From contig CAMVRT010000008.1 of the NCBI GenBank assembly GCA_947169975.1, positions 17,823 to 81,822 on the forward strand: 64,000 bases of DNA, in the 5' to 3' direction. The stretch comes from an uncultured Oscillospiraceae bacterium. Lineage in GTDB: Bacteria; Bacillota; Clostridia; Oscillospirales; Oscillospiraceae. A program made the translations under genes and the position numbers. Within the stretch, counting starts at the first letter, position 1, and the number at the start of each line of letters is the position of its first letter. Of the stretch, positions 1 through 64,000 are shown piece by piece. The notes under the pieces are model-generated. The model ran no database searches, was not told where the DNA came from, and saw nothing but the letters and a program-made list of their open reading frames with translations.

Positions 1-292
1 AGCGGATGCCCGATGTGGCGGGCGGCTTGCTGTTGAACTCATCCGAGCCGGAGCGGTTGCCGGAGAAGCGCACGCCCCGCAGAACGGAGCTGTCCCGGTC
101 GTCCCGGTCGATGAAGTGGAGTGCGCCGTCCAGTACGGCGTCGCCGCCGCCGGGGTTGGTGCCGGGATCGGTCTGGGACTGTCCACCGGGATTGTCGGTT
201 GGGTTCTCGGCGGGTTTGTTGGCGGCGCAGCCGCAGGCCGTCAGGCCCAGGATGAGCGCCAGCGTCAGTGCGATGGTCAAGAGCTTTTTCAC
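1..292 (-). CDS. lipoprotein, N-terminal part (gene runs off the left edge)
   Basis: GTG start at 292 is preceded by GGAAGGAGAGG. Translation VKKLLTIALTLALILGLTACG... has a signal peptide plus lipobox. The frame stays open to position 2. It is absent from the ORF track because there is no stop in the window. Confidence 0.6.
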   Translation of the reverse strand, partial: MKKLLTIALTLALILGLTACGCAANKPAENPTDNPGGQSQTDPGTNPGGGDAVLDGALHFIDRDDRDSSVLRGVRFSGNRSGSDEFNSKPPATSGIR

Positions 293-419
293 GGTGATCC
301 TCTCCTTCCGTCAGGTCGCGTTTCCGGTTGGTTTGTGTTTTTCCAGTTCCTGCCAATCATTTTACCAGTTCCCCGCCGCCGTGTCAACGGTGAGGGTGCC
401 GATCTGTTCGCGGCGAAAA

Positions 420-846
420 GCATCGCAGATTTCGCGGCGCGCACGCCGCGAAAGCCTCGCAGATAAGTGAGTGCCCAAATCTCTGATTTGGCTGCACGAA
501 CTAATGCGTTAGCTGTTCGCGCCGCGCACGGCGCGAAGACATTTAATCGTATTTTGCCGCGGCGTTAAGTGAGCGCCCAAATCTGTGATTTGGCTGCGCG
601 AACTTATGCATGCGAGCGAAGCGAGTCGTAGTACGTGGCAAAAAACACCTCTCACCCTGCCAGTGTGCGAACTCCTGGGGTCCCCGCCGCAAACCAACGA
701 AGTGTTTGCGGTGGGGAGAGGAGACGCAACGGAGCGAGTGAGACGTGGCGCTTGCGCCGCGGCGAGGAATGCGCAGTCTGCGTCGACGAAGTGCGCGCAG
801 CAGGGTGCAAACCTTCTCGCCCGAAATCCGCAGATTTCGGGCGAAT
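420..846 (+). repeat. family-C mosaic hairpin element, copy 1 (subtype b, with nested extra modules)
   Basis: 452-654 is about 95 percent identical by eye to 10954-11155. The ends (gcatcgcagatttcgcg ... ctcgcccgaaatccgcagatttcgggcg) match copy 3 at 12641-12812. It lies directly 3' of the pfkA stop. Confidence 0.7.
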
Positions 847-849
847 TAT

Positions 850-1839
850 TTATGTTCCTGTCATCACCGTCATGACCTTGAACTCCTCGGGGTTCAGGGT
901 CTTTTTCATCTGCAGGGCCTCGGCAATGTCCCGGTCCACGATTTTGTCGCCCTCGGCGCAGATGATCCGGTTGGTCTTGCCCTCGGAGAGCAGGCGCACA
1001 GCCTCGTAGCCCATGCGGGTGGCCATGACCCGGTCCTTGACGGTGGGTGCGCCGCCCCGCTGGATGTGGCCCAGGATAGTGACCCGGGGATCCAGGCCCA
1101 GCTCGGCGCGGATCTGCTCACCCACGCTGACGGCGCTGACAGCGCCCTCGGCCACCACGATGATGAAGTTGGTCTTGCCGCTGAGCCGGGCCCGGCGGAT
1201 CTTCTCGGCCACGTGCTCGTCGAAGTTGTAGGGGTACTCCGGCACCAGCACGGCGGTGGCGCCCACGGCCACGCCCACATGGAGGGCCAGATACCCGGCG
1301 TGGCGTCCCATGACCTCCACCACGGCGCAGCGCTCATGGGACTGCATGGTGTCCCGGAGCCGGTCGATGCAGTCCACGGCGGTGTTGGCGGCGGTGTCGA
1401 AGCCGATGGTGTAGTCGGTGCAGCCGATGTCGTTGTCGATGGTGCCGGGGATGCCCACCACGCTGACGCCGTACCGGGACAGATCCAGGGCGCCGCGGAA
1501 GGTGCCGTCGCCGCCGATGGCCACGATGCCCTCCAGTCCCAGCAGCTTGCAGGTAGCGGCGGCCTTCTGCTGTCCGGCCTCGGTGCGGAACTCGTCGCTG
1601 CGGGCGGTGTAGAGCACGGTGCCGCCCCGGTTGATGATGCGGCTGACGTCGGACCCGGTCATGGGGGCGAAGTCGCCGCTGATGAGTCCGGCCCAGCCCC
1701 GGCGGATGCCGATGCACTCGATGCCCCGGCGATAGGCCGAGCGCACCACGCTGCGGATGGCGGCGTTCATGCCGGGGGCGTCGCCGCCGCTGGTCAGCAC
1801 GCCGATGCGCCGGACGGCGCCGGTATTCTCGTTTTCCAT
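850..1839 (-). CDS. pfkA: ATP-dependent 6-phosphofructokinase
   Basis: Motifs RIGVLTSGGDAPGMNAAIR, GGDGT, TIDND and MGR are present. Start moved from 1866 to ATG 1839 (MENEN...) because GGGAGGA lies 6 nt upstream. Confidence 0.92.
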   Translation of the reverse strand: MENENTGAVRRIGVLTSGGDAPGMNAAIRSVVRSAYRRGIECIGIRRGWAGLISGDFAPMTGSDVSRIINRGGTVLYTARSDEFRTEAGQQKAAATCKLLGLEGIVAIGGDGTFRGALDLSRYGVSVVGIPGTIDNDIGCTDYTIGFDTAANTAVDCIDRLRDTMQSHERCAVVEVMGRHAGYLALHVGVAVGATAVLVPEYPYNFDEHVAEKIRRARLSGKTNFIIVVAEGAVSAVSVGEQIRAELGLDPRVTILGHIQRGGAPTVKDRVMATRMGYEAVRLLSEGKTNRIICAEGDKIVDRDIAEALQMKKTLNPEEFKVMTVMTGT

Positions 1840-1878
1840 ATTCGTTCCTCCCTTTTTCGGGTGCATTTTTCTGAACTG

Positions 1879-1907
1879 ATTTTACCACGGTTTTCCGCCT
1901 GCTTCAA
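1879..1907 (-). promoter_or_regulatory. sigmaA-type promoter for pfkA
   Basis: On the minus strand: TTGAAG, 17 nt, TAAAAT with TGG extended -10. It lies about 40 nt upstream of the RBS. Confidence 0.5.
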
Positions 1908-1920
1908 GGTTTTTCGTCCC

Positions 1921-2196
1921 CTGGGGGATCCCCCGTCATTGCGAGCCGGTGCAGCCGCCCAAAACGCCGCGGCAATCCGCAACTCCCCCAAGCCTTCTCC
2001 TTGGGGAGAAGGTGGCCGCGCCAGCGGCCGGATGAGGGGTCAGCATCGCGGGCCTCTGCGCCCGCCCAATCCGCCGCGGCAATCCGCACTCCCCCCCCAA
2101 GCCTTCCCCCTGGGGGGAAGGTGCCCCAGTGCGCACACTGGGGCGGATGAGGGGTGACGCCGCCGCCCCTACCGCCGCGGCAATCCGCAACTCCCC
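1921..2196 (+). repeat. mosaic of short hairpin modules (A and B types)
   Basis: Contains gtcattgcgag...gcggcaatccg (A) and ccttc(c/t)cc..gg(g/a)gaagg...cggatgagggg (B, twice). The same modules recur at more than 15 sites in the window. Confidence 0.75.
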
Positions 2197-2197
2197 C

Positions 2198-2905
2198 TCA
2201 CATCCACCGCAGCAGGCCCAGGATCAGCAGGTGGGCCGGATAGAACACATAGAAAAACCACTTGTGGAAGGGATTTCGGCTGCCGCTCCGTCCGCTGTAG
2301 CCCAGAGCCAGCAGCAGCGGCGCCGACAGCAGGCCCAGATTGTGCAGTCCCGTCCACCACGGCCAGCCGTAGCGGATGTAGAGCCAGATGAGATCCCCTG
2401 CCGCAATCACGCACAGCCCTGTAAAGGCGATCCACTTTACCTTTGGTCTGTCCCGGAGCATGACCAGCGCCAGCGGCCACAGCACATCGTAGCAGGCCCA
2501 GTCGCCCCATTGGGAGAGCCACACCAGCCCCGCGATAAGCGCCAGCCGCAGCAGCGGATGGACGGGCAGCTTGTCCCAGATCCACACGGCCAGCAGCCCC
2601 AGCAGCAGGGTGTAGATGACGCCGAAGGAGGGGCTGAACCACTTTCCCGTCTCGAAATAGCTGAAGGCGGGCCAGGACAAAAGCGCGAAAAGCGCCAGCC
2701 GTGCGGCATAGCGCTTCACGTCCCGGGTGTGGAAATACCCCTCCGCGATGAAAAAGGCCATGGTGGGGCCGGTGAGCCGGCCGATGAAGTGCATGGCCTG
2801 TCCGGTGCGGGACAGCAGGGGCACGAAGGCCCACGCCACGTGGTCGACGACCATGGCGAGGATCACCAGATATTTCAGTTGATTGCGGTTGAGTCCACGT
2901 TCCAT
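2198..2905 (-). CDS. TraX family membrane protein
   Basis: Multi-TM protein (LKYLVILAMVVDHVAW..., FFIAEGYFHTRD) resembling the TraX family. Start set to ATG 2905, 5 nt after AGGAGG; the longer ORF to 3070 runs into repeat DNA. Confidence 0.7.
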   Translation of the reverse strand: MERGLNRNQLKYLVILAMVVDHVAWAFVPLLSRTGQAMHFIGRLTGPTMAFFIAEGYFHTRDVKRYAARLALFALLSWPAFSYFETGKWFSPSFGVIYTLLLGLLAVWIWDKLPVHPLLRLALIAGLVWLSQWGDWACYDVLWPLALVMLRDRPKVKWIAFTGLCVIAAGDLIWLYIRYGWPWWTGLHNLGLLSAPLLLALGYSGRSGSRNPFHKWFFYVFYPAHLLILGLLRWM

Positions 2906-2933
2906 GGCGTCCTCCTGTGTGCAGGGTACCCAC

Positions 2934-3112
2934 CAAAGCCTTCCCCCTGGGGGAAAATCAGCGAAGCGCTGCCTGCGGCAGATGAAGCGAGGCGGAATCG
3001 AGGAAGTGTCCCGCTTGCCGCGACCGATGGGAGCGGGAAGCGGCTGACACGACGGTGGGCCGGTTCGCAAACCGGCCGCGGCAATCCGTCCCCTCCCGCT
3101 GCGATCCGTCCT
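2934..3112 (+). repeat. B-long hairpin-module repeat
   Basis: ccttccccctggggg aaaatcagcgaagcg...ggcggaatcgagga...cgcgaccgatgggagcg..cgacggtgggc. Related copies lie at 3641-3962, 11261-11425, 19880-19975 and 27797-27960. Confidence 0.7.
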
Positions 3113-3146
3113 GTTCTTTTTTCCATCATACCACCCCGCTCCCCCT

Positions 3147-3175
3147 TTTACAAGTGCCCGCCGATGTGGTATAAT
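3147..3175 (+). promoter_or_regulatory. sigmaA-type promoter for the 84-aa ORF
   Basis: TTTACA, 17 nt, TGG-TATAAT (extended -10). Confidence 0.55.
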
Positions 3176-3201
3176 GGGGCAAAGCGCAAAGGAGTGGTGT
3201 T

Positions 3202-3456
3202 ATGCATCCCCAGTTTCAGGATTATACGGTACAGTGGTTCAAGCGGGCCCACGTCTACACCGGCAGCATCGGTGACTTCCGCTATCGCTACGCCCAGCAG
3301 GGCGAGGAGGCGCTGAAGGCCTCGGTCTACAGCAAGATCTGCTACGAGCTGGCCGACGATGTGGAGGAGGAGACCTTCCCCTGGACGGAGGAGGGCGTCA
3401 AGGCCCTGCAGGAATGGGTGCAGGGCAAATACGAGGCGTTCTGCGAGAAGAAATAA
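3202..3456 (+). CDS. hypothetical small acidic protein (84 aa)
   Basis: AAAGGAG RBS, its own promoter and its own terminator. I recognise no family. Confidence 0.55.
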   Translation: MHPQFQDYTVQWFKRAHVYTGSIGDFRYRYAQQGEEALKASVYSKICYELADDVEEETFPWTEEGVKALQEWVQGKYEAFCEKK

Positions 3457-3463
3457 CGGACAA

Positions 3464-3497
3464 GGCGGGAGCAAACGCTCCCGCCTTTGGTTTTCGT
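3464..3497 (+). terminator. rho-independent terminator
   Basis: Hairpin ggcgggagc-aaac-gctcccgcc followed by tttggttttcgtt. Confidence 0.7.
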
Positions 3498-3962
3498 TCT
3501 GTCATTGCGAGGCGGCTTCGCCGCAGCTGCAATCCGTCATATCAAAGAGCGGATTCCACGTCGCTTCGCTCCTCGGATTGACTGAAGCGGTGTCATTGCG
3601 AGGGCACAAAGTGCCCGCGGCAATCCGTATCCCTCCGTCCAAAGCCTTCCCCTTGGGGAAATCAGCGAAGCGCCGCCAGCGCCAGCGACGCCCCGCGAGG
3701 GACGAGCGGATGGCGGAGCAAGTGCCCTTGGGGTATGGCGGATGAAGCGAGCTGATTTCGAGGAATTCGGCGAAACGCCGCCTGTGGCGGATACAGTGAG
3801 CCGAATTCGAGGAAGGCCCCCGCTTGTCGCGACCGATGGGAGCGAGAAGCGGCTGGGCCGACGGTGAGCAAGAGTGTCCCGGTTTTCACGACCAACGGGA
3901 GCGAAAACCGGTTGACACGACGGTGGGCAAAGAAGGTGGCCGCGCAGCGGCCAGATGAGGTG
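3498..3962 (+). repeat. 465-bp mosaic of A, D and B-long hairpin modules
   Basis: Two gtcattgcgag..caatccg units, one ggattcc..cggat(t)g unit, then two B-long units. I see no credible ORF. Confidence 0.7.
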
Positions 3963-3978
3963 TTGCCGTGTCTCCTCA

Positions 3979-4563
3979 TCAATCCGTCACCACATAGTAC
4001 CAGTGGTCCTTCAGCCTTTCGATGGACATGATGTAGGGCTCGTTCTCCCGGATCAGCTCCTCACCCCCGGAGGAGTAGATCAGCTGGATGGAGCCGTCCG
4101 GCGCACCCCGGAAGATCCAGAAGCCGACAACCTGACCTTCCCCGTCGTTCTGATAGAGGAACACCTCTCCGTCGGAGGAGAGGCGCCGATACCCCATGGG
4201 CAGCCGGATGTTCCCGATCCCGTCATTGGGCGACAGCTCCCCGGTGCGGATCATCTCCAGCACCTCCTGTCTTGGCGCATCGTACAGGTTCAGCTCCAGC
4301 TTCACTTTTGCGTCTCTGAACGGGAAAAAGACCACCAGCGCGGCCAGCAGCGCCAGGACCGCCAGGCCGGCGTATCCGCGTCTGTCCCTTCTGATCTGCC
4401 GAACGGTCAAAACCAGCAGCGCGATGAAGCAGCCCAGCAGGAGCAGATAGACATGGAACACAAGGACCCAGAACATGGAAAACAGATGGTCGCCGAACCA
4501 ATGCACGGTGAAAGACACCGCCAGCAGCAGGATCGACAGAAGCAGCAGGCCGTTCTTTTTCAT
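3979..4563 (-). CDS. membrane protein, unknown function
   Basis: Start at ATG 4563 (MKKNGLLLL...) after GGGGAGTGAG. Has three predicted TM segments plus a soluble C-terminal domain. It begins 7 nt after the upstream lipoprotein gene. Confidence 0.6.
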   Translation of the reverse strand: MKKNGLLLLSILLLAVSFTVHWFGDHLFSMFWVLVFHVYLLLLGCFIALLVLTVRQIRRDRRGYAGLAVLALLAALVVFFPFRDAKVKLELNLYDAPRQEVLEMIRTGELSPNDGIGNIRLPMGYRRLSSDGEVFLYQNDGEGQVVGFWIFRGAPDGSIQLIYSSGGEELIRENEPYIMSIERLKDHWYYVVTD

Positions 4564-4570
4564 AGCGGTC

Positions 4571-4996
4571 TCACTCCCCGTCGTCTGCAAAGGGGGTCAC
4601 GCTCTCCGGCACGGCGCCGGTGTCGTTCAGCGCCCGGTACACCATGGGCTGCTCCATGACCCCGCCCTCGTAAAAGCGGATGAGCCACGCCCCGTTGGGA
4701 TCATCGCTGAGGGCGTAGACGCGGTCGTTTTCATCGCCGGACACGTAGCCCAGGCAGTCGCCGTAGGCGTAGCTCAGGTCCCGCCGCACCCCCCTGGGCG
4801 CGATAAGGCCGTAAGGCATAAATACTTTATCCCCGTTCTGCAGCACGGTGCAGCCGGTGTTCTCCCCCTCCGGAACGTACTCCCCCCGGGTAAAGACCGC
4901 CGGGTTTTCCGGCAGGGGCTTTCTCCCGTTGCCGCACCCGGTCAGCAGGTTGGCGCACAGCACCGCCGCCAGCACGAGATAGATGGTTTTCTTCAT
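4571..4996 (-). CDS. lipoprotein
   Basis: Start ATG 4996 after AAGGGAGAAGGAAG. Signal peptide MKKTIYLVLAAVLCANLLTGCG with a lipobox. Confidence 0.7.
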   Translation of the reverse strand: MKKTIYLVLAAVLCANLLTGCGNGRKPLPENPAVFTRGEYVPEGENTGCTVLQNGDKVFMPYGLIAPRGVRRDLSYAYGDCLGYVSGDENDRVYALSDDPNGAWLIRFYEGGVMEQPMVYRALNDTGAVPESVTPFADDGE

Positions 4997-5007
4997 CTTC
5001 CTTCTCC

Positions 5008-5153
5008 CTTCTGTCATTGCGAGGGCACGAAGTGCCCGCGGCAATCCGCAAGCCAACACGCGGATTCCCACGACAGTGACGTCGGTCACTGTCTCGGAAT
5101 GACGACGGTATTTGTCATTGCGAGGCGGCTTCGCCGCCGCGGCAATCCGTCTT
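5008..5153 (+). repeat. A-D-A hairpin modules between two lipoprotein genes
   Basis: gtcattgcgagggcacgaagtgcccgcggcaatccg / cggattcccacgacagtgacgtcggtcactgtctcggaatgac / gtcattgcgaggcggcttcgccgccgcggcaatccg. Confidence 0.75.
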
Positions 5154-5154
5154 C

Positions 5155-5586
5155 CTATATCTCCGGCCGGCGGGGCAGCTCGCGAACGGGCGTCCAATGC
5201 TCCGGCAGCGGGATACCGTTTCCGGCGCAGGCGTCGGCAAAGCCCGCCTCGTCGTACGGTCCCAGCACCTGCTCTCCGTCCACCAGAAAGATATAGTAAT
5301 CCAGTTCCCCGTGGGGCTCCCGGCTGTAGTCCGTCTCGTCGGGCTCCATGGTCTCGTGCTGCAGCAGAATATAGTCGTCGTCCCAGGCAACGGCATAGAT
5401 CTCCGCATCGATGATGATCTCACCGCCGCCGGGGGAGTCCCGCTTCAGCAGCACGATGTTGTGGGCGCTGAGCCGCCATATCTCATAGTTCTCCGTCAGC
5501 GGCCGGGAAGCCCAGTCTCCCATCCCGGCGCACCCGGTAAGGCACAGGGCGGCGCAAAGCGCTGCCGCGCAGATGGCCCGTTTCAT
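5155..5586 (-). CDS. lipoprotein
   Basis: Start ATG 5586 (MKRAICAAALCAALCLTGCAG) with a lipobox. The longer ORF to 5772 covers repeat DNA. Confidence 0.7.
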   Translation of the reverse strand: MKRAICAAALCAALCLTGCAGMGDWASRPLTENYEIWRLSAHNIVLLKRDSPGGGEIIIDAEIYAVAWDDDYILLQHETMEPDETDYSREPHGELDYYIFLVDGEQVLGPYDEAGFADACAGNGIPLPEHWTPVRELPRRPEI

Positions 5587-5611
5587 GTTCGGTTTCTCCC
5601 TCCTGTCATAG

Positions 5612-5712
5612 GGTTGGATTCCCACGACCAGCTTGCCAGCTGGTCTCGGAATGACGACGGTATTTGTCATTGCGGGGGCACGAAGCGCCCTCGGCAATCC
5701 GTCTACTCCGCA
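5612..5712 (+). repeat. D plus A hairpin modules
   Basis: ggattcccacgaccagcttgccagctggtctcggaatgac followed by gtcattgcgggggcacgaagcgccctcggcaatccg. Confidence 0.7.
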
Positions 5713-5717
5713 GTCCC

Positions 5718-5921
5718 TTATCCTTCCCGCCACTCCAGCAGATCGCCGGGCTGGCAGTTCAGCGCCGCGCACAGCTTATCCAGCGTGTCCACCCGCACCG
5801 CCCGGGCCTTGCCGGTCTTGAGGACGGACAGGTTGGCCAGGGTGATGCCCACCTTCTCGCTCAGCTCCGTCAGGGTCATCTTCCGCCGGGCCATCATCAC
5901 GTCGATATTGAAAACGATCAT
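5718..5921 (-). CDS. XRE/Cro-family HTH transcriptional regulator (YozG-like, 67 aa)
   Basis: MTLTELSEKVGITLANLSVLKTGKARAVRVDTLDKLCAALNCQPGDLLEW is the typical short HTH_26-like regulator that pairs with DUF2975 proteins. Confidence 0.85.
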   Translation of the reverse strand: MIVFNIDVMMARRKMTLTELSEKVGITLANLSVLKTGKARAVRVDTLDKLCAALNCQPGDLLEWREG

Positions 5922-6073
5922 ACCTTCCCGCCTCTCTTTCTAACACCCTCCCAAGTCTGCATGGGGTGGGTCCGGGAGGGGAGGGTATGCCCCTCCCGGC
6001 TATTTTCAATCCATCCCGCGAAGCGGGAAATCTGAGCCCGCGGGCTCTTGAAAACGATCATCAGCCCACCCCC

Positions 6074-6559
6074 TTAAATGGTCAAGTCCTGATCTTCCTT
6101 CATCTCCGCGGCGTCGTCCACCAGATGGCTCAGCACCAAGGCGGCGATGCCCACGGCGGCGCAGACGAACATCACCGCCGGGGTACAGACCACCGCCAGC
6201 GGCGCCGAGCCTGCCCCCATGATGGCCACAGTCACCATGCCCGCCGGGAAGATCACCGCGTCAGCGAAGGCCAGAATGGCAATCACCCGCAGGCACACGG
6301 CGTTCTGCCGGGTAAAAGCGCCCTCGCTCCGGGAGATGCTGGAGAACACCAGCCACGCCGGATAAACGGCGGCGAAGATCGGCAGCGCAAAGATCCACGC
6401 CCAGATGAGGCAGGGCCAGTAGGCCCAGGCGAACTCCGGCTCGGCGGCCGCCATCTCTCTGCCCATCATGGGCAGCCACGCGAAGAAGAACAGCCCCGCC
6501 AGCAGCACCGCCGCGATGAGCACGGCGTGCAGAAGACGGGTCATTGTCGTTTTTTTCAT
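6074..6559 (-). CDS. DUF2975-like membrane protein
   Basis: 161 aa with 4 TM segments, located immediately upstream of the short XRE regulator. This is the conserved gene pair in Firmicutes. Confidence 0.7.
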   Translation of the reverse strand: MKKTTMTRLLHAVLIAAVLLAGLFFFAWLPMMGREMAAAEPEFAWAYWPCLIWAWIFALPIFAAVYPAWLVFSSISRSEGAFTRQNAVCLRVIAILAFADAVIFPAGMVTVAIMGAGSAPLAVVCTPAVMFVCAAVGIAALVLSHLVDDAAEMKEDQDLTI

Positions 6560-6586
6560 GGAAAACCACTCCTTTCCTTTGCCGCT

Positions 6587-6615
6587 ATCCTACCACGATA
6601 CATATTGTCTGTCAA
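6587..6615 (-). promoter_or_regulatory. sigmaA-type promoter for the DUF2975/XRE pair
   Basis: On the minus strand: TTGACA, 17 nt, TGG-TAGGAT. Confidence 0.55.
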
Positions 6616-6706
6616 GTATAATTTATCGTTTTTCAATAAATTATTCATGTACTGCGGAAACTGCCGTCCGTAAGCGCAAACGGCGGATGCGGGGGTGTAT
6701 GCTGCG

Positions 6707-6744
6707 CAAAAAGCCCGCCCTCTCCTGCTTGGAGAGAGCGGGCT
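6707..6744 (-). terminator. rho-independent terminator
   Basis: Minus strand: cagcccgctctctccaagcaggagagggcgggc plus ttttt. A near-identical copy lies at 8054-8090. Confidence 0.75.
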
Positions 6745-6781
6745 GATGTTCACTTGTCACATGTCAGACGGTGCGGCCGCG

Positions 6782-7948
6782 TCAGTTCTTGTGAAACACA
6801 AGCTCGCCCAGATACAGGGTGCTGCCATCGAGATACCAGCAGTCGTCATCAGACCCGGCATCTGCGGAGTATCTGAATGTCACCTCGTCGTCGTCCATAT
6901 CCAGCGACAGTTCCTTGTCGCTGTCCACGGACCACTTGAAGTCCGCGCTTTCAATCTCCTCGCCACCATAGATGTACTTCAGCTCGCCCTTGCCGCCGGA
7001 CTGGAAGGTCATCCTTAACTCGATCGTCCCTTCGTAAGAATCTTCCTTGCAGCTCCATGTGCCCACCAGGTCGCTGTCTTCCTTTTTGTCAGTGTCGGGC
7101 TTGTCAGTGTCGGGCTTGTCGCCGCCGCTGTAGCTGTAGCTGCCGCTCGTCATCTTCGAACCGCCCATATACAGGGTGTCGCCGTCCACGTACCAGAAGA
7201 CGTCGTCCCCGTCAGGTTCTTCCTTGGCCTTGTTCTTGTCGAACGTGAGCGTCTCCTTGTCCCCGTCATGATCCAGCGTCAGCGTCTTGTCCTCGTCCAC
7301 AGACCACTTGAACGCCTCGTTTTGGACCTCTTTGCCGTCGTAGAACACCTTTGCCTCGCCCTTGCCGCCGGACTGGAAGGTCATCTCAATGGCGTACTTG
7401 TCCTCCTCATAGGACCAGGTGCCGACCAGCAGCTCGGCGGGTTCCTTCTTCTTTGCGGTATCCCCGTCGGACTTCCTGTCGTCCTGTTGGGTGGTCTCCT
7501 TTTCGTCGTCTTTCCCGCTGAGCCTGTCCTTGATGTTGCCCACGTTCAGCACATAGAGCACCACAGCCACCGCCGCCAGCAGGGCCAGCACGCCGGCAAT
7601 GATGCCGATGACGGCGCCGGTGCTCATCTTCCGCTTGACGGGTGCCTCCGGCGCTGCGGGTGCCGCCGGCGGGGCATACGGCTCCGGCGCGGCATACGCT
7701 GCCGGCGGGGCATACGGCTCCGGCGTGGCGGGTGGTGCTGCCGGCGGAGCATATGTCACCGGCGCTTTGGGCGTCGCCGGTGCGTCAGGCGCAGAAGACG
7801 CGGCGGGCTTGAAGGTGGACGACATCTTCAGCGTCTGGGCAGGCGCTGCGTCCGGCGTCCGGGCAGGCGCCGCGCCCAGCTTGGCGCCGCACACAGAGCA
7901 GAAGGCGGCGCCGTCTGCGATCTGGTTTCCGCAATTAGGGCAAAACAT
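6782..7948 (-). CDS. zinc-ribbon membrane protein with P/A-rich linker and two lipocalin-like extracellular repeats
   Basis: Start ATG 7948 (MFCPNCGNQIADGAAFCSVCG) after AGAGAGGGA. One TM segment. Repeated (L)VGTWS...TFQSGGKGE...FKWSVD...W(Y)(V/L)DG(D/S)TLY modules. Confidence 0.75.
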   Translation of the reverse strand: MFCPNCGNQIADGAAFCSVCGAKLGAAPARTPDAAPAQTLKMSSTFKPAASSAPDAPATPKAPVTYAPPAAPPATPEPYAPPAAYAAPEPYAPPAAPAAPEAPVKRKMSTGAVIGIIAGVLALLAAVAVVLYVLNVGNIKDRLSGKDDEKETTQQDDRKSDGDTAKKKEPAELLVGTWSYEEDKYAIEMTFQSGGKGEAKVFYDGKEVQNEAFKWSVDEDKTLTLDHDGDKETLTFDKNKAKEEPDGDDVFWYVDGDTLYMGGSKMTSGSYSYSGGDKPDTDKPDTDKKEDSDLVGTWSCKEDSYEGTIELRMTFQSGGKGELKYIYGGEEIESADFKWSVDSDKELSLDMDDDEVTFRYSADAGSDDDCWYLDGSTLYLGELVFHKN

Positions 7949-8010
7949 AAGGATCCCTCTCTTTCTCATTCTGATGGTTTTCCGCCATCCTGTCGGAATC
8001 TGTCATGTTT

Positions 8011-8039
8011 ATCTTATCAGCCCCGCATCCCGCTGTCAA
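8011..8039 (-). promoter_or_regulatory. sigmaA-type promoter for 6782-7948
   Basis: On the minus strand: TTGACA, 17 nt, TAAGAT. Confidence 0.5.
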
Positions 8040-8053
8040 GCGATCCGTGAAGC

Positions 8054-8090
8054 AAAAAGCCCGCTCCCTCCTTCTTGGAGAGAGCGGGCT
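8054..8090 (-). terminator. rho-independent terminator
   Basis: Minus strand: cagcccgctctctccaagaaggagggagcgggc plus tttttgc. Confidence 0.75.
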
Positions 8091-8116
8091 GATGTTCACT
8101 TTGTCACCGCGGCGGA

Positions 8117-9148
8117 TCAGCCACGGTTGATGAGCTGGTTGCCGTCTATATACAGCGTATCGCCGTCGATGTACCAGCAGTCCCAGTCGCCGTCCATGGC
8201 CGCCTTGGAGTAGAAGTATACATAGGTGTGTTCATCAGATCTGATCCACTTCAGTATGTTGTCGCTGTCCACTTCATACCGGAATTCCCGCTCGTCGTCA
8301 TATGCCGTGACGGCATCATACTGTCCGCTGCCGTCGGATGCGAAGCTGTAGGTGACCTGATTGCCGTCGCTGTCATAGCCGACCCAGGTGCCGATCAGCG
8401 CGGTTTTCCTGTTGCTGACCGTGATCTTTTTATCCTGCGCCAGATTATAGTAGCCGAAAACCCCGTCATCCTCGTAGGCGGAAACATTCAGCTCCGCCCG
8501 GACCGTGTCGGAGATCCAGCAGCCTTCGCCGATGTCGAAGGTCCCGGAGCCCATTTTCTCATAGGGCTTCATGCTCTTCTCGCTCTTTCCGCCGCCCAGC
8601 GTCTTTTCCAGGCCCAGAATGATGGCCCGTTTGCAGTTGTATTCGGCGGGAGTCGTCTCATAAAAATTGATGTATATGGCCTGCACCTTTTCCTCATCAT
8701 CGTCCGGATTGAAGTAGAACGTCACATTCCGGGCGTCCTCACCCTTCAGCTTGATCTTCAGGATGGCTGCTATGTTTTTCTCCCCGGTCTCCTCGTCCTC
8801 CTCTTCCTCTACATCCACCACCTTGACCGACTCCGCGTCGATGTTCCTGCAGACCTTGTCCAGGAACTTTTCCGCGTCGGATGTGGTGAAGTCGATGTCA
8901 AAGGACCTGGCGCCGATCTTGCCGCCCAGCACCAGGATCAGCACCACCGCTGCCGCCGCGATCAGGGTCACGCCGCCGGCGATGATGCCGATGAGCGCGC
9001 CCTTGCTCAGTTTCTTTTTCGCCTTGCCGCCTGTGCCGGCGGCGGGTGCTGCCGGCACGTTCTCCTTCACGTCGGCGCCGCATTCCGGGCAGAACACAGA
9101 GTCGGCGGGGATCTCCTTGCCACACTGGGGACAAAATCTCTTTTCCAT
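8117..9148 (-). CDS. zinc-ribbon membrane protein (paralog of 6782-7948)
   Basis: MEKRFCPQCGKEIPADSVFCPECG, one TM segment, and a C-terminal LIGTW...DCWYIDGDTLYIDG module shared with the neighbouring gene. Confidence 0.75.
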   Translation of the reverse strand: MEKRFCPQCGKEIPADSVFCPECGADVKENVPAAPAAGTGGKAKKKLSKGALIGIIAGGVTLIAAAAVVLILVLGGKIGARSFDIDFTTSDAEKFLDKVCRNIDAESVKVVDVEEEEDEETGEKNIAAILKIKLKGEDARNVTFYFNPDDDEEKVQAIYINFYETTPAEYNCKRAIILGLEKTLGGGKSEKSMKPYEKMGSGTFDIGEGCWISDTVRAELNVSAYEDDGVFGYYNLAQDKKITVSNRKTALIGTWVGYDSDGNQVTYSFASDGSGQYDAVTAYDDEREFRYEVDSDNILKWIRSDEHTYVYFYSKAAMDGDWDCWYIDGDTLYIDGNQLINRG

Positions 9149-9360
9149 CCGTTTTTTCTCCTTTCTGTTTCCCGCGGAAGCGTCGTCCGCAGACTATAAC
9201 TGTACTATACCACATTCTTTTGCAAAATGTGTGGGCTTTTGGCCCAATTTCGGCGCTTTTTTCACTTTTTTGTTTGTTTTCCGGTCAGGTCGGCGGTTTT
9301 CGCCGGGCGGATCGGCCGCGCAAGTCCCAACAATCCAAGCCTTCCCCCGAAAACTCCCCC

Positions 9361-9389
9361 TTGCCAACCGCCGCGCATTGTGCTATCAT
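9361..9389 (+). promoter_or_regulatory. sigmaA-type promoter upstream of the FMN riboswitch
   Basis: TTGCCA, 17 nt, TGC-TATCAT. Confidence 0.5.
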
Positions 9390-9409
9390 ACGCGGTGGAA
9401 ACAACTGAA

Positions 9410-9532
9410 TCGTTTGTCTTCGGGGCGGGGTGAAAGTCCCCACCGGCGGTACAGTCCGCGAGCGGCCAAAAGCCGCAGGAACCGGTGTGATTCCGGTACC
9501 GACAGTCACAGTCTGGATGAGAGAAGGCGTGT
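9410..9532 (+). promoter_or_regulatory. FMN riboswitch (RFN element)
   Basis: Contains the conserved RFN core blocks, namely cttcggggcggggtgaaagtccccaccggcggt, agtccgcgagc, ccggtgtgattccggtaccgacagt and agtctggatgagagaagg. A riboflavin transporter gene follows. Confidence 0.9.
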
Positions 9533-9624
9533 ACGGCATTTTTGTGATGCTCTTTTTGGATGCGTGCACCTTGGAAGGCAGATGTCTTTCAGGGGTTATC
9601 ACATCGAAAAGGAGCGTATTTTTT

Positions 9625-10233
9625 ATGTCCAAAACCAACAAAAAGACCCACCGCCTGGCGGTGGCGGCCATGCTGACGGCGGTAGCCTTCGGCTTGCAGT
9701 TCGTGGAGACAGCCATCCCCATCATGCCCGGCTTTGTGAAGCTGGATATCTCCGACCTCCCCGCCCTGCTGGGCACCTTTGCTCTGGGCCCGGTGTGGGG
9801 CGTGGCGATCCAGCTGGCCAAGAACCTGCTGCACCTGCCCTTTGGCAGCTCGGCGGGCGTGGGCGAGCTGTGCAACTTCCTGCTGGGCGGCGTGTTCGTA
9901 CTGGTGGCCGGTCTGCTCTATCGCCGCCGCAAGACCCGCTGGACAGCGCTGATCGGCTCTATCCTGGGCGCGGTGGCCATGGCGCTTGCGAGCCTGCCGC
10001 TGAACTACTACTTCGTCTATCCGGCCTATATCAAGATCCTCCATTTCCCGCTGCCGGCCATCATCGGGGCGTATCAGGCCATTCTGGGCTCCATTGCGGA
10101 GATCCCCACGAAGGACGCCCTGCTCAACTGCCTGCTGGTGTTCAACGTGCCCTTCACGCTGGCCAAGGGACTCATCGACGTGCTGATCTGCTTCTTCATC
10201 TACAAGCCCCTGAGCCCCCTGCTGCACAAGTAA
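9625..10233 (+). CDS. ribU: riboflavin transporter, ECF S-component
   Basis: Start ATG 9625 after AAAAGGAG. The protein has 5-6 TM segments (LAVAAMLTAVAFGLQFVE...KLDISDLPALLG). It is controlled by the FMN riboswitch. Confidence 0.85.
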   Translation: MSKTNKKTHRLAVAAMLTAVAFGLQFVETAIPIMPGFVKLDISDLPALLGTFALGPVWGVAIQLAKNLLHLPFGSSAGVGELCNFLLGGVFVLVAGLLYRRRKTRWTALIGSILGAVAMALASLPLNYYFVYPAYIKILHFPLPAIIGAYQAILGSIAEIPTKDALLNCLLVFNVPFTLAKGLIDVLICFFIYKPLSPLLHK

Positions 10234-10316
10234 AGAAAAGCCTTCTCCCTCCGGGAGAAGGTGCCCCCGAAGGGGGCGGATGAGGGGCAAAACACCCCGG
10301 AAAGGACTATTCCATT

Positions 10317-10913
10317 ATGAAGCATCTGCTCATCACCGGCTTTGATCCCTTCGGCGGCGAATCGGTCAACCCCTCCTGGGAGGCGGTCAGCGCCCTGCCG
10401 GAAACCATGGGAGATATCGCCATCCATAAGCTGCAGCTGCCCACGGTGTTCGGCAAGGCCCCCGCCGCGGTGCTGGAGCGCGTCGACGCGCTGCAGCCCG
10501 ACGCGGTGCTGTCGGTGGGTCAGGCCGGCGGACGCACCGGCGTGACGGTGGAATACGTGGCTATCAACCTGCGCCACGCCCGCATCGCCGACAACGCCGG
10601 CAAGGCGCCCCAGGATCAGCCCATCGTCCCCGGCGGCCCGGCGGCGTATTTCGCCACCGTTCCCGTACGGAAGATGACGGCGGCGGCAGAGGCGGCGGGG
10701 ATCCCCTGCGCGGTCAGCTACACGGCGGGCACCTTCGTGTGCAACGAGGTGCTCTACTCCCTGCTGCACCGCTTCACCGGCGGCCCCACGCTGGCCGGGT
10801 TCATCCACCTGCCGTATCTCCCGGAGCAGGCCACCGGCGGCCAGCCCTCCCTGCCGCTTTGCGACATGGTCAAGGCACTGGAGGCCTCCATCGCCGCGAT
10901 ATCTGCGGAGTAA
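10317..10913 (+). CDS. pcp: pyroglutamyl-peptidase I
   Basis: Motifs ITGFDPFGGESVNPSW, VGQAGGR, GTFVCNEVLY (catalytic Cys) and IHLPY. Confidence 0.9.
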   Translation: MKHLLITGFDPFGGESVNPSWEAVSALPETMGDIAIHKLQLPTVFGKAPAAVLERVDALQPDAVLSVGQAGGRTGVTVEYVAINLRHARIADNAGKAPQDQPIVPGGPAAYFATVPVRKMTAAAEAAGIPCAVSYTAGTFVCNEVLYSLLHRFTGGPTLAGFIHLPYLPEQATGGQPSLPLCDMVKALEASIAAISAE

Positions 10914-10940
10914 TAATGCCTTCCCCCTCCGGGGGAAGGT

Positions 10941-11260
10941 CAGTTTGTCAAAAAAGCCTCGCAGATAAGTGAGTGCCCAAATCTCTGATTTGGCTGCACG
11001 AACTAATGCGTTAGCTGTTCGCGCCGCGCACGGCGCGAAGAGTTGAGATCGTATTTTGCCGCGGCGTTACGTGAGCGCCCAAATCTTTGATTTGGCTGCG
11101 CGAACTAATGCATGCGAGCGAAGCGAGTCGTAGTACGTGGCAAAATACACCTCTCAGACTACGAAGTGTGCGAATTGTCCGCCATTGGCGGACAATGAGT
11201 GCGCGCAGTAGGCTGCAAGCCTTTTGTCAAAAAACGGCATTGCCGTTTTTTGACAGTCTC
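10941..11260 (+). mobile_element. family-C MITE-like element, copy 2 (subtype a, 320 bp)
   Basis: The ends carry an inverted TGTCAAAAAA motif (cagtttgtcaaaaaagcc ... ccgttttttgacagtctc). It is flanked by the identical 20-mer gccttccccctccgggggaa at 10918-10937 and 11261-11280. There is no coding capacity. Confidence 0.45.
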
Positions 11261-11425
11261 GCCTTCCCCCTCCGGGGGAAATCAGCGACGCGCCGCCAGC
11301 GGCGGGAGAAGCGAGCTGATTTCGAGGATGGCCCCCGCCTGTCGCGACCGACGGGAGCGAGAGGCGGCTGGGCCGACGGTGGGCAAGAGGTGGCGCGAAG
11401 CGCCGGATGAGGGGGCAGATACAAC
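11261..11425 (+). repeat. B-long hairpin-module repeat
   Basis: Same module series as 2934-3112 and 27797-27960. Confidence 0.7.
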
Positions 11426-11426
11426 C

Positions 11427-11456
11427 CAAAAGCGGAGAGCAGCTGCTCTCCGCTTT
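11427..11456 (-). terminator. bidirectional hairpin terminator downstream of sigK
   Basis: aaaagcggagagcagctgctctccgcttttt. Confidence 0.7.
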
Positions 11457-11458
11457 TT

Positions 11459-12154
11459 CTATTCCGCCTTCCCCTCCATGGCCTCCTTCAGCTTTTCCAG
11501 TGCCTTTTTCTCGATGCGGGAGACGTAGGAGCGGCTGATGCCGTACTTCTTGGCCACCTCCCGCTGGGTCAGAGGCGCACGGCCGCACAGCCCGTAGCGC
11601 AGGCGGATCACGTCGGCCTCCCGCTCGGTGAGGCAGGCGTTTACCAGCGCGCGCACCAGCACCCGGTCGTCCCGGTCCTGCAGGTCGGAGAGCATGGTGT
11701 CCTCGGTGCCGATGACGTCCATGAGGTAGAGAGAGTCGCCGTCCCCCTCCCCCTCGATGGCGTCGTTGAGGGACACCTCCCCCTGGAGCTTGCGCTGGGA
11801 GCGGAAGAACATGAGGATCTCGTTTTCGATGCACCGGGCGGCGTAGGTAGCAAGGCGGATGTTTTTGTCCGGCCGGAAGGTGTTGACGGCTTTGATGAGC
11901 CCGATGGTGCCGATGGAGATGAGATCGTCCTGATTGTCGGCCTGGGTATAGTACTTCTTGACGATGTGAACCACGAGGCGCAGGTTGTGCTCCACCAGCT
12001 CGTTGCGGGCGTCCAGATCGCCGTTGGCGCACCGCTCCAGACACGCGCGCTCCTCGGCGGCGGACAGAGGCCGCGGGAACGAGCCGGGATTGCCCGCCAG
12101 ACGAAGCGAGAGAAAGAGACTGTTGGCCAGCAGCAGAAGTGCCGCAGAGATCAT
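11459..12154 (-). CDS. sigK: RNA polymerase sporulation sigma factor SigK (pro-sigma-K)
   Basis: Start ATG 12154 after AAAGGAGGGGG. FPRPLSAAEERACLERCANGDLDARNELVEHNLRLVVHIVKKY, DLISIGTIGLIKA, ATYAARCIENEILM and ISRSYVSRIEKKAL match B. subtilis SigK better than SigE. There is a short hydrophobic pro-sequence. The gene is uninterrupted. Confidence 0.85.
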   Translation of the reverse strand: MISAALLLLANSLFLSLRLAGNPGSFPRPLSAAEERACLERCANGDLDARNELVEHNLRLVVHIVKKYYTQADNQDDLISIGTIGLIKAVNTFRPDKNIRLATYAARCIENEILMFFRSQRKLQGEVSLNDAIEGEGDGDSLYLMDVIGTEDTMLSDLQDRDDRVLVRALVNACLTEREADVIRLRYGLCGRAPLTQREVAKKYGISRSYVSRIEKKALEKLKEAMEGKAE

Positions 12155-12214
12155 TTGGAACCCCCTCCTTTGAAGGTATCCTATGACGCCATGGGAAGTC
12201 CCTATACCGTCGGC

Positions 12215-12600
12215 GGAGAAGACGGATTCCCACGTCGGTCTGTCGCCCTCCTCGGAATGACGGATGCGTCTGTCATTCCGAGCCGCAAAGCGGCCGTCTC
12301 CACCGGGAGGGGACAGAGCCCCTCCCCTACGATATCCCCGTTTCATTTTCACCGTAGGGGCGGGCCTCTGCGCCCGCCCAACGCGGCAATCCGTCATTAT
12401 TCCCCCTGTCATTGCGAGCCGCAAAGCGGCGCGGCAATCCGTCATGCCCCTCTGTCATTCCGAGCCGCAAAGCGGCGCGGCGATCCGTCATACCTCCCTG
12501 TCATTGCAAGACCCCAACGCTGCCGCGGCAATCCGTCATTATCCCCCCAAGCCTTCCCCCTGGGGGGAAGGTGGCACGGCGAAGCCGTGACGGATGAGGG
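12215..12600 (+). repeat. 385-bp stack of D, A (x4), E and B hairpin modules upstream of sigK
   Basis: Includes three head-to-tail A units at 12406-12540. It also has an E unit (gggaggggacagagcccctcccctacgatatccccgtttc...gtaggggcgggcctctgcgcccgccc), which is also found at 17037-17120. Confidence 0.75.
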
Positions 12601-12610
12601 GAAATACGAC

Positions 12611-12638
12611 AAAAGGCGGAGGTCACCCTCCGCCTTTT
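12611..12638 (-). terminator. hairpin terminator (bidirectional)
   Basis: aaaaggcggaggtcaccctccgcctttt. It is separated from the tspO stop by family-C copy 3. Confidence 0.6.
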
Positions 12639-12640
12639 CG

Positions 12641-12812
12641 GCATCGCAGATTTCGCGTCCGCAGACGCGAAGGAATATAATCATTTTTCGCCGCGGCGTG
12701 TACGTGGCGAAAAATACCTCTCGCCCTGCAAGTGTGCGAGCGTCTCCCGCAAGCGAGTGCGCGCAGCAGGGTGCAAGCCCTTCTCGCCCGAAATCCTCAG
12801 ATTTCGGGCGAA
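12641..12812 (+). repeat. family-C element, copy 3 (subtype b, short form)
   Basis: Shares its ends and the gtacgtggc(g/a)aaaa..acctctc..agtgtgcga..gagtgcgcgcagcagggtgcaa core with copy 1. It abuts the tspO stop codon. Confidence 0.65.
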
Positions 12813-12813
12813 A

Positions 12814-13287
12814 TCAGTTCAGTATCCAAACCCCCAGATTCAGATACAGGGCGAAGGTCACCCACACCAGATACGGGATCTGGAGCCGTGCCGAGAGCGG
12901 GTCGATCTTCCGCCAGGAGAGGATCATCAGCACGATCAGCGCCCACAGGGCCAGGAGCCACACAAAGGCGAAGCCGAAGGCCTGGAGGTTGAAGAAGATG
13001 ATGCTCCAGAAGAAGTTGAAGATGAGCTGCAGCCAGAACAGCCGCCGGGCCCGTGTCCGCTCCGGTGATGGCTCGGCGTCGAAGATCCGGGCCGCACCGA
13101 AGCCCAGCAGGGCGTAGAGGACGGTCCACACGATGGGGAACACCGCGCCGGGCGGCGACAGCGGCGGCTTGACAAAAGTCTTGCCGTAGAGCCGTGCGCT
13201 GTCCCGGGTCAGGAATCCCGCCAGCGCGCCTACCGCCTCGGTCAGTCCGATCCAGAAGAGGTAGTTCTGCCACGTTGTCTTCTTCAT
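12814..13287 (-). CDS. tspO: TspO/MBR family tryptophan-rich sensory protein
   Basis: Start ATG 13287 (MKKTTWQNYLFWIG...). It has 5 TM segments and Trp-rich motifs PPLSPPGAVFPIVWTVLY, LFWLQLIFNFFWS and YLVWVTFA. Confidence 0.85.
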   Translation of the reverse strand: MKKTTWQNYLFWIGLTEAVGALAGFLTRDSARLYGKTFVKPPLSPPGAVFPIVWTVLYALLGFGAARIFDAEPSPERTRARRLFWLQLIFNFFWSIIFFNLQAFGFAFVWLLALWALIVLMILSWRKIDPLSARLQIPYLVWVTFALYLNLGVWILN

Positions 13288-13508
13288 ATCGTTCTCCCTT
13301 TCCTGTTTTTCCGGCGTCACGCTGCGGCGGGACCACCTCATCAGTCAGCCTGCCGGCTGACAGTTTCCCATTGAGGGGAAGCCTTTTCTGCACCGCAACG
13401 AAACGGTGATCCCCCCAAGCCTTCCCCCTGGGGGGAAGGTGTCACCGAAGGTGACGGATGAGGGGTATCTCCCCCGCTCGCCTTCAGCATATGCGCCGTG
13501 CCTTCCGA

Positions 13509-15467
13509 TCATGCCTCCAGCTCCGCCACGGTGTCCACGGCGGCGCGGCAGGCTCCGTCACGGCACAGGTAGTATTTGGCCCCGGTCTCCGGGATGGGGT
13601 ACTCCGCCGTGAATGGCGCGATCTCCGCCAGCTCTGCCGCCGTGTCCGTCGTCTTGACCAGTACCGTCAGATTGGGCCGCTCGCCCCGCCGGAGCAGTTC
13701 CGTCAGCTCCGGCGGCACGTCTCCCGCCGTACAGACCAGCTCCTCCCCGGGCCACAGGGCCTCCAGCATGGCCAGCAGGCCGAAGCTGTGTCCGCTGGGA
13801 TAGTCAGCGGCGGCTCCCGCCACGAAGGCCAGCTGCTTCTCCGACGCCTGACGCCATCGCTCCTCCCCGGTGAGCCGCCACAGCCGGTGGAGCACCAGGG
13901 CCGTCACGCTGTTGGCCGACGGCATGGCGCCGTCGTAGGTCTCCTTGTTCCGTGTGATGAGAGCTTCACCGTCCGAGGCGTAGGGATAGACCCCGCCGTG
14001 GTCCGCGTCGAGGAACCGCTCCAGCAGCTCCCCCGCCAGCTCACAGGCCCGGCGGAAATAGCGGGGGCGGAAGGTGGCGCCGTACAGCTCCAGAAGGCCC
14101 CAGACCAGCAGGGCGCAGTCCTCCGCCTGCGCGTCTACGGCAGCCTCCCCCTCCCGCCAGCGGCGCAGGAGCCGTCCCTTTTCGTCCCGGAGGTTTCCCT
14201 CCAGAAAAGCCGCCGCCTGTTCCGCCGCGTCCACATAGTCGCTCCGCTCCAGCAGGAGGCCGGCCCGGGCCAGGGCGGCCATCATCAGGCCGTTCCAGCC
14301 GGTAATGACCTTGTCGTCCCGCCCCAGCTCGCTGCGGCGCACACGGTAGGCCGCCAGCTTCTCCAGTTCCCCCGCCATCTCCTCGTCGGACGTCTCCCAG
14401 TCCCCGTCCACCGGCAGATGAGGGATGGGACAGGTGTCGGTGACGCCGAAGCGGCGGCAGAAGTCCCTACCGCCCTCCTCCAGCACGGCCTTCACCTCCG
14501 CCGGAGAAAGGCGGTAGAACCGCCCCTCCTCCCCGCCGCTGTCGGCGTCCTGGGCGCAGGCGAAGCCGCCCTCAGGGAGCCGCAGCTCCCGCAGCACGTA
14601 GTCCGCCGTGCGCCGTGCCGTCTCCCGCCAGACCTCCCGGCGGCTCATCTGCCACGCCTCGGCGTAGGCCAGGAGCAGCAGGGCGTTGTCGTAGAGCATC
14701 TTTTCATAGTGGGGCACCAGCCACTGCCGGTCGGTGCTGTAGCGGCAGAAGCCGCCGCCGATGTGGTCGAAGATGCCGCCCCGGTACATCCGCTCCAGCG
14801 TGGTCTCCGCCATCCGCGCCGCCCGCTTTACCCCGGTGAGCCGGGCATAGCGCAGCAGGAACAGCAGGTTGTGGCCCGCCGGGAACTTGGGCGCGGCGCC
14901 GAAGCCGCCCCACACCTCGTCAAAGGCCCGGGCGAACTCCGCCGCCCCCCGCTCCGCCAGAGCCCGGTCAGGCGCTCTGCCGTCCTTTTCCGCCCGGTGC
15001 AGCAGGGCCGTCAGCTCCCCGGCGGCGTCCGTCAGCCGCTGCCGGTCGGTTTTCCACAGCTGCTCCACCTGCTCCAAAAGGGAGATGAGCCGGGGCTTGG
15101 GCAGGTATGTCCCCGCCCAGAAGGGCTTGCCCTCGGGCGTCAGCAGCGCCGTCAAAGGCCAGCCGCCGGAGCCGTTGATGGCGAGGCAGGCGTCCATATA
15201 GGCCGCGTCCACGTCGGGCCGCTCCTCCCGGTCCACCTTCACCGCCACGAAGGCGCGGTTGATGACCGCCGCCGCCTCGTCGTCTTCAAAGGACTCCCGT
15301 GCCATCACATGGCACCAGTGGCAGGCGGCATAGCCGATAGAGAGGAAGACGGGCCTGTCCTCCCGCTTGGCCATGTCGAAGGCCGCCTGCCCCCACGGCA
15401 TCCAGTCCACCGGGTTGTGGGCGTGCTGGAGCAGATAGGGCGATTTTTCATATTGCAGTTGATTCAC
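13509..15467 (-). CDS. thioredoxin-domain protein, YyaL/DUF255 family (N-acylglucosamine-2-epimerase-like fold)
   Basis: [42 protein letters not shown]. Start set to GTG 15467 (6 nt after GGAGGTG) because upstream ATGs would overlap the divergent gene start at 15550. Confidence 0.85.
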
Positions 15468-15549
15468 GGTGACCACCTCCGTTTGTACCGTATATTTTCC
15501 GCCTCCCGCCGCCAAACTATACACAACTTTTTTCCGGGAGGTCACGCGT

Positions 15550-16986
15550 ATGTTGTCCATCTGGCAGCAAAACTGTACCATTCCGCCCCGCCGGCCCCTG
15601 CCCGGCGACGTCGAGACGGAGATCGCCGTCATCGGCGCCGGTTTGGCAGGGATCCTCATCGCCGACGCGCTGCAAAGGGCGGGCCACCGCGTGCTGGTGC
15701 TGGAGGCCGACCGGATCGGCTCCGGCCAGACCGGGCGCACCACCGCCAAGATCACGTCCCAGCACGGCCTCATTTACGGCAAGCTGATCCGCGCACTGGG
15801 CCGGGAGCGGGCGTCGCAGTACGCCCGGATGAACCGGCAGGCCGTGGAGGAGTACGCCGCCGTGATCCGCAGCCGGGGCATCGACTGCGATTTTGAGGTG
15901 GAGAGCAATTACGTCTACGGCTCCGATCCCGTTGCCGTCCGGGCCGAGGCGGAGGCCGCCGCGTCGCTGGGCCTCCCGGCGGCGTACACCGAGGACATTC
16001 CCAAGCCCATTCCGGCGCTGGCGGCGGTGCGGTTTGACGGACAGGCCCAGTTCCACCCGCTGAAGTTTTTGGCAGCGGTGGCTGCGGATCTGACCGTTTA
16101 TGAGCATACCCGGGTGCAGGCGGTGGACGACCGTTTGCTGATCACGGACCGGGGCATGGTACGCGCGGAAAAGATCGTCTTCGCCTGCCATTTCCCCATC
16201 GTCAACTTCCCCGGCCTCTATTTTGCCCGGATGCACCAGGAGCGCTCCTACGTCATCGCCCTGAAGAACGTCAAAGCGCCGGAGGGCATGTGGGTCAGCG
16301 CGGAGAAGGGTGGTTATTCCTTCCGCACGTGGGGCGATACGCTGCTGCTGGGCGGCGGCGGACACCGCACCGGGCAGAACAAAGAAGGCGGACGGTACGA
16401 CGACCTGCGGCAGAAGGCGGCGGCGTGGTTCCCCGGCAGCCGGGAGGCGGCCCACTGGTCGGCCCAGGACTGCATGACCCCCGACGGCGCGCCCTATATC
16501 GGCGTCTTCTCCCCCAACCGGCCGGACTGGTTTGTGACCACCGGCTTTCGCAAGTGGGGCATGACCTCGTCCATGGTGTCGGCGCTGCTGCTGCGGGATC
16601 TGATGGAGGGCAAGCCCCATCCCGCGGCCGCGGCCTTTGATCCCGGGCGGTTCAACGTGGCCACGGTGCTGGGCGTGGCGGCGGAGACGGGCCATGCCGC
16701 CGCGGGGCTGGGCAAGAGCGTGTTTCACATCCCCTTTACCGCCGCGGACAGTCTCGGTCCCGGCGAGGCGGGGATGGTGCGGCTGGACGGCCGGAAGGCC
16801 GCCGTCAGCCGGGACGGCGACGGCAGCTTCCGGGCCGTGTCCCCCCGGTGCCCCCATCTGGGCTGTGAGCTGACGTGGAACGCCGACGAGCAGACCTGGG
16901 ACTGTCCCTGCCACGGCTCCCGGTTCGACCCATGCGGCAATCTGCTGAACGATCCCGCCCAGACGCCGCTGAAGCAGGTGAAATAA
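15550..16986 (+). CDS. FAD-dependent oxidoreductase with C-terminal Rieske [2Fe-2S] domain (YhfW-like)
   Basis: Start ATG 15550 after GGGAGG. Has [12 protein letters not shown] dinucleotide fold and C-terminal CPHLGC...CPCHGSRF. Confidence 0.8.
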
Positions 16987-16987
16987 G

Positions 16988-17125
16988 CGTTTGTCATTGC
17001 GCGGCCAGTTCGCAAACTGGCCGCGGCGATCCGTATGCCCCGGGAGGGGGCAGAGCCCCTCCCCTACGATATCCCCGTTTCGTTTTTCACCGTAGGGGCG
17101 GGCCTCTGCGCCCGCCCGACACGTC
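16988..17125 (+). repeat. A plus E hairpin modules
   Basis: gtcattgcgcggccagttcgcaaactggccgcggcgatccg, followed by the E unit shared with 12296-12385. Confidence 0.7.
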
Positions 17126-17129
17126 ACAC

Positions 17130-17160
17130 AAAAAACACCCCCGGGACACGCGTCCCGGGG
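17130..17160 (-). terminator. rho-independent terminator
   Basis: Minus strand: ccccgggacgcgtgtcccgggg followed by gtgtttttt. Confidence 0.75.
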
Positions 17161-17185
17161 ATGCCAAATTACATTTACAACAGCT

Positions 17186-19183
<1,998 letters not shown>

Positions 19184-19273
19184 GATATCTTCTCCTTTGA
19201 TCAGCCCCATACCGGGGGAAAATGAAAACCGACCGGAAAATCGAAAAAAGTGCAAAGTCCTGCTATTATGGTC

Positions 19274-19302
19274 AGTATACCACCCTTCCGCGGCAAGTGC
19301 AA
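19274..19302 (-). promoter_or_regulatory. sigmaA-type promoter for the CapD-like gene
   Basis: On the minus strand: TTGCAC, 17 nt, TGG-TATACT. Confidence 0.5.
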
Positions 19303-19309
19303 CCCTCAT

Positions 19310-20070
19310 TCGACGCGATGCGCGCCTTCCCCATCCCCCGACGTCAATGCGTCCGTAGGGCGGGACCTATGTGTCCCGCCGTTGTGTGTCCCGCTGCGGC
19401 GGGGACGGGGGTTGGGGGTTGGTTTCGCGTCTCCGGACGCGAGGTACTTTTGCCATCAGCGGCAAAAGTACCCAAAAACGCCGCTTGAAACCCATGGTTT
19501 CAAGACTTCCTTCCGCGCTGTTCGTGTCTGTACTCGTTACACTGTGCCGCGCGATTGCGGAAACCGGGTAATCATCGTATGGTTGACGATGCGCCATGCT
19601 CCTGTTATCGCTGCCGCTTCGCTGCGCTCGGCTCAATAGATGAAACCGGTGCGTCTACCCCCCCTCCCCGGAGGGTCGAGTCCAGAGGAGGGAACCGCCG
19701 CAGCGGTGCCCTCCTTTGGCCGTTTCAAGGGAGGGTTCCCCAAGGGAGGGGATTTCGCCGAAGCGCCGCCTCGTCGACAGAAACTTCACATCCCTCGCCG
19801 CGGTGTGCGACACCACGGCTCGTCCGTTTCGTTCTGTCTCCTCTCCCCACCGCAAATGCTTCGCTGGTTTGCGGCGGGGACCCCATTAGAAAGAAGCGAG
19901 GCGGAATCGAGGATGGCCCCCGCTTGTCGCGACCAAAGGAAGCGAGAAGCGGCTGGGCCGACGGTGGGCAATAATCGGAATCCCCTCCCTTGGGTGGCTT
20001 CTTTGCCCACTTTCTGCGCCATGGCAGAAAGTGGGTCGTGCCCGAGGGCACGAAACCATCCTCCATCTTC
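19310..20070 (+). repeat. 760-bp non-coding mosaic of hairpin modules
   Basis: Contains E-like, F (19841-19888, the inverted copy of 676-722) and B-long units plus many private hairpins. The ORFs here translate to low-complexity R/G/P/A strings. Confidence 0.65.
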
Positions 20071-20108
20071 CAAAAGCACAGCCCCGGAGCGTCTGCTCCG
20101 GGGCTGTG
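20071..20108 (-). terminator. hairpin terminator after the C11 peptidase gene
   Basis: Minus strand: cacagccccggagcagacgctccggggctgtg plus cttttg (weak T tract). Confidence 0.5.
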
Positions 20109-20136
20109 GTTGGGTTATCAGCTTGTGGGAACGCGA

Positions 20137-22683
20137 TTACGGCATGGTGGGCGTCCAGTACTCCTGGCCGTACATATCGGTGAGGCAGAAGCAGGCCGCG
20201 GCGCGGAAGTCGCTGATATCCACGTCGCTGACGACCTCGTCGCCGGTCCAGGTCATCTGCTCGCCCAGCTTGTAGCTGTTCTGATAGGTGCCGTCATAGG
20301 TGTAGTAGTCGCACAGGAAGTCGATTTTGTCGCCGGGAGACAGCTCGATCTCGTTCTTGGGCACGGTGTCGGTCTCGCCGCCGGTATACACGGCCCGGGC
20401 GCCGGTCACATAGCCGTAGGGGTGGTCGTTGTCGAACACGATCAGCAGCTCGGCGCGCTGTGTGACGGGATCCGCGTCGTACTCCTCGCCGTTCTCGGTG
20501 TCGCTGAAGAGCTCGGACTTCTCCTCCGTGTGGGTGATCAGGCAGGGCACATGGCCGCGGATCACGTATTCGTCATCCTGGAAGGAGCTGTCGTCGTAGT
20601 AGTAGGCCACCACCTGCTCGTCGATGGCCAGCCAGGTGCCGTAGTACAGGCCCAGCAGGTCGCCGTCGCCGGTGAACTCATAGGTGCAGTCCATGCCCAG
20701 GTCGATATAGCCGCTGCCGTCATCCACCCAGACGTTGAGCTGCAGGTCGTTGACCATGGCCCACTGCTCCTCGCTCAGGTGCAGCACGGGCTGGTTCAGG
20801 TCGTTCCGCGTCCACTGCAGGGCGGAGCAATCGAACTGGTTGTCGGCCAGATATTCCTTGACCTGGTCGGCGTTCAGCTCCACGAAGCGCCCGTTGTCCA
20901 TGAGCCCGCCCAGCAGGCCCAGGATGGCGTCGGCGCCCAGGGCGCCGCCGGAGGAGCCGGAGCCGGTCTGTCCGCCGCCCTGAATGGCGTCCAGCGGGGA
21001 GAAGCTGCCCAGGATGCCGTTGGTGGCCACAGCCTGGCCGCCGCTCTCCATGCTGGCGAACTGCTGGATGCAGCGGGCGTAGTCGCTGTCCATGCCGATG
21101 GCCTTGTAGGTGGCCACGGCGGAGCTGACCTTGCCGGCGTTCTTATAGGGGAAGTAGATGGACAAGCCGTAAGCGTTGGTCATGGAGTCGGAGGTGCGGT
21201 TGTACTTCACCGCGCCCAGCAGGGCGCCGGCCAGGGCCTTACTCTCCCTGGTGTCCATATTGTAGGCCAGATGCACCAGATCCACCTGGTCGATCTTGTT
21301 GGAGGCCGCGAACTCGCGGGTGGAGCTGCGGGCAGTGGAGACCTTCTGGTACTGCTGGCCCTGCATCAGCTTGGAGGTGCCGGAGGCGAAGGCGGAGAGC
21401 TTGTCGGGCACGGTGTGGCTGAGCTCCGCCAGATCCACCACGGACAGCGTGGTGGCCTGACCGCGGCACTTGCGCGAGCACTCCTCCACGAAGCTGTCCA
21501 CGATCAGCTTGCCCAGATCCAGGGTGCTGATGGAGGTGTCCTTATCCAGGGCGGTGAGCCAGTCGGTGTAGTACCAGCCCACGCCGGGCTCCGTCTCCTC
21601 GGAGGCGATCATATAGTCGGCATAGGGCTCCAGCATGAGGCCGGTCTCCAGCGTGGCCATCAGGCAGGCGTCAAAGCCCACGAAGTCGAACTTCACGCCG
21701 CCGTCCTTCAGCGCCTTGTTGACGCCGGAGAGGTTCATGGAGCCGGCTCTGGCGTTCTTCTCATCGTAGCCGTAGCCGGAGAGGGAGCCGCCGCCGTGGT
21801 CCCACAGGATCAGCATGTTGCGGTTGGCGGGGTATTTCTGGGTGCAGTAGCGGATGAAGGCGGACAGGGTGTTGGGGTCGGTCATGACCTTGGCGCCGTC
21901 GTCCTTCAGCTTGGTCAGCTGGCCGTTGCGCACCTGCCAGATCTGGTTGGTGCTGCTGCTGACCACGTTGTTCTGCCACTGCTTGCATCCGCCGGTGTAG
22001 ATGATGACGTTGAGCCGGGAGTTCTTCACGCTGGCATTGAGGATCTCCTGGAGGTCCATGGTGCCCATGCGGCTGCGAGACTCCAGATCGGTGCCGCACA
22101 TATAGATCATCAGGGTCACGGTGTCTCTGCCGTCGTTCCGGATCTCGGTGAATTTGGCCCGGGAGCCGCTGGCCACGGATGTGCTGAGCCGCCCGGTGTT
22201 GGGCGTGGTAAGCCAGCTGCCGGAGGCAGCGCTGCCGCCGCTGTAGGACGAGCCGCCGCCCAGCAGACTGCCCAGGATGTTCAGTCCGCCGCTGCCGTAT
22301 GCGCCGGAGCTGGGGGTCTGCTGCTGGGTCACGGTGCTGGGCGCGAGGGCGCTGAGCAGCGAGCCGCCGCCGCTGTTGCCGCTGCCGCCAAAGAGGCCGC
22401 CCAGCAGGCCGCCCAGATTGCCTTTGGTCAGCAGCAGCACCACCACGATGATGATGAGCAGCCCGCCGCCGCCCTTGGCCGCGCGGGTGAGGTTGGCGTT
22501 GCCGCCGGAGCTGCCGGAGCCGCCGGTGGGTTTGAAGCCTTGGGCGGGGCGGTTGGCCTCTTTCCGTCCTTCATAGCCGTCCTGACGGCCCACCGGACCG
22601 GTGTTCAGGCCCTCGCCCCGTCTGTAGAGGCCCTTGCCCTTGCCGGTCACTTTCTTTTCCCGACCGTTGGGTCTGTTTTCCAT
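20137..22683 (-). CDS. membrane-anchored clostripain-family (C11) cysteine peptidase
   Basis: N-terminal basic segment, one TM segment and a Gly/Ser-rich linker. These are followed by LMIYMCGTDLES, ILWDHGGG (His) and GFDACLMATLE (Cys), typical of peptidase C11. The RBS is GGAGGGA. Confidence 0.75.
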   Translation of the reverse strand: MENRPNGREKKVTGKGKGLYRRGEGLNTGPVGRQDGYEGRKEANRPAQGFKPTGGSGSSGGNANLTRAAKGGGGLLIIIVVVLLLTKGNLGGLLGGLFGGSGNSGGGSLLSALAPSTVTQQQTPSSGAYGSGGLNILGSLLGGGSSYSGGSAASGSWLTTPNTGRLSTSVASGSRAKFTEIRNDGRDTVTLMIYMCGTDLESRSRMGTMDLQEILNASVKNSRLNVIIYTGGCKQWQNNVVSSSTNQIWQVRNGQLTKLKDDGAKVMTDPNTLSAFIRYCTQKYPANRNMLILWDHGGGSLSGYGYDEKNARAGSMNLSGVNKALKDGGVKFDFVGFDACLMATLETGLMLEPYADYMIASEETEPGVGWYYTDWLTALDKDTSISTLDLGKLIVDSFVEECSRKCRGQATTLSVVDLAELSHTVPDKLSAFASGTSKLMQGQQYQKVSTARSSTREFAASNKIDQVDLVHLAYNMDTRESKALAGALLGAVKYNRTSDSMTNAYGLSIYFPYKNAGKVSSAVATYKAIGMDSDYARCIQQFASMESGGQAVATNGILGSFSPLDAIQGGGQTGSGSSGGALGADAILGLLGGLMDNGRFVELNADQVKEYLADNQFDCSALQWTRNDLNQPVLHLSEEQWAMVNDLQLNVWVDDGSGYIDLGMDCTYEFTGDGDLLGLYYGTWLAIDEQVVAYYYDDSSFQDDEYVIRGHVPCLITHTEEKSELFSDTENGEEYDADPVTQRAELLIVFDNDHPYGYVTGARAVYTGGETDTVPKNEIELSPGDKIDFLCDYYTYDGTYQNSYKLGEQMTWTGDEVVSDVDISDFRAAACFCLTDMYGQEYWTPTMP

Positions 22684-22740
22684 TGATACATCCCTCCATA
22701 CACGTCTGCGTGGGAAATTTCCTTCTTTTATATCATATAT

Positions 22741-22769
22741 ATCATAGCAAATATTTTTCCATAATGCAA
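22741..22769 (-). promoter_or_regulatory. sigmaA-type promoter for the C11 peptidase gene
   Basis: On the minus strand: TTGCAT, 17 nt, TGC-TATGAT, within the only AT-rich patch of this region. Confidence 0.55.
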
Positions 22770-23009
22770 TTTTTTTTGCATCGGCTGCATTATATTATCG
22801 GACGACAGCGCGGCATCGGTCGAAAAATGCCGAACAGGCCGGCGTCCACCCTCCGTTTTCACCGCAGGGAGGCTCTCCGCGCCTGCCCAGAAGCCTTCCT
22901 GCCCCGGGGAGAAGGCGGCGCGCAGCTCCGGATGCGGGACGGCATCGCCGCCGTAACGGATGCAGGGTCATTGCCGCGCCGCCTCGCCGACTCCTCCGCC
23001 AGATTGCCA

Positions 23010-23038
23010 CTTGCGTTCGGAGCCCCTTTGCCCTATAA
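23010..23038 (+). promoter_or_regulatory. sigmaA-type promoter for the MalY-like / MurF-LRR pair
   Basis: TTGCGT, 17 nt, TATAAT. Confidence 0.45.
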
Positions 23039-23079
23039 TAATGCTCGGAAAAACAAGAAAAAATACAGGAGGGCTTCCC

Positions 23080-24261
23080 ATGGAACGCTTTGACCGCGCG
23101 TATTTTGACGCACCGCAGGATCGCCGGAACACCGGCTCCATTAAATACGGCACCCCTCCGGCCGGCGCGCCGGAGGACGTGATCCCCATGTGGGTGGCGG
23201 ATATGGACTTCCCCACGCCTCCCGCCGTGGCCGCCGCCCTGCGCCGGGCCGGTGAGCGCACCATCTTCGGCTACACCGCCGTGGACGGGAGCCACTGGGA
23301 CACTGTGGCAAGCTGGTATCACCGCCGCATGGGCTGGAAGACGGAGCCGGACTGGTTCTCCTCCGTGCCCAGCGTTCTCTCCGGCGTCAGCGCTGCCGTG
23401 CGCACCTTCGCCGCCCCCGGCGAGGGCGTGGTGCTGTGCCAGCCGGTGTACTACCCCTTCGCCCGCATCATCAGCGGCTGCGGCCGCAGTCTGCGCGTCG
23501 TTCCCCTGCGTCTGGAGGGCACGCGCTACACCTTCGACTACGAAGCCATTGAAAAAGAGCTGCGGCGCGTGGATTGTAAAGTATTTCTCCTTTGCAACCC
23601 TCATAACCCCGTGGCCCGTGTCTGGACGGCAGAGGAGCTGCAAAGGCTGGGCGAGCTCTGCCTGAAAAACCACGTGGTCATCGTCTCCGACGAGATCCAC
23701 GCCGACCTGATCCTGGACCGGCGGCGCCATGTGCCCATGGCCTCCGTGTCGCCGGAGATCGCGCAGATAACCGTCACCGCCATGGCCCCCACCAAGACCT
23801 TCAACATGGCGGGCATTCCCGCCGCCCATCTGATCATCCCCAATGCCGACATGCGTGAGCGTGTCAGCGCCACCTGCTGGGCCTCCGGCATGGCGGGCTG
23901 GGGCGTGGCCTCCATGATGGCGGCCCGCGCCGCCTACGGTGAGAGCGAGCCGTGGCTGGAGGGTCTGCTGGACTACCTGCGCGGCAGCCGCGATCTGCTG
24001 TATGAGGCCTTCCCCGCCGGCTCTCCCATCGCCTGCCTCCCGGTGGAGGGCACGTACCTTGCGTGGCTGGACTGCCGCGGTCTGGGCCTCACGGAGGAGG
24101 CCCTCCACGACCTGTTTCTGAAAAAGGCCGGGGTCTGGCTGGACGACGGCGACATGTTCGGCAAGGGCGGCCAGGGCTTCATGCGATTGAACTTCGCCTG
24201 CCAGCGCGATACGCTCACCGAGGCCGTCCGCCGCATCAAGACCGCCGCCGGCATGAACTGA
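23080..24261 (+). CDS. MalY/PatB-family PLP-dependent C-S lyase (class I/II aminotransferase fold)
   Basis: Start ATG 23080 after ACAGGAGGG. Motifs RRNTGSIKYG, IPMWVADMDF, LCNPHNPV, VSDEIHADL and the PTKTFNMAG PLP-lysine motif. Confidence 0.85.
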   Translation: MERFDRAYFDAPQDRRNTGSIKYGTPPAGAPEDVIPMWVADMDFPTPPAVAAALRRAGERTIFGYTAVDGSHWDTVASWYHRRMGWKTEPDWFSSVPSVLSGVSAAVRTFAAPGEGVVLCQPVYYPFARIISGCGRSLRVVPLRLEGTRYTFDYEAIEKELRRVDCKVFLLCNPHNPVARVWTAEELQRLGELCLKNHVVIVSDEIHADLILDRRRHVPMASVSPEIAQITVTAMAPTKTFNMAGIPAAHLIIPNADMRERVSATCWASGMAGWGVASMMAARAAYGESEPWLEGLLDYLRGSRDLLYEAFPAGSPIACLPVEGTYLAWLDCRGLGLTEEALHDLFLKKAGVWLDDGDMFGKGGQGFMRLNFACQRDTLTEAVRRIKTAAGMN

Positions 24262-24282
24262 CCGAAGAAAGGAATCCGAACC

Positions 24283-26301
24283 ATGCTCAACGAACTGTTA
24301 CACACCAATCTGACCCTGGGCAAGGTGGCCGCCGTCTGCGGGGCGACTCTGCCCGCCGGTCTGGACGGCGACGCCTCCTGCGGCCGCGTGCTGACCCAGG
24401 CGGTGTATGTCAAGCCCGGCGACGTGGTCATCAGCGCCGGCTGGTATTTTGACCAGCGGATCATTCCCCCCGCACTGGAGAAGGGGGCTGCGCTGGTGAT
24501 CTGCTCGGCCAAGGCCGCCCAGCAGTATCCCGATCCCCGGGTGACGGCGGTGGACGACCCCCAGGAGGCCGTGCGCCGGTTCCAGCGCTGGTGCGCCGAG
24601 GGCTGCCGCGCCAAGCGCATCGCCATCACCGGCAGCGTGGGCAAGACCACCACCACCGGCCTCATCAACTCCGTGCTCACCAAGTGCTATCCCACCCTGA
24701 CCCATCACACCATGGCCAACAGCCACGGCGCCATATTGCGCAATGTCCAGAAGCTGCGTCCCAACCATCAGTACTGGGTGCAGGAGGTGGGCGGCGTCCA
24801 GCCGGGCTACATTGAGAGCACGGCTAAATTCCTCTGCCCCGACGCGGTGGTGCTGACCAACATCGGCGAGTCCCACCTGAACCTCTACAAGACCAAGGAG
24901 GGCATCCTCCGCGACAAGGCCAGTCTGGAGCGCTATGCCAAGCCCGACGCGGTGGTGATCATCAACAGCGACGATGAGATGCTGCGCAGCGCCTCCTACA
25001 CCCACCGGGTCATCACCTGCTCCTATGCCGATCCCGCCGCCGACTACCACGCCGAGGACGTGCGGACGGAGCTGGACGGCGTGGTCTTCACCGCTGTGTG
25101 CAAGGACGGCGAGAGGTGCGAGATCCGCCTCCACCTCTACGGCGAGCACAATGTGTACAACGCCCTGTCCGCCGTGGCGGTGTGCCGCTGGGCGGGCGTG
25201 CCGCTGGAGAAGATCGCCCGGCTCATGGCGGACTATCACCCCGACGGCATGCGCCAGAACATGATCCACGTGGGCGGGTACAACCTGCTGGTGGACACCT
25301 TCAACGCCGAGCCCAAGACGGTGCTGCTGTCGGCCCAGACGCTGGAAAAGCTGCCGGTGCCGGAGGGCGGCCGCCGGATCTTCGCCACCGGCCATATCGA
25401 CAAGCTGGGCGAACACTCCCCGGAGATGCACGCCCATCTGGGCCACGATCTGGCGAAGCTGCAGCTGGATCAGGTGCTCTTCTACGCCGGGGACAGCCGC
25501 TATGCCTATGACGCCATGGTGGCCGACGGCTGCACCAACGCATTGATGTTCACCGACCGCGGCGAGCTGGACGACTGGCTGCGGCGGAACGTGACGCGGC
25601 AGGACGTGGTGTTCTTCAAGAGCGGCCAGTTTGAGGCGGCTCTTGCCAAGACGGTGGACCACGTGTTCGGCACCAGCTTCCAGAACGAGCAGCAGTTCAA
25701 CAACGGCGATCCGGTCACCACGCCGGATGGCTTCAAGCTGCGGCTGCGTATGGACGGCATCGCCGAGGTGGAGGGCTACACCGGCGCCGCCGCCGATGTG
25801 GTGATTCCCGCCACATACGGCGAGCACACGGTGATCCGCATTTCCCCGGAGGCCTTCAAGCGGAACAAGACCATGACCTCTGTTGTGATCCCGGACACGG
25901 TGGTCAGCATCGGCGAGGAGGCCTTTTACTCCTGCTCCCATCTGACCTCCCTCCGCCTGCCTGCCGGGCTGAAGATCGTGGGCAAAAACGCCTTCAATTA
26001 CTGCCGCTCCCTGAAAACGCTGAACATTCCGGAGGGCGCCATCCATCTGGATCGCCACGCCTTCTACGACTGCAAGCGGTTGGAGATCGTGACCATCCCC
26101 GCCTCGGTGGGCTTCATCGGCGAGGAGGCCTTCGGCACCACCGTCCAGCGCAGCCGTAAGGTGCATTTCCACTGTGTCCCCGGCTCCGTGGCGGCGGAGA
26201 TGGCGGCCCACCTTCCCCCTCCCCGCCCCCTGTCCCAGGTGGTCGAGGGCAAGGTCAGGCGTGTCGCCAAAGTGGTCACCAAAAAACTGGCCGGACAGTG
26301 A
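24283..26301 (+). CDS. MurF-like Mur-ligase fused to a C-terminal BspA-type leucine-rich-repeat (LRR_5-like) domain
   Basis: Residues 1-460 align end to end with MurF (ITGSVGKTTT P-loop, TNIGESHL, INSDDE, GEHNVYNAL, DTFNAEP, FFKSGQFE). Residues about 490-640 carry IP..V..IG..AF..C..L repeats. There is no signal peptide. Confidence 0.8.
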   Translation: MLNELLHTNLTLGKVAAVCGATLPAGLDGDASCGRVLTQAVYVKPGDVVISAGWYFDQRIIPPALEKGAALVICSAKAAQQYPDPRVTAVDDPQEAVRRFQRWCAEGCRAKRIAITGSVGKTTTTGLINSVLTKCYPTLTHHTMANSHGAILRNVQKLRPNHQYWVQEVGGVQPGYIESTAKFLCPDAVVLTNIGESHLNLYKTKEGILRDKASLERYAKPDAVVIINSDDEMLRSASYTHRVITCSYADPAADYHAEDVRTELDGVVFTAVCKDGERCEIRLHLYGEHNVYNALSAVAVCRWAGVPLEKIARLMADYHPDGMRQNMIHVGGYNLLVDTFNAEPKTVLLSAQTLEKLPVPEGGRRIFATGHIDKLGEHSPEMHAHLGHDLAKLQLDQVLFYAGDSRYAYDAMVADGCTNALMFTDRGELDDWLRRNVTRQDVVFFKSGQFEAALAKTVDHVFGTSFQNEQQFNNGDPVTTPDGFKLRLRMDGIAEVEGYTGAAADVVIPATYGEHTVIRISPEAFKRNKTMTSVVIPDTVVSIGEEAFYSCSHLTSLRLPAGLKIVGKNAFNYCRSLKTLNIPEGAIHLDRHAFYDCKRLEIVTIPASVGFIGEEAFGTTVQRSRKVHFHCVPGSVAAEMAAHLPPPRPLSQVVEGKVRRVAKVVTKKLAGQ

Positions 26302-26436
26302 TGCCCCCGCCCCGTCATTGCGAGCCGCCAACGGCGCAGCCGACGGATGAGGTGTCATTGCGAGGGCTCAACGGGCCCGTGGTAATCCGTAATCCCCTGC
26401 GTAAAACAAAAGAGGAGAGGCAAGCGCCTCTCCTCT

Positions 26437-26640
26437 GAGACTGTCAAAAAACGGCAATGCCGTTTTTTGACAAAAGGCTTGCAGCCTACTGCGCGCACTC
26501 ATTGTCCGCCAATGGCGGACAATTCGCACACTTCGTAGTCTGAGAGGTGTATTTTGCCACGTACACGCCGCGGCAAAATACGATTAAATGTCTTCGCGCC
26601 GTGCGCGGCGCGAACTCTGCGAGGCTTTTTTGACAAGCTG
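26437..26640 (-). mobile_element. family-C MITE-like element, copy 4 (subtype a, 204 bp, inverted relative to copy 2)
   Basis: It is the reverse complement of copy 2 minus two internal modules. It sits inside a terminator hairpin that is duplicated on both sides (the 26-mer agaggagaggcaagcgcctctcctct at 26411-26436 and 26641-26666). Confidence 0.5.
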
Positions 26641-26687
26641 AGAGGAGAGGCAAGCGCCTCTCCTCTTTTCATCATGTAAATTGCAGG

Positions 26688-27572
26688 TCAGCTTCTGGGG
26701 TTGTTGGCGTTGAGAGCCTCCCGGGCCTCCTTCAGCTCGTCGGGCGCCGGGTTCTTGCCCAGCACGGCGGTCTCCCACTTCTCGCCCCACCACCACCAGC
26801 GGGTGGCCAGGCGGCCGATGGTGCCCACATTCTCCACACGGCCCTGGCTGTCCAGGGTCATGCCGTCCCGCCAGTACACCTTGTCCGGCATGTCGGTGAG
26901 CATCACGTACTCCACGGCGTAGATGTTGATGGTGCTGTCATCGGTCTCATCCGTGTAAGAGTGCAGATACTCCAGGCGGGTGATCTCCCAGCCGGTGTAG
27001 GGCTGGCCGTTGCCCACCTCGTCCTGATAGATCTCCTCGATGGCCGCGCCCAGTACCTCGCTGTAGCGCTCCATGGCCTGCTCGCTGATGACCTTCTCCT
27101 CGTCGCGGTAATGGCGCAGGAGGGTGTAGAGCTCCTCTCCCTCCACGAACACCCGGCCATACTCGCCGCCCTTGTAGGCGGTGATGCGCACCAGATTCTC
27201 CGTCAGGCCGCAGGTCAGCTCCAGCCACAGGTCGCTGTCATCTCCGGCGGCATTCTCCATGTGGTAGGTGCGGCTCCAGTACCCGTTTTTGCCCTCGCCC
27301 AGATTGGCGGCCTCGCCGTCGGCGACGGTGCGTACGTTTTTCGCGGCGGCCTGCAGCGCCTGGGAGAGCTGGAAGCGCGTAATGCGCCTGTCGGCAAACT
27401 CCTCGTCCACCGGGAAATTGATGGGCTCCACGTTCCGGATCAGGTTGATGACCTTGATGGAACCCTGTTCCGTGGGCTGCTGCTCCTCCTTCTTCTGCTG
27501 CCAGGGGAGGCCGCAGCCGGTCAGTCCCAGCGCCAGCACGGCGGCCAGCAGCAGGGTGATGATTCTCTTCAA
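26688..27572 (-). CDS. lipoprotein, unknown function
   Basis: Signal peptide KRIITLLLAAVLALGLTGCG. I prefer the TTG start at 27572 (AGGAG 10 nt upstream). The alternative ATG at 27599 has an RBS only 1 nt away. Confidence 0.65.
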   Translation of the reverse strand: MKRIITLLLAAVLALGLTGCGLPWQQKKEEQQPTEQGSIKVINLIRNVEPINFPVDEEFADRRITRFQLSQALQAAAKNVRTVADGEAANLGEGKNGYWSRTYHMENAAGDDSDLWLELTCGLTENLVRITAYKGGEYGRVFVEGEELYTLLRHYRDEEKVISEQAMERYSEVLGAAIEEIYQDEVGNGQPYTGWEITRLEYLHSYTDETDDSTINIYAVEYVMLTDMPDKVYWRDGMTLDSQGRVENVGTIGRLATRWWWWGEKWETAVLGKNPAPDELKEAREALNANNPRS

Positions 27573-27755
27573 AACGATCAACTCCTTTCGGTTTGGCATG
27601 CTCCTTTGAACCGTATTGTAGGACAAAACCCGGCACAGGTCAATATGTTGTGCCGTATTGTAATCAAAGCTGGCCCCAATTCGTCGCTTCTGTTACCGAT
27701 TCGACACTCCCGACGGACAAATTACGGCTTTCCCCGCCGAAATACGGCGCTGCCC

Positions 27756-28086
27756 CGTCATTGCACACACTGGCGGCGCGGCAATCCGTAACACCCCCAA
27801 AAAGCCTTCCCCTTGAGGGGATTTCGCCGAAGCGCCGCCTGTGGCGGATGAAGCGAGGCGGAATCGAGGAAGTATCCCGGTTTTCACGACCAACGGGAGC
27901 GAAAACCGGCTGACATGACGGTGGGCAAAAAGGTGGCTGCCCGCAGGGCAGACGGATGAGGTGTCATTGCGAGGAGCGCAGCGACGCGGCAATCCGTATT
28001 CCCCCGCAAGCCTTCTCCCTTGTTCTCTCCAAGCCTTCTCCCTCGGGAGAAGGTGGCTGCCCATCAGGGCAGCCGGATGAGGGGCG
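27756..28086 (+). repeat. mosaic of A, B-long, A and B hairpin modules
   Basis: Same module vocabulary as 1921-2196 and 2934-3962. Confidence 0.7.
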
Positions 28087-28139
28087 TCACACCGCGCCGC
28101 CCTCATCTCCATCGTTTAAAGTCCGCATTATGTAAACAA

Positions 28140-28790
28140 CTATGCCTCCACGGCCACGTAGCCGCACAAGCGCAGGGTGTCGGCGGCCACATAGCGGGGG
28201 CGGGCAGCCCAGCCGTCTGCCAGCAGGAAATAGAGCCGGGGCTTGCTCCGTCCGTCCACGGCCACCCGCACGGCGCCCAGCGCCAGTACCAGGTGAGAGC
28301 CGTAGCAGCGGTGATGGGTCATGGCCAGCACCAGCAGTCTCCCCCGCTCCAGTTCCTCTTCCATGCGCTCCGGCTTTGCCTGAACGCGCCAGGTCAGCTT
28401 CGCGCCGTCGATGCCGCAGCTGCGCAGGCAGGCGGCCACATAAGGCCGCAGCAGGAGATAGGATGTACCGCCCATGTGGAGCTTCTCGTCGATGTTCCAG
28501 TAGGTGAGCCGCCGCTTGCCGATGGCCGCCGCCCGCTGGAAGATCTCGTCGGGCTCCAGCGGCGCAAGGCCCCGTTTGCGGCGGATGGCGCACACCAGGT
28601 TGGTCATGGCGGTGGGGCCGCAGTGCTGGTGATAGCCCCGGCCCAGCTTTCCGAATTCCCCGGTGGTATGGAATTCCGCATTCTTCCGCCACGGCTCCCG
28701 GCGCGACAGCTCCTCGCAGGGGTAGCCGGTCACTGCCACAGCGTCGGCCACCGGATCGCTCACCGGAAGCAGCTCTTGTCTCTTGGCCAT
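28140..28790 (-). CDS. hypothetical cytoplasmic protein, possible papain-like (C39-like) cysteine peptidase
   Basis: Start ATG 28790 after AGAGGGGGG. HCGPTAMTNL (candidate nucleophile) and YGSHLVLALG (candidate His) resemble C39-like folds. This is a weak, memory-based call. Confidence 0.45.
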   Translation of the reverse strand: MAKRQELLPVSDPVADAVAVTGYPCEELSRREPWRKNAEFHTTGEFGKLGRGYHQHCGPTAMTNLVCAIRRKRGLAPLEPDEIFQRAAAIGKRRLTYWNIDEKLHMGGTSYLLLRPYVAACLRSCGIDGAKLTWRVQAKPERMEEELERGRLLVLAMTHHRCYGSHLVLALGAVRVAVDGRSKPRLYFLLADGWAARPRYVAADTLRLCGYVAVEA

Positions 28791-28814
28791 GTTGCGTCCC
28801 CCCTCTTTTTTGTC

Positions 28815-28845
28815 ATTATACCACATTTTCTGCCAAATGCCACCC
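28815..28845 (-). promoter_or_regulatory. extended -10 promoter for 28140-28790
   Basis: On the minus strand: TGG-TATAAT with a poor -35 (GTGGCA). Confidence 0.4.
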
Positions 28846-28854
28846 CTCCGGCGC

Positions 28855-28883
28855 AAAAACGCCCTCTCCCGCAGGAGAGGGCG
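28855..28883 (-). terminator. rho-independent terminator after the LRR/Ig gene
   Basis: Minus strand: cgccctctcctgcgggagagggcg plus ttttt. Confidence 0.75.
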
Positions 28884-28903
28884 TTTTTTTACGTGTCAAA
28901 GTC

Positions 28904-31585
28904 TCACTTCACCGTCAGCACGGCGGGATCGGATTCGGTCCGGATGCCGCCGCCGTCGGTGATGACGCAGCGGTACTGCTGGCCGTTCCGGGCGATGGTG
29001 GCGGGGACGGACAGCGCGGCGGTGTCGGCTCCGGTCATGCCGGAGTTGACCCAATTGCTGCCGGTGTAGTACTGCCACTGATAGGCAAGCTCCACGCCCT
29101 GGGCCTCCACGGTGAAGGTGGCGGTCTCGCCCACGGCGGCGGTCACATCCTGAGGCTGGGCGGTGATGACGGTCTCCACCAGCAGCTTGGCCGCGTCGGA
29201 GGTGTACTGCTTGCCGTTGGCGTCCCTCACCACGCAGTGGTATTTCTGTCCGTTCCGGGCGGCGGTGACGCCGATCTCCAGCGTGTCGGTCCGGGCTCCT
29301 GCGGCGGTGGAGTTCACCCACTTGTCGGAGCCGGGGGCCTTGTACTGCCACTGGTAGGTGAGGCCCACACCGGTGGCCTCCACGTGGAAGGCGGCGGTCT
29401 CGCCCAGCGGCGCCCGGACGGTCCGGGGCTGCTCCGTGATGGCGATCTTTACCGTCAGCCTGGCGGCGTCGGAGGTGTACTGCTTGCCGTTGGCGTCCCT
29501 CACCACGCAGTGGTATTTCTGTCCGTTCCGGGCGGCGGTGACGCCGATCTCCAGCGTGTCGGTCCGGGCTCCTGCGGCGGTAGAGTTGACCCACTTGTCG
29601 GAGCCGGGTGCCTTGTACTGCCACTGATACGTAAGTCCCACGCCGGTGGCCTTCACGGTGAACTTCGCCTTGTCGCCCAGCACGGCGGAGACCGCCTTGG
29701 GCTGCTTCGTGATAGCGATCTTCACCGTCAGCCTGGCGGCGTCGGAGGTGTACTGTTTGCCGTTGGCGTCGGTGATGACGCAGCGGTACTGCTGGCCGTT
29801 CCGTGCGGCGGTGACGGGCACCTCCAGCGTGGCGGTCTTGGCCCCGGTCATGGAGGAGTTGGCCCACTTGGAGCCGGTGTAGTACTGCCACTGGTATTTG
29901 AGGCCCACGCCGGTGGCCTTCACGGTGAACTTCGCCGTGTCGCCCACCGTGCCGCTGGCGTTCTTGGGTTGGGCGGTGATATCAGTCTTGATGTACAGCT
30001 TTACCCAGTCGGTCATGATCTCCTCGGTCGCGTCGCTGTAAAGAACGCAGTAAAACACAGCGCCGTTGTACTCGGCCTTAACAGGCACCTCCAGGGTATC
30101 GGTGTTGTAGCCGGTAAAGGGGCAGGGCTCGGTGCCGTTTGTGCTCGAGGAGCTCCAATACCACAGGTACTTGCTGCAGTAACCGTCTGTCTTGACGGAG
30201 AAGACAGCGGTTTCTCCGATGGCTGCGGCAACGTCCGTGGGCTGACCGGTGATGGTGAGCAGCTTGTGCCAGAACAGATCGCCGCCGTAGTTACCCATAC
30301 CCGTCCATGAGCTGTCACCGCCGGGATAGAAGGCCGTGGCGGACACGCCGTAGAAGGCGTTATCACCGATGGCGGGCTTGCTGCCCTCGAACCACATCAG
30401 CTCCATCCCCGCGTTGTAGAATGCAGCCTCACCGATGGTCTTCAGCGCGGCGGGGAAGCGCACCTCCGTCAGGTTGTCGCAGTGATAGAAAGCGGCCTCG
30501 CCGATGGTGACCAGCTTCCCGGGCATGTTAATGCTGTACAGATACGTGCAATAGTAGAACGCCCCGTCGCCGATCTTCGTGATGTTGTTGGACATCGTCA
30601 TTCTGTACAGAGAGGTGCAGTTGAAGAAGGCCCCCTCGCCCAGGGTCATCACGGAATCTCCCATAGCGACGCTGTAAATGTTCGTGTTGGCAAAGGCATA
30701 GTCGCCGACGGCCGTCACGGTGGAGGGGATCTTGTACTGTCTGGTGCCCTCGGCGCAGTACTCGATGAGCCGGGTCTTGGCCTTGTTCATCAGGGCCTTG
30801 CCGTCGGTGGCGTAATAGGGGTTGCCGCTGTCCACCACCAGGGTGGTCATGGCGGTGTTGGACACGAAGGCGTCGGGCTCCACCTTGGTGACGCTGGCGG
30901 GAATGGTGACGCGGGTCATGCTGAGCCAGCCGCAGATGGAGTTGCTGCCGATGGTCTTGACGGTGGAGGGAATGGTGTAGGTAGTGTGGGCCTGGGCGCA
31001 GTACTCGATAAAGCGGGTCTTGTCCTTGTTGAACAGGGCCCGTCCGTCGGCGCTGTATTTGGTGTTGCCGCCGTCCACCTGGAAGCCGGTCATAGCACCG
31101 CAGCAGGAGAAGGCGGCGGTGCCGATCTCGGTGACGGAGGCGGGCACACGCATGCTTGTCACGCTGACGCAGCCGAAGAAGGCCATAGGACCGATCTTCT
31201 TCAGGCCGCCGGGCAGGGTGATGCTCTCCAGGCCGTAGCAGTAGGAGAAGGCGCCCTCGCCGATCTCCGTCACGGTGGAAGGGATGGACACGGACGTGGC
31301 GTTGGCGCACAGAATGAAGGCCACGTCGCCGATCCTCGTCACGCCGGAGCCCACCACGATCTTCTCAATGCTCTCGGCGCTCTCGATCCAGGGCGGCAGA
31401 TTCTTGTCGGTAAAATCCGTCATGGCGCCCTTGCCGGAGATGGTCAGGGTGCCGCCGTCCAGCTTCCAGGTCACGTTGCTGCCGCAGGAACCGCTCTGGG
31501 CGGCCTCGGCGGTGGCAGCCCCGAAGGGCACCATCACCAGCACCATGACCAGGATGAGCAGCAGGCTTGTCAGTTTACGCTTCAT
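28904..31585 (-). CDS. secreted/cell-surface protein with N-terminal BspA-type LRR domain plus five Ig-like repeats
   Basis: RBS AGGAGGA. Signal peptide MKRKLTSLLLILVMVLVMVPFGAATAEA. About 14 IP.(S/T)V..IG..AF..C repeats are followed by 5 repeats of about 91 aa (..QP..V...G..A.F.V.A.G.GL.YQWQY.......W.NS...GA.T.TL...V.AARNGQ.Y.CV..D.NG...S..A.L.V). Confidence 0.8.
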   Translation of the reverse strand: MKRKLTSLLLILVMVLVMVPFGAATAEAAQSGSCGSNVTWKLDGGTLTISGKGAMTDFTDKNLPPWIESAESIEKIVVGSGVTRIGDVAFILCANATSVSIPSTVTEIGEGAFSYCYGLESITLPGGLKKIGPMAFFGCVSVTSMRVPASVTEIGTAAFSCCGAMTGFQVDGGNTKYSADGRALFNKDKTRFIEYCAQAHTTYTIPSTVKTIGSNSICGWLSMTRVTIPASVTKVEPDAFVSNTAMTTLVVDSGNPYYATDGKALMNKAKTRLIEYCAEGTRQYKIPSTVTAVGDYAFANTNIYSVAMGDSVMTLGEGAFFNCTSLYRMTMSNNITKIGDGAFYYCTYLYSINMPGKLVTIGEAAFYHCDNLTEVRFPAALKTIGEAAFYNAGMELMWFEGSKPAIGDNAFYGVSATAFYPGGDSSWTGMGNYGGDLFWHKLLTITGQPTDVAAAIGETAVFSVKTDGYCSKYLWYWSSSSTNGTEPCPFTGYNTDTLEVPVKAEYNGAVFYCVLYSDATEEIMTDWVKLYIKTDITAQPKNASGTVGDTAKFTVKATGVGLKYQWQYYTGSKWANSSMTGAKTATLEVPVTAARNGQQYRCVITDANGKQYTSDAARLTVKIAITKQPKAVSAVLGDKAKFTVKATGVGLTYQWQYKAPGSDKWVNSTAAGARTDTLEIGVTAARNGQKYHCVVRDANGKQYTSDAARLTVKIAITEQPRTVRAPLGETAAFHVEATGVGLTYQWQYKAPGSDKWVNSTAAGARTDTLEIGVTAARNGQKYHCVVRDANGKQYTSDAAKLLVETVITAQPQDVTAAVGETATFTVEAQGVELAYQWQYYTGSNWVNSGMTGADTAALSVPATIARNGQQYRCVITDGGGIRTESDPAVLTVK
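28910..30010 (-). repeat. 273-bp coding tandem repeats (Ig-like modules)
   Basis: For example, 29199-29345 is nearly identical to 29472-29618. The period of 273 bp equals 91 codons. Confidence 0.8.
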
Positions 31586-31689
31586 GATTCATCCTCCTTT
31601 GACTCATTGATCGCTTCTTCGTTTATTATTTATCATCATACGCCTTCATGCCGGTTTTGTCCAGTCCTTCCCGCATGAGGGTAATGTAT

Positions 31690-31716
31690 GACCGTATGGA
31701 TGATGACGCGGTTTCC
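31690..31716 (-). promoter_or_regulatory. candidate ECF-type promoter in front of the LRR/Ig gene
   Basis: On the minus strand: GGAAAC, 16 nt, CGGTC, immediately after the anti-sigma stop. It resembles the generic ECF GGAAC-N16/17-CGT pattern but is not validated. Confidence 0.25.
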
Positions 31717-31721
31717 ACCGC

Positions 31722-33443
31722 TCACGGCTCATAGGGCACGCAGGTAAAGTCCGCCCCGTGCTCGCTGAACATCTCCTCCAGCTCAGCAGGGGTCGTCTCC
31801 GCCCACTCCCCTGTGTCGGGGTAGTAGACCGTAGCCGTCATGCGGTCACTCCACGGATACTGCTCGTTCTCTCTTCCAAATTGCGGGATCCTCTCACCGA
31901 GAAACGTGATGGTCGACAGATTGCTGCACCTTAAGAAGCATTCGCAGCCGATGGACTCCACCCCGCGGCCGATGGTGACCTCCCGCAGACTCTCGCACCC
32001 GATGAACGCGCATCCGTTTTCGGTGCCGATCTGCCTGACGCTGTCAGGGATCTCTACTCTCTCCAGCGCCTCACAGTACCCGAATGCGCCATGGTCGATG
32101 GTTTCCAGCCCGTTGCCCAACTCCAGCACGCGCATATCCTTAAAATCCATAAAGGCCTGCTCGCTGATGCGCTGTACGCCGGGAGCGACGACCACCTTAC
32201 GGACCCTCTCGCTCCACTGTTTGTAATTCCACGCCCGCCGTGTATCGATATTCCCGGCCTTTTCCTGCAGCTCCTTGTCATTCCACATGGCTCCGGTGCC
32301 GGAAATCGTCAGGGTATCGTCGGCGTCCAGCGTCCACTCCAGGTCGTCGCCGCACCTGCCCCGCGCTCTGTATCGCGTCGCTGTCAATGTGGCCGGCTCT
32401 GTGGTCAGGGTGTCGCCGTTGGCGTCGGTGATGATACAGCGGTACCGATAGCCGCTGCGCGCCTCCGTCACCGGGACGGAGAGCGTGTCCGTGTCCGCCC
32501 CCTCAAAGGAGGAATCGCACCAGTGGCCGCCATCCGGCTCTCTGTACTGCCACCGGTATCTTAATGCCGGACCGGCTGCGTCCGCGATAAAGGCTGCCGT
32601 ATCACCGAGACATACGGTCTGGTCACCGGGCTGGTGAAATATTTTGCTCCGCACGGCCAGCTTGGCCGCCTGGGAGTAGGTCGGTCTGCCATAGGCTTCG
32701 TAGATCTTACAGCGGTACAGCAAGCCGTGATAGTTGGGATCAGCTTTGACGGTGATTTGGGGCGTCCGAATGCCTTTATGGTCCATCCCCTCCCACACGA
32801 GAGTGTTCCATACCTTCCCGCCGTCGCTGCTCTTTTGCCAGTAATACGACAGCCCGTCGCCCTGGGCCTCTACAGTGAAGGTCACCTGCTCAAATGCCTC
32901 GGCGGAGGCGTCCTCCGGCTGGCGGGTGATCTTCACCCCCGCCGCCGTCGGCGTCGGCTCGGGCTCAGGCTCCGGCTCCGGCTGGGGTTCCGGTTCCGGC
33001 TCCGGCTCGGGCTCCGGCTGGGGCTGGGGTTCCGGTTCCGGCTCGGGCTCCGGCTGCGGCTGCGACTGGGTGTAGCGCTCCTTCTCGATGCCGGAGTGCA
33101 GCTCGCCCTTCTTGGCAGCCCACCGGGCCACCGTAGCCCGGAAGACCGGCGAGGCGGCAAAGGCCACCGACAGCGACAGCACCAGCACCATGGCCACAAT
33201 GGCCACCCGGCTGACGAGGCGCAGGGTCTTTCTGCCCGCAGCGCGTCTTGTGCCGGCGGATGCGCCCCGGCGGATGATCCGCTCACAGGCGCCGCGCAGG
33301 CTCTCCGGCAGTGCCGCGCCGCTGATGCGCAGCCGCTCGCTTTCGGCCTGAGCCGCTTCTCCCTCCGCCGCCGCCACATCCTCCATCAGCAGGGTCAGCA
33401 GAGCGTTTTCATAGTCCTCGTACAGGCTCTCCCGTCTTGTCAT
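31722..33443 (-). CDS. putative anti-sigma factor with extracellular (PE/PQ)n linker, Ig-like repeats and LRR domain
   Basis: Its ATG 33443 overlaps the sigma-factor stop (ATGA). It has an N-terminal cytoplasmic segment of about 90 aa and one TM segment ([16 protein letters not shown]). These are followed by the [12 protein letters not shown]... linker, 2-3 Ig-like repeats of the same type as in 28904-31585, and BspA-type LRRs. Confidence 0.6.
32950..33066 (-). repeat. coding (CCG GAG/CCC CAG)n microsatellite, PE/PQ linker
   Basis: ggctccggctccggctggggttccggttccggc... in frame within the anti-sigma gene. Confidence 0.8.
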
Positions 33444-33997
33444 CTTTTCACCCACTCTCCATAGGCCTCCATGGCCCTGCGCCGGGCGCGGGTCAGCTTC
33501 ATACGCACGCTGTCCGTCCGGCAGCCCAGCTCCTCGGCGATCTCCTCGTTGCTTTCGCCCAGAATGTACTTCTTCTCCAGGATGGTCCGGTCCGCCTCCG
33601 GCAGCGTCTGCCAGATGGCGTAGAAGTCCGTCCGCTCCTCGCCGCGCACCACCACCCACTCCGCGGAGCACTCCGTGTCGCAGAGCTCGGCGGCATCCTC
33701 CGGCGCCCGCTGGTCGGTGTGCTTCGTCCGCACCTGCTGGGCGCGGAGCTGATTCCGCGCCGTGTTCTTTACAGTATTAACGATATAGCCCGCCAGATTG
33801 CAACGGGGCAGGCCCATAATTCTTCGAATATGGCGGATCAGCCTGACAAAGGACTCCTGCACCACGTCCTCGGCGGCCTCGTCCTCGTCCACGAACCGTC
33901 TGGCTGTGCTGTACATCAGCGGCCCGTATTCATCCAGAACGGACTCCATAAACGAACGCTCCTCGGCTGTCTGCAGGATCAGTTGAAATGGCAGCAC
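33440..33997 (-). CDS. ECF-type RNA polymerase sigma-70 family factor
   Basis: GTG start 33997 after GGGAGAAGGAG. Region 2 is [12 protein letters not shown]. Region 4 is [28 protein letters not shown]. Confidence 0.8.
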
Positions 33998-34099
33998 ACT
34001 TATACACTCCTTCTCCCTCAGTTGCCTGTGTTTACCAGTCTATATAACACCCTTCCCCCGAAAAACGCAACATTCGACACACGCTCTGCCCCGAAAAGG

Positions 34100-34130
34100 C
34101 AAAAAACGCACCCCCCTTGCGGAAGGTGCG
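34100..34130 (-). terminator. rho-independent terminator after tmk
   Basis: Minus strand: cgcaccttccgcaaggggggtgcg plus tttttt. Confidence 0.75.
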
Positions 34131-34150
34131 TCTTGTCTCTGTTTGTCCGG

Positions 34151-34813
34151 TCAACTACGCTGCGCCAGGGCCAGCACGTCGGTGCCGATGTCCTCCACCG
34201 TGCGCATTACGCCGTTCCGGGTGCAGTCCACGGTGTCCCAGCCCAAGGCGGCGGCGCAGTACTCCGCCGCGGCGCGGGAGCGGTTCAGGTAGTCCAGATC
34301 GTGCTCGTGGATGTCCTTTTTGCTCTCATCGCCGTGGTAGCGCCCGGTCATGAGCCGCTGGCTCACCGCCGGATCCACCTGCAGATAGATGACCCGGTCC
34401 GGCGCGGGGATGCCCAGCAGGTCGTACTCATAGTGGAAGAGCCAGTTCAAAAACGCCTCCCACTGCTCCCGGGGCAGCTTGGAGCACTGGTGCACGGCGT
34501 TGGAGGTGGTGTAGCGGTCCGCCACCACGATGCCGCCGCCGTTGTAGAAGTCCGCCCAATCCTTTTTGAAGCTGGCATAGCGATCCACGGCGTAGAAGCT
34601 GGAGGCGGCGTATGCGTTGACGTCGTCGGGTTTGCTGCCGAACTCGCCCCGGAGATACATTTTCACCAGGGCGGAGGAATCGCTTTCGTAGTCCGGGAAG
34701 GATACCTTCCTCACCCGCTCTCCCCGCTCCGTGAGATGCCGCACCAGCGCCTCCGCCTGGGTGGCCTTGCCGGAGCCGTCCAGCCCCTCGATGACGATCA
34801 GTTTCCCGCTCAT
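34151..34813 (-). CDS. tmk: thymidylate (dTMP) kinase family protein
   Basis: IVIEGLDGSGKATQ P-loop, VADRYTTSNAVHQ, and a lid region. Confidence 0.78.
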   Translation of the reverse strand: MSGKLIVIEGLDGSGKATQAEALVRHLTERGERVRKVSFPDYESDSSALVKMYLRGEFGSKPDDVNAYAASSFYAVDRYASFKKDWADFYNGGGIVVADRYTTSNAVHQCSKLPREQWEAFLNWLFHYEYDLLGIPAPDRVIYLQVDPAVSQRLMTGRYHGDESKKDIHEHDLDYLNRSRAAAEYCAAALGWDTVDCTRNGVMRTVEDIGTDVLALAQRS

Positions 34814-34846
34814 ATGGTGCCTCTTTTCCTCGTTTTCTTCCCTGTT

Positions 34847-34875
34847 ATCATATCATCCGCCCCCCGCCTTGTCAA
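34847..34875 (-). promoter_or_regulatory. sigmaA-type promoter for tmk
   Basis: On the minus strand: TTGACA, 17 nt, TATGAT. Confidence 0.55.
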
Positions 34876-34992
34876 CGACAGCCCCCAAAGCCTTCTCCTC
34901 CTGCGCCCCACAAGCCTTCCCCTTGAGGGGAAGGTGCCGAGCGCAAGCGAGGCGGATGAGGTGTCAAATTCGATGAGGCGTACATCCGTCTC

Positions 34993-37482
34993 TTACTCCT
35001 CGAACCCCACCACCTCATAGTCCTCCGCCTCCACGGCTTTTCGCATGGCCTCCCGGTCGGTGGGAGCGTTGAGGGTCACGACGGCAACGCCCTTTTCGTG
35101 GCTGGCGCTTGCGCTGGCCACGCCGGGCACGGCCTCCAGCGCGTTTTTCACCGCCCTCTCGCAATGCTCACACATCATGCCCTGGATGCGGATGGTGACA
35201 GTCTCCTCGGCGGAACTCTCCTCCGCCTTGACGGCGGCGTGAATACGTCGCTTATCCTTGGAAGGGTCATATACTTTACACCAGTTGAGCCGCAAGGCGT
35301 TGGTCACCACAAAGAAGCTGGAAAGGCTCATGGCGGCTGCGCCGATCATGGGGTTGAGGGTCAGCCCCAGGGGGATGAACACACCCGCCGCCAGAGGGAT
35401 GCAGATGGCGTTGTAGAAGAAGGCCCAAAACAGGTTCTGGTGGATGTTCCGCACGGTGGAGCGGCTCAGCCGGATGGCAGCTGCCACGTCGGTGAGGCGG
35501 CTCTTCATCACCACCACGTCCGCCGCGTCCACCGCCACGTCGGCGCCGGCCCCGATGGCGACGCCCAGATCGGCCCGGGTCAGGGCAGGCGCGTCGTTGA
35601 TGCCGTCGCCTACCATGATGACCCTGCCCTCCTTCTGCAGCCGGCGTATGACGCTCTCCTTGCCGTCGGGCAGGACTTCGGCGATGACCTCATCCACACC
35701 GGCCTCCGTGCCGATGGCACGGGCGGTGCGCTGGTTGTCGCCGGTGAGCATCACCACCCGGATCCCCATATTCCGCAGCTCCCTGATGGCCTCCGGGCTG
35801 TCGGGCTTGATGACGTCCGCCACGGCGATGAGCCCCAGCAAATGACCGTCCCGGCTGAACAGCAGCGGCGTCTTGCCCTGGGCCGCCAGCGCTTCCGCCT
35901 TCTGCCGCACGTCGTCCGGCACGGCTGCGTGCTCCGCGATGAAATCGAGACTGCCGCCCAGCAGCTTGGCCCCGCCGCACACGGCCTCCAGACCGTGACC
36001 GGGCAGAGCCCGGAAATCGGTGACATTTTGCGGCTCGATGTTCCTCGCCTCCGCCTCGGACAGGATGGCCCGGGCCAGCGGATGCTCGCTCCCCTGCTCC
36101 ATAGACGCCGCCATGGTCAGCAGCGCCGTCTCGTCCACAGCGACGATGTCCGTCACCTTCGGCTCCCCGGCGGTGATGGTGCCGGTCTTGTCCAGCACGG
36201 CGATGTCGGTCTTGCCTGCGTTTTCCAGGGAGACCGCCGTCTTGAAGAGGATGCCGTTCCGCGCGCCCACGCCGCTGCCCACCATGATGGCCACGGGGGT
36301 AGCAAGGCCCAGGGCGCAGGGGCAGGAGATCACCAGTACGGAGATGCCCCGTGCCAGCGCAAAGCCGAAGGGATGGCCCAGCAGCAGCCAGATGACCGTG
36401 GTAACCGCAGCGATGGAGATCACCACCGGCACGAACACGCCGGAAACCTTGTCGGCGATCTTGGCGATAGGCGCCTTGGTGGCGGCGGCGTCGCTGACCA
36501 TGCGGATGATCTGGCTGAGGGTGGTGTCCTCTCCCACCCGTGTGGCCCGGCAGCGCAGCAGGCCGGAGGTATTCACCGTTCCGGCGGACACGCTGTCGCC
36601 GGCCGTCTTGTCCACCGGCAGGCTCTCGCCTGTCAAGGCACTTTCATTGACAGCACTTGTGCCGTCAATGACTTCGCCGTCCACCGGGATATGCTCGCCG
36701 GGCCGCACGATGAAGGTGTCGCCCAACCGTACCTGCTCCACCGGGATCTCGGTCTCCTTGCCGCTGCGCACCACGCTGGCGGTCTTGGGGGACAAACGCA
36801 TCAAACTCTTGAGGGCGTCGGTGGTCTTGCCCTTGGACCGGGCCTCCAGCATCTTGCCCACGGTGATGAGGGTCAGGATCATGGCGGCGGACTCGAAGTA
36901 GAATTCATGCAGATACCGTGCCGGCTCCGCGGCGGCAGTCATGGCAAAGAGGGCGTAGGTGCTGTAGCAGAAGGCCGCCGCCGAGCCCATGGCCACCAGG
37001 GTGTCCATGTTGGGTGCCCGGTGCCACAGCGCCTTGCAGCCGCTGATGAAAAACCGCTGGTTGATGACCATGACGATGGCGGAAAGCAGCAATTCCACGA
37101 GCCCCACGGCCACGTGGTTGCCCTCGAAGAAGGCAGGCAGCGGGAAGCCCCACATCATGTGTCCCATGGACACGTACATCAATACGATGAGAAAACCCAG
37201 GGACCAGAGGAGCCGCCGCCGCAGCTTGGGTGTCTCAGTGTCCTTTAGCTGATCCTCCGCAGCGGATGACGTTTTCTGCGCCGCGCCCTTTTGGCTGGCG
37301 CCGTAGCCCGCGGCCTGCACCGCCGCGATGATGGCCTCGGCATTGGCAGTGCCCTCCACGCCCATGGAATTGGTCAGCAGACTCACCGAGCAGCTCTCCA
37401 CCCCCGGCACCGCGCTGACCGCCTTTTCCACCCGGGCGCTGCAGGCGGCGCAGCTCATGCCCGTTACGTTGTACTGTTCCAT
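34993..37482 (-). CDS. copA: copper-translocating P1B-type ATPase with N- and C-terminal HMA domains
   Basis: Start ATG 37482 ([19 protein letters not shown]). Motifs [17 protein letters not shown] and [11 protein letters not shown]. There is an extra C-terminal HMA domain ([14 protein letters not shown]). Confidence 0.92.
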
Positions 37483-37486
37483 CCCT

Positions 37487-37867
37487 TTACACCTCTTGTG
37501 TCTCAATGGCTGTGACCTGATAGTCCAGCATGGCCACCGCCAGCCGCAGCTGTTCCGGGTCCACCGGGCGGTCACAGGTCACGGTCGCCGTCTTATGCTT
37601 GAGATCCACCTCGCTGACCACGCCCTCGAACCGGTCCAGCCGCCGCTCCACGGCGCGCTTGCAGTTCTCGCAGTGCATCCCCTCGATGTGGAAAACGTAC
37701 CGGCCCACGACAGGTCCCTCCAGCGTCTTCTTCTCGCCGGAGTCGATGACGCCGCCTCCGCCGCCGCAGCAGGCGCCCTTGCCCTTGGCGTGCTTGATAA
37801 CGCTGACAACGCCGCCCGCCACGCCTGCGGCGATAACGGCGATCAAAACGTAGTTGATCCATTCCAT
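37487..37867 (-). CDS. membrane-anchored heavy-metal-associated (CopZ-like) protein
   Basis: Start ATG 37867 after GGGAGG. It has one TM segment, a Cys/Gly patch (GACCGGGGG), and an HMA domain ([14 protein letters not shown]). Confidence 0.75.
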
Positions 37868-37890
37868 ATTGTCTGTACCTCCCAGTCTGT

Positions 37891-38199
37891 TTATTTCATC
37901 AGCTTCTGTACGGTGTTCACCAGCTCGTCCACCACGCTGTCGTCTCCCTCCCGGAGATCCCGCACCACGCAGGTGCGGATGTGGCGGGCCAGCAGGTCGC
38001 GGTTGAAGGCGTTGAGGGCCGCCGCCACCGCCGCCGATTGGGTGAGGATGTCGGCGCAGTAGGCGTCCCTCTCGATCATGCCGCTCAATCCCCGCACCTG
38101 CCCTTCGATGCGGCGCAGGCGGTTGATGAGCTTTTTCTTCTCCTCCTCCGACCGCTCCGTCACCTTCTGGCAGCAGATGCACCTTTTATCGCAGTCCAT
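37891..38199 (-). CDS. csoR: CsoR-family copper-sensing repressor
   Basis: LINRLRRIEGQVRGLSGMIERDAYCADILTQSAAV...H..C matches the DUF156/CsoR signature, including the Cys-His-Cys ligand positions. Confidence 0.85.
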   Translation of the reverse strand: MDCDKRCICCQKVTERSEEEKKKLINRLRRIEGQVRGLSGMIERDAYCADILTQSAAVAAALNAFNRDLLARHIRTCVVRDLREGDDSVVDELVNTVQKLMK

Positions 38200-38239
38200 G
38201 GGAATCCCCCTTTCGCAGCCGTCTTGTTAGGCTGTTCTA

Positions 38240-38268
38240 ACTATATACCCCCACCGGGTATTTGTCAA
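38240..38268 (-). promoter_or_regulatory. cop operon promoter with embedded CsoR operator
   Basis: On the minus strand: TTGACA, 17 nt, TATAGT. The spacer is the pseudo-palindrome ATACCCGGTGGGGGTAT (38245-38261), a GC-rich TACCC..GGGTA box of the kind bound by CsoR. Confidence 0.65.
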
Positions 38269-38294
38269 GAGCAAAAAGAGACGGATTCCCACAG

Positions 38295-38323
38295 AAAAAG
38301 CCGCCCACCGGGCGGCTTTTTCT
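38295..38323 (-). terminator. bidirectional hairpin terminator
   Basis: aaaaagccgcccaccgggcggcttttt, framed by the D-module arms ggattccc / cggaatgac. Confidence 0.7.
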
Positions 38324-38344
38324 TCGGAATGACAGGTGGGGTGT

Positions 38345-39817
38345 TCAGTCGTTGTCCTCGTCATCGTCCTCATCATCGTCATCGTCATCGTCATCGTTAT
38401 CATCGTCGTCATCGTCGTCCTGCTCCTCCCGGGCAGGCGGATCATCCTCGTCGTCACTGCGGTCACCACCGACCGGTGCGGCGCGGCGATCATCCTCGTC
38501 ATCGTCATCGTCGGGATCATCCACGTCATCGTCATCGTCGGGATCGTCCACGTCATCGTCATCGTCGGGATCGTCCACGTCATCGTCATCGTCGTCGGGA
38601 TCATCCACGTCATCGTCATCGTCGTCGGGATCGTCCACGTCATCGTCATCGTCGTCGGGATCGTCCACGTCGTCGTCATCGTCATCGGGATCGTCCACGT
38701 CGTCGTCATCGTCGGGATCGTCGTCATCGTTCCGGTCATCGTTGCCCGGTGCGGTGTTGCGGCGTTCGTCGGCATCGTCGTCATCATCGTCATCATCCGC
38801 GTCGTCGTGATCATCGTCGTCGCGGTCATCCGCGTCGTCGTGATCGTCATCATCGTCATCATCCGCGTCGTCGTGATCATCGTCGTCGCGGTCATCCGCG
38901 TCATCGTCATCGTCATCGTCGTCGTCGCGGTCATCCGCGTCGTCGTGATCATCGTCATCGTCGCGGTCATCCGCGTCGTCGTGATCATCATCGTCGTCGC
39001 GGTCGTCGTCGGGCCACTCCAGCTCCCACTCCTGATCGTCGGCGTCCCACTCCAGGTAGTCCCGCAAATTCACGTTCTGGTCCGTCAGCAGGCGCACCAG
39101 ATCGGTCATGGACAGCTCCGCCAGATCCTCCAGATCCAGGTTGGGCCAGTCCCGGGCCAGCTCCATCACCAAAACGGCCTTGCCGGGCGTGATGCCGTAT
39201 TTTCGTGCCAGCGCGGCGGCCTCATCGTCCACATGCACGCTCTTGCTGAGCACCAGTCCCGATCCCGTGGCGTCCTGGAGGGACTCGCCCAATCGTGCGG
39301 ACAGCTCCCGCTGCAGCTGGGCGGCGTAGTCCCCGTTCTCGCTCTCCACGCTCAGCAGCACCACGTTCTTCGTCTCGGTCAGATAACCGTTGCGAACCAT
39401 GGAGCCCAGAATGGCGTTGAGCGCCACGTCCACATCTGTCTGTTCCAGGTCCATGCCCTCCAGGATCTTCTCGCCGTCGGAATTATCGGCCCGGGCAGAG
39501 ATCACGCGGCGCTCGCTGTTGACACGCAGCTCCACAGACGGGTTCACATCCAGATAGACGGTGGCCTCCGGCTTGGGCTTTACCAGCATACCGGGCAGCA
39601 GCGCCAGGGCCAGCAGGGCGGCAGCGGCGGCGAGGGCGGCAGCATAACGCCATACCCGGTTTTTCTTCTTCGGAGCAGCGGTGCCCTCCAGATACCACTC
39701 GTCACCGGTAGCAGGTGTAAAGGGTCGGCTCCAGATTTCCTCCGCACGATTAGGTGCGGCATTCTCCGCAGCCCGGCGCACACGGGCCTCGGCGGCGGCA
39801 TTGGTCAGTTGAATCAT
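38345..39817 (-). CDS. putative anti-sigma factor with extracellular domain and a poly-aspartate tail of about 215 aa
   Basis: Its ATG 39817 overlaps the stop of the ECF sigma gene (ATGA). It has one TM segment (YAAALAAAAALLALALL) and a folded domain (VYLDVNPSVELRVN...). The C-terminal part runs from WPDDDRDDDDDHDD... to the C-terminus and is almost only D with scattered H/A/R/P/V/E/N. Confidence 0.65.
   Translation of the reverse strand: MIQLTNAAAEARVRRAAENAAPNRAEEIWSRPFTPATGDEWYLEGTAAPKKKNRVWRYAAALAAAAALLALALLPGMLVKPKPEATVYLDVNPSVELRVNSERRVISARADNSDGEKILEGMDLEQTDVDVALNAILGSMVRNGYLTETKNVVLLSVESENGDYAAQLQRELSARLGESLQDATGSGLVLSKSVHVDDEAAALARKYGITPGKAVLVMELARDWPNLDLEDLAELSMTDLVRLLTDQNVNLRDYLEWDADDQEWELEWPDDDRDDDDDHDDADDRDDDDDHDDADDRDDDDDDDDDADDRDDDDHDDADDDDDDDHDDADDRDDDDHDDADDDDDDDDADERRNTAPGNDDRNDDDDPDDDDDVDDPDDDDDDVDDPDDDDDDVDDPDDDDDDVDDPDDDDDDVDDPDDDDDVDDPDDDDDVDDPDDDDDEDDRRAAPVGGDRSDDEDDPPAREEQDDDDDDDNDDDDDDDDEDDDEDND
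38348..39010 (-). repeat. coding GAY-rich tandem repeats (27/30-bp and about 36-bp units)
   Basis: catcgtcatcgtc(gtc)gggatc(a/g)tccacgt repeated 8 times (38500-38720). A second block of catccgcgtcgtcgtgatcatcgtcgtcgcggt-type units lies at 38770-39000. All are in frame. Confidence 0.85.
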
Positions 39818-40383
39818 TGCATTTCCTCCAATTTACGGCGGAGCTTGGCGATGCCCCTGCTGTACTTGCTCAGCACAGTGGACAGCGGACGCTCCAGCAG
39901 TTTGGCAATTTCTCTGTGCTTCAGTCCGGACACGGCGTGCAGCACCACGATGCGGCACTCCTCCTCGGACAGTGCGGAAAAGGCGGTCTCCAGTGCCATG
40001 CGGTCGTCCCGGTCGGAGATGCGGGACAGATCCGCGATCTGCTCCCCCTCCGGCAGCGCGGCGGTGCGTTTTCCGCTGCGCAGCTGCATCAGACACACGT
40101 TTCTGGCGATGGTCAGGATCCACGCTTTGGGTTTCCCCTGGGGCTTGTAGAGATGGGCGGCCTCCCGGATCCGCAGGAAGGTGTCCTGCACGGCGTCCTC
40201 GGCGTCAGGGGTGCTGCGGAGCATGGAGAGCGCAAATCCGAACACCATGCCGCGATACGCCTCGTACAGCGCATGAAAGGCGTCTCTGTCGCCACGGGCG
40301 ATCCTCTCCAGCCATTTCTCGTCGTCCCTCTCCGCCGTATCCCCCTGGGACACAGCAAGGGCGGTGTTGCCAAACAGCAGCAT
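39814..40383 (-). CDS. ECF-type RNA polymerase sigma factor
   Basis: GDRDAFHALYEAYRGMVFGFA, AEDAVQDTFLRI, and region 4 GLKHREIAKLLERPLSTVLSKYSRG. I prefer start ATG 40383 (GAGGTGA 7 nt upstream). In-frame ATGs at 40404 and 40428 are possible alternatives. Confidence 0.8.
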   Translation of the reverse strand: MLLFGNTALAVSQGDTAERDDEKWLERIARGDRDAFHALYEAYRGMVFGFALSMLRSTPDAEDAVQDTFLRIREAAHLYKPQGKPKAWILTIARNVCLMQLRSGKRTAALPEGEQIADLSRISDRDDRMALETAFSALSEEECRIVVLHAVSGLKHREIAKLLERPLSTVLSKYSRGIAKLRRKLEEMQ

Positions 40384-40561
40384 GGAACTTTCACCTCGAT
40401 TCATGGAAAGTACTCCGGTTTGTTCCATTATATCCCACCATCTCCTTCGCTACAAGCATCAAACGCGCCCGGCCGGCGCAGATACCGGTCCGTCTCACGG
40501 CAGCCGTTCCCGTTTTCTGCCTCTATAATGCGGCGGAGCCCGGTTTTATCGCAGAGCGGAG

Positions 40562-40606
40562 AAAAAAAGCGAAAAAGATCCGGAGATCATTCGATCTCCG
40601 GATCTG
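40562..40606 (-). terminator. strong rho-independent terminator ending the 13-gene operon
   Basis: Minus strand: agatccggagatc-gaat-gatctccggatct followed by ttttcgcttttttt. Confidence 0.85.
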
Positions 40607-40619
40607 CGTTTATCGGATA

Positions 40620-41753
40620 TCAGCCGTACAGGAACTCCTGCAGGATCTTGGCATTGGCGGTGAAATCCACCGCGTAGAGGGAGCGGCCGCCCATACCCCG
40701 CATGCCGCCGTAGGTACCGGAGGCGGGGATGGTCATCTGCTCCAGGGTGACGCCCTGGAATTTGGGAACCAGCTCCAGGATCTCGCCCTTGGTCAGGTTG
40801 GTCATGACCAGAGGCAGCACCCGGTTGAGCGTGCTGTCCAGCTGAGCGGGATTGAGTCCCTTTGTCTGGTTGATGGCGGCCTGGATGACGGTGCGCTGGC
40901 GCTTGATGCGGGTCCAGTCGCTGTCGATCTTGCGGATCCGGGCATACTGCAGGGCAGTGAACCCGTACAGGTGGTTGGTACCCGCGGTAACGGGATGCTC
41001 GGGATCCATGTTGTTGAGGTAGTCGGCCTCGGCCTGGGTCAGGGTGATGTCCACGCCGCCGATGGCGTTGATGCCGGCGCGGAAGGTGCCGAAGTTCACG
41101 CGGACGTATTTATGTACGTCCACGCGGAAGCACTCCCGTACCTCCTGCATCATCAGGTCGGCGCCGCCGTAGCAGAAGGTATGAGTCAGCCAGTCCCACT
41201 GGCCCTTGTACTGACCGGACAGGATCGGCACGCCCATGCCGCGCTCCAGGCTGACCAGCTTGGCCCGGCCGGTGGACTTGTTCAGGGAGAGGATCATGCA
41301 GCTGTCGCCCCGGGCGAAGTTGCTGAAGCCCTCGGCGCGCTCGTCGGTGCCGATGAGCAGGATGTTGACGATGTTGTCGTCGTGCTTGATCTCCATGGTG
41401 GGAAGGGCGGTATAGGAAACGGACTCCGTGACCTCGATTCCCTCCTGCTCCATAGCCTCCTCCATCTCCTCCTGCTGCTTCTGCACGATGGGATCCTTGC
41501 CGTGGGCGATCTGGCGGTCCACCTTCTCGATGTGTTCCTGCTCCTCTTCCGCACTCTCGAAGTGCAGTCTTCCGTCGTAGGGATCATAGTGGATCTTGTC
41601 CAGCTTGGAATTGACATACAGGGCAATGGCTGCGGCGATGACCAGCAGCACGGCAAGGATGATCAGTACGATCTTCCAGCCCTTTTTCATCCGCCGTTTG
41701 GGTTTTTGGCTCCCCTTCTTTTCTGTGGGAGCGATTCTCGTACCTTTCTTCAC
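40620..41753 (-). CDS. LCP (LytR-CpsA-Psr) family wall-polymer ligase
   Basis: GTG start 41753 (AGGAG 7 nt upstream, 1 nt after the upstream stop). Motifs NILLIGTDER, RGDSCMILSLN, V.VNFGTF...INAIGGVDI and LQYARIR. It has an N-terminal TM segment. Confidence 0.85.
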   Translation of the reverse strand: MKKGTRIAPTEKKGSQKPKRRMKKGWKIVLIILAVLLVIAAAIALYVNSKLDKIHYDPYDGRLHFESAEEEQEHIEKVDRQIAHGKDPIVQKQQEEMEEAMEQEGIEVTESVSYTALPTMEIKHDDNIVNILLIGTDERAEGFSNFARGDSCMILSLNKSTGRAKLVSLERGMGVPILSGQYKGQWDWLTHTFCYGGADLMMQEVRECFRVDVHKYVRVNFGTFRAGINAIGGVDITLTQAEADYLNNMDPEHPVTAGTNHLYGFTALQYARIRKIDSDWTRIKRQRTVIQAAINQTKGLNPAQLDSTLNRVLPLVMTNLTKGEILELVPKFQGVTLEQMTIPASGTYGGMRGMGGRSLYAVDFTANAKILQEFLYG

Positions 41754-41754
41754 G

Positions 41755-42582
41755 TCATTTCTCCTTTCTGAACCGGTCAGCCTGCTCCAGCATCTTACCA
41801 TATGCCTTCTCGCCCCGGTTTTGCCAGGTATTGTAGTCGTAGGTGCCATGGCACAGGTCCTCCGCCAGCGCGATGAGGTCGCGGCGGGAGAGCATGGTGA
41901 TGGCGATGGGCTCGGCGCGGAAGATGGCCTCCACCGTCTCCGGGCGGAAATGCTCCGCCAGGCGGCGAAGCCCGTCGGCGATCTCCGGCCGCACGGTGAG
42001 GCCGCGGTAGGCCTCCTTGGCGGCGCTGCGCTTGACCCGGCCGTGGACGTAGCCGGTCAGCTTTTCGTAGCAGTCCAGCCCGCTGACGTCGTAGTAGAGC
42101 GCCGTGAGATAGTGTTCCATAGCCGCGTCGGCCTGTCCGCTGCGCTCCAGCAGCGCTGCCACGTCCAGATGGATATCACGCACGGCGATGAAGTTGTCGT
42201 CCTCCTTCATCCGGGGCAGCTTCCCCAGCAGCAGGGACGCCATGGTCTCCTCAAAGGACGCGCCGTCCTTCTTTTTCCGGTCGTATTCCGTCACGGACAC
42301 GTAGGGATCGGCCAGATCGAACAGCCGCAGGTCATCCTCCCGGATGGCCTGGCGCCCCCGGTCGGTGAGGTTCAGGCAGCCGTTCTCCCCTTTTTTGACA
42401 TAGCCCTGGCGGTGCATGCGGCGCAGATAGCCGTAGCAGTCCGACAGATCCAGCTCCCGCTGGAAGAAGGGCGGGAAATAGGCGGTCTGGAAGGTGGCGG
42501 GGTGATCCGCCACATAGCGCAGGAACACGGAACGGACATAGGCGTTCCAGTCCCTGCTTTTGTTGTCGCTGCGCTGCATCAT
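41755..42582 (-). CDS. hypothetical cytoplasmic protein (275 aa)
   Basis: Its ATG 42582 overlaps the stop of the upstream gene (ATGA). I recognise no family. The N-terminus (GYLRRMHRQGYVKKGENGCLNLTDRGRQAI) looks winged-helix-like. Confidence 0.5.
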   Translation of the reverse strand: MMQRSDNKSRDWNAYVRSVFLRYVADHPATFQTAYFPPFFQRELDLSDCYGYLRRMHRQGYVKKGENGCLNLTDRGRQAIREDDLRLFDLADPYVSVTEYDRKKKDGASFEETMASLLLGKLPRMKEDDNFIAVRDIHLDVAALLERSGQADAAMEHYLTALYYDVSGLDCYEKLTGYVHGRVKRSAAKEAYRGLTVRPEIADGLRRLAEHFRPETVEAIFRAEPIAITMLSRRDLIALAEDLCHGTYDYNTWQNRGEKAYGKMLEQADRFRKEK

Positions 42583-44288
42583 GGAGTCTCCCCCTTGGGC
42601 TCGGCGCTCTCGGCCTCGGAACTCCCGGGTGCGGCGCTCTCGGCCTCGGCGCTGAACACAGGCCGGAAATAGACGCTCTTTTTCTTCTCCCGCCGGCTGC
42701 GGCGCAGCAGATAGTAGGCGGCGGCGGTGGCAATGGCGCCCCATGCGCCCAGAGCGATGACGATGGGCCAGTTGGGAGCGTTCTTCTCCACCACACTGGG
42801 GATCAGCTGCACGGACAGCTCGTCATAGTCCTTGGTCTGGTAGGTGATCTCACCGGTGTCCGGGTTATATACGTAGAAGGTGCCCACGCCGGCCTCACTG
42901 CCGTAGAGCAGCTCGCTGCCCTCCTCCATCCGGATAAAGTGATCCCGGTCGACCTCCACGATGGACACGGGGTACAGCTTCCCGCTGGCCTGCTCATAGC
43001 GGTACCAGTGGGAGCCGCTGCCGTCGGCCTGACTGGTGAACTGGACCAGCAGCATCTGGCCGTCGGTGCTCTGGGCAGCGGAGACCTTTTCCCCGTTGAT
43101 GGTGATCTGCCCCACGGTGAAGGTGCCGGGCAGCACGGAGGTGTTGGGCCGGTCGGTAATGGAGTACAGCTCATCGTCCCAGATCCGCTCCCGGAAGGTG
43201 AGCACATGGACAACCACGGTGTACTCGGCATAGCGTCCGCCGCCGGCCACACGCACCTTGCGCACCACATCGGTGCTGCCCACGGTGCGCGGACCCTCGG
43301 CCTCCACCCGCGCCTCATGGCTGAGGGTGTCGCAGAGGATGCGGCAGGAGCGGTTCTCCTGATCCGCGGTGACGTACACGGTGTAGGAATAGATGTCCGG
43401 CGAGAAAGCGGGATGCAGCTCGCCGCACTCGATGGACAGATAGCTCAGCCGGATATCCACGCTGGTGGGCGTCACCGGCTGCACGGAGATGGGCTTCCAC
43501 CGGGCATACACGGTGTTGTTGCCGGTGACGGGCTTGCTGAAATCGAAGGCAATGGCGAGACCCGAATCGGTGAACCAGCCGTCGAAGGTATAGCCGTCGC
43601 GGGTGGGATCGGCCGGCCGGACAGGGGTGTTCCCCTCGGTGACAATCTGGTCGCTGACGGTGCTGCCGCCGTTGGTCTGGAAGGTGACGGTATAGGTGAC
43701 GTCGGGCTTGTCCTCCTCCCAGACGGCAAGGAGCGTGATGTTGGTCTCCACCGGCTCGCTGAAGTCGTAGCCCACGCCGTCCAGTTCCCAGCCCCGGAAG
43801 GTGTAGCCCTCCCGGACGGGATTGGTGGGCGGGATGGCCTTCTCTCCGCTGCGGATGGTCTGGGTAGCCACGGGGCTGCCGCCGGCGGAGTCGAAGGTGA
43901 CGGTGACGTCAACGGCCACAGGCGCCGCGTTTTCCGTCCACCCGGCGTAAACGGTCAGGTCGGCATAGACAGGCACGGAGAAATCAAAGGCGGTCTCCCG
44001 TCCGGCGTCGGCAAACCAGCCGTCAAAGACGTAGCCCTCCCGCACGGGATCGGCGGGCTGGGCGGCGGTTTCGCCCTCGGTGACGGACTGACTGTCCACA
44101 GCGCTGCCGCCGTCGGTGTCAAAGGTCACCGTGTATACGGCAGGCTCCGGCTCCGGTTCCGGCTGGGGTTCCGGCTCTTCGGTCTCCGTGCCGGGCTGCT
44201 CTGGCTCGGCGCCCGTGGCGTAGGCCACGGAGGCGGTGCCCAGCACCAGCATGAGCGCCAGCAGCAGAGCCATAATCTTCTTAAACAT
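42579..44288 (-). CDS. surface protein with four InlB-B/Listeria-Bacteroides (Flg_new) repeats, cadherin-like beta-sandwich and C-terminal TM anchor
   Basis: Has a signal peptide. There are four copies of VTF(D/Q)..GGS.V..Q.V..G......P.DP.R.GY.F.GW. LSYLSIECGELHPAFSPDIYSYTVYV is cadherin-like. The C-terminal WPIVIALGAWGAIATAAAYYLL is followed by RRSRREKKK. Confidence 0.75.
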   Translation of the reverse strand: MFKKIMALLLALMLVLGTASVAYATGAEPEQPGTETEEPEPQPEPEPEPAVYTVTFDTDGGSAVDSQSVTEGETAAQPADPVREGYVFDGWFADAGRETAFDFSVPVYADLTVYAGWTENAAPVAVDVTVTFDSAGGSPVATQTIRSGEKAIPPTNPVREGYTFRGWELDGVGYDFSEPVETNITLLAVWEEDKPDVTYTVTFQTNGGSTVSDQIVTEGNTPVRPADPTRDGYTFDGWFTDSGLAIAFDFSKPVTGNNTVYARWKPISVQPVTPTSVDIRLSYLSIECGELHPAFSPDIYSYTVYVTADQENRSCRILCDTLSHEARVEAEGPRTVGSTDVVRKVRVAGGGRYAEYTVVVHVLTFRERIWDDELYSITDRPNTSVLPGTFTVGQITINGEKVSAAQSTDGQMLLVQFTSQADGSGSHWYRYEQASGKLYPVSIVEVDRDHFIRMEEGSELLYGSEAGVGTFYVYNPDTGEITYQTKDYDELSVQLIPSVVEKNAPNWPIVIALGAWGAIATAAAYYLLRRSRREKKKSVYFRPVFSAEAESAAPGSSEAESAEPKGETP

Positions 44289-46242
44289 GGTCAGTTCTCC
44301 CTTTTAAGTCGCGTTTGCCAAGCAGATAGTCCTTGACCTCCCGGGGATACTCGGGATAGCGGTGCAGATCCTGATGGGTGTTGATCTCCAGGATCCGGAA
44401 ACCATCCGCCGTAATAACGATGTCAAAGCCCAGATACTCCATGGGCGTGAGATACGCGGTGACCTCACAGACCCGGCGGCAAACCAGCTCCCAGTTGGGC
44501 AGCGTGCCGCGGAGAGGGGCGCCGGAGTCGGGATGTACGTCACAGGGCCGGAACTCGTGGCCCACCAGCATCTCGGCGCCGTAGTACTCGCCGGTGTCGG
44601 CGTTGACCCGGGCCACGATGCCGCCGGTGGCCAGATTGTCGGTGTGTCCGGTGCTGCCGGAGGCGATGCGGAAATAGGCGTGCTCCACCCTGGGTCCGCT
44701 GCCCCGGTCGATGACCATGACGCGAATGCTGCAGGCCACCTTGTCGTAGATCTTCTTCAGCTCCGGGTGCATCTCCACGAACTCGGAGATGAGATAGGGC
44801 TTCTCCAGCCCCTGGATGCGCTGCCGGAACTCCTCGGCCGTCACGGTCTCGCCGTCGATGACGGGCTGATCGGTCTCGGTGTCCCAGCTCAGGGGCAGGA
44901 AGCCGTCGCCGTGGGAGGCGATGGCGGGCTTGGCCGCCAGCTTGCCCTTTTCACGCAGGCAGGTCAGCACGTCGTCCGCCGTGGCGGTGCCGCCCTCCGG
45001 GCGGAAGGGGTAGATGACGCCGTTCTCTGTGCGGAACCAGTAGGCCGGGAAGCAGTCCCGGAAGGGCGCCATGACGTAGTAGGTGGAAATTTTGTCCCAC
45101 AGCCACTTCTGATACTTGCCGTTGATGGGCCGCATCCGCTTGTAGTCGTAGTCGGAGAGCAGCTGCCGCCAGTTCTCCTCCGTCAGGCCGTACTGCCGGA
45201 TGCGGTAGGAGTAAAAGCCCCGCTGATGGGCCCATTTCTTCTCCGCGGCGGTGGTGAAGGTCAGCTTGTCGTCGTCCTTCAGGCCGCGAAGCCAGTTGCG
45301 GTACATGTAGTCCAGAAAGCCTCTGCGTTTGGCCCGCAGGGCGAAGATGTACTTGCCGATCCGGTGCAGGGCGCCGCCCTCGGCGCGTCTTTCCCGTCTG
45401 CGCCGCCGGAGCATCTCCTCCACGGCAGGGCAGCGGTCCTTCATCCATACCAGGTCGCGGCCCATATCCACCTGCCACAGGCGCAGTCCGTTTTCGCTCC
45501 GGATCACGGCCACGCCCAGATAGGGCGCCTCGGCGAAACGCCGGCCGATCTGTTTGGCAAGGGCCACGGCGTCGGCGGCCTCCGCCTCCGTCAGCGTGCG
45601 GATGATCCGTCCGCTGAAGAGGGCGCGGCTGTCCTTTTTGGCGCCGTGGTCGGCCAGATAGACGTAGGCCGCCTGGTGCTCCCCCGCCTCGCCGCGCACC
45701 AGCCCCACATGGAAGACGGCGCTGCCGTTCTCCCCGGCCGCGGGGATGTACTCGGTGATGAGGGTGTCCGCCGGCAGCTTGGCCAGCTTTTCCGCCAGTG
45801 CGGCGCTGTCCAGCTTCTGCCCGTCCAGCGTATAGCCCGCGCCGTCAGCGCGCAGCACCCGCTCCCGGCTGTCCAGCTCGTTTTTACCGGGCCGGACGGC
45901 GACGGCGCCGTATCGTCTGGCCAGCGCGGCCACGTCCTCCGGCGACAGGATGCGCTTTTGCGGATCGAACAGGGCGCGGATGACAGTCCTGCCGTCCTGC
46001 TTTGCCGCCACGCCGCAGATCCGGGGCAGCGTATCGCGCAGCTCCCACAGCACATGGTGGGTGGTCAGCAGGTCCTCAAAGAGCTTGTCCAGCTCCTTGT
46101 GGAGGGGCAACAGTCCCATGATCCGCCGGGCGTCCGGGTTGTCGATGATGCGCCGCGCGCGGAGGTACTCCCCCGCCGTGCGGTAGGAGAAGCCCCGCAG
46201 CACCAGAGCCGCGGTGGCGGCGGTCTTGAAAAGTCCGTTCAT
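44281..46242 (-). CDS. two-module sugar-transfer-associated ATP-grasp (ATPgrasp_ST-like) protein
   Basis: The C-terminal half (LLSDYDYKRMRPINGKYQKWLWDK..., HPDSGAPL, GFDIVITADGFRILEINTHQD) matches the ATPgrasp_ST pattern. The N-terminal half is a diverged copy. It overlaps the next gene by 8 nt. Confidence 0.65.
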   Translation of the reverse strand: MNGLFKTAATAALVLRGFSYRTAGEYLRARRIIDNPDARRIMGLLPLHKELDKLFEDLLTTHHVLWELRDTLPRICGVAAKQDGRTVIRALFDPQKRILSPEDVAALARRYGAVAVRPGKNELDSRERVLRADGAGYTLDGQKLDSAALAEKLAKLPADTLITEYIPAAGENGSAVFHVGLVRGEAGEHQAAYVYLADHGAKKDSRALFSGRIIRTLTEAEAADAVALAKQIGRRFAEAPYLGVAVIRSENGLRLWQVDMGRDLVWMKDRCPAVEEMLRRRRRERRAEGGALHRIGKYIFALRAKRRGFLDYMYRNWLRGLKDDDKLTFTTAAEKKWAHQRGFYSYRIRQYGLTEENWRQLLSDYDYKRMRPINGKYQKWLWDKISTYYVMAPFRDCFPAYWFRTENGVIYPFRPEGGTATADDVLTCLREKGKLAAKPAIASHGDGFLPLSWDTETDQPVIDGETVTAEEFRQRIQGLEKPYLISEFVEMHPELKKIYDKVACSIRVMVIDRGSGPRVEHAYFRIASGSTGHTDNLATGGIVARVNADTGEYYGAEMLVGHEFRPCDVHPDSGAPLRGTLPNWELVCRRVCEVTAYLTPMEYLGFDIVITADGFRILEINTHQDLHRYPEYPREVKDYLLGKRDLKGRTDHV

Positions 46243-46267
46243 GAAAGTATTGTCCGGCTGTCCTCCG

Positions 46268-48223
46268 TCACCGGGCGGTATAGGACAGGGCGTTCTCCTT
46301 GCAGTATTCCTCGGCGTAGGAGCCGGGGGTGACGCGGATCACCAGATCCGGGCTGCACTGGCCGAAGGCCTCCTCGCCGATGAAGCCCACGGAGGCGGGA
46401 ATGACCGCTTCTTTCAGGCTGTGGCAGTCGAAGAAGGCGCGGCGGCCCACATGTACCACGCCGTCGGGCAGCTCCACGCGCTCCAGGGCGGTGCAGTAGT
46501 TGAAGGCGCTGTCCTCGATCATGCGCAGGCTCCCGGGCAGCGTCAGCTCGGTGAGCTTGGGGCAGATGTAGAAGGCGGCGGAGCCGATATTCAGCACGGT
46601 ATCGGGCAGCACCACCCGCTGCAGATCGCGGCAGCGGGAGAAGGCGCTGGGCGACACGCGGTACACCGGCCGTCCGTACACGGTGTCGGGCACGGTGATG
46701 TCGGTGGCCTTGTCGCTGACCAGCTTGGCGTACTCCACCTGATCGCCTACCCGCTTATAGCGGTTGACGATCTCCTGGGTGGCGGTGGGCACGCGCTGAC
46801 TGTTGAGATAGAAGGTGGTGCCGTACACGGCGTCGATGGTCTTGGCCAGAGCGCCCACCAGCTGGCTGCTCTTATAGAGCGTCACGTCCTTTGTGGTGAC
46901 GTTCTCCCGGATCCAGCGGTTGAGCTCTTCCCGGTCGTTGGTGTAGAGGATGTTGGCAAAGCCCCGGCGCTGCAGCTCCTCATAGGTATAGCGCATGCCG
47001 TCGCCGTAGCAGTACAGCAGGTCGAAGCGGCAGTCGGCCACGCTGGCGCCCACCCGGGTGTAGGCCTCCTCCTCGATGCCGGTCATGTGGGCGATGTCGC
47101 CCAGGATGACGATGCGGCGTCCCCCCTCGGGCACGGTGATGGTCTCCAGCGCCTTGATGGAGCCCACCACGGAGTCGGGGGAGGAGTTGAAGCAGTCCAC
47201 CAGCATGTGGTAGCCGCCGATATCCACGTAGTTCTGGCGCATGCCGGAGGAACGGAACTTCTCCAGCGACAGGATGATCTGCTCCTCGTCGATGCCCAGG
47301 TGACTGCCCACGGCGAAGGCGGCCAGAGCGTTGCGCACGTTGTACTCGCCGAAGATCTGGATGGCGGCGGGGCGGCGCTGATCAGAGCCCTTCCGGCAGA
47401 TGTCAAAGCGCAGCCAGCCGTCCTGACTCTTCACGTTTTCGGCCCGGTAGTCGGCCTCGGCGTCGTCCACGGCGTAGTGGCGCACGGTGCGCCCGGTCTT
47501 ATAGTCGTGGAGATAGCGGTTGTCGCTGTCGAAAAAGGCCACGCCGCCGGGGGCCATGTTCTCCACCAGAGACGCCTTATCCTTGAGGATGTTCTCAATG
47601 GAGCCGTACAGGTCAATGTGGGGCTCGGAGATGTTGGTGATGACCACCACGTCGGGCCTGAGGCCCAGGGCGCTGCTCTCCACGTAGCCGGGCTGGGCGG
47701 CGCCCACCTCCTGCAGATAGACCTCGTCGTCATCGTGGAGGCGCTGGATGGTGCGCAGCACGCCGTCGCGGCTGTTGGTCATGCTGTGGTGGCTGTGGAG
47801 CTTGAAGGCGTCGCCCAGGACGCACTTGAGCATATCCACCGTGGTGGTCTTGCCGATGCTGCCGGTGACGGCCACCACCTTGGCCGGGAACAGGGAGCGC
47901 AGCTTTCCGAGATACCGGCTGCAGCAGGCGATGGGATCGTCCACCGCCACCACCCGCTTGTCGTTGGGCCACACCGCTTTGCACTCGGGGTGGACGAACA
48001 CCGCGGCGGCGCCCTTCTTCAGGGCGTTGCGGCAGTGATACTGCTCGGCCTCGTAGTAGGTCACGAACACGGCGGAGCCCTGTTCGCTGTGCTCCGGGTG
48101 GGCGTAGACCTTGTTGATGGGCGTCTTGGCGTCCAGTCCCTCGGGCAGGGGGATCCCCACCACGCTGCACAGCTCGCCCAGGGTCAGGTTTCTGATATAA
48201 TCTTCACCGCTGATTTGCATCAT
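46268..48223 (-). CDS. MurF-like Mur-ligase fused to C-terminal BspA-type LRR domain (paralog of 24283-26301)
   Basis: RBS GGAGGA. Motifs VTGSIGKTTT, TNISEPHIDLYGS, FDSDN, GEYNVRNAL, DCFNSSP and LYKSSQLVG. These are followed by VPDTV..., LPDTVLNIGSAAFYICPKL, LPGSLRMIEDSAFNYCTAL, LPDGVVHVGRRAFFDCHSL and IPASVGFIGEEAFG. Confidence 0.8.
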   Translation of the reverse strand: MMQISGEDYIRNLTLGELCSVVGIPLPEGLDAKTPINKVYAHPEHSEQGSAVFVTYYEAEQYHCRNALKKGAAAVFVHPECKAVWPNDKRVVAVDDPIACCSRYLGKLRSLFPAKVVAVTGSIGKTTTVDMLKCVLGDAFKLHSHHSMTNSRDGVLRTIQRLHDDDEVYLQEVGAAQPGYVESSALGLRPDVVVITNISEPHIDLYGSIENILKDKASLVENMAPGGVAFFDSDNRYLHDYKTGRTVRHYAVDDAEADYRAENVKSQDGWLRFDICRKGSDQRRPAAIQIFGEYNVRNALAAFAVGSHLGIDEEQIILSLEKFRSSGMRQNYVDIGGYHMLVDCFNSSPDSVVGSIKALETITVPEGGRRIVILGDIAHMTGIEEEAYTRVGASVADCRFDLLYCYGDGMRYTYEELQRRGFANILYTNDREELNRWIRENVTTKDVTLYKSSQLVGALAKTIDAVYGTTFYLNSQRVPTATQEIVNRYKRVGDQVEYAKLVSDKATDITVPDTVYGRPVYRVSPSAFSRCRDLQRVVLPDTVLNIGSAAFYICPKLTELTLPGSLRMIEDSAFNYCTALERVELPDGVVHVGRRAFFDCHSLKEAVIPASVGFIGEEAFGQCSPDLVIRVTPGSYAEEYCKENALSYTAR

Positions 48224-48243
48224 GTGTTTTCCTCCGTCCTATG

Positions 48244-49410
48244 TCAGCAGAACTCCGGATAGAAGTTGTTGGACTCGGCCACGGTGTTCTTGGGTGCCGG
48301 ATCCAGCTTTCTGCCCTCCAGATGGAGGATCTTCTCCGGCTGGACCCAGGGGCGGTTCTGGATCTGGCTGGTCTCCTCGTGGGTGAGGTAGCCGTCATAG
48401 GTGACCAGACCGCGGCGCAGGAAGCCGTCACGGGCGCAGGCCTCGGCCACGCCGTTGTTGAGGATGCTGCGGATGTGCTTTTCCACAGAGGCGGCGTAGG
48501 CGATGGAGGTGGTGCGGGCGATGGCGCTGGGGATATTGCTGACGCAGTAGTGGACCACGCCCTCCTCGATATAGATGGGATCGTCCAGGGTGGTCTCGTG
48601 GAAGGTCTCGATGACGCCGTAGTCGTTGCTGATGTCCACGATGACGGAGCCGGGGTGCATGGTCTTGACCATATCCCGGGTGATGAGGAACTTGGTGTTG
48701 CTCTTGTCCCAGCGGACGCAGTTGACCACCATGTCCACCTTGGGCAGGATGTTCTTGATGTTATAAGTGTTGGAGATGATGGTGTTGACCTTGCCGTCGT
48801 ACTTGGAGCTGATGGCGCGGAGGTGTCCGATGTTGGTGGCAGCCACGGTGACCCATGCGCCCATGGACTGCAATACCTCGATGGCGGCCTTGCCCACGAT
48901 GCCGCAGCCCAGGATCAGCACCTTGATGCCGGGGGCGGTGCCCAGGCCGCTGACGAACTTGCCGCAGCCGCCGTTGAAGGTCATCATGGCGTGGAGTCCC
49001 AGCAGCACGCCGGCCTTGCCGGCTGCCTCGCAGTTGGGAGAGCCGTGGCGGTGGGTATCCTCGGCGGCGAAGGAGGTGACCTTCTTGGCCAGCAGGGCGT
49101 CCACCTCCTGGCGGTGAGCGGCGGGATGGACGCAGGTATAGACGATCTGGCCCGGGCGGAGCTTGTCGTACTCGGAGGGCTCGATCTCCTTGACCTTCAC
49201 CACCATGTCGCAGGTGTTGTAGATCTCGTCCTGAGTGGAGATGGCTGCGCCTACCTCCACATAGGCCTCGTCCGGGAAGCCGGCGGACTTGCCGGCGTCA
49301 TGCTCCACCAGCACCTCATGGCCGTCGTCCACAATGCCGGACACCTCGCCCGGGGTGAGGATCACGCGGTATTCGCCCTTCTTGATGTCTTTCAGTACGC
49401 CTAACTTCAT
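48244..49410 (-). CDS. alanine dehydrogenase/PNT-family NAD-dependent dehydrogenase (AlaDH-like)
   Basis: RBS AGGAGG. Has N-terminal G.YRV.LTPG, VVKVKE, VHPAA, ILGCGIVGKAA Rossmann motif, PGSVIVDIS.D and VHYCVSNIP. The protein is diverged from canonical Ald (371 aa), so substrate is uncertain. Confidence 0.78.
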   Translation of the reverse strand: MKLGVLKDIKKGEYRVILTPGEVSGIVDDGHEVLVEHDAGKSAGFPDEAYVEVGAAISTQDEIYNTCDMVVKVKEIEPSEYDKLRPGQIVYTCVHPAAHRQEVDALLAKKVTSFAAEDTHRHGSPNCEAAGKAGVLLGLHAMMTFNGGCGKFVSGLGTAPGIKVLILGCGIVGKAAIEVLQSMGAWVTVAATNIGHLRAISSKYDGKVNTIISNTYNIKNILPKVDMVVNCVRWDKSNTKFLITRDMVKTMHPGSVIVDISNDYGVIETFHETTLDDPIYIEEGVVHYCVSNIPSAIARTTSIAYAASVEKHIRSILNNGVAEACARDGFLRRGLVTYDGYLTHEETSQIQNRPWVQPEKILHLEGRKLDPAPKNTVAESNNFYPEFC

Positions 49411-49430
49411 GGTAAAACCTCCTGTTTTTT

Positions 49431-51596
49431 TCAGCTCTTTTTCCGCTCGATGACGTGGCGGAAAAACTCGTTCATTTCGTCGGTAAAGGTGGCCACCTTG
49501 TGCAGATCCTGATGGATGTTGATTTCGAGAATGGTAAAGCCCTCCTCGGTGATGGCCACGTCAAAGCCCAGATACTCCAGCTCGCAGAGGTAGCGGCAGA
49601 TGTCCAGCACGCCCCGGCGCACCATATCCCAGTGGGGCAGGAAGCCGGCAATGGGGGTGCCGGTGTCGGGGTGGTTGGGACAGGGATAGAAGACGTGATC
49701 CTTGATGGTCTCGGGCTGATAGAGCTCGCCGGTCTCCTTGTCCACCATGACGCAGATGCCGCCGTACCCCACGTTGTCGGTAAAACCGGTGCGGGAGGAG
49801 CCGATGCGCATGTAGGTCTGCATGATCCTGGGGTCATAGCCGTGGGCATTGACCACCATGATGCGGATGGTGTTGACGCTCTTGGCGTAGATCTCCTTGA
49901 GCTGGTGGTGCATCTCCAGATACTCGGTGACCACGTAGAAGGACTTGCGCTGGATGACGGTGTCCATCATCTCCTGCTCGGTAACGGCCTTGCCGTTCAT
50001 GAGGTAGGTGCCGTTGCCGTTTTCGTCGGTCTCATAGGCCAGGCAGTAGAAGCCGTCGCCGTGGGTGCCGGCGGAGGGCTTGAAGGCCAGCATCTTCTCC
50101 CGGCGCAGCAGGGCGAAGAGACCGTCAAAGTCCTCGCTGATGCCCTCGGGGCAGTCCCACATGCGCTTGAACTCCACCTTGCCGTCCCGCTTGAAGACGG
50201 ACAGGTAGTATTTGGGGATGTACTCCCTGAAGGGATCGAGGATATAGCGGAAGGTGGTCTTGTCGTTGACCCACTTCTGATAGTCGTTGTTGATGCGGTT
50301 GAGCCAGTGGTAGTCGTAGTCGGAGAGGAAGTTTTTGTAGTTCTCCTCGGTGAGGCCGTACTGGTAGCTGCGGTAGGACAGGAAGCCCCGCTTCCAGCAC
50401 CAGAGCTTCTTTTTCAGGCTGACGCCCTTGGTGTGGAGGAGATCGCTTTTGACGGACTGGTTCCACAGCTTCTGCATATACGGGCGGATGCCCTTGCGTC
50501 CGTGCTTTTTCGCCCAGCGGATAAACAGACGCTCCCGCATACCGGCCCAGTGCTGGGCAAAGGTGCGCTTGGTGAGCTTCCCGGCCTTGGCCTTCAGGTA
50601 GTCGTTGAGCTCCGGGTGGAAGGGGATGCCGGGCAGCACCGGCTTGGCGGAGAAGTAGAGGAAGGAGAAGGCGCTGTTCATCTGCAGGGCGATGGAGGCG
50701 GAGAAATAGGTCAGCTGCTTGAGCTGTCCGCAGATCTCCAGCATCTGCTTTTTGATGTTCTTCCAGGCGGGCACCGTCATCTCGCCCTGGGGAGCGGTAA
50801 AGGCGCCGGTCTCCAGATCCACGCTCATGATTTTGTGGATGCGCTCCCGGGTCATGGTATCGGTCCAGTAGAAGTTCATCATGGCCGACAGGATGGCAGG
50901 GCCGCCGTCCGTGTCGTTGGCCATCCAGAACTCCAGGGAGTGGTCGCAGCCGAACTCCGGGGTGAAGCGATAGTAGATATCCACATGCTCGGCGATGACG
51001 TAGTTGGCGGTCATGCGGCCGAAGATCCGGACAAAGTCGTTTCTGGTGGCGCTTCTGCCGTTGATGTAGAGCCGTCCGCCGATGCAGGTCATGTTATAGC
51101 GGGGGCTCTCGCTCTCCCAGTGAGCCGGCCGGGCCTCCAGATGTCCCGTCTCCCGCAGGAGGTCCATGACGTCGTCCACGGTGTACTCCCGGTCCTCCCG
51201 GTCCACGCGCAGGAACAGGGGCTTGCCGTCCCGGCGGATGACGCTGAAGAAGACCCGGCGGAAGAAGCGCTTATAGGGCGCCAGAACCCGCTCGGTGGTG
51301 ATGATATCGCTGATCCACTTGGACATGGAGCTGTTATAGGGCGAGAGGTTCATGTAGTCCCGATCGGTGATATAGTCGCAGTCCGGATGGTTCAGGAGAT
51401 CGTAGCGGCTGACGCTGCGGCAGAGGTAGCCCCTCTCGTGCAGCGCCTTGATGGTGGACTCATCGTAGACGCCCTTGTATTTGTGCAGATCGCTGCGGGT
51501 GGCCTTGTACCAGGAATTGCACATGGCGCGGCTGTAACCCCGCAGCATCATGGGCAGAACGGCTTTCTCCTTGCGGAGTCTTCGTTTCAGCTTCAT
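49431..51596 (-). CDS. two-module ATPgrasp_ST-like protein
   Basis: C-terminal half: FLSDYDYHWLNRINNDYQKWVNDK, HPDTGTPI and GFDVAITEEGFTILEINIHQD. The N-terminal half is a degenerate copy. It is a paralog of 44281-46242 (conserved N-terminus (V/M)LRG(F/Y)S). Confidence 0.65.
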   Translation of the reverse strand: MKLKRRLRKEKAVLPMMLRGYSRAMCNSWYKATRSDLHKYKGVYDESTIKALHERGYLCRSVSRYDLLNHPDCDYITDRDYMNLSPYNSSMSKWISDIITTERVLAPYKRFFRRVFFSVIRRDGKPLFLRVDREDREYTVDDVMDLLRETGHLEARPAHWESESPRYNMTCIGGRLYINGRSATRNDFVRIFGRMTANYVIAEHVDIYYRFTPEFGCDHSLEFWMANDTDGGPAILSAMMNFYWTDTMTRERIHKIMSVDLETGAFTAPQGEMTVPAWKNIKKQMLEICGQLKQLTYFSASIALQMNSAFSFLYFSAKPVLPGIPFHPELNDYLKAKAGKLTKRTFAQHWAGMRERLFIRWAKKHGRKGIRPYMQKLWNQSVKSDLLHTKGVSLKKKLWCWKRGFLSYRSYQYGLTEENYKNFLSDYDYHWLNRINNDYQKWVNDKTTFRYILDPFREYIPKYYLSVFKRDGKVEFKRMWDCPEGISEDFDGLFALLRREKMLAFKPSAGTHGDGFYCLAYETDENGNGTYLMNGKAVTEQEMMDTVIQRKSFYVVTEYLEMHHQLKEIYAKSVNTIRIMVVNAHGYDPRIMQTYMRIGSSRTGFTDNVGYGGICVMVDKETGELYQPETIKDHVFYPCPNHPDTGTPIAGFLPHWDMVRRGVLDICRYLCELEYLGFDVAITEEGFTILEINIHQDLHKVATFTDEMNEFFRHVIERKKS

Positions 51597-51648
51597 ACTG
51601 TGCTCCCACTCCCTTACTTTGTGCTGTCTATGTTTGTTTTATTAATTC

Positions 51649-52707
51649 TCATTTTTTGATGACGCCGTAGTGGCGGTAGAAATCGCCCAGCTCGCCGTGG
51701 CGCTGACCGCCCCAGAGCTGGATGATGTTGACGCCGGAGGAGGTGTTGGCCTCGATGATGCAGTTGGTGCCGTCGGGCAGCATCACCACGTCCCAGGCCA
51801 CGAAATGGAGGTACGGGAAATGCCCCACCAGAGCCAGGATCTCCTCCTTGAGGTGCTGCCAGCCGGGGATGGTCACCTCATCGAACCGGGTGCCGGAATC
51901 GGGGTGCGTCTCGTAGGTATTGCTGTTGTGGAGGGATTTGGCGTGACTGAGGCGTCCCGTCTCCAGGTCGATCCGGCACACCAGGCCGCCCTGGCTGGCG
52001 TTGTCCACCGGGATGGTGGCGCTGGTGCCCACGCGCTGCACGGCGAAGAAGACCTTGAACTGCCCGGTGGCGGGCTCCTTCATGGTGATGATGCGGATGG
52101 TGTTCACGGTCTTGTCGTAGAGGGTGTCGGCGTAGGCGTGCTGATGCACGGTCTCGGAGAGGTACCAGTCGTGGTTCTTCTCCAGGATGCGCCGCAGCGC
52201 GTTCTCCTCGGCGGCCCTGTTGTCCAGCAGCCATGTGCCGCCGTTCCATCCCATGCGGTGCACGCCGTTGCCCTTGCCCTTGCCGAAGGGCTTTAAGATG
52301 GCGTCGCCCTTTTCCCGGATCAGGGCCATGGCGCCGTCCACGGTGACGGGCCTGCCGTCCAGATCGGCCAGGAAGCCCTTGCTGTCCACCAGATACAGCT
52401 CCGGCACCCGGATGTACTGGCGCAGCACCTCGGTGGCCACCACCTTGTTGTTGAGCATGTAGTCGAAGGGCTCGTTGATGTAGCGGGAGCGGTACCAGTC
52501 GAACTCGGACAGGTACTCCCGTTTCTTCTTCATGTTCAGATCGTACAGGGCCCACTGGTCGGCCAGAAAGCCGCCGCAGATGTTGGCCTTGATCTTGTTG
52601 TAAAACGGAACCTTAAAGTGATCCTTGGCAAACACGATGCGCCGCCAGTACAGCACGAACAGCTTGAGCTTCTGTTCTGCGCGGCGGTACAGCTCAAATG
52701 CGTCCAC
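51649..52707 (-). CDS. single-module ATPgrasp_ST-like protein
   Basis: GTG start 52707 after GGGGAGAG. Motifs YLSEFDWYRSRYINEPFDYMLNNK, HPDSGTRF and VAWDVVMLPDGTNCIIEANTSSG. Confidence 0.65.
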   Translation of the reverse strand: MDAFELYRRAEQKLKLFVLYWRRIVFAKDHFKVPFYNKIKANICGGFLADQWALYDLNMKKKREYLSEFDWYRSRYINEPFDYMLNNKVVATEVLRQYIRVPELYLVDSKGFLADLDGRPVTVDGAMALIREKGDAILKPFGKGKGNGVHRMGWNGGTWLLDNRAAEENALRRILEKNHDWYLSETVHQHAYADTLYDKTVNTIRIITMKEPATGQFKVFFAVQRVGTSATIPVDNASQGGLVCRIDLETGRLSHAKSLHNSNTYETHPDSGTRFDEVTIPGWQHLKEEILALVGHFPYLHFVAWDVVMLPDGTNCIIEANTSSGVNIIQLWGGQRHGELGDFYRHYGVIKK

Positions 52708-53308
52708 AGGTCTCTCCCCTTTTCTCCAGAAATTCCTCGTATTCCTGCCAGGTGTTGAACCCGCAGGTGCCGTCGTGCAGCTGGGTAAAGGCCGGCCCGA
52801 TGCACGGATTGCCCATGGGCAACCCGGCGTAGGACTGGTAGACCTGCCAGCCCCGGCAGTCGGTGATCCGGCCGTCCAGGAAGGCGTCCTTTGCCCGGTC
52901 CACGTGGTTTTTCAGCAGTCGGCCGTCGTGGGCGATCACCGCCACGATGGAGCGCTCGTTGCCCACGAACCACAGCCCGTCGGTCTTTTTCCCGGCGATA
53001 TATGCCACGGCCTCGTCGGTGTAGCAGGTGTCACCGTAGAGGAAGCACACGTCGTCGGAGATCAGCTCCCGGGTGAACCGGTCGATCTCCAGGTGGTTCT
53101 CCAGCGGCTCGTGGCGCACCGCGCCGACGACCTCGTAGGCGGGATTGTGGGAGGTGATGAACACCTCCGCCTCGCCGTCGGCGGTGCGGATCTGGCGCAC
53201 CAGCCGCTCCAGCAGCGTTTCGCCGTCCACGGTGAGCAGGTGCTTGGGGATATGGCTCTGGGCGTGCCAGCGCTTCATGTCGCCGTCGGCCATGATGACG
53301 TATCTCAT
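52694..53308 (-). CDS. putative nucleotidyltransferase (IspD/TarI/LicC-like fold, atypical G-loop)
   Basis: MRYVIMADGDMKRW....IPKHLLTVDGETLLERL resembles sugar/polyol-phosphate cytidylyltransferases, but the GxGxR loop is replaced. It shows 4-nt and 14-nt overlaps with its neighbours. Confidence 0.5.
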   Translation of the reverse strand: MRYVIMADGDMKRWHAQSHIPKHLLTVDGETLLERLVRQIRTADGEAEVFITSHNPAYEVVGAVRHEPLENHLEIDRFTRELISDDVCFLYGDTCYTDEAVAYIAGKKTDGLWFVGNERSIVAVIAHDGRLLKNHVDRAKDAFLDGRITDCRGWQVYQSYAGLPMGNPCIGPAFTQLHDGTCGFNTWQEYEEFLEKRGETCGRI

Positions 53309-54450
53309 ACGGTTTCCAGTTCCTTTTCATTCACGTCCGCCCCGGTGATAAGGGCGGCGATGTTGCGGGTGGAGCTGCCCAGCTCCTCCGGCAGATAGCC
53401 CTGCCGGAAGCTTTGGAGCTCCTCCTCGGGATAGGCGCCGCTGTCGATGGCGGCGAACAGGTCTGCCGCCTTCTCAAAAGAGCAGCGGGGCATCATCTCC
53501 GCCGGATCCACGTTGAGTCCGTTGTCCCGGAGATATCGGTCGTGGTCAAATAAGTAGTAGTAGATGCGTTTATTCAGCACCGCCGCCTCCAGCGACAGGG
53601 ACGAGTAGTCGGTGATGACGATGTCGCAGCAGGACATCCACTCGAAGGTGTCGCCGTCTTCGTACCGCTTCACGGCCTCGGGCAGAGGCGCGGCAAACTT
53701 CTGGTTGGGGTGGAAGCGGCACACCAGGGCGTATTTGTCGCCGTCGAAGAGGGGCAGCAGCTCGTCCTGGGGGTTGATGTCGTAGGTGCGGTAGGTGGGG
53801 GCGTACAGCACCAGGGTCTTGCCCTTGAGCTCCGGGTGCTTCTCCTCCATGGCGCTGCGCAGATCCTCCTGCTGCAGCAGCCAGTCCAGCCGGGGCAGAC
53901 CGTAGTGGCGCAGATGCTCCGGCGTGGTGTCGAAGGAGGCCAGATAATAGGGCGTCCAGGCGGTGCCGCCGGAGATGATGTAGGTATAATTGCGGTGCAT
54001 TTTCAGCGCCCGGGCCAGCTTTCCGTTCCGGCCGGAGGGCGTGTCCAGGGTCTGGTAGCCGGATTTCTTGATCTTGCCCACGGAGTGCCAGATCTGCACC
54101 ACGGTCAGCTCCTTGCGGTGATGCAGCAGGGACACCACGGGCCAGTAGCCATCAATGATGCAGGAGCGTGACGTGGCCAGCAGGCTCATGCTGCGCAGCT
54201 GATCCAGAGCGAAAGAGATGAACTTGTCCCGCCCGGTGCGGAACTGATGGCACATGGTCACCTGCTCCATGTCCGGCGCGGTGCGCCCCAGCTCGGCCAT
54301 CAGCATCCGGAAGTCGATGGAGGGCTCGTCGCCCTGTCGGCTGAAGAAGCACACCCGGTTTTTCACGGGCGAGAGCTTCATCAGCGCGTAAAGCCCCTGC
54401 AGCAGCCAGGTTCCCACGCGGATGATCGCGCAGAGGATAGCGGTTTTCAT
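53305..54450 (-). CDS. CDP-glycerol/ribitol-type polyol-phosphate transferase (TagB/TagF family)
   Basis: Start ATG 54450. QIWHSVGKIKKSGY, LYAPTYR and DIVITDYSSLSLEAA match the TagB/F catalytic domain. Confidence 0.85.
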   Translation of the reverse strand: MKTAILCAIIRVGTWLLQGLYALMKLSPVKNRVCFFSRQGDEPSIDFRMLMAELGRTAPDMEQVTMCHQFRTGRDKFISFALDQLRSMSLLATSRSCIIDGYWPVVSLLHHRKELTVVQIWHSVGKIKKSGYQTLDTPSGRNGKLARALKMHRNYTYIISGGTAWTPYYLASFDTTPEHLRHYGLPRLDWLLQQEDLRSAMEEKHPELKGKTLVLYAPTYRTYDINPQDELLPLFDGDKYALVCRFHPNQKFAAPLPEAVKRYEDGDTFEWMSCCDIVITDYSSLSLEAAVLNKRIYYYLFDHDRYLRDNGLNVDPAEMMPRCSFEKAADLFAAIDSGAYPEEELQSFRQGYLPEELGSSTRNIAALITGADVNEKELETV

Positions 54451-54454
54451 GGTC

Positions 54455-55192
54455 TCATTCCTTGTCCAGCATTTTCTCGTAGAAGGCGGCGGCCTCATTC
54501 ACCGGGCCGTCGAACTGTATCCGTCCCTGTGACAGCACCACGCCCCGCTTGCACAGGCGCTTGGCCTCCGGCAGGGAGTGGGTGACGAAGAGGAAGGTGG
54601 CGCCGGTTTTCAGCACGTCGTCCACCTTGGCCCGGCACTTGCGGCGGAAGGTGGCGTCGCCCACGCTGAGCGCCTCGTCCACGATGAGGATCTCCGGCCG
54701 GATGGAGGCGTTGATGGCAAAACCCAGCCTCGCCTTCATGCCGCTGGAATAGGTGCGCACGGGCTGATCGATGTACTGATCCAGCTCGGCGAAGGCGATG
54801 ATCTCCCCCTCCAGCTGGCGGATCTCCTCCTTGCCCACGCCCAGGATCTCGCCCAGCAGGTAGATGTTTTCCCGTCCGGTGAGGCCGGGGTCGAAGCCGG
54901 CGGTCAGCTCCAGCAGGGCGCTGACGCGGCCGTTGACGCGGATGTAGCCGTCGGTGGGATAGGTGACGCCGGTGATCATCTTCAAAAGGGTGGATTTACC
55001 GGCGCCATTGCGGCCGAAGAGGGCCACGGCCTCGCCCCGGTAGATGGTCAGGGAGATGTTCTCGATGGCCCGCTTCTCCCCCACGCCGGCGCCCTGGAGC
55101 AGCATGCCCTTGAGCCGGGCCTTGTCGTTGGGAAAGAGGCGGAAGGTCTTTCTCACGTTTTTCAGTTGAATGGCAATGACTTTCTCGCTCAT
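54455..55192 (-). CDS. tagH: polymer-export ABC transporter ATP-binding protein (TagH-like)
   Basis: GRNGAGKST, YSSGMKARLGFA and ILIVDEALSVGD. The typical short TagH/KpsT N-terminal pattern is present. Confidence 0.9.
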   Translation of the reverse strand: MSEKVIAIQLKNVRKTFRLFPNDKARLKGMLLQGAGVGEKRAIENISLTIYRGEAVALFGRNGAGKSTLLKMITGVTYPTDGYIRVNGRVSALLELTAGFDPGLTGRENIYLLGEILGVGKEEIRQLEGEIIAFAELDQYIDQPVRTYSSGMKARLGFAINASIRPEILIVDEALSVGDATFRRKCRAKVDDVLKTGATFLFVTHSLPEAKRLCKRGVVLSQGRIQFDGPVNEAAAFYEKMLDKE

Positions 55193-55202
55193 GTGTTGCT
55201 CC

Positions 55203-56009
55203 TTACAGGATATCGGAGATGGAGCGGATGGTGCGGCGGTAGACCCACAGCGCCAGCGCCAGCAGCACCGCGTACACGATGCCGATGTTCAGCAGATACC
55301 GGGGATCCTCCCAGAACCAGATCTTGTAGACCAGGCTGTTGCGGTAGCCGTAGACCACGTAGGTGACGGGGTTGTAGCGCAGGAAGGACAGCAGGATGGC
55401 GTTCTTGACCCGCAGCACGTCGTACATGACGCCGGAGAGCCAGAAGAGGGCGGTGGTGACGGACTTCACCAGATTCATGAAGTCCTTGCTGATGACGCTC
55501 AGCATGCCGGCAAACAGGGACCAGGTGGTGAAGAAGAGGAACATCAGCAGGGCGTAGAAGGGCAGCTGCGCCCAGTAGATATCGGGCTTGTGGCCTGCGA
55601 TGAGGAAGATGGCCAGCACGATGGCGGTGAGAAACAGGTTCACCACGAAGTTGGACAGGCTGACGATGGTGGGGATGGTGGACACAGGGTATCGCACCTT
55701 TTTGACCAGGTAGCTGTACTTGCGGATGGAGCCGGCGCCGCCGGTAAAGGTGTTGGAGATATAGAACCAGGGCACGAAGCCGGAGATGAGCCACAGGAAG
55801 TAGGAGTAGTCCCCGATGGGTTTGCCGTGGCGCAGGCCGATGGAGAAGGTGACGTAGTAGATGAGGATGGTGATGGTGGGACGGATGACGGCCCAGGCCC
55901 ATCCCAGTGATGCGCCGCGGTAGGTGCGGACCAGATCGGACTTGGCCAGCTTCAGGATGTGGCCGGCGTACCGGGAGTGGTCCCGTATGATCTCTCGAAA
56001 TGTATTCAT
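55203..56009 (-). CDS. tagG: ABC-2 type polymer-export permease (TagG-like)
   Basis: Has 6 TM segments. Start set to ATG 56009 (AAGGAAG 7 nt upstream); the track ORF begins at a TTG 6 nt earlier. Confidence 0.8.
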   Translation of the reverse strand: MNTFREIIRDHSRYAGHILKLAKSDLVRTYRGASLGWAWAVIRPTITILIYYVTFSIGLRHGKPIGDYSYFLWLISGFVPWFYISNTFTGGAGSIRKYSYLVKKVRYPVSTIPTIVSLSNFVVNLFLTAIVLAIFLIAGHKPDIYWAQLPFYALLMFLFFTTWSLFAGMLSVISKDFMNLVKSVTTALFWLSGVMYDVLRVKNAILLSFLRYNPVTYVVYGYRNSLVYKIWFWEDPRYLLNIGIVYAVLLALALWVYRRTIRSISDIL

Positions 56010-56027
56010 TGGCAAACTTCCTTGTTC

Positions 56028-56714
56028 TTACCGCGCGCCCTTCTGGGATGCGGCGAAGGGAATGGTTTTCAGCAGGCAGTAAAGATCCAGCTTGATGGAT
56101 CTTGTGGCGGCGTACTCGGCGTCGATGCGGGCCTTCTCCTTGTAGGAGATGTCGTCCCGTCCCCGAATCTGGGCAAGGCCTGTGATGCCGGGCTTGCACG
56201 CGAACACGCCGTACTTCTCTCGCAGGGCGTTGAGCTTCTTCTCCGTCAGCACCACGGGGCGGAAGCCCACCAGCGACATCTCGCCCTTGAGCACATTGAT
56301 GAGCTGAGGCAGCTCGTCCAGACTGGTCTTGCGCAGAAACCGTCCGAAGGGCGTGATGTAGGAGTCGGCGTTCTTCAGCAGCGACGTGGCCACGTCGTGA
56401 GGCGCGTCGTAGACCATGGTGCGGAACTTGTAGATGGTGAACACCTTGCCGTGCTGTCCCACCCGCTCCTGCTTGATGAAGGTAGGCCCTTTGGTGCTGC
56501 ACCACACGCAGGCGCCGATGATGAGCATGGGGATGCAGGCCAGCAGCAGTCCCACCACGGCGGCGAACAGGTCGAAGGCCCGCTTCACGCAGGAATAGAG
56601 GCGCAGCCGTCGGGGATCCTGTGGCGGATACTCCGGCAGCGCAGGCTGATTCACTTCAGGCGCGGTCACCGCAGGGTTGACCTGCTCGTCCCGCTGGATC
56701 GTTGTCATTTCCAT
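56028..56714 (-). CDS. small polyprenyl-phosphate sugar-1-phosphate transferase (bacterial sugar transferase family, PglC/EpsL-like)
   Basis: KRAFDLFAAVVGLLL, ERVGQHGKVFTIYKFRTM, SLDELPQLINVLKGEMSLVG(F)RP, GITGLAQI. Confidence 0.9.
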   Translation of the reverse strand: MEMTTIQRDEQVNPAVTAPEVNQPALPEYPPQDPRRLRLYSCVKRAFDLFAAVVGLLLACIPMLIIGACVWCSTKGPTFIKQERVGQHGKVFTIYKFRTMVYDAPHDVATSLLKNADSYITPFGRFLRKTSLDELPQLINVLKGEMSLVGFRPVVLTEKKLNALREKYGVFACKPGITGLAQIRGRDDISYKEKARIDAEYAATRSIKLDLYCLLKTIPFAASQKGAR

Positions 56715-56800
56715 ATCTGTAACCCCCGTCCCGTTACCGGATCGCTCCGGTCCAATGGCCCTGATGGGCAGATGGGTGCAATCTACACATTATCTATAGC

Positions 56801-56829
56801 ATCATACCTTTTTTGCCGCCATTCGTCAA
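56801..56829 (-). promoter_or_regulatory. sigmaA-type promoter of the 13-gene operon
   Basis: On the minus strand: TTGACG, 17 nt, TATGAT. The leader is about 85 nt. Confidence 0.55.
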
Positions 56830-57069
56830 GCATAATCCCCATATTTGGTCTACTGTTTGACAGGAAACCTGTTTTTTCTCCCCTCTTCCCTGTGACAGTG
56901 CTCTTTCCCCCTGTCATTGCGAGGAGCGAAGGGTTGCGGCAATCCGTATTTCTCGTGCCGCCGCGCTCGCCGTGCTCCATTATATCAGCGCCGCCGTCGC
57001 CGGACAAGTGAACATCCTGCCAACTCCGCCTGATTTTTCCCGCCGCCGAAAGCAAAGCGAAAAGCAAAT

Positions 57070-57106
57070 CGAAAAGCAAAACAGCGGCCGCCGAACGACC
57101 GCTGTT
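57070..57106 (-). terminator. rho-independent terminator
   Basis: Minus strand: acagcggtcgttcggcggccgctgt followed by tttgcttttcgatttgcttt. Confidence 0.7.
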
Positions 57107-57125
57107 TTGGAATATTCTGTCAATT

Positions 57126-57827
57126 TTATCCATTCCTGCCGATACGGGAGAATGTGGCGGGGAACGTCACAAACCCCGGCAGGCCGTCGGTGTCGCCGCC
57201 GCTGAGCGTCAGCGTTTTGCCATCCAGCTGATAGGGGGAGCTCCAGCCGGCAGCGGCAGCCTCCGTCGCCGCATCCCCGGACAGGCACAGCAGGCCGTCC
57301 TTCAGGGCATACTTGCCGGTTATGCTCTCCGTTTCAAGCAGAGCGGTCAGGTCGATCGCTTCCAGCCGCTCCAGGCACATATCCTCCCAGGTGCCGTAGC
57401 CGATCATGCCCACGTAGCCGTCCAGCTGCTCGTCGCCGATCTCCTCCGGCTTTACGTGCTGCTGCTCCGCCAGTTCCCGGCGCGTCTGTTCCTTCATCAC
57501 CACAGCCATGCGCGCGGCGGCGTCCCGGAGCAGCCGCTGGGCGCCGTCGGCGGGGATGCCGGCGGTATAGGTGCCGTCGGCGTTGAAGGTGATCTGATAC
57601 GGCAGCCCCAGGCCGGTGAAGTCCGCGTCGGCGAACAGGTTGTCCAAAGCCGCCGCCTGCTCCTTCACCGTTTCTGACACGTCAAAGGCGGTCTCCCACC
57701 GTCCGGTGATCAGCTCCACGTCGGTTTTCTTTCTCTCGGGCTCTTTCTTCTCGCCGCAGCCCGCCAATGCCGCCAGCATACACACGGCTGCCAGTACCAG
57801 CGCCGCCATCTTCTGAATCCGGCTCAT
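57126..57827 (-). CDS. lipoprotein (paralog family with 58001-58717 and 60030-60815)
   Basis: Start ATG 57827 after GGGAGGGG. Has MSRIQKMAALVLAAVCMLAALAGCG lipobox and the shared (D/E)(A/V)ELI.G(K/R)WE and GKYALKDG motifs. Confidence 0.72.
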   Translation of the reverse strand: MSRIQKMAALVLAAVCMLAALAGCGEKKEPERKKTDVELITGRWETAFDVSETVKEQAAALDNLFADADFTGLGLPYQITFNADGTYTAGIPADGAQRLLRDAAARMAVVMKEQTRRELAEQQHVKPEEIGDEQLDGYVGMIGYGTWEDMCLERLEAIDLTALLETESITGKYALKDGLLCLSGDAATEAAAAGWSSPYQLDGKTLTLSGGDTDGLPGFVTFPATFSRIGRNG

Positions 57828-57873
57828 TGAGACCCCTCCCGATGCTTCGGTGTTTTCGCCTTTGTTATCTCCT

Positions 57874-57902
57874 ATCATACATAACCTGCGCCGTCTTGTC
57901 AA
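57874..57902 (-). promoter_or_regulatory. sigmaA-type promoter
   Basis: On the minus strand: TTGACA, 17 nt, TATGAT. Confidence 0.55.
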
Positions 57903-57907
57903 GAACG

Positions 57908-57947
57908 ACAAAACGCAGCGATCCCCCGGCATCTGCTGGGGGATCGC
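57908..57947 (-). terminator. rho-independent terminator
   Basis: Minus strand: gcgatcccccagcagatgccgggggatcgc plus tgcgttttgt. Confidence 0.65.
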
Positions 57948-58000
57948 ACGGTATTTGTCAAATTGTCATTTGTCAATCTGTCAGATCGCGGTCAGCTCCA

Positions 58001-58717
58001 TCAGCCCGCGCGCTTGAAGGACAGATCCAGCTTCGCGCCGTCCTTATCCAGCTTAAAGGTCAGCTTGTCGCTGGTGACGGTGTAATTGGTGCCGTCGTCC
58101 TCATCGGGATCAGTGTCCTCATCGTCGGACATATACAGCTTGCCGTCCTTGAGCTCGTATTTGCCCTCGTAGGTGCCGTCCTCGAGCTTCATCTGATCGG
58201 TGCCCGCCTGCTCGAGAATCATCTCGCCCACTTCCTTCCAGGAAGCTGCGCCGGCCTGCTCGCGCACCTGCTCCAGCATCTCGTCGGTGATCTCGCTGGG
58301 ATCCATGCCTGCGCCATCGGCAATCACAGCACGCAGAAGCTTTTTGACGGCTTTTTCGTCGCTTGTCAGCCGGGTCATGAGTGTCTTCATGGCGGACTGA
58401 TAGCTCTTCTCGTCCATTTCAGCACGATAAGTACCGTCATCCTTGAATTCGGCACTCATTTTGATGGTGAGATCGGAGGCGTCGATTGCATCCATGATGT
58501 CAAGAAACATCTCTGCGTCGGCGCCGGCTCCAGCCTCGCTCATTGCATCAAACAACTTTTCGAGTTCGATCGCGCCCTCCCACTTGCCGACGATCAGCTC
58601 GGCGTCGGACTTCTTCTCGTCCTTGTCGTCCTTGCTGCCGCAGCCTGCCAGAGCGCCCAATACCATGGCCAGCATCATAATGACAGCCAGCACACGTGTC
58701 AGATGAAACTTCTTCAT
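58001..58717 (-). CDS. lipoprotein (paralog family)
   Basis: RBS GGAGGGA. MKKFHLTRVLAVIMMLAMVLGALAGCG, DAELIVGKWE, MSAEFKDDGTY, GKYELKDGKLY. Confidence 0.75.
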   Translation of the reverse strand: MKKFHLTRVLAVIMMLAMVLGALAGCGSKDDKDEKKSDAELIVGKWEGAIELEKLFDAMSEAGAGADAEMFLDIMDAIDASDLTIKMSAEFKDDGTYRAEMDEKSYQSAMKTLMTRLTSDEKAVKKLLRAVIADGAGMDPSEITDEMLEQVREQAGAASWKEVGEMILEQAGTDQMKLEDGTYEGKYELKDGKLYMSDDEDTDPDEDDGTNYTVTSDKLTFKLDKDGAKLDLSFKRAG

Positions 58718-58770
58718 AGTATCCCTCCATGTTATTTTTTCGACCGTTCACCCGGGCCGATGTTATATAG

Positions 58771-58799
58771 ATTGTATTCGTTTCTCAATTTCCTGTCAA
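58771..58799 (-). promoter_or_regulatory. sigmaA-type promoter
   Basis: On the minus strand: TTGACA, 17 nt, TACAAT. Confidence 0.55.
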
Positions 58800-58843
58800 G
58801 AAACAGTTTGCCCCTGTTCGCGCATCTCCCGTCCGGCGATGTT

Positions 58844-59809
58844 CTAATCCAGGTAATCCAGCTCGCTCAGGTCCACAGGCTCCCTGAGATAAGGCAGCTT
58901 CTTCACATATTTGATGGGAATGACGATATTCATGTTCTGCCCGTCGGTATATGTCGCCGTGGTGACGCCGATAGCATTTCCGTCCTCATTCAGCAGAACG
59001 CCGCCGCTGCTGCCGCTGGAGATGGGCGCTGTCGTCAGGATGATATCAACGCCGTTGTCCCGGTACAGCGCGCTGACAACGCCGTCGGAGAGCGTGTTGG
59101 CCTGTCCCAGGGGATAGCCGATGGCCACCACCTTGTCGCCCTGCTCGACCTTGTCGGAATCGCCCAGGGGGATGGGCCTGCACCCCAGATCGTCCTCACA
59201 CCGCAGGATGGCCAGATCCAGATCCCGGTCAAAGGCCAGTACCTCATCTGCCCGGGTGTAGTCCTCACCGTCAGCCGTATACGCCCTGATGCGGTACACG
59301 CCGTTGATAACATGGAAGTTGGTGACCAGTGTTACCCCGTCCTTGATCAGGAAGCCGCTGCCCGTTCCCACCATGTTTCCGCGCTTGTCGTACAGCTCCA
59401 GGAACAGGACGGATTGGGCAGGCAGCTTCGCTGCCTTGTCTTGCTCCGCTTCAGGCTGTTTGTCCCGCAGAAGGATGACGGCGAGGATGGCGGCGACAGC
59501 CAGCAGAGCGATCACGGGAATGACCCAGAGGAGGGCTTTTTTCTTTTTGGGCGGGGTTACCGCGCTGGGTGCGGCATATCCGGCAGGGGCTTCCATTCTC
59601 TGGGGTGATACGGCCGCAGGCTGAATGGGACGAGGGGTCGGCACGGCTGCGTTTGCCGCGGCGGGCTTCTGTGGGGATTGAAAGCTCGGTGCGTGGAAAT
59701 ACCCGCCGTTTTCCCCCCCGGTCCCCGTATCAGAGCTTCTTCTGCCGCAGGATGGACAAAAAGCATCGCCGCTCTGTAGTCCTTCTCCGCAAAACGGACA
59801 GTATTTCAT
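58844..59809 (-). CDS. zinc-ribbon, single-TM, trypsin-like (S1C/HtrA-like, no PDZ) serine protease
   Basis: MKYCPFCGEGLQSGDAFCPSCG is followed by a P/A-rich linker and one TM segment. The catalytic motifs are TNFHVI (His), DLAIL (Asp) and SSGSSGG (Ser). Confidence 0.8.
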   Translation of the reverse strand: MKYCPFCGEGLQSGDAFCPSCGRRSSDTGTGGENGGYFHAPSFQSPQKPAAANAAVPTPRPIQPAAVSPQRMEAPAGYAAPSAVTPPKKKKALLWVIPVIALLAVAAILAVILLRDKQPEAEQDKAAKLPAQSVLFLELYDKRGNMVGTGSGFLIKDGVTLVTNFHVINGVYRIRAYTADGEDYTRADEVLAFDRDLDLAILRCEDDLGCRPIPLGDSDKVEQGDKVVAIGYPLGQANTLSDGVVSALYRDNGVDIILTTAPISSGSSGGVLLNEDGNAIGVTTATYTDGQNMNIVIPIKYVKKLPYLREPVDLSELDYLD

Positions 59810-59969
59810 CCGCCGGCTCCTTTCTCCGCCGGATGCCGATCTCCCGCGGCATCCTTGTCCGGATATTCTGTAAAAAATGGGTCAGTGTCTGGTATTTACG
59901 GAAAAAGTATAGCTCACTTTTCGGAAAAACACAAGTGGTTCATGCTCTCCCCAGGCGTCTCCGGTACAG

Positions 59970-60004
59970 CAAAAGGCGGCGGCCTTTGCAGCCGTCGCCT
60001 TTTG
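59970..60004 (-). terminator. bidirectional hairpin terminator
   Basis: aaaaggcggcggcctttgcagccgtcgcctttt. Confidence 0.65.
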
Positions 60005-60029
60005 TAAACTGTCAGTGTTTGTCTGTCAA

Positions 60030-60815
60030 TCAGCCCATGCGCTGGAAGGTCAGGTTCTTCATGAAGTCGGGCATATCATCGGAGGTATCCTCCGTATGGA
60101 GCACCAGCTTGTCGCCGTTGAGCTCATAACGCATGGCCTCGCTGTCCTCTGTAGCCTCGCCGTTCCTGTCGGAATAGAGCTTGCCGTCCTTGATCATATA
60201 GCTGCCGGAGAACTCGCTCTGCTTGAACAGGGAGTCCACGTCCATGGACTGACGCATCAGATTGCCGAAATCCTCCCAGGAGGAGAGGCCCATGCTGGTC
60301 AGCGCCTGCTCCAGCACGTCGTCAGTGACCTCGCTGATGTCCACGCCGGCCTGCTCGGCGATGGCCTTGCGCATGATCTCGGGCATGGCCTCCACGATCC
60401 GATCCACAAACTGATCCATAGCCGCCTGAGCGCTGTCCTTATCCATCTGCAGGGCAAGGGTATTGTCGTCCTTAAACTCCGCGGTCATCCGCATGGAGAT
60501 GCCGCTGAAGTCAATGTCCTTGAACATCTCGCCGCCCTCGGACTCGGTCAGAGCCTGGGCAAAAGCGTCTTCCAGATCGATATTGGTCTCCCACTTGCCG
60601 ATGATCAGCTCGGCGTCGGTCTTGACGACCTCGGCGGGCTCTTCCTTCTTGCCGTCATCCTTCTTGCCGGTGTCCTTGTCGCCGGACTGGGTGGTGGGCT
60701 CGTTCTTCTTGTCGTCCTCGTCGTCGTCCTTGCCGCCGCAGCCTGCCAGAACGCTCATCACCATGGCCAGCATCATGACGATGACCAGCATGCGGGTGAA
60801 AATGTTTTTCTTCAT
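60030..60815 (-). CDS. lipoprotein (paralog family)
   Basis: Start ATG 60815 (GGAGG 8 nt upstream). MKKNIFTRMLVIVMMLAMVMSVLAGCG, DAELIIGKWE, MTAEFKDDNT, GSYMIKDGKLY. Confidence 0.75.
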   Translation of the reverse strand: MKKNIFTRMLVIVMMLAMVMSVLAGCGGKDDDEDDKKNEPTTQSGDKDTGKKDDGKKEEPAEVVKTDAELIIGKWETNIDLEDAFAQALTESEGGEMFKDIDFSGISMRMTAEFKDDNTLALQMDKDSAQAAMDQFVDRIVEAMPEIMRKAIAEQAGVDISEVTDDVLEQALTSMGLSSWEDFGNLMRQSMDVDSLFKQSEFSGSYMIKDGKLYSDRNGEATEDSEAMRYELNGDKLVLHTEDTSDDMPDFMKNLTFQRMG

Positions 60816-60875
60816 TTCATAATCCTCCATTTTTTGTCGGTCATTTCCGGCCTGAAGCCGAAGTCCGCTTTGTTT

Positions 60876-60904
60876 ATCATATCCGGTTTTCCCCTCCCTG
60901 TCAA
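60876..60904 (-). promoter_or_regulatory. sigmaA-type promoter
   Basis: On the minus strand: TTGACA, 17 nt, TATGAT. Confidence 0.55.
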
Positions 60905-60935
60905 GCAGAACATCCTGCCGCCCGTGGGCGCATGG

Positions 60936-61955
60936 TCACGCTCCGTCCACCGCGTCGTTGAAAAAGGTCAGGATCTGCTCCATAAAGGGCTGATCCAGCT
61001 GGTTGGCCCGGGCCTTGTCCACCCGCTGTCCCTCCTTAAGGCCGCCCACATACTCCGCCGCCGCCGGGGAGAGCCACGGGGTGTTGTGCTCGTTGCGCCA
61101 GGCGGTGTCCACCGTCATTACCGTCACGTTGGGGTTTTGGTATGCGCCGCGTCCGGCCAGTCCCAGCTCATGGGGCACCAGATCGTCGGAGCTGCTCTCC
61201 ACCGCCAGCACGGGGACCCGGCTGCGGCTGACGGCGTCCACGGCGGACACATCGGCGTCGGCGCCGAAGAGGAAGTAGCTCTCCAGCAGCAGGAAGGGGT
61301 ACTGTGCGTCGGCCAGCACGCCCACGCGCTGCCGGGCGTGGTAGAGCATGACGGCGGCGGGGGAATCAAAGGCGCACAGGCACACGGCGGCCCGTACACC
61401 GTAGTCCCCGTCCAGCACGGTGGCGGCGGCGTAAGCGCCTGCGCTGTGTCCGTACAGCACCAGCGGCAGCGTCTCCCCTGTTCTCTCGCGGTAGTCCAGA
61501 TAGGCCAGCAGATCCAGCCGGATCTGCTGCAGGCCCATGATTCCACGCCCCCCACTGCCGCCCAGGCCGGTGGCGTCCCAGGTGACCACGGTCCAGCCGT
61601 GATCCACGAAGTACATGATTTCCGCCAGATGGGAGTCCATGCCGGCGCCGATGCCGTTGATGACCGCGATTTCGCCTTTGGCGCGGCGGGCCTCGTAGCG
61701 GCAGGCGCTGATGGCATGTCCGCAGGAGTCGAAGGAGAACGCGGTGCGGGGATAGGCGGCGCTGTCCACGTCGGCATAGGTATAGCGGATGTCGCTCACC
61801 CCGTCCCTGCGGGGGAACAGCACCCGGAACATGACGGCGGAGAGCAGCATGGAGCCCAGCGAGTAAATCAGCAGTACGGTCACGAGGATCTTCAGACCTT
61901 TCCGGATCGAGATTCCGCGCCGGCTGCGGGAGCAGCGGTCATTCACTTGTGTCAT
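60936..61955 (-). CDS. alpha/beta hydrolase with N-terminal TM anchor
   Basis: Start ATG 61955 after GAGAGGGGGG. Has GHSAGA nucleophile elbow and a single TM segment near the N-terminus. Confidence 0.7.
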   Translation of the reverse strand: MTQVNDRCSRSRRGISIRKGLKILVTVLLIYSLGSMLLSAVMFRVLFPRRDGVSDIRYTYADVDSAAYPRTAFSFDSCGHAISACRYEARRAKGEIAVINGIGAGMDSHLAEIMYFVDHGWTVVTWDATGLGGSGGRGIMGLQQIRLDLLAYLDYRERTGETLPLVLYGHSAGAYAAATVLDGDYGVRAAVCLCAFDSPAAVMLYHARQRVGVLADAQYPFLLLESYFLFGADADVSAVDAVSRSRVPVLAVESSSDDLVPHELGLAGRGAYQNPNVTVMTVDTAWRNEHNTPWLSPAAAEYVGGLKEGQRVDKARANQLDQPFMEQILTFFNDAVDGA

Positions 61956-62019
61956 CAGGGTGTTCCCCCCTCTCCGGCGCAATGCCAGTATTTCCCATCC
62001 GGCGTCCGTTTATACCGGG

Positions 62020-62059
62020 AAAAAGGAGACGCGCGGCGCCGCAGCGGCGTCGCGCGTCC
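62020..62059 (-). terminator. rho-independent terminator
   Basis: Minus strand: ggacgcgcgacgccgctgcggcgccgcgcgtctcc plus ttttt. Confidence 0.7.
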
Positions 62060-62073
62060 GATGTCTTACAGAA

Positions 62074-62376
62074 TCAGAATGAGGAAGTCACTTCCATCGC
62101 ATCGTTGATCTCTTCAAATCCGCCGCTGGCGACGCCGGCGATAATCAGGATCACCCAGATCACCACAAAGATGGTGCCGATGATGCCGAGGATCAGGCCC
62201 ACCTTGCTGAGGATGTAGCCCACCTTGGCCGCGCCGGTCAGGGTGCCGCCCTGTGCAATGTACTGATTGCCCTTCTTGCGGCCGATGGCGCCCAGAATGA
62301 TGCCGGGGATCGTCTCCAGTACCAGGCTGAGAATGCCGAATACCAGCAGATTGGGCTGATTGTTTCTCTGTTCCAT
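62074..62376 (-). CDS. small membrane protein (100 aa, 2-3 TM)
   Basis: Start ATG 62376 after GGGAGGG. It has its own promoter and terminator. I recognise no family. Confidence 0.6.
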   Translation of the reverse strand: MEQRNNQPNLLVFGILSLVLETIPGIILGAIGRKKGNQYIAQGGTLTGAAKVGYILSKVGLILGIIGTIFVVIWVILIIAGVASGGFEEINDAMEVTSSF

Positions 62377-62446
62377 AGTTTTTCCCTCCCTCAAATTTCG
62401 CTGCGATGAGGCAGAGGTTCCTTCCGCCTCCCGCATCTCTTCTGTC

Positions 62447-62475
62447 ATTATAGCAAGTTAAAGTGAAGAAAGCAA
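62447..62475 (-). promoter_or_regulatory. sigmaA-type promoter
   Basis: On the minus strand: TTGCTT, 17 nt, TGC-TATAAT. Confidence 0.55.
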
Positions 62476-62497
62476 GGAAAAATCGTAAAATGTGCGT

Positions 62498-63436
62498 TTA
62501 CGCCAGCTCCGCCAGGAACTGCCGGATGGCCTCGTCGTAGGGCTCGGGGGTGTTGATGCGGATCCGGGAGTGGGCTCCCCGGTCGAACCACACGATGCGC
62601 TTGGGCGCGGTGCATTTGTCGTACAGCTCCTGTGCCTTCTCCGGCAGGGAGAACTGATCCTCCCGGCTGTGGAGGAAGAGGATGGGCTTTTTCAGCCGGT
62701 CGATGCGCCACAGCGGCCCGTCGGTGACCACGTTGGCGCCGGAAAAGACGCGCATCATCAGCATGGTCAGGGGGATCACGGGGAATCGCGGGGCTTTGGG
62801 CCGGTCCAGCTTGATGTGGTTGAGGAAGGACTCGTAGAAGTTGACGTACATGCCCTCGGCGCTCATGCCCGCCACGTAGTCGGGACAGTTCTCGTCCACG
62901 GCGGCGAACAGGGCGGTGGACGCGCCGATGCAGATGCCGTGCATCATCACCTTTTGGTTGCCCAGCTCGTCGTGGAGCAGCCGGCACCAGCCCAGCACGT
63001 CCCGGTACTCCCGGTACCCCAGGGATGACACTCTGCCCTCGGACAGGCCGTGGGCCCGGTTGTCGATGACCAGCACGTTCCATCCGGCGCTGCGGAAGGG
63101 CTCGGCGAAAAAGTAGGAGTAGAGCAGGCACTCCGTCCGTCCGGCGATGATCAGGGCAGCGTTTTCCCCGCCGAAATCGAAATACTCGCCCACCAGACGC
63201 AGTCCGTCGCTGACGATGCTGACGTCCCGCTTGTGATCCTTCCACTTCTCGCCCCAGGCAAGGCCCTTGTTGTACAGGCGCACGTACTCCTCGTCGTCGG
63301 GAAAGCTGCACTTTCTGCCGAACTTATCCGGCTTGGTGCGCACCAGCAGGATGATGTAGATACCGGCTGACACCACCAGCGCAGGCAGCACGAACAGCAC
63401 CGCAACTGCCAGCAAAACATAGATCCACCAATCCAT
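62498..63436 (-). CDS. alpha/beta hydrolase with N-terminal TM anchor (GxCxG elbow)
   Basis: DNRAHGLSEG and HGICIGAST show Cys in the nucleophile position, as in dienelactone-hydrolase-like enzymes. LHSREDQF and GAHS are also present. Confidence 0.7.
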   Translation of the reverse strand: MDWWIYVLLAVAVLFVLPALVVSAGIYIILLVRTKPDKFGRKCSFPDDEEYVRLYNKGLAWGEKWKDHKRDVSIVSDGLRLVGEYFDFGGENAALIIAGRTECLLYSYFFAEPFRSAGWNVLVIDNRAHGLSEGRVSSLGYREYRDVLGWCRLLHDELGNQKVMMHGICIGASTALFAAVDENCPDYVAGMSAEGMYVNFYESFLNHIKLDRPKAPRFPVIPLTMLMMRVFSGANVVTDGPLWRIDRLKKPILFLHSREDQFSLPEKAQELYDKCTAPKRIVWFDRGAHSRIRINTPEPYDEAIRQFLAELA

Positions 63437-63443
63437 AGCAGCC

Positions 63444-64000
63444 TCACATCACGCCAAGGACCCAGTGATAGATCTCCTGGCCTGCGTCCACAAATTCCAG
63501 CTCCAGCATGGGCAGCCGCTGGGCCACGGCCTCGGCCAGCTCCTCCTCCCGCTCCGCGGGGATGTCCTTCCCGCGGAAAACGATGCAGGTCTCCTTGTCC
63601 TCGATATCCTCCAGCATCATCAGCGCCTCGGTGACGGCGGTGCGCCAGTCGCGGCTGACGCTGATCAGCTCCCCGTTCAGGAAGGCGATCTCCTCCCCTT
63701 TCCGGCAGCGGATCTCGTGGTAGGAATAGTCCCGGGAGGCTGTGGCCTCGCCGATGGTGGCCACGCCCTCCCCGCCGCGGCGCATCTGCCGGATGCGCTC
63801 GTCGGTGTCGGGGCTGTCGGGGATGTCCATGGCCAGGGCGAAGTAGCCCTCGGCGAAGCTGGCAGTGGGCAGCACCGTCACCTGCCGGCTGCCGGAGAGT
63901 GCGGCGGCCTGCTCGGCGGCGGGGATGACGTTCTTGTTGTCGGGCAGGATCACGATGCGGTCGGCGTTCAGCTCCTCGAAGGCGGAGACGAACTCCTGGG
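63444..64000 (-). CDS. DAK2-domain protein (YloV-like), C-terminal part; gene continues past the right edge
   Basis: The frame is open from 63998 down to the stop at 63444. ...VILPDNKNVIPAAEQAA...TVLPT.S..EG resembles the C-terminal domain of YloV-type Dak2 fusion proteins. Confidence 0.65.
   Translation of the reverse strand, partial: QEFVSAFEELNADRIVILPDNKNVIPAAEQAAALSGSRQVTVLPTASFAEGYFALAMDIPDSPDTDERIRQMRRGGEGVATIGEATASRDYSYHEIRCRKGEEIAFLNGELISVSRDWRTAVTEALMMLEDIEDKETCIVFRGKDIPAEREEELAEAVAQRLPMLELEFVDAGQEIYHWVLGVM

Follow-up and report, generated by a model that had tools for sequence, protein, structure and literature searches.

How does a short non-coding repeat come to stand between two identical copies of a complete hairpin? 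The question is raised by a locus at 10918-11280 of the DNA stretch analysed here, 64,000 nucleotides long (the window), whose source is an uncultured Oscillospiraceae bacterium of the ruminant gut. The repeat belongs to a family, family C, of elements 172-427 nt in length with no coding capacity. The original prediction had pictured a mobile or recombining element that targets hairpins or terminators, duplicates them and is itself invaded by smaller hairpin modules. We find that family C is a MITE-like mobile repeat targeting terminator hairpins, and that its intact members have IS1182-type tips; the enzyme, a cruciform step and the function of a conserved folded core are what we infer beyond this.

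Family C in the window

All four copies predicted in the window are present, at 420-846, 10941-11260, 12641-12812 and, on the minus strand, 26437-26640. The copies, their parts and the hairpins beside them are the following.

420..846, plus strand: copy 1; opens with GCATCGCAGAT and closes with the hairpin CGCCCGAAATC-CGCA-GATTTCGGGCG
10918..10937, plus strand: left 20-nt hairpin GCCTTCCCCCTCCGGGGGAA, putative target duplication of copy 2
10938..11260, plus strand: copy 2 (originally bounded at 10941-11260), with tips, two modules and folded core
10941-10955: left tip of copy 2, ..CAGTTTGTCAAAAAA
10966-11016 (51 nt) and 11068-11132 (65 nt): internal modules of copy 2
11225-11255: 3' hairpin of copy 2
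end at 11260: right tip of copy 2, ..GACAGTCTC
11261..11280, plus strand: right 20-nt hairpin; a 126-nt repeat belonging to another family (11259-11384) has it as its first hairpin
12611..12638, unstranded: terminator hairpin AAAAGGCGGAGGTCACCCTCCGCCTTTT, directly 5' of copy 3
12641..12812, plus strand: copy 3, the minimal form, 172 nt
26411..26436, unstranded: first 26-nt terminator stem-loop AGAGGAGAGGCAAGCGCCTCTCCTCT, with an A-run on its left
26437..26640, minus strand: copy 4, 204 nt, with 3' hairpin, both tips and folded core
26442-26472: 3' hairpin of copy 4
26437-26451 (right) and 26626-26640 (left): tips of copy 4
26479-26628: folded core of copy 4
26641..26666, unstranded: second 26-nt terminator stem-loop, with a T-run on its right

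Copies 2 and 4 open with TGTCAAAAAA, which is found in the window at 10946, 11225 and 26442, with its complement at 11246, 26463 and 26626, the positions at which inverted ends had been read; both copies finish with a perfect hairpin, TGTCAAAAAACGGCA-TT-GCCGTTTTTTGACA, and then GTCTC. The perfect hairpin repeats described at their flanks are exact, the 20-mer occurring within the window only at 10918 and 11261 and the 26-mer only at 26411 and 26641. Over the last (right) 128 nt of copy 2 the two copies are 100% identical, and copy 4 does correspond to copy 2 minus two modules, now located as pieces of 51 and 65 nt. The joints that skip these modules, 10965 to 11017 and 11067 to 11133, occur at high depth, which shows that many family members are devoid of them. 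The ends of copies 1 and 3 (GCATCGCAGAT...GATTTCGGGCGAA) are, as had been noticed, quite different, and they are direct, not inverted, repeats. In copy 1 the 5' motif and the first hairpin are present as a tandem duplicate (420 and 454), the small internal module is found twice and the third helix contains a piece from another repeat family.

An intact member opens with the optional left tip CAGCTTGTCAAAAAA, of the form CAG(C/T)(T/G)TGTCAAAAAA, followed by the 5' motif GCCTCGCAGAG, the hairpin P1 (8-10 bp, CGCA-type loop), an A/T-rich linker and P2, a stem of 10-13 bp whose conserved loop reads GCGGCGTGTACGT or, in Vescimonas fastidiosa, GCGACATGTGCGT. ACTTCTC stands between P2 and P3, the latter made of two helices, an outer one and an inner, wobble-rich one (GUGUGCG/UGCGCGC), around a variable hairpin. 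GCAA.CC then leads to a long and perfect 3' hairpin, of 11-16 bp in most copies, whose outer arm together with GTCTC constitutes the right tip. The possibility that the 3' hairpin is a captured terminator of the local gene was rejected because these hairpins are related within subfamilies and are identical in copies 2 and 4.

Foreign modules are confined to loops or junctions of the fold. Depending on the copy, the 51-65-nt module carried by copies 1 and 2 lies downstream of the 5' motif, within the P2 loop or within P3, three sites in all, in agreement with the predicted invasion by smaller hairpin modules, and it is itself mobile or recombining. The TACGT proposed to bracket the module is indeed present in copy 2, but only there: the left end in copy 1 is TAAGT, the module's usual start, which makes the bracket unreliable as a target duplication. 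Likewise, the stem thought to differ completely between copies does exist in two versions, but these differ at 3 of 8 positions, and the version CAGACTAC/GTAGGCTG includes an A.G mismatch.

Family size and host range

An exact-pattern scan of one genome per species gave at least 105 loci. Among the matches listed about 60 are true copies, all of them in Oscillospiraceae, the remainder being chance hits in other phyla; the genera with copies among the matches listed are Oscillibacter, Dysosmobacter, Vescimonas and Lawsonibacter, together with many ruminant MAGs. A covariance model built from 12 copies yielded 84 matches in Oscillospiraceae loci among the matches listed and none in about 35 unrelated control loci. 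In V. fastidiosa MM35, a cultured strain with a complete genome, BLAST located the family at 33 places in one 861-kb replicon, and the covariance model recovered 13 strong copies in 390 kb of that replicon. These copies are nearly identical save for four apical stems, those of P1, of P2, of the hairpin inside P3 and of the 3' hairpin, where the differences are complementary changes reshuffled among copies.

Empty sites

Family C is mobile. The search for empty sites in related strains that was proposed with the original prediction succeeded for copy 4: contigs of four runs (X1, X2, X6 and X24, from at least three studies) join 26410 to 26641, the 26 bases fitting either side, and in X6 the joint sits on a contig of 3066 nt. 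X1, X2 and X6 are DNA runs and X24 is labelled metatranscriptomic. The strains concerned thus have a single terminator hairpin, with the A-run on its left and the T-run on its right, and no element. With its 26 nt the repeat is below the 31-nt word of the assembler (we take the Logan assemblies to use k = 31), so that a collapse during assembly is an unlikely source of the joint. Copy 3 is absent from X6, the one run in which its site was seen without the element; on a contig of that run 12640 is linked to 12813 through nine other bases, CGTCAAACT, so that the gap matches exactly the boundaries first drawn for this copy and no duplication accompanies it. Eight runs gave no empty site for copy 2. 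The contigs mapped over 200-13300 are cluttered by other repeats. In word depth the element exceeds its flanks by a factor of tens to hundreds, which implies that the family is very abundant in these communities.

Duplication of whole hairpins

Duplications were scored as the longest word common to both flanks of a copy, the control being the left flank of one copy paired with the right flank of another. In about 400 such mismatched trials the longest common word was 14 nt, and 99% of them gave 12 nt or fewer. Against this background, whole terminators are duplicated at L011 (35 nt), copy 4 (26 nt) and L036 (23 nt), a hairpin of 20 nt is duplicated at copy 2, and terminators are duplicated with one mismatch at L071 (32 nt) and L062 (24 nt). 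L086 has a partial terminator duplication, and two V. fastidiosa copies have duplications of 25 and 31 nt in which a single loop position differs. The predicted targeting and duplication of hairpins and terminators is therefore a recurrent behaviour, extending to five loci and two V. fastidiosa copies outside the window. The duplicated or adjacent hairpins are mutually unrelated in sequence. At copy 4 and L036 only the stem-loop has been duplicated, leaving the A-run at the left and the T-run at the right; at L011 and L071 the repeated piece extends into the flanking runs.

About 8-10 of 87 copies, roughly one in ten, are flanked by a duplicated stem-loop of 20-35 nt and the others have none, many of them having a terminator on one side only. 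In contigs from other sites ...GACAGTCTC directly abuts other terminator hairpins, which fixes the exact right boundary of the element. The left tip is kept in 6 of the 87 copies, and duplications accompany 4 of these 6 vs 4 of the 81 that have lost it (Fisher p = 4e-4); about 90% of copies have neither left tip nor flanking repeat. Inverted tips are clear in copies 2 and 4, L034, L036, L071 and some of the V. fastidiosa copies.

Tips and the search for a transposase

Tips of the IS1182 family were taken from IS1272 (staphylococcal plasmid), a Lactiplantibacillus member and 80 metagenomic IS1182 loci, and follow the pattern G(A/G/T)G(G/T)(C/G)TG(T/G)..AAAA; that of family C can be written GAGACTGTC(A/G)AAAAA. 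When family C tips were compared with the terminal repeats of 19 distinct IS1182-family elements from metagenomes, the right tip GAGACTGTCAAAAAAC agreed with the terminal repeat GAGGCTGGGAAAAAAC at 13 of 16 positions and the other tips at 9-13 of 16. A score of 13/16 was reached by 0 of 5000 shuffles and by 2 of 5000 random 16-mers of the window. By this resemblance to IS1182-type insertion sequences, the element belongs to a known kind of selfish DNA.

Two members of that family in staphylococci, IS1272 and TnSha1, insert at terminator hairpins regardless of their sequence, with partial deletion and no duplication (PMC4923244). Wan et al. (2017; PMC5678879) propose a cruciform as the target, in which joining at the 3' feet replaces the stem-loop; according to the same model, joining at the 5' feet would duplicate the whole stem-loop (PMC5678879). 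The IS1182 elements that we fetched lie mostly between an A-run and a T-run, i.e. the stem-loop is replaced, and none has a duplicated hairpin around it.

A tblastn search with the IS1272 transposase gave no match in about 2.2 Mb of collected sequence, there is no annotated transposase in the 390 kb of V. fastidiosa, and no autonomous element with family C ends appeared in the same 2.2 Mb or among the 80 IS1182 loci. Scanning viral contigs with the tip GAGACTGTCRAAAAA returned chance matches only. When 56 IS1182 loci were searched with the covariance model, the one match was weak and partial (L284, 30.8 bits); it covers a terminator-like hairpin and the terminal repeat, and it was rejected as a homologue. 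All-against-all BLAST of the ORFs around 58 copies revealed no recurrent enzyme or neighbouring gene, exact-protein look-ups of the genes flanking copies gave no match, and the literature searched for Oscillospiraceae repeats yielded no pertinent report.

A model for insertion at terminators

We propose that family C is probably a MITE moved by a structure-dependent DDE transposase, of which IS1272 is the known relative. In the model, an IS1182-type enzyme encoded elsewhere, expected to have DUF772 and DDE_Tnp_1 domains, would recognize the terminator palindrome by its shape, as an extruded hairpin or a cruciform, and would connect both ends of the element to the feet of the stem. If the two 5' feet were attacked, the whole stem-loop would be duplicated, giving the arrangement terminator-element-terminator; such duplication fits the 5'-foot pathway of Wan et al. 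(2017). Attack at one foot would instead insert the element beside the hairpin with no duplication, sometimes with the loss of a few bases. Later, tips are lost, hairpin modules are swapped by recombination and the 51-65-nt module invades.

Four observations were counted against the DDE reading: (i) a strong strand-specific fold is not expected from such a mechanism; (ii) no partner transposase was found in the sequence searched; (iii) most copies have neither left tip nor flanking repeat, and copy 3 is polymorphic between strains despite its different, direct-repeat ends; and (iv) the fetched IS1182 elements mostly show replacement, and none a duplication of the hairpin.

A conserved folded core

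The covariation first suspected from a single stem holds across 84 copies. In their alignment, which was fitted to the model and hence favours structure, 94.9% of cells are paired, vs 76.1% in shuffled (none of 500 shuffles is as high as the real alignment) and 35-59% in slid alignments; the covariation score is 0.416, vs 0.132 shuffled and 0.04-0.08 slid, and double changes occur in 37 of 37 pairs from four helices. The counts in P1 and P3 (e.g. CG 38 / UA 33; GC 54 / CG 18) are far beyond what fitting produces. G.U pairs exceed A.C pairs by 8:4, 14:4 and 29:7 in helices 1-3 (51:15 in total; binomial p = 1e-5) and by 149:16 in the wobble-rich helix 4, an excess that points to one strand as the folded one. 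One helix has three conserved wobble pairs, and of the two strands the sense one gives the better fold in 53 of 64 copies.

Such properties would suit a structured RNA, and family C might be considered primarily as one, a 3'-UTR module, a transcript stabiliser or terminator, or a small RNA, selected at each locus, with its spread a secondary matter. Besides the four covarying helices, the wobble pairs and the better-folded sense strand, this interpretation draws on the conserved P2 loop, on the restriction of inserted modules to loops, and on the pieces of the family present in metatranscriptome contigs, which carry no strand information. However, Rfam has no matching family: with Rfam 15 the only match in the window at gathering score is an FMN riboswitch elsewhere, and around copy 4 the best score is 23.6 bits vs a threshold of 60. 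Nor is there a conserved internal promoter of fixed spacing; a candidate with the arm of the first hairpin as -35 and the TAnAAT-like linker as -10 was rejected since the spacing varies with stem length and, further, the start site would lie inside a covarying helix. Between co-directional genes the folded strand is antisense in 26 cases and sense in 3 (MAG contigs), and the covariation itself could stem from diverging master copies or from template switching within palindromes. Presence/absence polymorphism and target duplications mean mobility whatever the RNA does, and we regard it as unlikely that the family is primarily a functional RNA.

The core (P1, P2 with a nearly invariant loop, and the wobble-rich P3) may be something other than a mere passenger, namely a functional single-stranded module, RNA or one DNA strand, that is needed for movement or else is exploited by the host at gene 3' ends, a proposal to which we attach low confidence; it could be, for example, a transposase-binding or target-pairing cofactor. 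Candidate causes of its conservation are selection on an RNA or on single-stranded DNA, inheritance from the leader of a parent element and a role in transposition. The four hairpin apices change fast, always keep perfect complementarity and are reshuffled among the copies of one genome, a pattern that might come from a diversifying recognition code and not from drift.

Orientation and neighbouring genes

Gene calls at the MAG loci were our own, based on GC3, and those of V. fastidiosa were taken from the RefSeq annotation. In 46 of 52 copies at the MAG loci a convergent gene has its stop codon directly against the 3' hairpin. The strand that folds is, in most cases at these loci, the antisense one with respect to the flanking genes, and many loci thus offer no obvious source of transcription for it. 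The young and homogeneous set of V. fastidiosa shows a weak bias (8 of 13 copies). To the left of dnaA/oriC four of the V. fastidiosa copies are on the plus strand and five on the minus, and to the right the strands are mixed, as expected for a DDE mechanism acting on double-stranded DNA. We attribute the bias of the older copies to selection that followed insertion and not to a strand-specific mechanism.

This distribution bears on the possibility that family C moves as single-stranded DNA by means of an HUH or Y1 enzyme, in the manner of IS200/IS605-derived PATEs or of REP/RAYT, with the hairpins as recognition sites. The strand-specific fold, the conserved hairpins at and near the ends and the many copies with neither terminal inverted repeats nor target duplications would suit such an enzyme, and P2, a covarying stem with a conserved loop, is reminiscent of a nick-site hairpin. 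Nevertheless we consider it quite improbable, since peel-and-paste transposition does not yield direct repeats of a whole hairpin, the V. fastidiosa copies occupy both strands on each side of oriC, the tips are like those of IS1182 DDE elements, and an informal reading of left junctions made no conserved tetra- or pentanucleotide visible.

A SINE-like retroelement, inserted by target-primed reverse transcription from a fixed 3' end at a nick in the hairpin foot, should leave 5'-shortened copies and duplications of variable length. In family C the 3' hairpin end is constant, the 5' end is long or short with some copies missing the 5' motif, duplications measure from 0 to 35 nt and the fold is RNA-like; yet the short left ends all begin at one fixed position (AAAGCC) and are not scattered, the inverted tips agree with those of a DDE family, no reverse transcriptase is found near the copies and they have no poly-A or other priming tail, all of which makes this route very unlikely.

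Scarcely credible is the idea that family C does not move at all, its flanking repeats being independent common hairpin modules spread only by recombination between repeats: the right 20-mer of copy 2 does lie in another repeat family, whose other copies open with the same kind of hairpin, and modules are clearly reshuffled among copies, but for copy 4 the idea is already contradicted by a 26-mer unique in the window and present exactly once, with no element, in related strains, and the same layout recurs with unrelated hairpin sequences at seven other loci. The caveat that the 20-mers of copy 2 are two independent modules also looks unlikely; both carry a loop variant absent from about a dozen hairpins of the same type elsewhere in the window.

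Implications and comparison with known systems

Several loci with empty sites now provide natural examples of the duplication of a whole stem-loop, until now only a model for IS1182-type elements, and the behaviour is widespread in a major family of gut bacteria. The elements sit between stop codons and terminators, where they can strip the first terminator of its T-run and add a hairpin of their own; to judge from copy density, dozens of genes per genome probably have their 3' UTRs and their termination altered in this way. Such repeats also break short-read assemblies and mislead annotation. The presence of the family in the cultured V. fastidiosa MM35 makes the DDE explanation testable.

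Among known repeats, BOX of Streptococcus pneumoniae and BIME/REP of enterobacteria are likewise short and intergenic, located at gene 3' ends, with stable predicted folds and hairpin modules variable in number and order. They differ in the sequences of their modules, whereas family C has empty-site evidence and IS1182-like tips, and BOX and BIME are not known to duplicate terminators. REP elements are tied to RAYT (Y1) enzymes. PATEs, derived from IS200/IS605, and REPINs share with family C a non-coding, hairpin-rich constitution, a strand-specific fold and the scarcity of classical ends; they produce no target duplication and show a replication-strand bias, neither of which fits family C.

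The likeness to Cas1-Cas2 and casposons is one of working only. There, staggered attack at the ends of a sequence of about 25-35 nt, often palindromic, duplicates it around the insert. Family C has no CRISPR array or cas1 in view, its insert is fixed at 170-430 nt and its targets are unrelated terminators.

IS1272 and TnSha1 differ from family C in what becomes of the target and in what the element carries. IS1272 deletes or replaces the stem-loop with no duplication, whereas family C often keeps it and duplicates it in about one in ten copies; replacement of the stem-loop was not seen in family C, copy 3 alone showing a small replacement, and no duplication. In addition, family C has a conserved folded core, no transposase gene and mostly tipless copies. 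With these two elements it nonetheless shares the choice of a terminator hairpin by shape, insertion at the foot of the stem in both orientations, the terminal repeat pattern G(A/G)G.CTG...AAAA with its 13/16 match and, at copy 3, insertion with the loss of a few target bases and no duplication.

Internal module and hairpin variation of family C

Some of the MITE-like family C copies contain an internal module of 51-65 nt, with the form TAAGTGAG..CCAAATCT.TGATTTGG.., which occurs in the window at:

465-515, 51-65-nt module
566-630, 51-65-nt module
10966-11016, 51-65-nt module
11068-11132, 51-65-nt module

The module is also present in three family C loci from outside the window (L023, L053 and L100), and among the sequences examined it is confined to family C interiors, where it occupies three different positions. 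Locus L100 looks like the product of a deletion between two such modules, with loss of helix domain P1 and half of P2.

The near-identical family C copies of Vescimonas fastidiosa differ only in base pairs at the apices of four hairpins, and these changes are complementary in every case and recombined from copy to copy. Such variation would fit arm-to-arm correction or template switching within palindromes, or else diversifying selection.

Repeats between genes

The intergenic regions of the window are packed with further short repeat families (1921-5700, 12260-12600, 26300-26400, 27780-28060 and elsewhere):

GTCATTGCGAG-hairpin-GCGGCAATCCG units, in some cases in tandem
GCCTTCCCC..GGGGAAGG hairpins
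126-nt family, at positions 2935, 3744, 11259 and 27801

The family C copy at 10941-11260 apparently targeted the first hairpin of this last family. Word depth in metagenomes reaches up to thousands over some of these non-family-C repeats. Contigs of a related strain in metagenome run X6 revealed further large presence/absence differences at 2919-5011 and 3496-5009, which fall within repeat-filled intergenic regions. An FMN riboswitch lies 5′ of a riboflavin-related gene:

9412-9532, + strand, FMN riboswitch (Rfam RF00050, 106.7 bits)

Replicons and contigs of other origin

NZ_AP023416.1 (loci L106-L109 and L111-L114) is titled plasmid pMM35_01 of V. fastidiosa MM35. It includes rpmH-rnpA-yidC and dnaA-dnaN-recF-gyrB-gyrA and also encodes ribosomal proteins, chaperones and tRNA synthetases; despite its label, it resembles a chromosome or chromid rather than an accessory plasmid. 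Family C was also found on five unannotated human-faecal contigs of a phage collection, deposited as 'Bacteriophage sp.' (MT836333.1, MT835961.1, MT838656.1, MT839839.1 and MT835783.1), which may be phage-carried copies or wrongly assigned bacterial contigs.

Insertion sites of IS1182-family elements

Many metagenomic IS1182-family elements (L239, L259, L264, L270, L295, L299, L301 and others) are directly bracketed by an A-run and a T-run, as if they had substituted for the stem-loop of a bidirectional terminator. This placement agrees with the replacement model of IS1272.

Follow-up and report, generated by a model that had tools for sequence, protein, structure and literature searches.

The 64-kb stretch of DNA analysed here (the window) carries on its forward strand, at 24283..26301, an open ORF for a 672-aa protein in which Pfam detects Mur_ligase_M (residues 115-301, E 4e-35), Mur_ligase_C (residues 324-446, 29.7 bits against a cutoff of 28.4) and LRR_5 (PF13306; residues 520-620, E 6.7e-25, 87.9 bits against a cutoff of 27.7). 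A Shine-Dalgarno-like AAAGGA lies about 10 nt 5' of the ATG, and the gene starts 21 nt past the end of the gene upstream, which encodes a PatB-family C-S lyase (class I/II PLP enzyme; 22960..24261, forward strand; TIGR04350, 421 bits against a cutoff of 340) and is probably co-transcribed with it. The initial annotation had described the ORF as a MurF-like ligase continuing into leucine-rich repeats (LRR), and every motif that it quoted is present in the translation (LTLGKVAAVCGATL, ITGSVGKTTT, TNIGESHL, INSDDE, GEHNVYNAL, DTFNAEP and FFKSGQFE), in agreement with the Pfam domains. The C-terminal region scores as LRR and the whole chain folds confidently, the AlphaFold2 (AF2) model being one compact unit (pLDDT 93.7, pTM 0.88) that Foldseek superimposes on Acinetobacter baumannii MurF 4qf5 with a TM-score of 0.86 over 466 columns; the top NCBIfam match is likewise murF (TIGR01143). 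The locus is thereby confirmed as a single real gene, in which a complete three-domain MurF-like ligase is joined to a BspA-type LRR_5 domain. This protein is referred to below as the target, and the architecture as Mur-LRR.

The three Mur domains have diverged to different extents. The N-terminal domain of Mur ligases holds the UDP part of the precursor, and that of the target (residues 1-110; 24283..24612) has a MurF-like fold according to Foldseek, with the canonical conserved residues replaced: the D..R, F, G and DG positions of MurF are occupied by Q39, V41, V49, A52, F56 and D57, and PF01225 was undetected by Pfam in the target but present in the canonical MurF matches. The central ATP-binding domain (residues 111-322; 24613..25248) has kept its catalytic set intact. 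Among 47 family members, G117, G120 and K121 of the P-loop, N146, E168, H198, K212, G287 and N290 are invariant, as are R324 and D338 beyond them, with N341 conserved; the invariant central-domain residues also occur in canonical MurF. The C-terminal Mur domain (residues 323-470; 25249..25692) shows altered motifs, with GHIDKLG, FNAEPKT and KSG standing where canonical enzymes have GDMxELG, YNANPxS and KGS. With 38 canonical MurF taken as reference, the target has replacements at over 30 of the positions that are at least 85% conserved among them, in the N-domain, the GN.NN.G.P loop and GDMxELG. The presence of PF08245, PF02875, the P-loop and the catalytic Glu, His, Lys and Arg places the target in the Mur ligase superfamily, and sequence and model together predict that it is a competent catalyst, an ATP-dependent Mur-family ligase that forms amide bonds in the cytoplasm and whose fold is closest to that of MurF.

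The LRR domain (residues 471-645; 25693..26217) was delimited by Pfam and from the model as a beta-hairpin cap, five 23-residue LRR_5 units (508-530, 531-553, 554-576, 577-599 and 600-622) and a C-terminal cap (623-645). Strands recur each 23 residues in the AF2 model, and the earlier count of four to five repeats can be settled at five. With PF13306 above its gathering cutoff and units of about 23 residues, the domain is of the BspA type, its sequence matches in the PDB being 4gt6, 4fs7 and TpLRR 6mlx. The same repeat type, as had been noticed, builds two other proteins of the window, both matched by LRR_5 and both encoded on the reverse strand: a secreted protein with three LRR_5 stretches, Ig domains and a clear signal peptide (28904-31585), and a protein with one TM-like segment whose gene (31722-33671) overlaps the 3'-terminal part of the ECF sigma gene that immediately precedes it. 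The LRR of the target is 41-53% identical to that of closer Mur-LRR members, against 29-34% for the most distant members compared and 31-35% for the window's secreted LRR proteins, and it appears from these sequences to have co-evolved with the ligase.

BspA-like LRR_5 domains are normally extracellular binding modules. A hydropathy scan of the target agreed with the reported absence of a signal peptide or TM segment, since the N-terminus is not hydrophobic and the best Kyte-Doolittle 19-mer averages 1.15, the benchmark for a TM segment being about 1.6; nor was an N-terminal hydrophobic segment found in any of 110 family proteins. Lacking an export signal and being fused to an ATP-dependent enzyme, the LRR must be cytoplasmic. 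The signal peptide or anchor that characterizes BspA-type surface proteins is absent from the target. Its chain ends in a cationic amphipathic helix (residues 646-672; 26218..26298), a possible membrane-targeting tail, with a net charge of +6 and a hydrophobic moment of 0.80 (above the 99th percentile of the target's own 11-mers), of which residues 650-671 are helical in the AF2 model. Basic tails that are not homologous to one another occur in about a quarter of the 47 family members, and one relative (P0014) has a C-terminal TM tail anchor in place of the basic tail.

The fusion is widespread. Both Mur (PF08245) and LRR_5 (PF13306) are carried by 105 of the 110 best protein-database relatives of the target, and the combination is also present in 29 metagenome loci, the junction KSGQF...LAKTxDHVxGT being among the best conserved parts. 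Twelve of these 110 relatives are additionally fused to an ATP-grasp domain (ATPgrasp_ST in eight, TupA in three, YheCD in one), three to PGA_cap and one to Peptidase_S11. In the 12 ATP-grasp fusions the LRR sits between both catalytic parts. A model of such a fusion (pTM 0.65) places the LRR confidently with the Mur part, but the linker leading on to the ATP-grasp part is of low confidence, which would speak against the LRR being a rigid bridge between the two. The members come from Clostridia, with one further case in a Coriobacteriales MAG, and among named relatives the closest belongs to Oscillospiraceae. The Mur-LRR proteins form a large uncharacterised family in which a BspA-type LRR is fixed at the C-terminus of every ligase module. 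No published description of Mur-LRR ligases was found, and the few source names seen for members were limited to "leucine-rich repeat protein" or "Mur ligase family protein", under which the ligase part, or the fact of the fusion, can go unnoticed.

MurF acts in the cytoplasm, where it adds D-Ala-D-Ala to the UDP-MurNAc-tripeptide. The suggestion that the substrate of the target is probably not this peptidoglycan precursor gained indirect support from several sides. Against TIGR01143 the target scores 236.2 bits and its paralog in the window 209.4 bits, both under the curated cutoff of 288.6, and four further Mur-LRR members score 146-229 bits, whereas the canonical MurF of Flintibacter, Ruminococcus and an Oscillospiraceae MAG reach 405-424 bits. 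In a neighbour-joining distance tree, 45 of 50 bootstrap replicates set the 38 canonical MurF apart from the Mur-LRR proteins as a whole, which form a clade of their own. No dcw genes (murE, mraY and murD included) were detected within the 64-kb window, which instead holds two Mur-LRR copies within 22 kb; many of the canonical murF genes recovered from other Clostridia have a second Mur-ligase match directly upstream, consistent with murE-murF tandems. The target thus departs from MurF in score, in conserved non-catalytic residues, in phylogeny and in location relative to dcw genes, and the glycopolymer loci of its relatives, described below, point the same way. Sequence comparison most likely makes it an accessory enzyme and not the housekeeping D-Ala-D-Ala-adding one.

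The other neighbour of the target encodes a clostripain-like peptidase, the pairing with the PatB-type gene recurs only in close relatives at 86% identity, which leaves a functional link tentative, and the target itself lies outside any glycopolymer cassette. The paralog, in contrast to the target, is found within such a cassette. Encoded on the reverse strand (46268..48223), this 651-aa protein has the same three Pfam domains, which bears out the identical architecture first attributed to it, and is 39% identical to the target over 636 residues, with GDIAHMT in place of GHIDKLG in the C-domain. Its gene belongs to a tight 13-gene wall-polymer operon, all on the reverse strand. The operon begins with genes for polymer synthesis and export identified by Pfam (52694..56714), namely a Bac_transf priming transferase, an ABC-2 permease, an ABC ATPase, a TagF-like Glyphos_transf enzyme and a possible nucleotidyltransferase of 204 aa (weak NTP_transf_3 match only, E 0.002). 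Three ATPgrasp_ST ligases follow: a single-domain protein of 352 aa (51649..52707; Pfam E 4e-38) and two tandem-duplicated ones, of 721 aa (49431..51596; Pfam E 3e-35; alignment pairs its N-terminal half with its paralog's C-terminal half) and 653 aa (44281..46242; identified by Pfam and alignment). Immediately upstream of the Mur-LRR gene lies an AlaDH/PNT-family dehydrogenase of uncertain specificity (48244..49410; AlaDh_PNT_N and AlaDh_PNT_C), which scores 277 bits on the alaDH model TIGR00518, under its cutoff of 391.85, and is 29% identical to a carboxyethylornithine-synthase-like protein of related cassettes. The distal genes (40620..44288) encode a secreted Flg_new-repeat protein with a signal peptide, a 329-aa protein of unknown family and, last, an LCP (LytR-CpsA-Psr) wall-attachment enzyme with a TM-like segment. 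UDP-glucose dehydrogenase and TupA are absent from the window and so from this operon, which has ATPgrasp_ST and Glyphos_transf. The tie between the target and the ATP-grasp operon 18 kb away rests on the behaviour of its relatives.

Among these relatives the same partners recur in shuffled orders: ATP-grasp ligases, carboxyethylornithine-synthase-like or octopine-dehydrogenase-like enzymes, UDP-glucose dehydrogenase, glycosyltransferases and TagGH-like exporters. A relative 61% identical to the target (P0006) lies among genes for GT4, Bac_transf, two GT2, ATPgrasp_ST, AlaDh_PNT, TupA, UDPG-DH and ABC-2/ABC proteins, and the same genes turn up in varied orders at L099, L105, L113, L117-122, L123, L124, L009 and L010. 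In a tblastn search of up to 12 kb around the 28 distinct modules for which 9 kb or more of the locus was available, a biased sample since a single sequence pattern and the longest contigs had supplied the loci, an ATP-grasp ligase stood beside 15 modules, an AlaDH-type or octopine-DH-type enzyme beside 12, TupA with 7 and UDPG-DH with 5. Modules may also be multiplied, three Mur-LRR genes accompanying two ATPgrasp_ST, Ddl, racemase, YkuD and LicD genes at L095, and five forming one operon with a Ddl-like ligase, an octopine DH and a racemase at L125. The ligases are embedded between glycosyltransferases and a TagGH-like exporter in the window and at least nine other loci (with LCP in two loci), and amide ligases lie beside glycopolymer synthesis and export genes in the paralog operon and at least ten related loci, but not among the immediate neighbours of the target. 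About 40% of distinct family loci showed no ligase partner within 10-12 kb; a recurrent type of such isolated locus adjoins an ABC importer, which is a LIV-type amino-acid importer in the sole one annotated by Pfam (L093). The short AlaDh_PNT partner scores 99 bits against an alaDH cutoff of 392, and NCBI and JGI give its relatives at 71-78% identity the name N(5)-(carboxyethyl)ornithine synthase. Bacterial glycans are known to contain uronic acids in amide linkage with amino acids, among them N-epsilon-(1-carboxyethyl)-lysine (PMC10609480).

Several known systems share part of this organization. With MurF (EC 6.3.2.10) the target has in common the three-domain fold, the P-loop, the Mg-binding Glu, the His, the Arg, the Asp-x-x-Asn and the conserved Lys, which is carbamylated in MurD/E/F, and its acyl-phosphate chemistry is presumably the same; the Mur-LRR proteins differ in being multi-copy, in lying outside the dcw cluster, in their altered N- and C-domain motifs and in carrying an LRR and a basic tail. 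The cyanophycin synthetase CphA1 combines an ATP-grasp G domain, a Mur-like M domain and a polymer-tethering N domain. There, and presumably in Mur-LRR systems, Mur-type and ATP-grasp ligases cooperate in making ribosome-independent amide bonds, in the 12 fused relatives within a single polypeptide, and by analogy the extra non-catalytic domain of Mur-LRR could keep hold of the substrate as it grows. The domains follow another order, however, the extra domain is an LRR, and the context is one of glycopolymer synthesis and export. The target is not a cyanophycin synthetase, having no ATP-grasp domain and scoring 34.5 bits on TIGR02068 against a cutoff of 850. PgsB/CapB, MurT, the pseudomurein pMur ligases and CfbE show that the Mur fold has been put to use in other amide-forming pathways before; to our knowledge none of them carries an LRR. 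Some Mur-LRR proteins are fused to CapA-like PGA_cap domains. Membership was rejected in each case, the target obtaining 19 bits for PgsB/CapB (TIGR04012, cutoff 222.7), 33 for MurT (cutoff 800), 65 for pMurC (cutoff 560) and 36 for CfbE (cutoff 250).

A likeness in gene content is found with teichuronopeptide, for which we know of no described Mur-family ligase or LRR. In Bacillus halodurans C-125 (tupA) this is an acidic wall polymer of polyglucuronic acid and poly-gamma-glutamate peptide (PMC8153356). TupA-type ATP-grasp genes and UDP-glucose dehydrogenase accompany Mur-LRR in many loci, whereas the operon of the window has ATPgrasp_ST and a TagF-like enzyme. Finally, BspA-type LRR_5 surface proteins (TpLRR 6mlx, PcpA 4cp6, the Bacteroides and Clostridia structures 4gt6 and 4fs7, HupY/LrrG) share with the target the repeat family, the N-terminal beta-hairpin cap and the C-terminal "GSYA..YA" cap, but they are secreted or surface-located, unlike the LRR of the target, which is part of an enzyme and lacks any signal for export.

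With moderate confidence, we favour a role for the target as an accessory MurF-fold ligase that extends the peptide side chains of a teichuronopeptide-like wall glycopolymer by amino acids. The substrates, the polymer, the function of the LRR and the membrane targeting are what we infer for Mur-LRR. The enzyme would form an acyl-phosphate on a carboxylate, a step proposed because this is standard Mur-ligase chemistry and the full set of catalytic residues is kept. An amino acid would then be joined to the activated carboxylate, as one step toward a short peptide or amino-acid side chain on the glycopolymer, while ATP-grasp ligases would work alongside, in many relatives together with an opine-forming dehydrogenase and amino-acid racemases. 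The polymer would be made at the cytoplasmic membrane face, exported by the TagGH-like ABC transporter and attached by the LCP enzyme. The LRR, confidently modelled with the Mur domains, would hold a bulky acceptor or a partner enzyme, and docking of the ligase in this way is plausible, with the 12 ATP-grasp fusions speaking in its favour; recruitment to the membrane may be the task of the basic amphipathic tail.

A broader scheme, which we regard as tentative and on balance doubtful, would make the Mur-LRR proteins modules of an unrecognised peptide assembly independent of both ribosome and NRPS. Together with ATP-grasp or Ddl-like ligases, racemases, CapA/MslH-like domains and opine-forming dehydrogenases, they would build in gut Clostridia a second peptidoglycan-like peptide, with D-amino acids and N-(carboxyethyl)-amino acids, on a polymer of teichoic or teichuronic type, the LRR serving as acceptor holder by analogy with the CphA1 N domain. 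Once exported, such a peptide could be cross-linked by YkuD-type or transglutaminase-type enzymes.

It seems unlikely that the target instead modifies peptidoglycan itself, by placing a branch or an alternative terminal residue on a UDP-MurNAc-peptide or lipid II, as MurT/GatD or D-aspartate ligase do, with the LRR docking to the membrane steps. MurF is indeed the closest fold and family, and some relatives lie in contexts that lean toward peptidoglycan, adjoining MurT/GatD (P0016) or a BlaI/BlaR-like pair with its BlaR-like sensor (P0082) or, in distant members, occurring with Ddl, an Asp/Glu racemase, a YkuD L,D-transpeptidase or a fused Peptidase_S11 domain. The replaced N-terminal-domain residues argue against this role, as does the lack of dcw genes within the window, and the recurrent cassette has its own priming transferase, glycosyltransferases, UDP-glucose dehydrogenase and ABC exporter, which describes a separate polymer pathway. 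A free peptide or polyamide without glycan attachment, soluble or secreted, which could serve as a secondary metabolite, for storage or as a capsule in the manner of cyanophycin or poly-gamma-glutamate, is an improbable joint product of Mur-LRR modules and ATP-grasp ligases, in spite of the cooperation of Mur-like and ATP-grasp domains in cyanophycin synthetase, the membership of PGA_cap in the CapA family of poly-gamma-glutamate systems, and two loci (L125 and L126) composed almost entirely of ligase modules, Ddl-like ligases, racemase, opine dehydrogenase and PGA_cap domains. These two are short contigs (14.7 and 9.9 kb) and glycan genes could lie just outside them, while the embedding of the ligases among glycosyltransferases and a TagGH-like exporter, and the cyanophycin synthetase and PgsB scores far under cutoff, speak for a different product. 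That the target is an ordinary housekeeping MurF with an extra domain is very unlikely: murF is its best family match and the catalytic set is complete, but the sub-cutoff score and separate clade, the two divergent copies in the window, the up to five modules per operon elsewhere, and the lack of murE, mraY and murD in the window all speak against it. A Mur ligase gene and an LRR gene joined by frameshift or misassembly can be dismissed, since the same fusion with its conserved junction recurs in the 105 of 110 relatives, from independent assemblies, and in the 29 metagenome loci, and the AF2 chain is compact.

Mur ligases are textbook enzymes of peptidoglycan synthesis and antibiotic targets. 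If the favoured role in decorating a wall glycopolymer is true, many abundant gut Clostridia would make wall polymers decorated with peptides, a class still to be described in its chemistry, its biosynthesis and its interactions with the host. The partnership with carboxyethylornithine-synthase-like or octopine-dehydrogenase-like enzymes would further predict opine-type amino acids in Gram-positive wall polymers. Mur-LRR would also be a rare case of a BspA-type LRR acting inside the cell as part of an enzyme, and may offer a tractable system for learning what such repeats bind.

The initial annotation described the gene at 24283-26301 (+) as a cytoplasmic MurF-like ligase fused to a BspA-type leucine-rich repeat, and translation bore out both its open frame of 672 residues and every MurF motif quoted for it. 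Pfam placed Mur_ligase_M at residues 115-301 (E 4e-35), Mur_ligase_C at 324-446 (slightly over the cutoff) and, in the C-terminal region claimed to be LRR, LRR_5 at 520-620 (E 6.7e-25), the top NCBIfam match being murF. The AlphaFold2 model computed from a 47-sequence family alignment was very confident (pLDDT 93.7, pTM 0.88), and in Foldseek its first ~466 residues superposed on the MurF of Acinetobacter baumannii (TM score 0.86), so that all three Mur domains are present. In the C-terminal part of the model beta strands recur at a 23-residue spacing, and the four to five repeats originally counted correspond to five units at 508-622, flanked by a beta-hairpin cap and a C-terminal cap. Hydropathy agreed with the stated absence of a signal peptide or TM segment. 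The paralog at 46268-48223 (-), said to have identical architecture, has the same Pfam domains and 39% identity to the target. Downstream, a perfect 11-bp-stem GC-rich hairpin with a T-run (26411-26436) lies between the target and the convergent gene 26688-27626 (-), and looks like a terminator common to both.

The possibility that two genes had been joined artificially was also considered. Both Mur and LRR_5 domains are present in 105 of the best 110 database relatives of the target, 29 further Mur-LRR loci were retrieved from metagenomes with two peptide patterns specific to the junction, and the Mur/LRR junction (KSGQF...LAKTxDHVxGT) belongs to the best-conserved segments of Mur-LRR proteins, which together rule out a frameshift or misassembly. 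The LRR of the target is 41-53% identical to those of its closer Mur-LRR relatives and 31-35% identical to those of the secreted LRR proteins whose genes lie 3-6 kb from it, which makes the fusion an old one and not the product of recent capture. In multi-module proteins each Mur module has its own separate LRR. With its high pTM, the target model points to a defined packing between LRR and Mur domains, and the LRR appears to belong to the ligase module itself. A natural Mur-LRR-ATPgrasp_ST fusion was also modelled with AlphaFold2; its Mur-LRR part was confident, with a whole-model pTM of 0.65 and a low-confidence linker (residues 647-760) between the LRR and the ATP-grasp domain, so that a rigid LRR bridge between the two ligases is unsupported. 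The LRR would rather provide a platform for binding the acceptor or a partner. When 1.84 billion representatives were searched with a profile of the linker plus LRR, giant multi-repeat LRR_5 proteins dominated the hits and no family size was obtained.

Judged from its sequence and from its context within the window, the target is very probably not the housekeeping MurF. With TIGR01143, the NCBIfam murF model, it scored 236 bits and the paralog 209, against a curated cutoff of 288.6; four other Mur-LRR proteins scored 146-229, and the canonical MurF of Flintibacter muris, a Ruminococcus and an Oscillospiraceae MAG, used as controls, reached 405-424. A scan of a genome collection, with the full-length family alignment as query and the P-loop as search pattern, returned at least 80 canonical murF loci from other, mostly Clostridia, genomes. 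Among the matches listed, these were 26-34% identical to the target and had no LRR, and many were directly preceded by a second Mur-ligase match consistent with murE. With 38 of these genes as outgroup, the Mur ligase phylogeny proposed in the initial annotation was run by neighbour-joining, and the split between canonical MurF and the full set of Mur-LRR proteins was recovered in 45 of 50 bootstraps. The P-loop and the ATP/catalytic residues E168, H198, K212, N290, R324 and D338 are invariant across the Mur-LRR family. The target has substitutions at more than 30 positions whose conservation in canonical MurF is at least 85%, including the N-domain D..R and DG and the GN.NN.G.P loop; GDMxELG has become GHIDKLG, and YNANPxS has become FNAEPKT. 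The regions concerned presumably line the substrate cleft of Mur ligases. No genes of a dcw (murE-murF-mraY-type) cluster were found within the 64-kb window.

The immediate surroundings of the target comprise a PatB-family C-S lyase gene, upstream across a 21-nt gap, and a divergent clostripain-like gene beyond this pair. The trio recurs in no relatives but those sharing 86% identity with the target and therefore carries little information on function; for the same reason PatB was rejected for now as a functional partner. The clostripain-like Peptidase_C11 protein (20137-22683, -) combines an extended basic region at its N-terminus with a single TM-like segment, and its gene likewise adjoins the PatB and Mur-LRR pair in GCA_002361515.1. 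Five kb upstream of the target, a 707-aa CapD-like Polysacc_synt_2 dehydratase with several TM-like segments (17186-19309, -) points tentatively to the making of amino sugars for a surface polymer.

The other LRR_5 proteins reported for the window were confirmed, one being secreted and one single-pass and anti-sigma-like. The latter, of 649 aa, is encoded by a gene overlapped by that of an ECF sigma factor (31722-33997, -), and with its C-terminal LRR_5 domain it resembles an anti-sigma factor whose sensor domain is an LRR. An RsgI-like anti-sigma gene (38345-39817, -) comes after a second ECF sigma gene (39814-40428, -); the low-complexity, V/I/L-rich 604-aa frame on the opposite strand (38336-40150, +) is probably a spurious reading of this DNA. 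Four small proteins encoded on the minus strand form one repeated family. Those at 6782-7969, 8117-9148 and 58844-59809 combine an N-terminal zinc ribbon with lipocalin-like or DUF5640 domains or, in one protein, with a trypsin-like protease domain, and that at 58001-58717 gives weak DUF5640/lipocalin-like matches only.

The paralog belongs to a tightly packed minus-strand operon of 13 genes, encoding in order a Bac_transf priming transferase, an ABC-2 permease, an ABC ATPase, a TagF-like Glyphos_transf protein, a possible nucleotidyltransferase of 204 aa (weak NTP_transf_3 match only; a PDB relative was sought and none found), a single ATPgrasp_ST, a tandem-duplicated ATPgrasp_ST (49431-51596), an AlaDH-family dehydrogenase, the Mur-LRR paralog, a second tandem-duplicated ATPgrasp_ST (44281-46242), a secreted Flg_new protein, a protein outside recognised families and an LCP wall-attachment enzyme. 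As read from gene content, the operon is laid out like a wall-polymer pathway that depends on an ABC transporter, with four amide ligases in addition. In both long ATPgrasp_ST proteins the N-terminal half is a degenerate ATP-grasp copy. The AlaDH-like gene belongs confidently neither to the true alanine dehydrogenases nor to the carboxyethylornithine synthases.

Comparable surroundings are found in relatives. The gene for P0006, a protein 61% identical to the target, lies among GT4, Bac_transf, two GT2, ATPgrasp_ST, short AlaDh_PNT, ATPgrasp_TupA, UDP-glucose dehydrogenase and ABC-2/ABC genes, a set that recurs in several orders in metagenome and MAG loci. When 28 distinct Mur-LRR modules with a locus of at least 9 kb each were surveyed by tblastn, an ATP-grasp ligase lay within 12 kb of 15, and an AlaDH-type or octopine-DH-type enzyme within the same distance of 12. 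Direct fusions among the best 110 relatives join Mur-LRR to ATP-grasp (12), PGA_cap (three) or Peptidase_S11 (one). In about 40% of loci the Mur-LRR gene is isolated, several such genes adjoining an ABC importer (LIV-type by Pfam in the one annotated locus). At L004:8873-15194, P0016, a Mur-LRR-ATPgrasp_ST fusion, has a divergent MurT/GatD pair just downstream; a gene for a 315-aa GluRS-like fragment (tRNA-synt_1c) lies directly upstream.

In other loci an Octopine_DH protein takes the place of the short AlaDh_PNT, adjoining one or more Mur-LRR genes. Carboxyethylornithine-synthase-type and octopine-DH-type enzymes both condense pyruvate with an amino group. Alanine dehydrogenase was rejected as the identity of the short AlaDh_PNT protein (99 bits against a cutoff of 392); relatives at 71-78% identity bear the automatic NCBI/JGI name N(5)-(carboxyethyl)ornithine synthase, given to two family members as a putative function. 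Among 120 clusters listed, the short AlaDh_PNT encoded at L092:8017-8991 and its relatives (P0304-P0423) share ~70% identity or more. Amide linkage of amino acids to uronic acids is known from bacterial glycans, one bearing N-epsilon-(1-carboxyethyl)-lysine on galacturonic acid (PMC10609480), and in Bacillus halodurans tupA is involved in the synthesis of teichuronopeptide, an acidic polymer that combines polyglucuronic acid with poly-gamma-glutamate (PMC8153356).

Two loci bear on the competing explanations. L095:1-21119 (context of P0110) combines three Mur-LRR and two ATPgrasp_ST genes with those for an fn3-YkuD L,D-transpeptidase, an Asp/Glu racemase, Ddl, a transglutaminase-core protein, LicD and a cytidylyltransferase. 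L125:1-13522 (context of P0107) has five Mur-LRR modules in one operon, distributed over a 1474-aa two-module protein, two PGA_cap-Mur-LRR proteins (one also with Peptidase_S11) and one Mur-LRR-S11, together with a Ddl-like ligase, Octopine_DH and an Asp/Glu racemase, and looks like a modular assembly line. A peptidoglycan-modifying role, the main rival, appears unlikely, and synthesis of a free peptide or polyamide slightly less likely still.

The function modestly favoured for the target is to act alongside ATP-grasp ligases in adding amino acids to the peptide side chains that decorate an exported wall glycopolymer. Its C-terminal 27 residues make up a cationic amphipathic helix (net charge +6) with a hydrophobic moment above the 99th percentile of the protein; basic, mutually non-homologous tails occur in about a quarter of the members examined, and P0014 (887 aa) has instead a long coiled coil with a TM anchor at its C-terminus. 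Such features would fit work at the inner membrane face on a lipid-linked polymer. Architecture varies further in P0002 (1133 aa), where the Mur C-domain/linker/LRR unit is repeated before a basic tail, and in P0012 (929 aa), which has a second LRR domain.

Family members carry generic names only in databases, the closest named relative of the target being an Oscillospiraceae MAG protein, and the searchable literature yielded no account of a Mur ligase that carries a leucine-rich repeat, nor of these cassettes. Mur-LRR is a branch of the Mur ligase family in which both the fixed extra domain and the pathway context are new.

Follow-up and report, generated by a model that had tools for sequence, protein, structure and literature searches.

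In an uncultured ruminant-gut bacterium of the Oscillospiraceae, two adjacent genes probably form an envelope switch that works by regulated intramembrane proteolysis, in which a single-pass SEAL-domain anti-sigma factor with a polyanionic tail tethers an ECF sigma factor to the membrane. This reading is based on domain identity, the cleavage residues, the disorder, composition and acidity of the tail, repeat polymorphism, the promoter motif and the operon, as taken from sequence and structure prediction, and the mechanism is drawn by homology with RsgI of B. subtilis and C. thermocellum. The protein is a well-explained extreme member of an acidic-tail clade and no new kind of system: the self-cleaving RsgI/SEAL class is already known, and it is the ECF-paired acidic-tail clade that was not found described in the literature searched. 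The initial annotation was unaware of any earlier description of such an anti-sigma factor, and this stands for the ECF pairing with a strongly acidic tail, since no poly-Asp or acidic-tailed anti-sigma factor was found in the literature searched, but not for the architecture, which is that of RsgI.

The window, i.e., the whole 64-kb stretch of DNA analysed, contains the anti-sigma factor gene at 38345..39817 on the minus strand, encoding 490 amino acids (aa). Its ATG overlaps the stop codon of the sigma factor gene (39814..40383, minus strand; 189 aa) in the sequence ATGA, and this 4-bp overlap, which bears out the translational coupling claimed initially, is kept in nearly all related loci. 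The transcription unit ends in an intrinsic terminator (38295..38321, minus strand) with a 14-bp stem followed by UUUUU (-30.7 kcal/mol, z -4.65), and downstream of the anti-sigma gene lie csoR, a gene for an HMA protein and copA; the good terminator and the neighbouring copper operon had both been noted correctly. A second intrinsic terminator (40576..40605, minus strand; 13-bp stem followed by a T-run), also found in L205 and L207, stands after the LCP gene (40620-41849) and closes the upstream wall-polymer operon. No second SEAL-domain or acidic-tailed protein was found in the 64-kb window, and PADLOC defence models gave no match. Libraries labelled metatranscriptomic yielded low-depth contigs that match the sigma gene and the head of the anti-sigma gene, and some of these libraries may contain DNA. 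The sigma/anti-sigma pair is kept in hundreds of genomes, and at least 570 species genomes of gut Clostridia carry a member of the wider SEAL-domain family.

The sigma factor matched the Pfam models Sigma70_r2 (E 1.8e-18) and Sigma70_r4_2 (E 4.7e-10) and scored 88.9 bits with NCBIfam TIGR02937 sigma70-ECF (cutoff 42.9). By these domain assignments it is a canonical ECF factor (sigma2 plus sigma4_2) and not SigI; SigI-like sigma factors give no match to the Pfam sigma4 models (PMC7826278). The longest open reading frame reaches ATG 40428; however, translation most likely starts at ATG 40383, because this codon has a ribosome-binding site (GAGGTG) and relatives keep the N-terminus ML(V/I/L)F. 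ATG 40428 sits within the TATAAT box of a sigma-70-like promoter, TTGTAG-N17-TATAAT (40427..40455, minus strand), which was missed by a consensus scan because its -35 hexamer is weak (3/6). In relatives this promoter lies inside the last codons of a DUF4956 gene, and CTTGT..N17-18..TATAAT is kept 5' of the sigma genes in about 10 related loci examined (L006-L009, L011, L014, L019, L022, L024) and in L207.

A further promoter-like motif, TGCGATAAAA-N12-GCATTA (40526..40553, minus strand), is a candidate target of the ECF sigma factor itself (autoregulation). With up to 2 mismatches allowed, the 64-kb window contains no other match (chance 0.01), and 35 of the 85 related loci have one exact copy each, on the coding strand; there the motif lies 5' of the sigma gene or, if a three-gene block is present, 5' of its metallo-beta-lactamase-fold (MBL) gene. 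A collection-wide scan gave 13 further matches 50-130 nt 5' of homologous sigma genes; its 119 rows were mostly chance matches in unrelated phyla, with only 15 placed 5' of homologous sigma and/or anti-sigma genes, and the scan was therefore no help in finding more regulon members. From this distribution we infer that the consensus TGCRATAAAA-N12-GCATTR is read by the ECF sigma factor as a candidate autoregulated promoter.

The anti-sigma factor begins with a presumed sigma-binding cytoplasmic region (39653..39817, minus strand; aa 1-55), delimited from the alignment consensus and the AF2 model, with conserved positions W29, P32 and G38-D-E-W-Y-L43 and with helices at aa 6-20 and 25-29 (pLDDT 57-73). 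A Pfam search with aa 1-85 found no family at E up to 10, RsgI_N and zf-HC2 included, and a search of the protein for a recognisable anti-sigma domain of the zf-HC2/RskA type gave no Pfam match; the coupling of the genes and the position of aa 1-55 suggest that this segment binds the sigma factor. A single transmembrane helix (39581..39652, minus strand; aa 56-79) was read from the sequence, is preceded by KKKNRVWR (positive-inside), and agrees with an AF2 helix at aa 54-78, and the predicted topology is N-in/C-out. The one transmembrane helix and the folded extracytoplasmic domain (aa ~80-260, AF2 pLDDT >90) are thus as the initial annotation had them.

The folded domain is assigned by Pfam, AF2 and Foldseek to the SEAL/RsgI_M autoproteolytic juxtamembrane domains (39032..39571, minus strand; aa 83-262; pLDDT 89-97). 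PF23750 RsgI_M, matched over aa 85-216 (E 8.9e-29), was the sole Pfam match in the whole-protein scan; each of the ten best PDB matches in Foldseek was an RsgI domain, either SEAL or periplasmic (target-normalised TM 0.66-0.77), and the ectodomain matched 8u9o, 8her, 8heq, 8hdj and 8t9n by sequence. Alignment of PDB chains and conservation place the predicted autocleavage site at Asn92/Pro93 (39539..39544, minus strand) in the beta1-beta2 hairpin, and the cleaved C-terminal chains 8u9o_B, 8her_B and 8heq_B have as their first residue the one that aligns with P93. All 40 relatives compared have D90, N92, P93 and N112, and almost all have S94 and D114; D90, N92, P93, S94, N112, D114 and K213 correspond to D95, N97, P98, S99, N117, D119 and R218 of RsgI2 (PMC10328401). 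On sequence and model, the ectodomain belongs to the self-cleaving sensors of the RsgI/SEAL type, and actual autocleavage at Asn92/Pro93 is likely by homology.

After the SEAL domain, the protein ends in a disordered polyanionic tail (38348..39010, minus strand; aa 270-490), delimited by composition and AF2, which would be extracytoplasmic given the N-in/C-out topology (KKKNRVWR before the helix, SEAL ectodomain after it). The 221 residues D270-D490 comprise 155 D, 7 E, 12 R, 5 H and 12 P; AF2 gave them a pLDDT of 40-54 without secondary structure, and no Pfam family matched aa 270-490. The near-pure poly-Asp tail described earlier is thus confirmed at 70% aspartate, but its length is 221 and not about 215 residues, and its net charge, computed from composition, is about -150 and not near -170. 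Tandem Repeats Finder (TRF) resolved two blocks in which every unit length is a multiple of 3, in agreement with the in-frame tandem units proposed before. Block 1 (38767..39004, minus strand) consists of 33/36-bp units encoding (H)DDADDRDDDD(D) (period 33 x6.8, period 36 x6.1), with 4-5 'HDDADDR' units in the protein. Block 2 (38488..38714, minus strand) consists of 7.9 units of 30 bp encoding DVDDPDDDD(D), with 95% DNA identity and a score of 342; the eight copies counted initially are found as 7 'DDVDDP' units and one partial unit. Because the 30-bp units are 95% identical, they are recent.

The proposed mechanism follows RsgI. The SEAL domain would self-cleave constitutively at Asn92/Pro93, and the fragment P93-D490 with its poly-Asp tail would stay bound non-covalently through a shared beta-sheet, shielding the membrane stub from a site-2 protease (RasP/RseP). 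In the cell wall, a force on the disordered tail or an interaction with it would separate the fragments, whereupon site-2 cleavage would free the sigma factor, which would transcribe from TGCRATAAAA-N12-GCATTR its own operon and, in relatives, also MBL-lipoprotein, VTC and DUF4956 genes. Since the ectodomain is a SEAL/RsgI_M domain, the tail corresponds to the disordered region required for B. subtilis RsgI signalling, as the acidic-tail clade's form of the RsgI sensing region, and its 221-residue near-pure poly-Asp form would result from recent, strain-variable in-frame expansion of 30-36-bp units. The idea of a 'multivalent interaction with peptidoglycan', put forward for B. subtilis, may not transfer directly, because anionic wall polymers would repel a polyanion.

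In a tree, the mostly acidic proteins with intrinsically disordered region (IDR) tails formed their own clade (100/100 support), apart from a PepSY-tailed clade. Tails with at least 40% D+E were present in 105 of the 139 non-PepSY relatives (median 53% D+E, median length 112 aa), and the repeat units vary by lineage (PDDD, DDYDD, DQSDDSDDDR and others). The protein of the window and its 99%-identical strain variant are the extremes of this clade. The variant, from the independent NCBI assembly GCA_016648615.1 (P0001), has 486 aa, a head 99% identical and a tail of 224 aa with the same unit types in other numbers (VDDP units 9 versus 7 in the window), and in a 93%-identical homolog (P0002) the tail is about 100 aa long. 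Metagenome contigs of ruminant-gut origin, drawn from several studies, cover the gene at both ends, and all tail indels in them are multiples of 3. The strain-to-strain variation in tail length that the initial annotation had foreseen is therefore real; the unit number given here is that of this assembly, since short-read contigs break up inside the repeats.

This variation is also what a generic disordered spacer would show, for which only disorder and modest length count and whose poly-Asp tract would have grown incidentally, through slippage or unequal recombination of GAC/GAT-rich repeats, and would serve no particular purpose. The recency of the 30-bp units, the differing unit numbers of 99%-identical strains and the function of B. 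subtilis RsgI with scrambled and heterologous IDRs all fit such neutral expansion, and, as relatives have tails of anywhere between about 35 and about 236 aa, the extreme length may add no function. However, all indels observed keep the frame, and acidity is kept across the clade where heads are 35-45% identical and repeat units unrelated, which points to selection on charge and not drift and argues for strong tail acidity as a clade-wide trait under selection. We therefore regard a mere spacer as unlikely, though worth weighing.

The same conserved acidity, kept although the tail sequence diverges, could serve a cation or polycation sensor, an idea of the initial annotation. Divalent cations (Ca2+, Mg2+, Zn2+), polyamines or cationic antimicrobial peptides would bind to the tail, and its charge neutralisation or collapse would change how much force the cleaved SEAL domain experiences, which would switch the sigma factor. 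The net charge of about -150 is suitable, mixtures of Asp and His commonly act as metal ligands, and periodic His within the Asp repeats (5 here) recurs in close relatives (6-9 in P0003, P0004 and P0031). Against this, many tails of the clade are Glu-rich or mixed and lack His, no transporter, cation-homeostasis or peptide-resistance gene was found conserved beside the pair in the relatives' loci, and the adjacent copper operon reflects mere local synteny; both the binding of cations by the tail and the switching of the sigma factor by charge neutralisation are rather improbable.

In relatives, the operon contains, besides the pair, genes for an MBL-fold lipoprotein, a VTC-domain protein and a DUF4956 protein, all behind TGCRATAAAA-N12-GCATTR. 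The window retains what appears to be a relic of the MBL gene, namely its first ~12 codons (40461..40498, minus strand; VRRTGICAG...), in an alignment with L006 in which window positions 40571..40461 correspond to 1044..1157, i.e., the spacer 3' of LCP and the MBL gene start (VRRIGICAAL); judged from this comparison, the MBL, VTC and DUF4956 genes were deleted in the lineage of the window. A speculative and quite unlikely extension is a polyanion-balance circuit, in which the ancestral ECF operon, with its VTC polyphosphate-polymerase-like protein, DUF4956 membrane protein and secreted MBL lipoprotein, would make or process a surface anionic polymer that the tail probes or mimics. It is just as doubtful that the tail senses surface charge, or bridging by cations within the wall, and feeds back on the operon, the lineage of the window having lost the effectors and having kept and expanded the sensor.

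A copper-linked regulator, in which the Asp/His tail senses copper and the pair acts with the adjoining csoR-copZ-copA genes, is very improbable, and a functional link of this kind, suggested by the adjacency in the window, the P0001 contig and L006, was rejected because that adjacency is limited to this one species group while the pair is widely conserved: the cop genes are not beside the pair in L001, L003 and L004, a terminator divides the two units, csoR has its own promoter (TTGACA-17-TATAGT), the window scan found no ECF motif 5' of the cop genes, and the LCP and csoR flanks common to the window and L006 indicate ordinary genome synteny. It is scarcely credible, too, that the long tail is absent from the real protein, because of an assembly error in the tract or a frameshift or stop concealed there, for although short-read contigs break up in the repeats, the independent assembly encodes a 224-aa tail, acidic tails occur in independent assemblies of dozens of relatives, including the long-read polished 1.5-Mb contig L004, and the contigs of several studies are in frame at both tail ends.

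The composition and length requirements of the RsgI IDR are stated as undefined by the authors who described it (PMC9732909). A natural clade in which the SEAL sensing region is pushed to the polyanion extreme, with strain-variable length, offers a handle on charge versus disorder alone, and allows asking whether a polyanion senses wall polymers, cations or other input. These data would also extend SEAL-based proteolytic signalling beyond SigI, to a canonical ECF sigma factor with a short unclassified cytoplasmic segment and a well-defined candidate promoter. The literature searched on bacterial VTC/DUF4956 gave nothing relevant, and the operon link is, to our knowledge, the first regulatory context for these bacterial genes.

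RsgI consists of an anti-sigma part, a transmembrane helix, a SEAL domain and an IDR (PMC10556640, PMC9732909), an architecture of cytoplasmic anti-sigma part, membrane helix, SEAL and disordered region also described in PMC10328401, and its IDR is needed for signalling while heterologous or scrambled IDRs still function (PMC10556640, PMC9732909). Compared with the SigI/RsgI cell-wall-defect pathway of B. subtilis (Brunet 2022, PMC9732909; Brogan 2023, PMC10556640), the present protein is likewise single-pass, with a juxtamembrane SEAL domain, an Asn-Pro hairpin, a C-terminal extracytoplasmic disordered region without an appended folded domain, and a gene coupled to the sigma gene; however, its partner is a canonical ECF factor and not SigI with its sigmaI-C domain, its 55-aa cytoplasmic part has no RsgI_N match, its IDR is a near-pure polyanion where that of RsgI is mixed charged/polar, and the operon of relatives adds MBL, VTC and DUF4956 genes. 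RsgI1-9 of Clostridium (Acetivibrio) thermocellum (Chen 2023, PMC10328401; PDB 8hdj, 8hep, 8heq, 8her, 8u9o) rank among the ectodomain's best matches in sequence and in structure and share the D, N/P, S, N, D and R/K residues at the cleavage site, and by analogy the site-2 (RseP) and ClpXP steps would be alike; they have SigI-type partners, whereas here it is ECF, and they end in carbohydrate-binding or glycoside-hydrolase modules giving the pull, whereas here there is only an acidic tail. The SEAL-PepSY proteins mentioned in Brogan 2023 (PMC10556640) are the sister clade in the tree and share a homologous ECF sigma factor (44-50% identity), the ATGA coupling and the promoter motif, but carry tandem PepSY domains in place of the disordered tail, and none of their 55 loci has the MBL-VTC-DUF4956 genes. 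ECF factors paired with class I (zinc-finger) anti-sigma factors resemble the pair in that a sigma2 plus sigma4_2 factor is coupled to a membrane anti-sigma gene, but the zf-HC2/RskA-type domain is absent here. Eukaryotic SEA-domain mucins and adhesion GPCRs, mechanosensitive receptors that cleave themselves and have no sequence relationship to this protein, are alike in beta-hairpin autoproteolysis (predicted here), in fragments that stay together and in a long extended polyanionic extracellular region; mucin charge resides in sialylated or sulphated glycans, whereas here it is encoded as Asp. Molluscan Aspein-type poly-Asp biomineralisation proteins reach 60-70% Asp over about 200 residues with in-frame repeats, a likeness in composition only, between proteins unrelated in organism, context and function.

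The anti-sigma ORF (38345..39817, minus strand) encodes a protein of 490 aa, and its ATG overlaps the TGA of the sigma gene (ATGA), which is the upstream gene of the pair. From D270 to the C-terminus the protein consists of 221 residues, of which 155 (70%) are Asp, with a longest pure Asp run of 9; the remaining tail residues include 7 Glu, 12 Arg, 12 Pro, 11 Ala, 8 Val, and 5 His. Tandem Repeats Finder resolved two in-frame blocks, a 30-bp unit present 7.9 times (38488-38714, 95% identical) that encodes DVDDPDDDD(D), and 33/36-bp units present 6-7 times (38767-39004) that encode (H)DDADDRDDDD. A strong terminator hairpin lies 3' of the anti-sigma gene (38295-38321; -30.7 kcal/mol, z -4.65). 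The coupling, the in-frame tandem repeats, and the terminator described for this poly-Asp-tailed ORF in the initial annotation were all found, and the tail is indeed polyanionic; however, its net charge was computed as approximately -150 and not near -170. Other frames over the repeat tract are open for 250-400 codons (38227-38991 on the minus strand and 37981-39192 on the plus strand), and their translations are Thr/Met-rich and Arg/His-rich; these frames were rejected as genes and are by-products of the GAC/GAT repeats.

An AlphaFold2 model of the anti-sigma factor, built on 40 relatives, contains a TM helix at aa 54-78 and a folded domain at aa 80-260 (pLDDT 89-97), as had been proposed from the sequence, while aa 270-490 are without predicted structure (pLDDT 40-54). 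The placement of the tail outside the membrane was borne out by the stretch KKKNRVWR before the TM helix (positive-inside rule) and by the identity of the ectodomain. Residues 85-216 match PF23750, the 'RsgI-like central domain' of Pfam (E 8.9e-29), and the best ten Foldseek matches in the PDB all fall on SEAL/periplasmic domains, those of B. subtilis RsgI and of C. thermocellum RsgI1, 2, 6, and 9 (E 1e-8 to 3e-6, TM 0.66-0.77 on target), with the next match at E 0.04. By sequence, Pro93 aligns with the first residue of the cleaved C-terminal chains 8u9o_B, 8her_B, 8heq_B, and 8hdj_B. D90, N92, P93, and N112 are invariant in the 40-relative alignment, and S94 and D114 are nearly so; together with K213, these residues are the counterparts of RsgI2 D95, N97|P98, S99, N117, D119, and R218, the conserved autocleavage-site environment (Chen et al., PMC10328401). 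Taken together, the Pfam match, the fold, the start of the PDB chains, and the conserved residues identify the ectodomain as a SEAL domain with everything known to accompany Asn-Pro autoproteolysis, and cleavage is predicted.

The non-repetitive head retrieved 75 clusters from a collection of 5.8 billion proteins, every one with RsgI_M, and, in a library of 1.8 billion representatives, it matched 6,464 representative clusters at 50% identity, 289 of them with E no higher than 1e-30. A relative is encoded in at least 570 species genomes, and the 80 listed are all Clostridia. In a maximum-likelihood tree built on the SEAL heads, 23 rows with disordered tails form a clade with support of 100/100, in which the sister of the window protein is that of locus L006 (Oscillospiraceae UBA3851), and a second group of 55 rows has tandem PepSY domains in place of such a tail. 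Across 139 relatives that lack PepSY, tail length has a median of 112 aa and D+E a median of 53%, and 105 of them reach at least 40% D+E. The repeat units are unrelated among relatives ((PDDD)n in L021, DDYDD, DQSDDSDDDR, and DSEDYYDD), and Lachnospiraceae tails have Glu-rich stretches. Whether the tail is lineage-specific had been raised earlier; the head search revealed acidic tails across the relatives, built from unlike repeats, and acidity that persists while the sequence does not points to selection on charge. In Asp count, the extremes are the window protein (155) and its close relative P0001 (153), and the next has 102. Independent poly-Asp expansions were also observed in an uncultured Clostridia MAG (L021 3085-4299, (PDDD)n, 99 Asp in 146 residues) and in a Eubacterium MAG (L027 3989-5425, (DDDDDP)n, then a Ser/Gly-rich stretch), and some relatives (P0121, P0086, P0110, and P0090) have Ser/Tyr/Asp-repeat tails that are not pure Asp (DSEDYYDD, YDDDYDD, and DQSDDSDDDR).

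Length variation between strains, anticipated from the repeats, was evident. P0001, from the independent assembly GCA_016648615.1, has a head 99% identical to that of the window protein, but nine VDDP units versus seven in the window and two ADDR units versus four, and the tail of P0002 (93% identity) measures ~100 aa. Tail indels in ruminant-gut metagenome contigs were all multiples of three (24, 3, 3, +3, 6, and 6), and libraries labelled metatranscriptomic contained frame-keeping skips of 297 nt and of 263 nt with 26 nt inserted (237 net). Low-depth contigs with the same label, from sheep and bovine gut, match both the anti-sigma head and the sigma gene, as well as the stretch from the promoter to sigma, which suggests expression of the pair, with DNA carry-over possible.

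The adjacency of the pair to the csoR-copA copper operon is confined to one species group (the window, P0001, and L006), and the neighbors of other members are unrelated. A different block was found directly upstream of sigma in 13 of the 23 tree loci of the disordered-tail clade and in L001, the locus of P0007: an MBL-fold lipoprotein (PF00753), a VTC-domain protein (PF09359, E 1.6e-40), and a DUF4956 membrane protein (PF16316). The loci with these upstream genes have disordered, mostly acidic tails (L001, L006-L009, L011, L014, L015, L018, L019, L021, L022, L024, and L027), and none of the 55 PepSY-clade loci carries the block. L006 retains the order LCP-MBL-VTC-DUF4956-sigma-anti-sigma-csoR. 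Compared with L006 1044-3396, window positions 40427-40571 (minus strand) hold a promoter motif, then ~12 codons from the start of the MBL gene (VRRTGICAG... versus VRRIGICAAL in L006), and directly after them a promoter-bearing end of the DUF4956 gene, a TTGTAG-N17-TATAAT element (40427-40455, minus strand) that in relatives lies within the last DUF4956 codons. This direct joining indicates that ~2.2 kb, comprising the MBL, VTC, and DUF4956 genes, was deleted between the LCP and sigma genes in the window lineage, a state common to P0001, P0002 (L205), and P0004 (L207). In Lachnospiraceae bacterium S14_Bin1 (L015/L163), the anti-sigma gene directly follows the VTC gene, and no intervening DUF4956 or sigma gene was detected, which reflects either a further operon rearrangement or an assembly problem.

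The most likely start of the sigma gene is ATG 40383 (ribosome-binding site GAGGTG) and not 40428, because the TATAAT box overlaps the latter ATG and relatives' sigma proteins begin ML(V/I/L)F. Sigma factors of this family open with a short hydrophobic extension that is conserved, ML(V/I/L)FAA(V/I), ~30 residues before region 2 (window 40350-40383, minus strand, and related loci). The promoter motif, TGCRATAAAA-N12-GCATTR, has a fixed spacing of 12 nt and is shared by the acidic-tail and PepSY clades. A single copy, on the coding strand, is present in 35 of 85 loci; it precedes the MBL gene in loci with the three-gene block and the sigma gene in the others. The copy at 40526-40553 (minus strand) is the only one in the 64-kb window (chance 0.01), and among the matches of a collection-wide scan, 13 further ones precede homologous sigma genes by 50-130 nt. 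The usual ECF promoter pattern is GGAAC-N16-CGT, which this motif does not resemble. The motif is a candidate target promoter of the sigma itself, and, if so, the MBL, VTC, and DUF4956 genes would belong to its regulon; the block perhaps gives bacterial VTC/DUF4956 genes their first regulatory context.

No candidate input signal is better than unlikely. The tail could report wall state, as an entropic or electrostatic probe threading through the wall or repelled by anionic polymers, and in the window species group the pair lies directly downstream of a wall-polymer operon ending in an LCP ligase; however, that adjacency is local synteny, and this reading is doubtful. Cations or polycations, suggested in the initial annotation, are similarly improbable, although compatible with the His residues that recur periodically among the Asp repeats in several close relatives. 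Such His (HDDADD, HDDVDD, and HDNHDD) was seen at aa 275-345 of the window tail and in P0003, P0004, and P0031, that is, in an Oscillospiraceae subgroup and not in the Glu-rich Lachnospiraceae tails, and might bind transition metals. There is also a small chance that nothing specific is sensed, in which case any disordered region might suffice (the situation in B. subtilis) and the expansion would be neutral. A link to a surface product of the VTC/DUF4956 genes is the boldest reading and likewise a long shot.

In B. subtilis, RsgI comprises a cytoplasmic anti-sigma domain, a TM helix, a SEAL domain, and a ~157-aa extracytoplasmic disordered region; site-1 cleavage is constitutive autoproteolysis, the fragments are held together by an undisrupted beta-sheet, and the regulated step is their separation, which permits cleavage by RasP (PMC9732909, PMC10556640). 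Activation requires the disordered region, for which heterologous or scrambled disordered substitutes work and a folded domain does not (PMC9732909, PMC10556640). Because the poly-Asp tail takes exactly the same position, it would be the sensing and force-transmitting element, and the SEAL-RIP mechanism as a whole is probable. By homology, the window anti-sigma factor is thus expected to work like RsgI, yet it departs from SigI/RsgI in two membership features. Its partner is instead a canonical ECF sigma (Sigma70_r2 and Sigma70_r4_2, with TIGR02937 above cutoff), whereas SigI-type sigmas have a sigmaI-C domain without a match to Pfam sigma4 models (PMC7826278). The 55-residue cytoplasmic part matched no Pfam family, including RsgI_N and zf-HC2, at E up to 10, but is conserved among relatives (W29, P32, and GDEWYL at 38-43). 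The tail further differs from that of RsgI in being a polyanion. Altogether, the gene is real and well supported and encodes a SEAL-type anti-sigma factor that is predicted to cleave itself; its disordered sensor region has turned into a poly-aspartate tract that is extreme and varies between strains. The pair is not a new kind of system; new relative to RsgI are the ECF pairing, the unclassified cytoplasmic part, the polyanionic disordered region, and, in relatives, the VTC/DUF4956 operon link.
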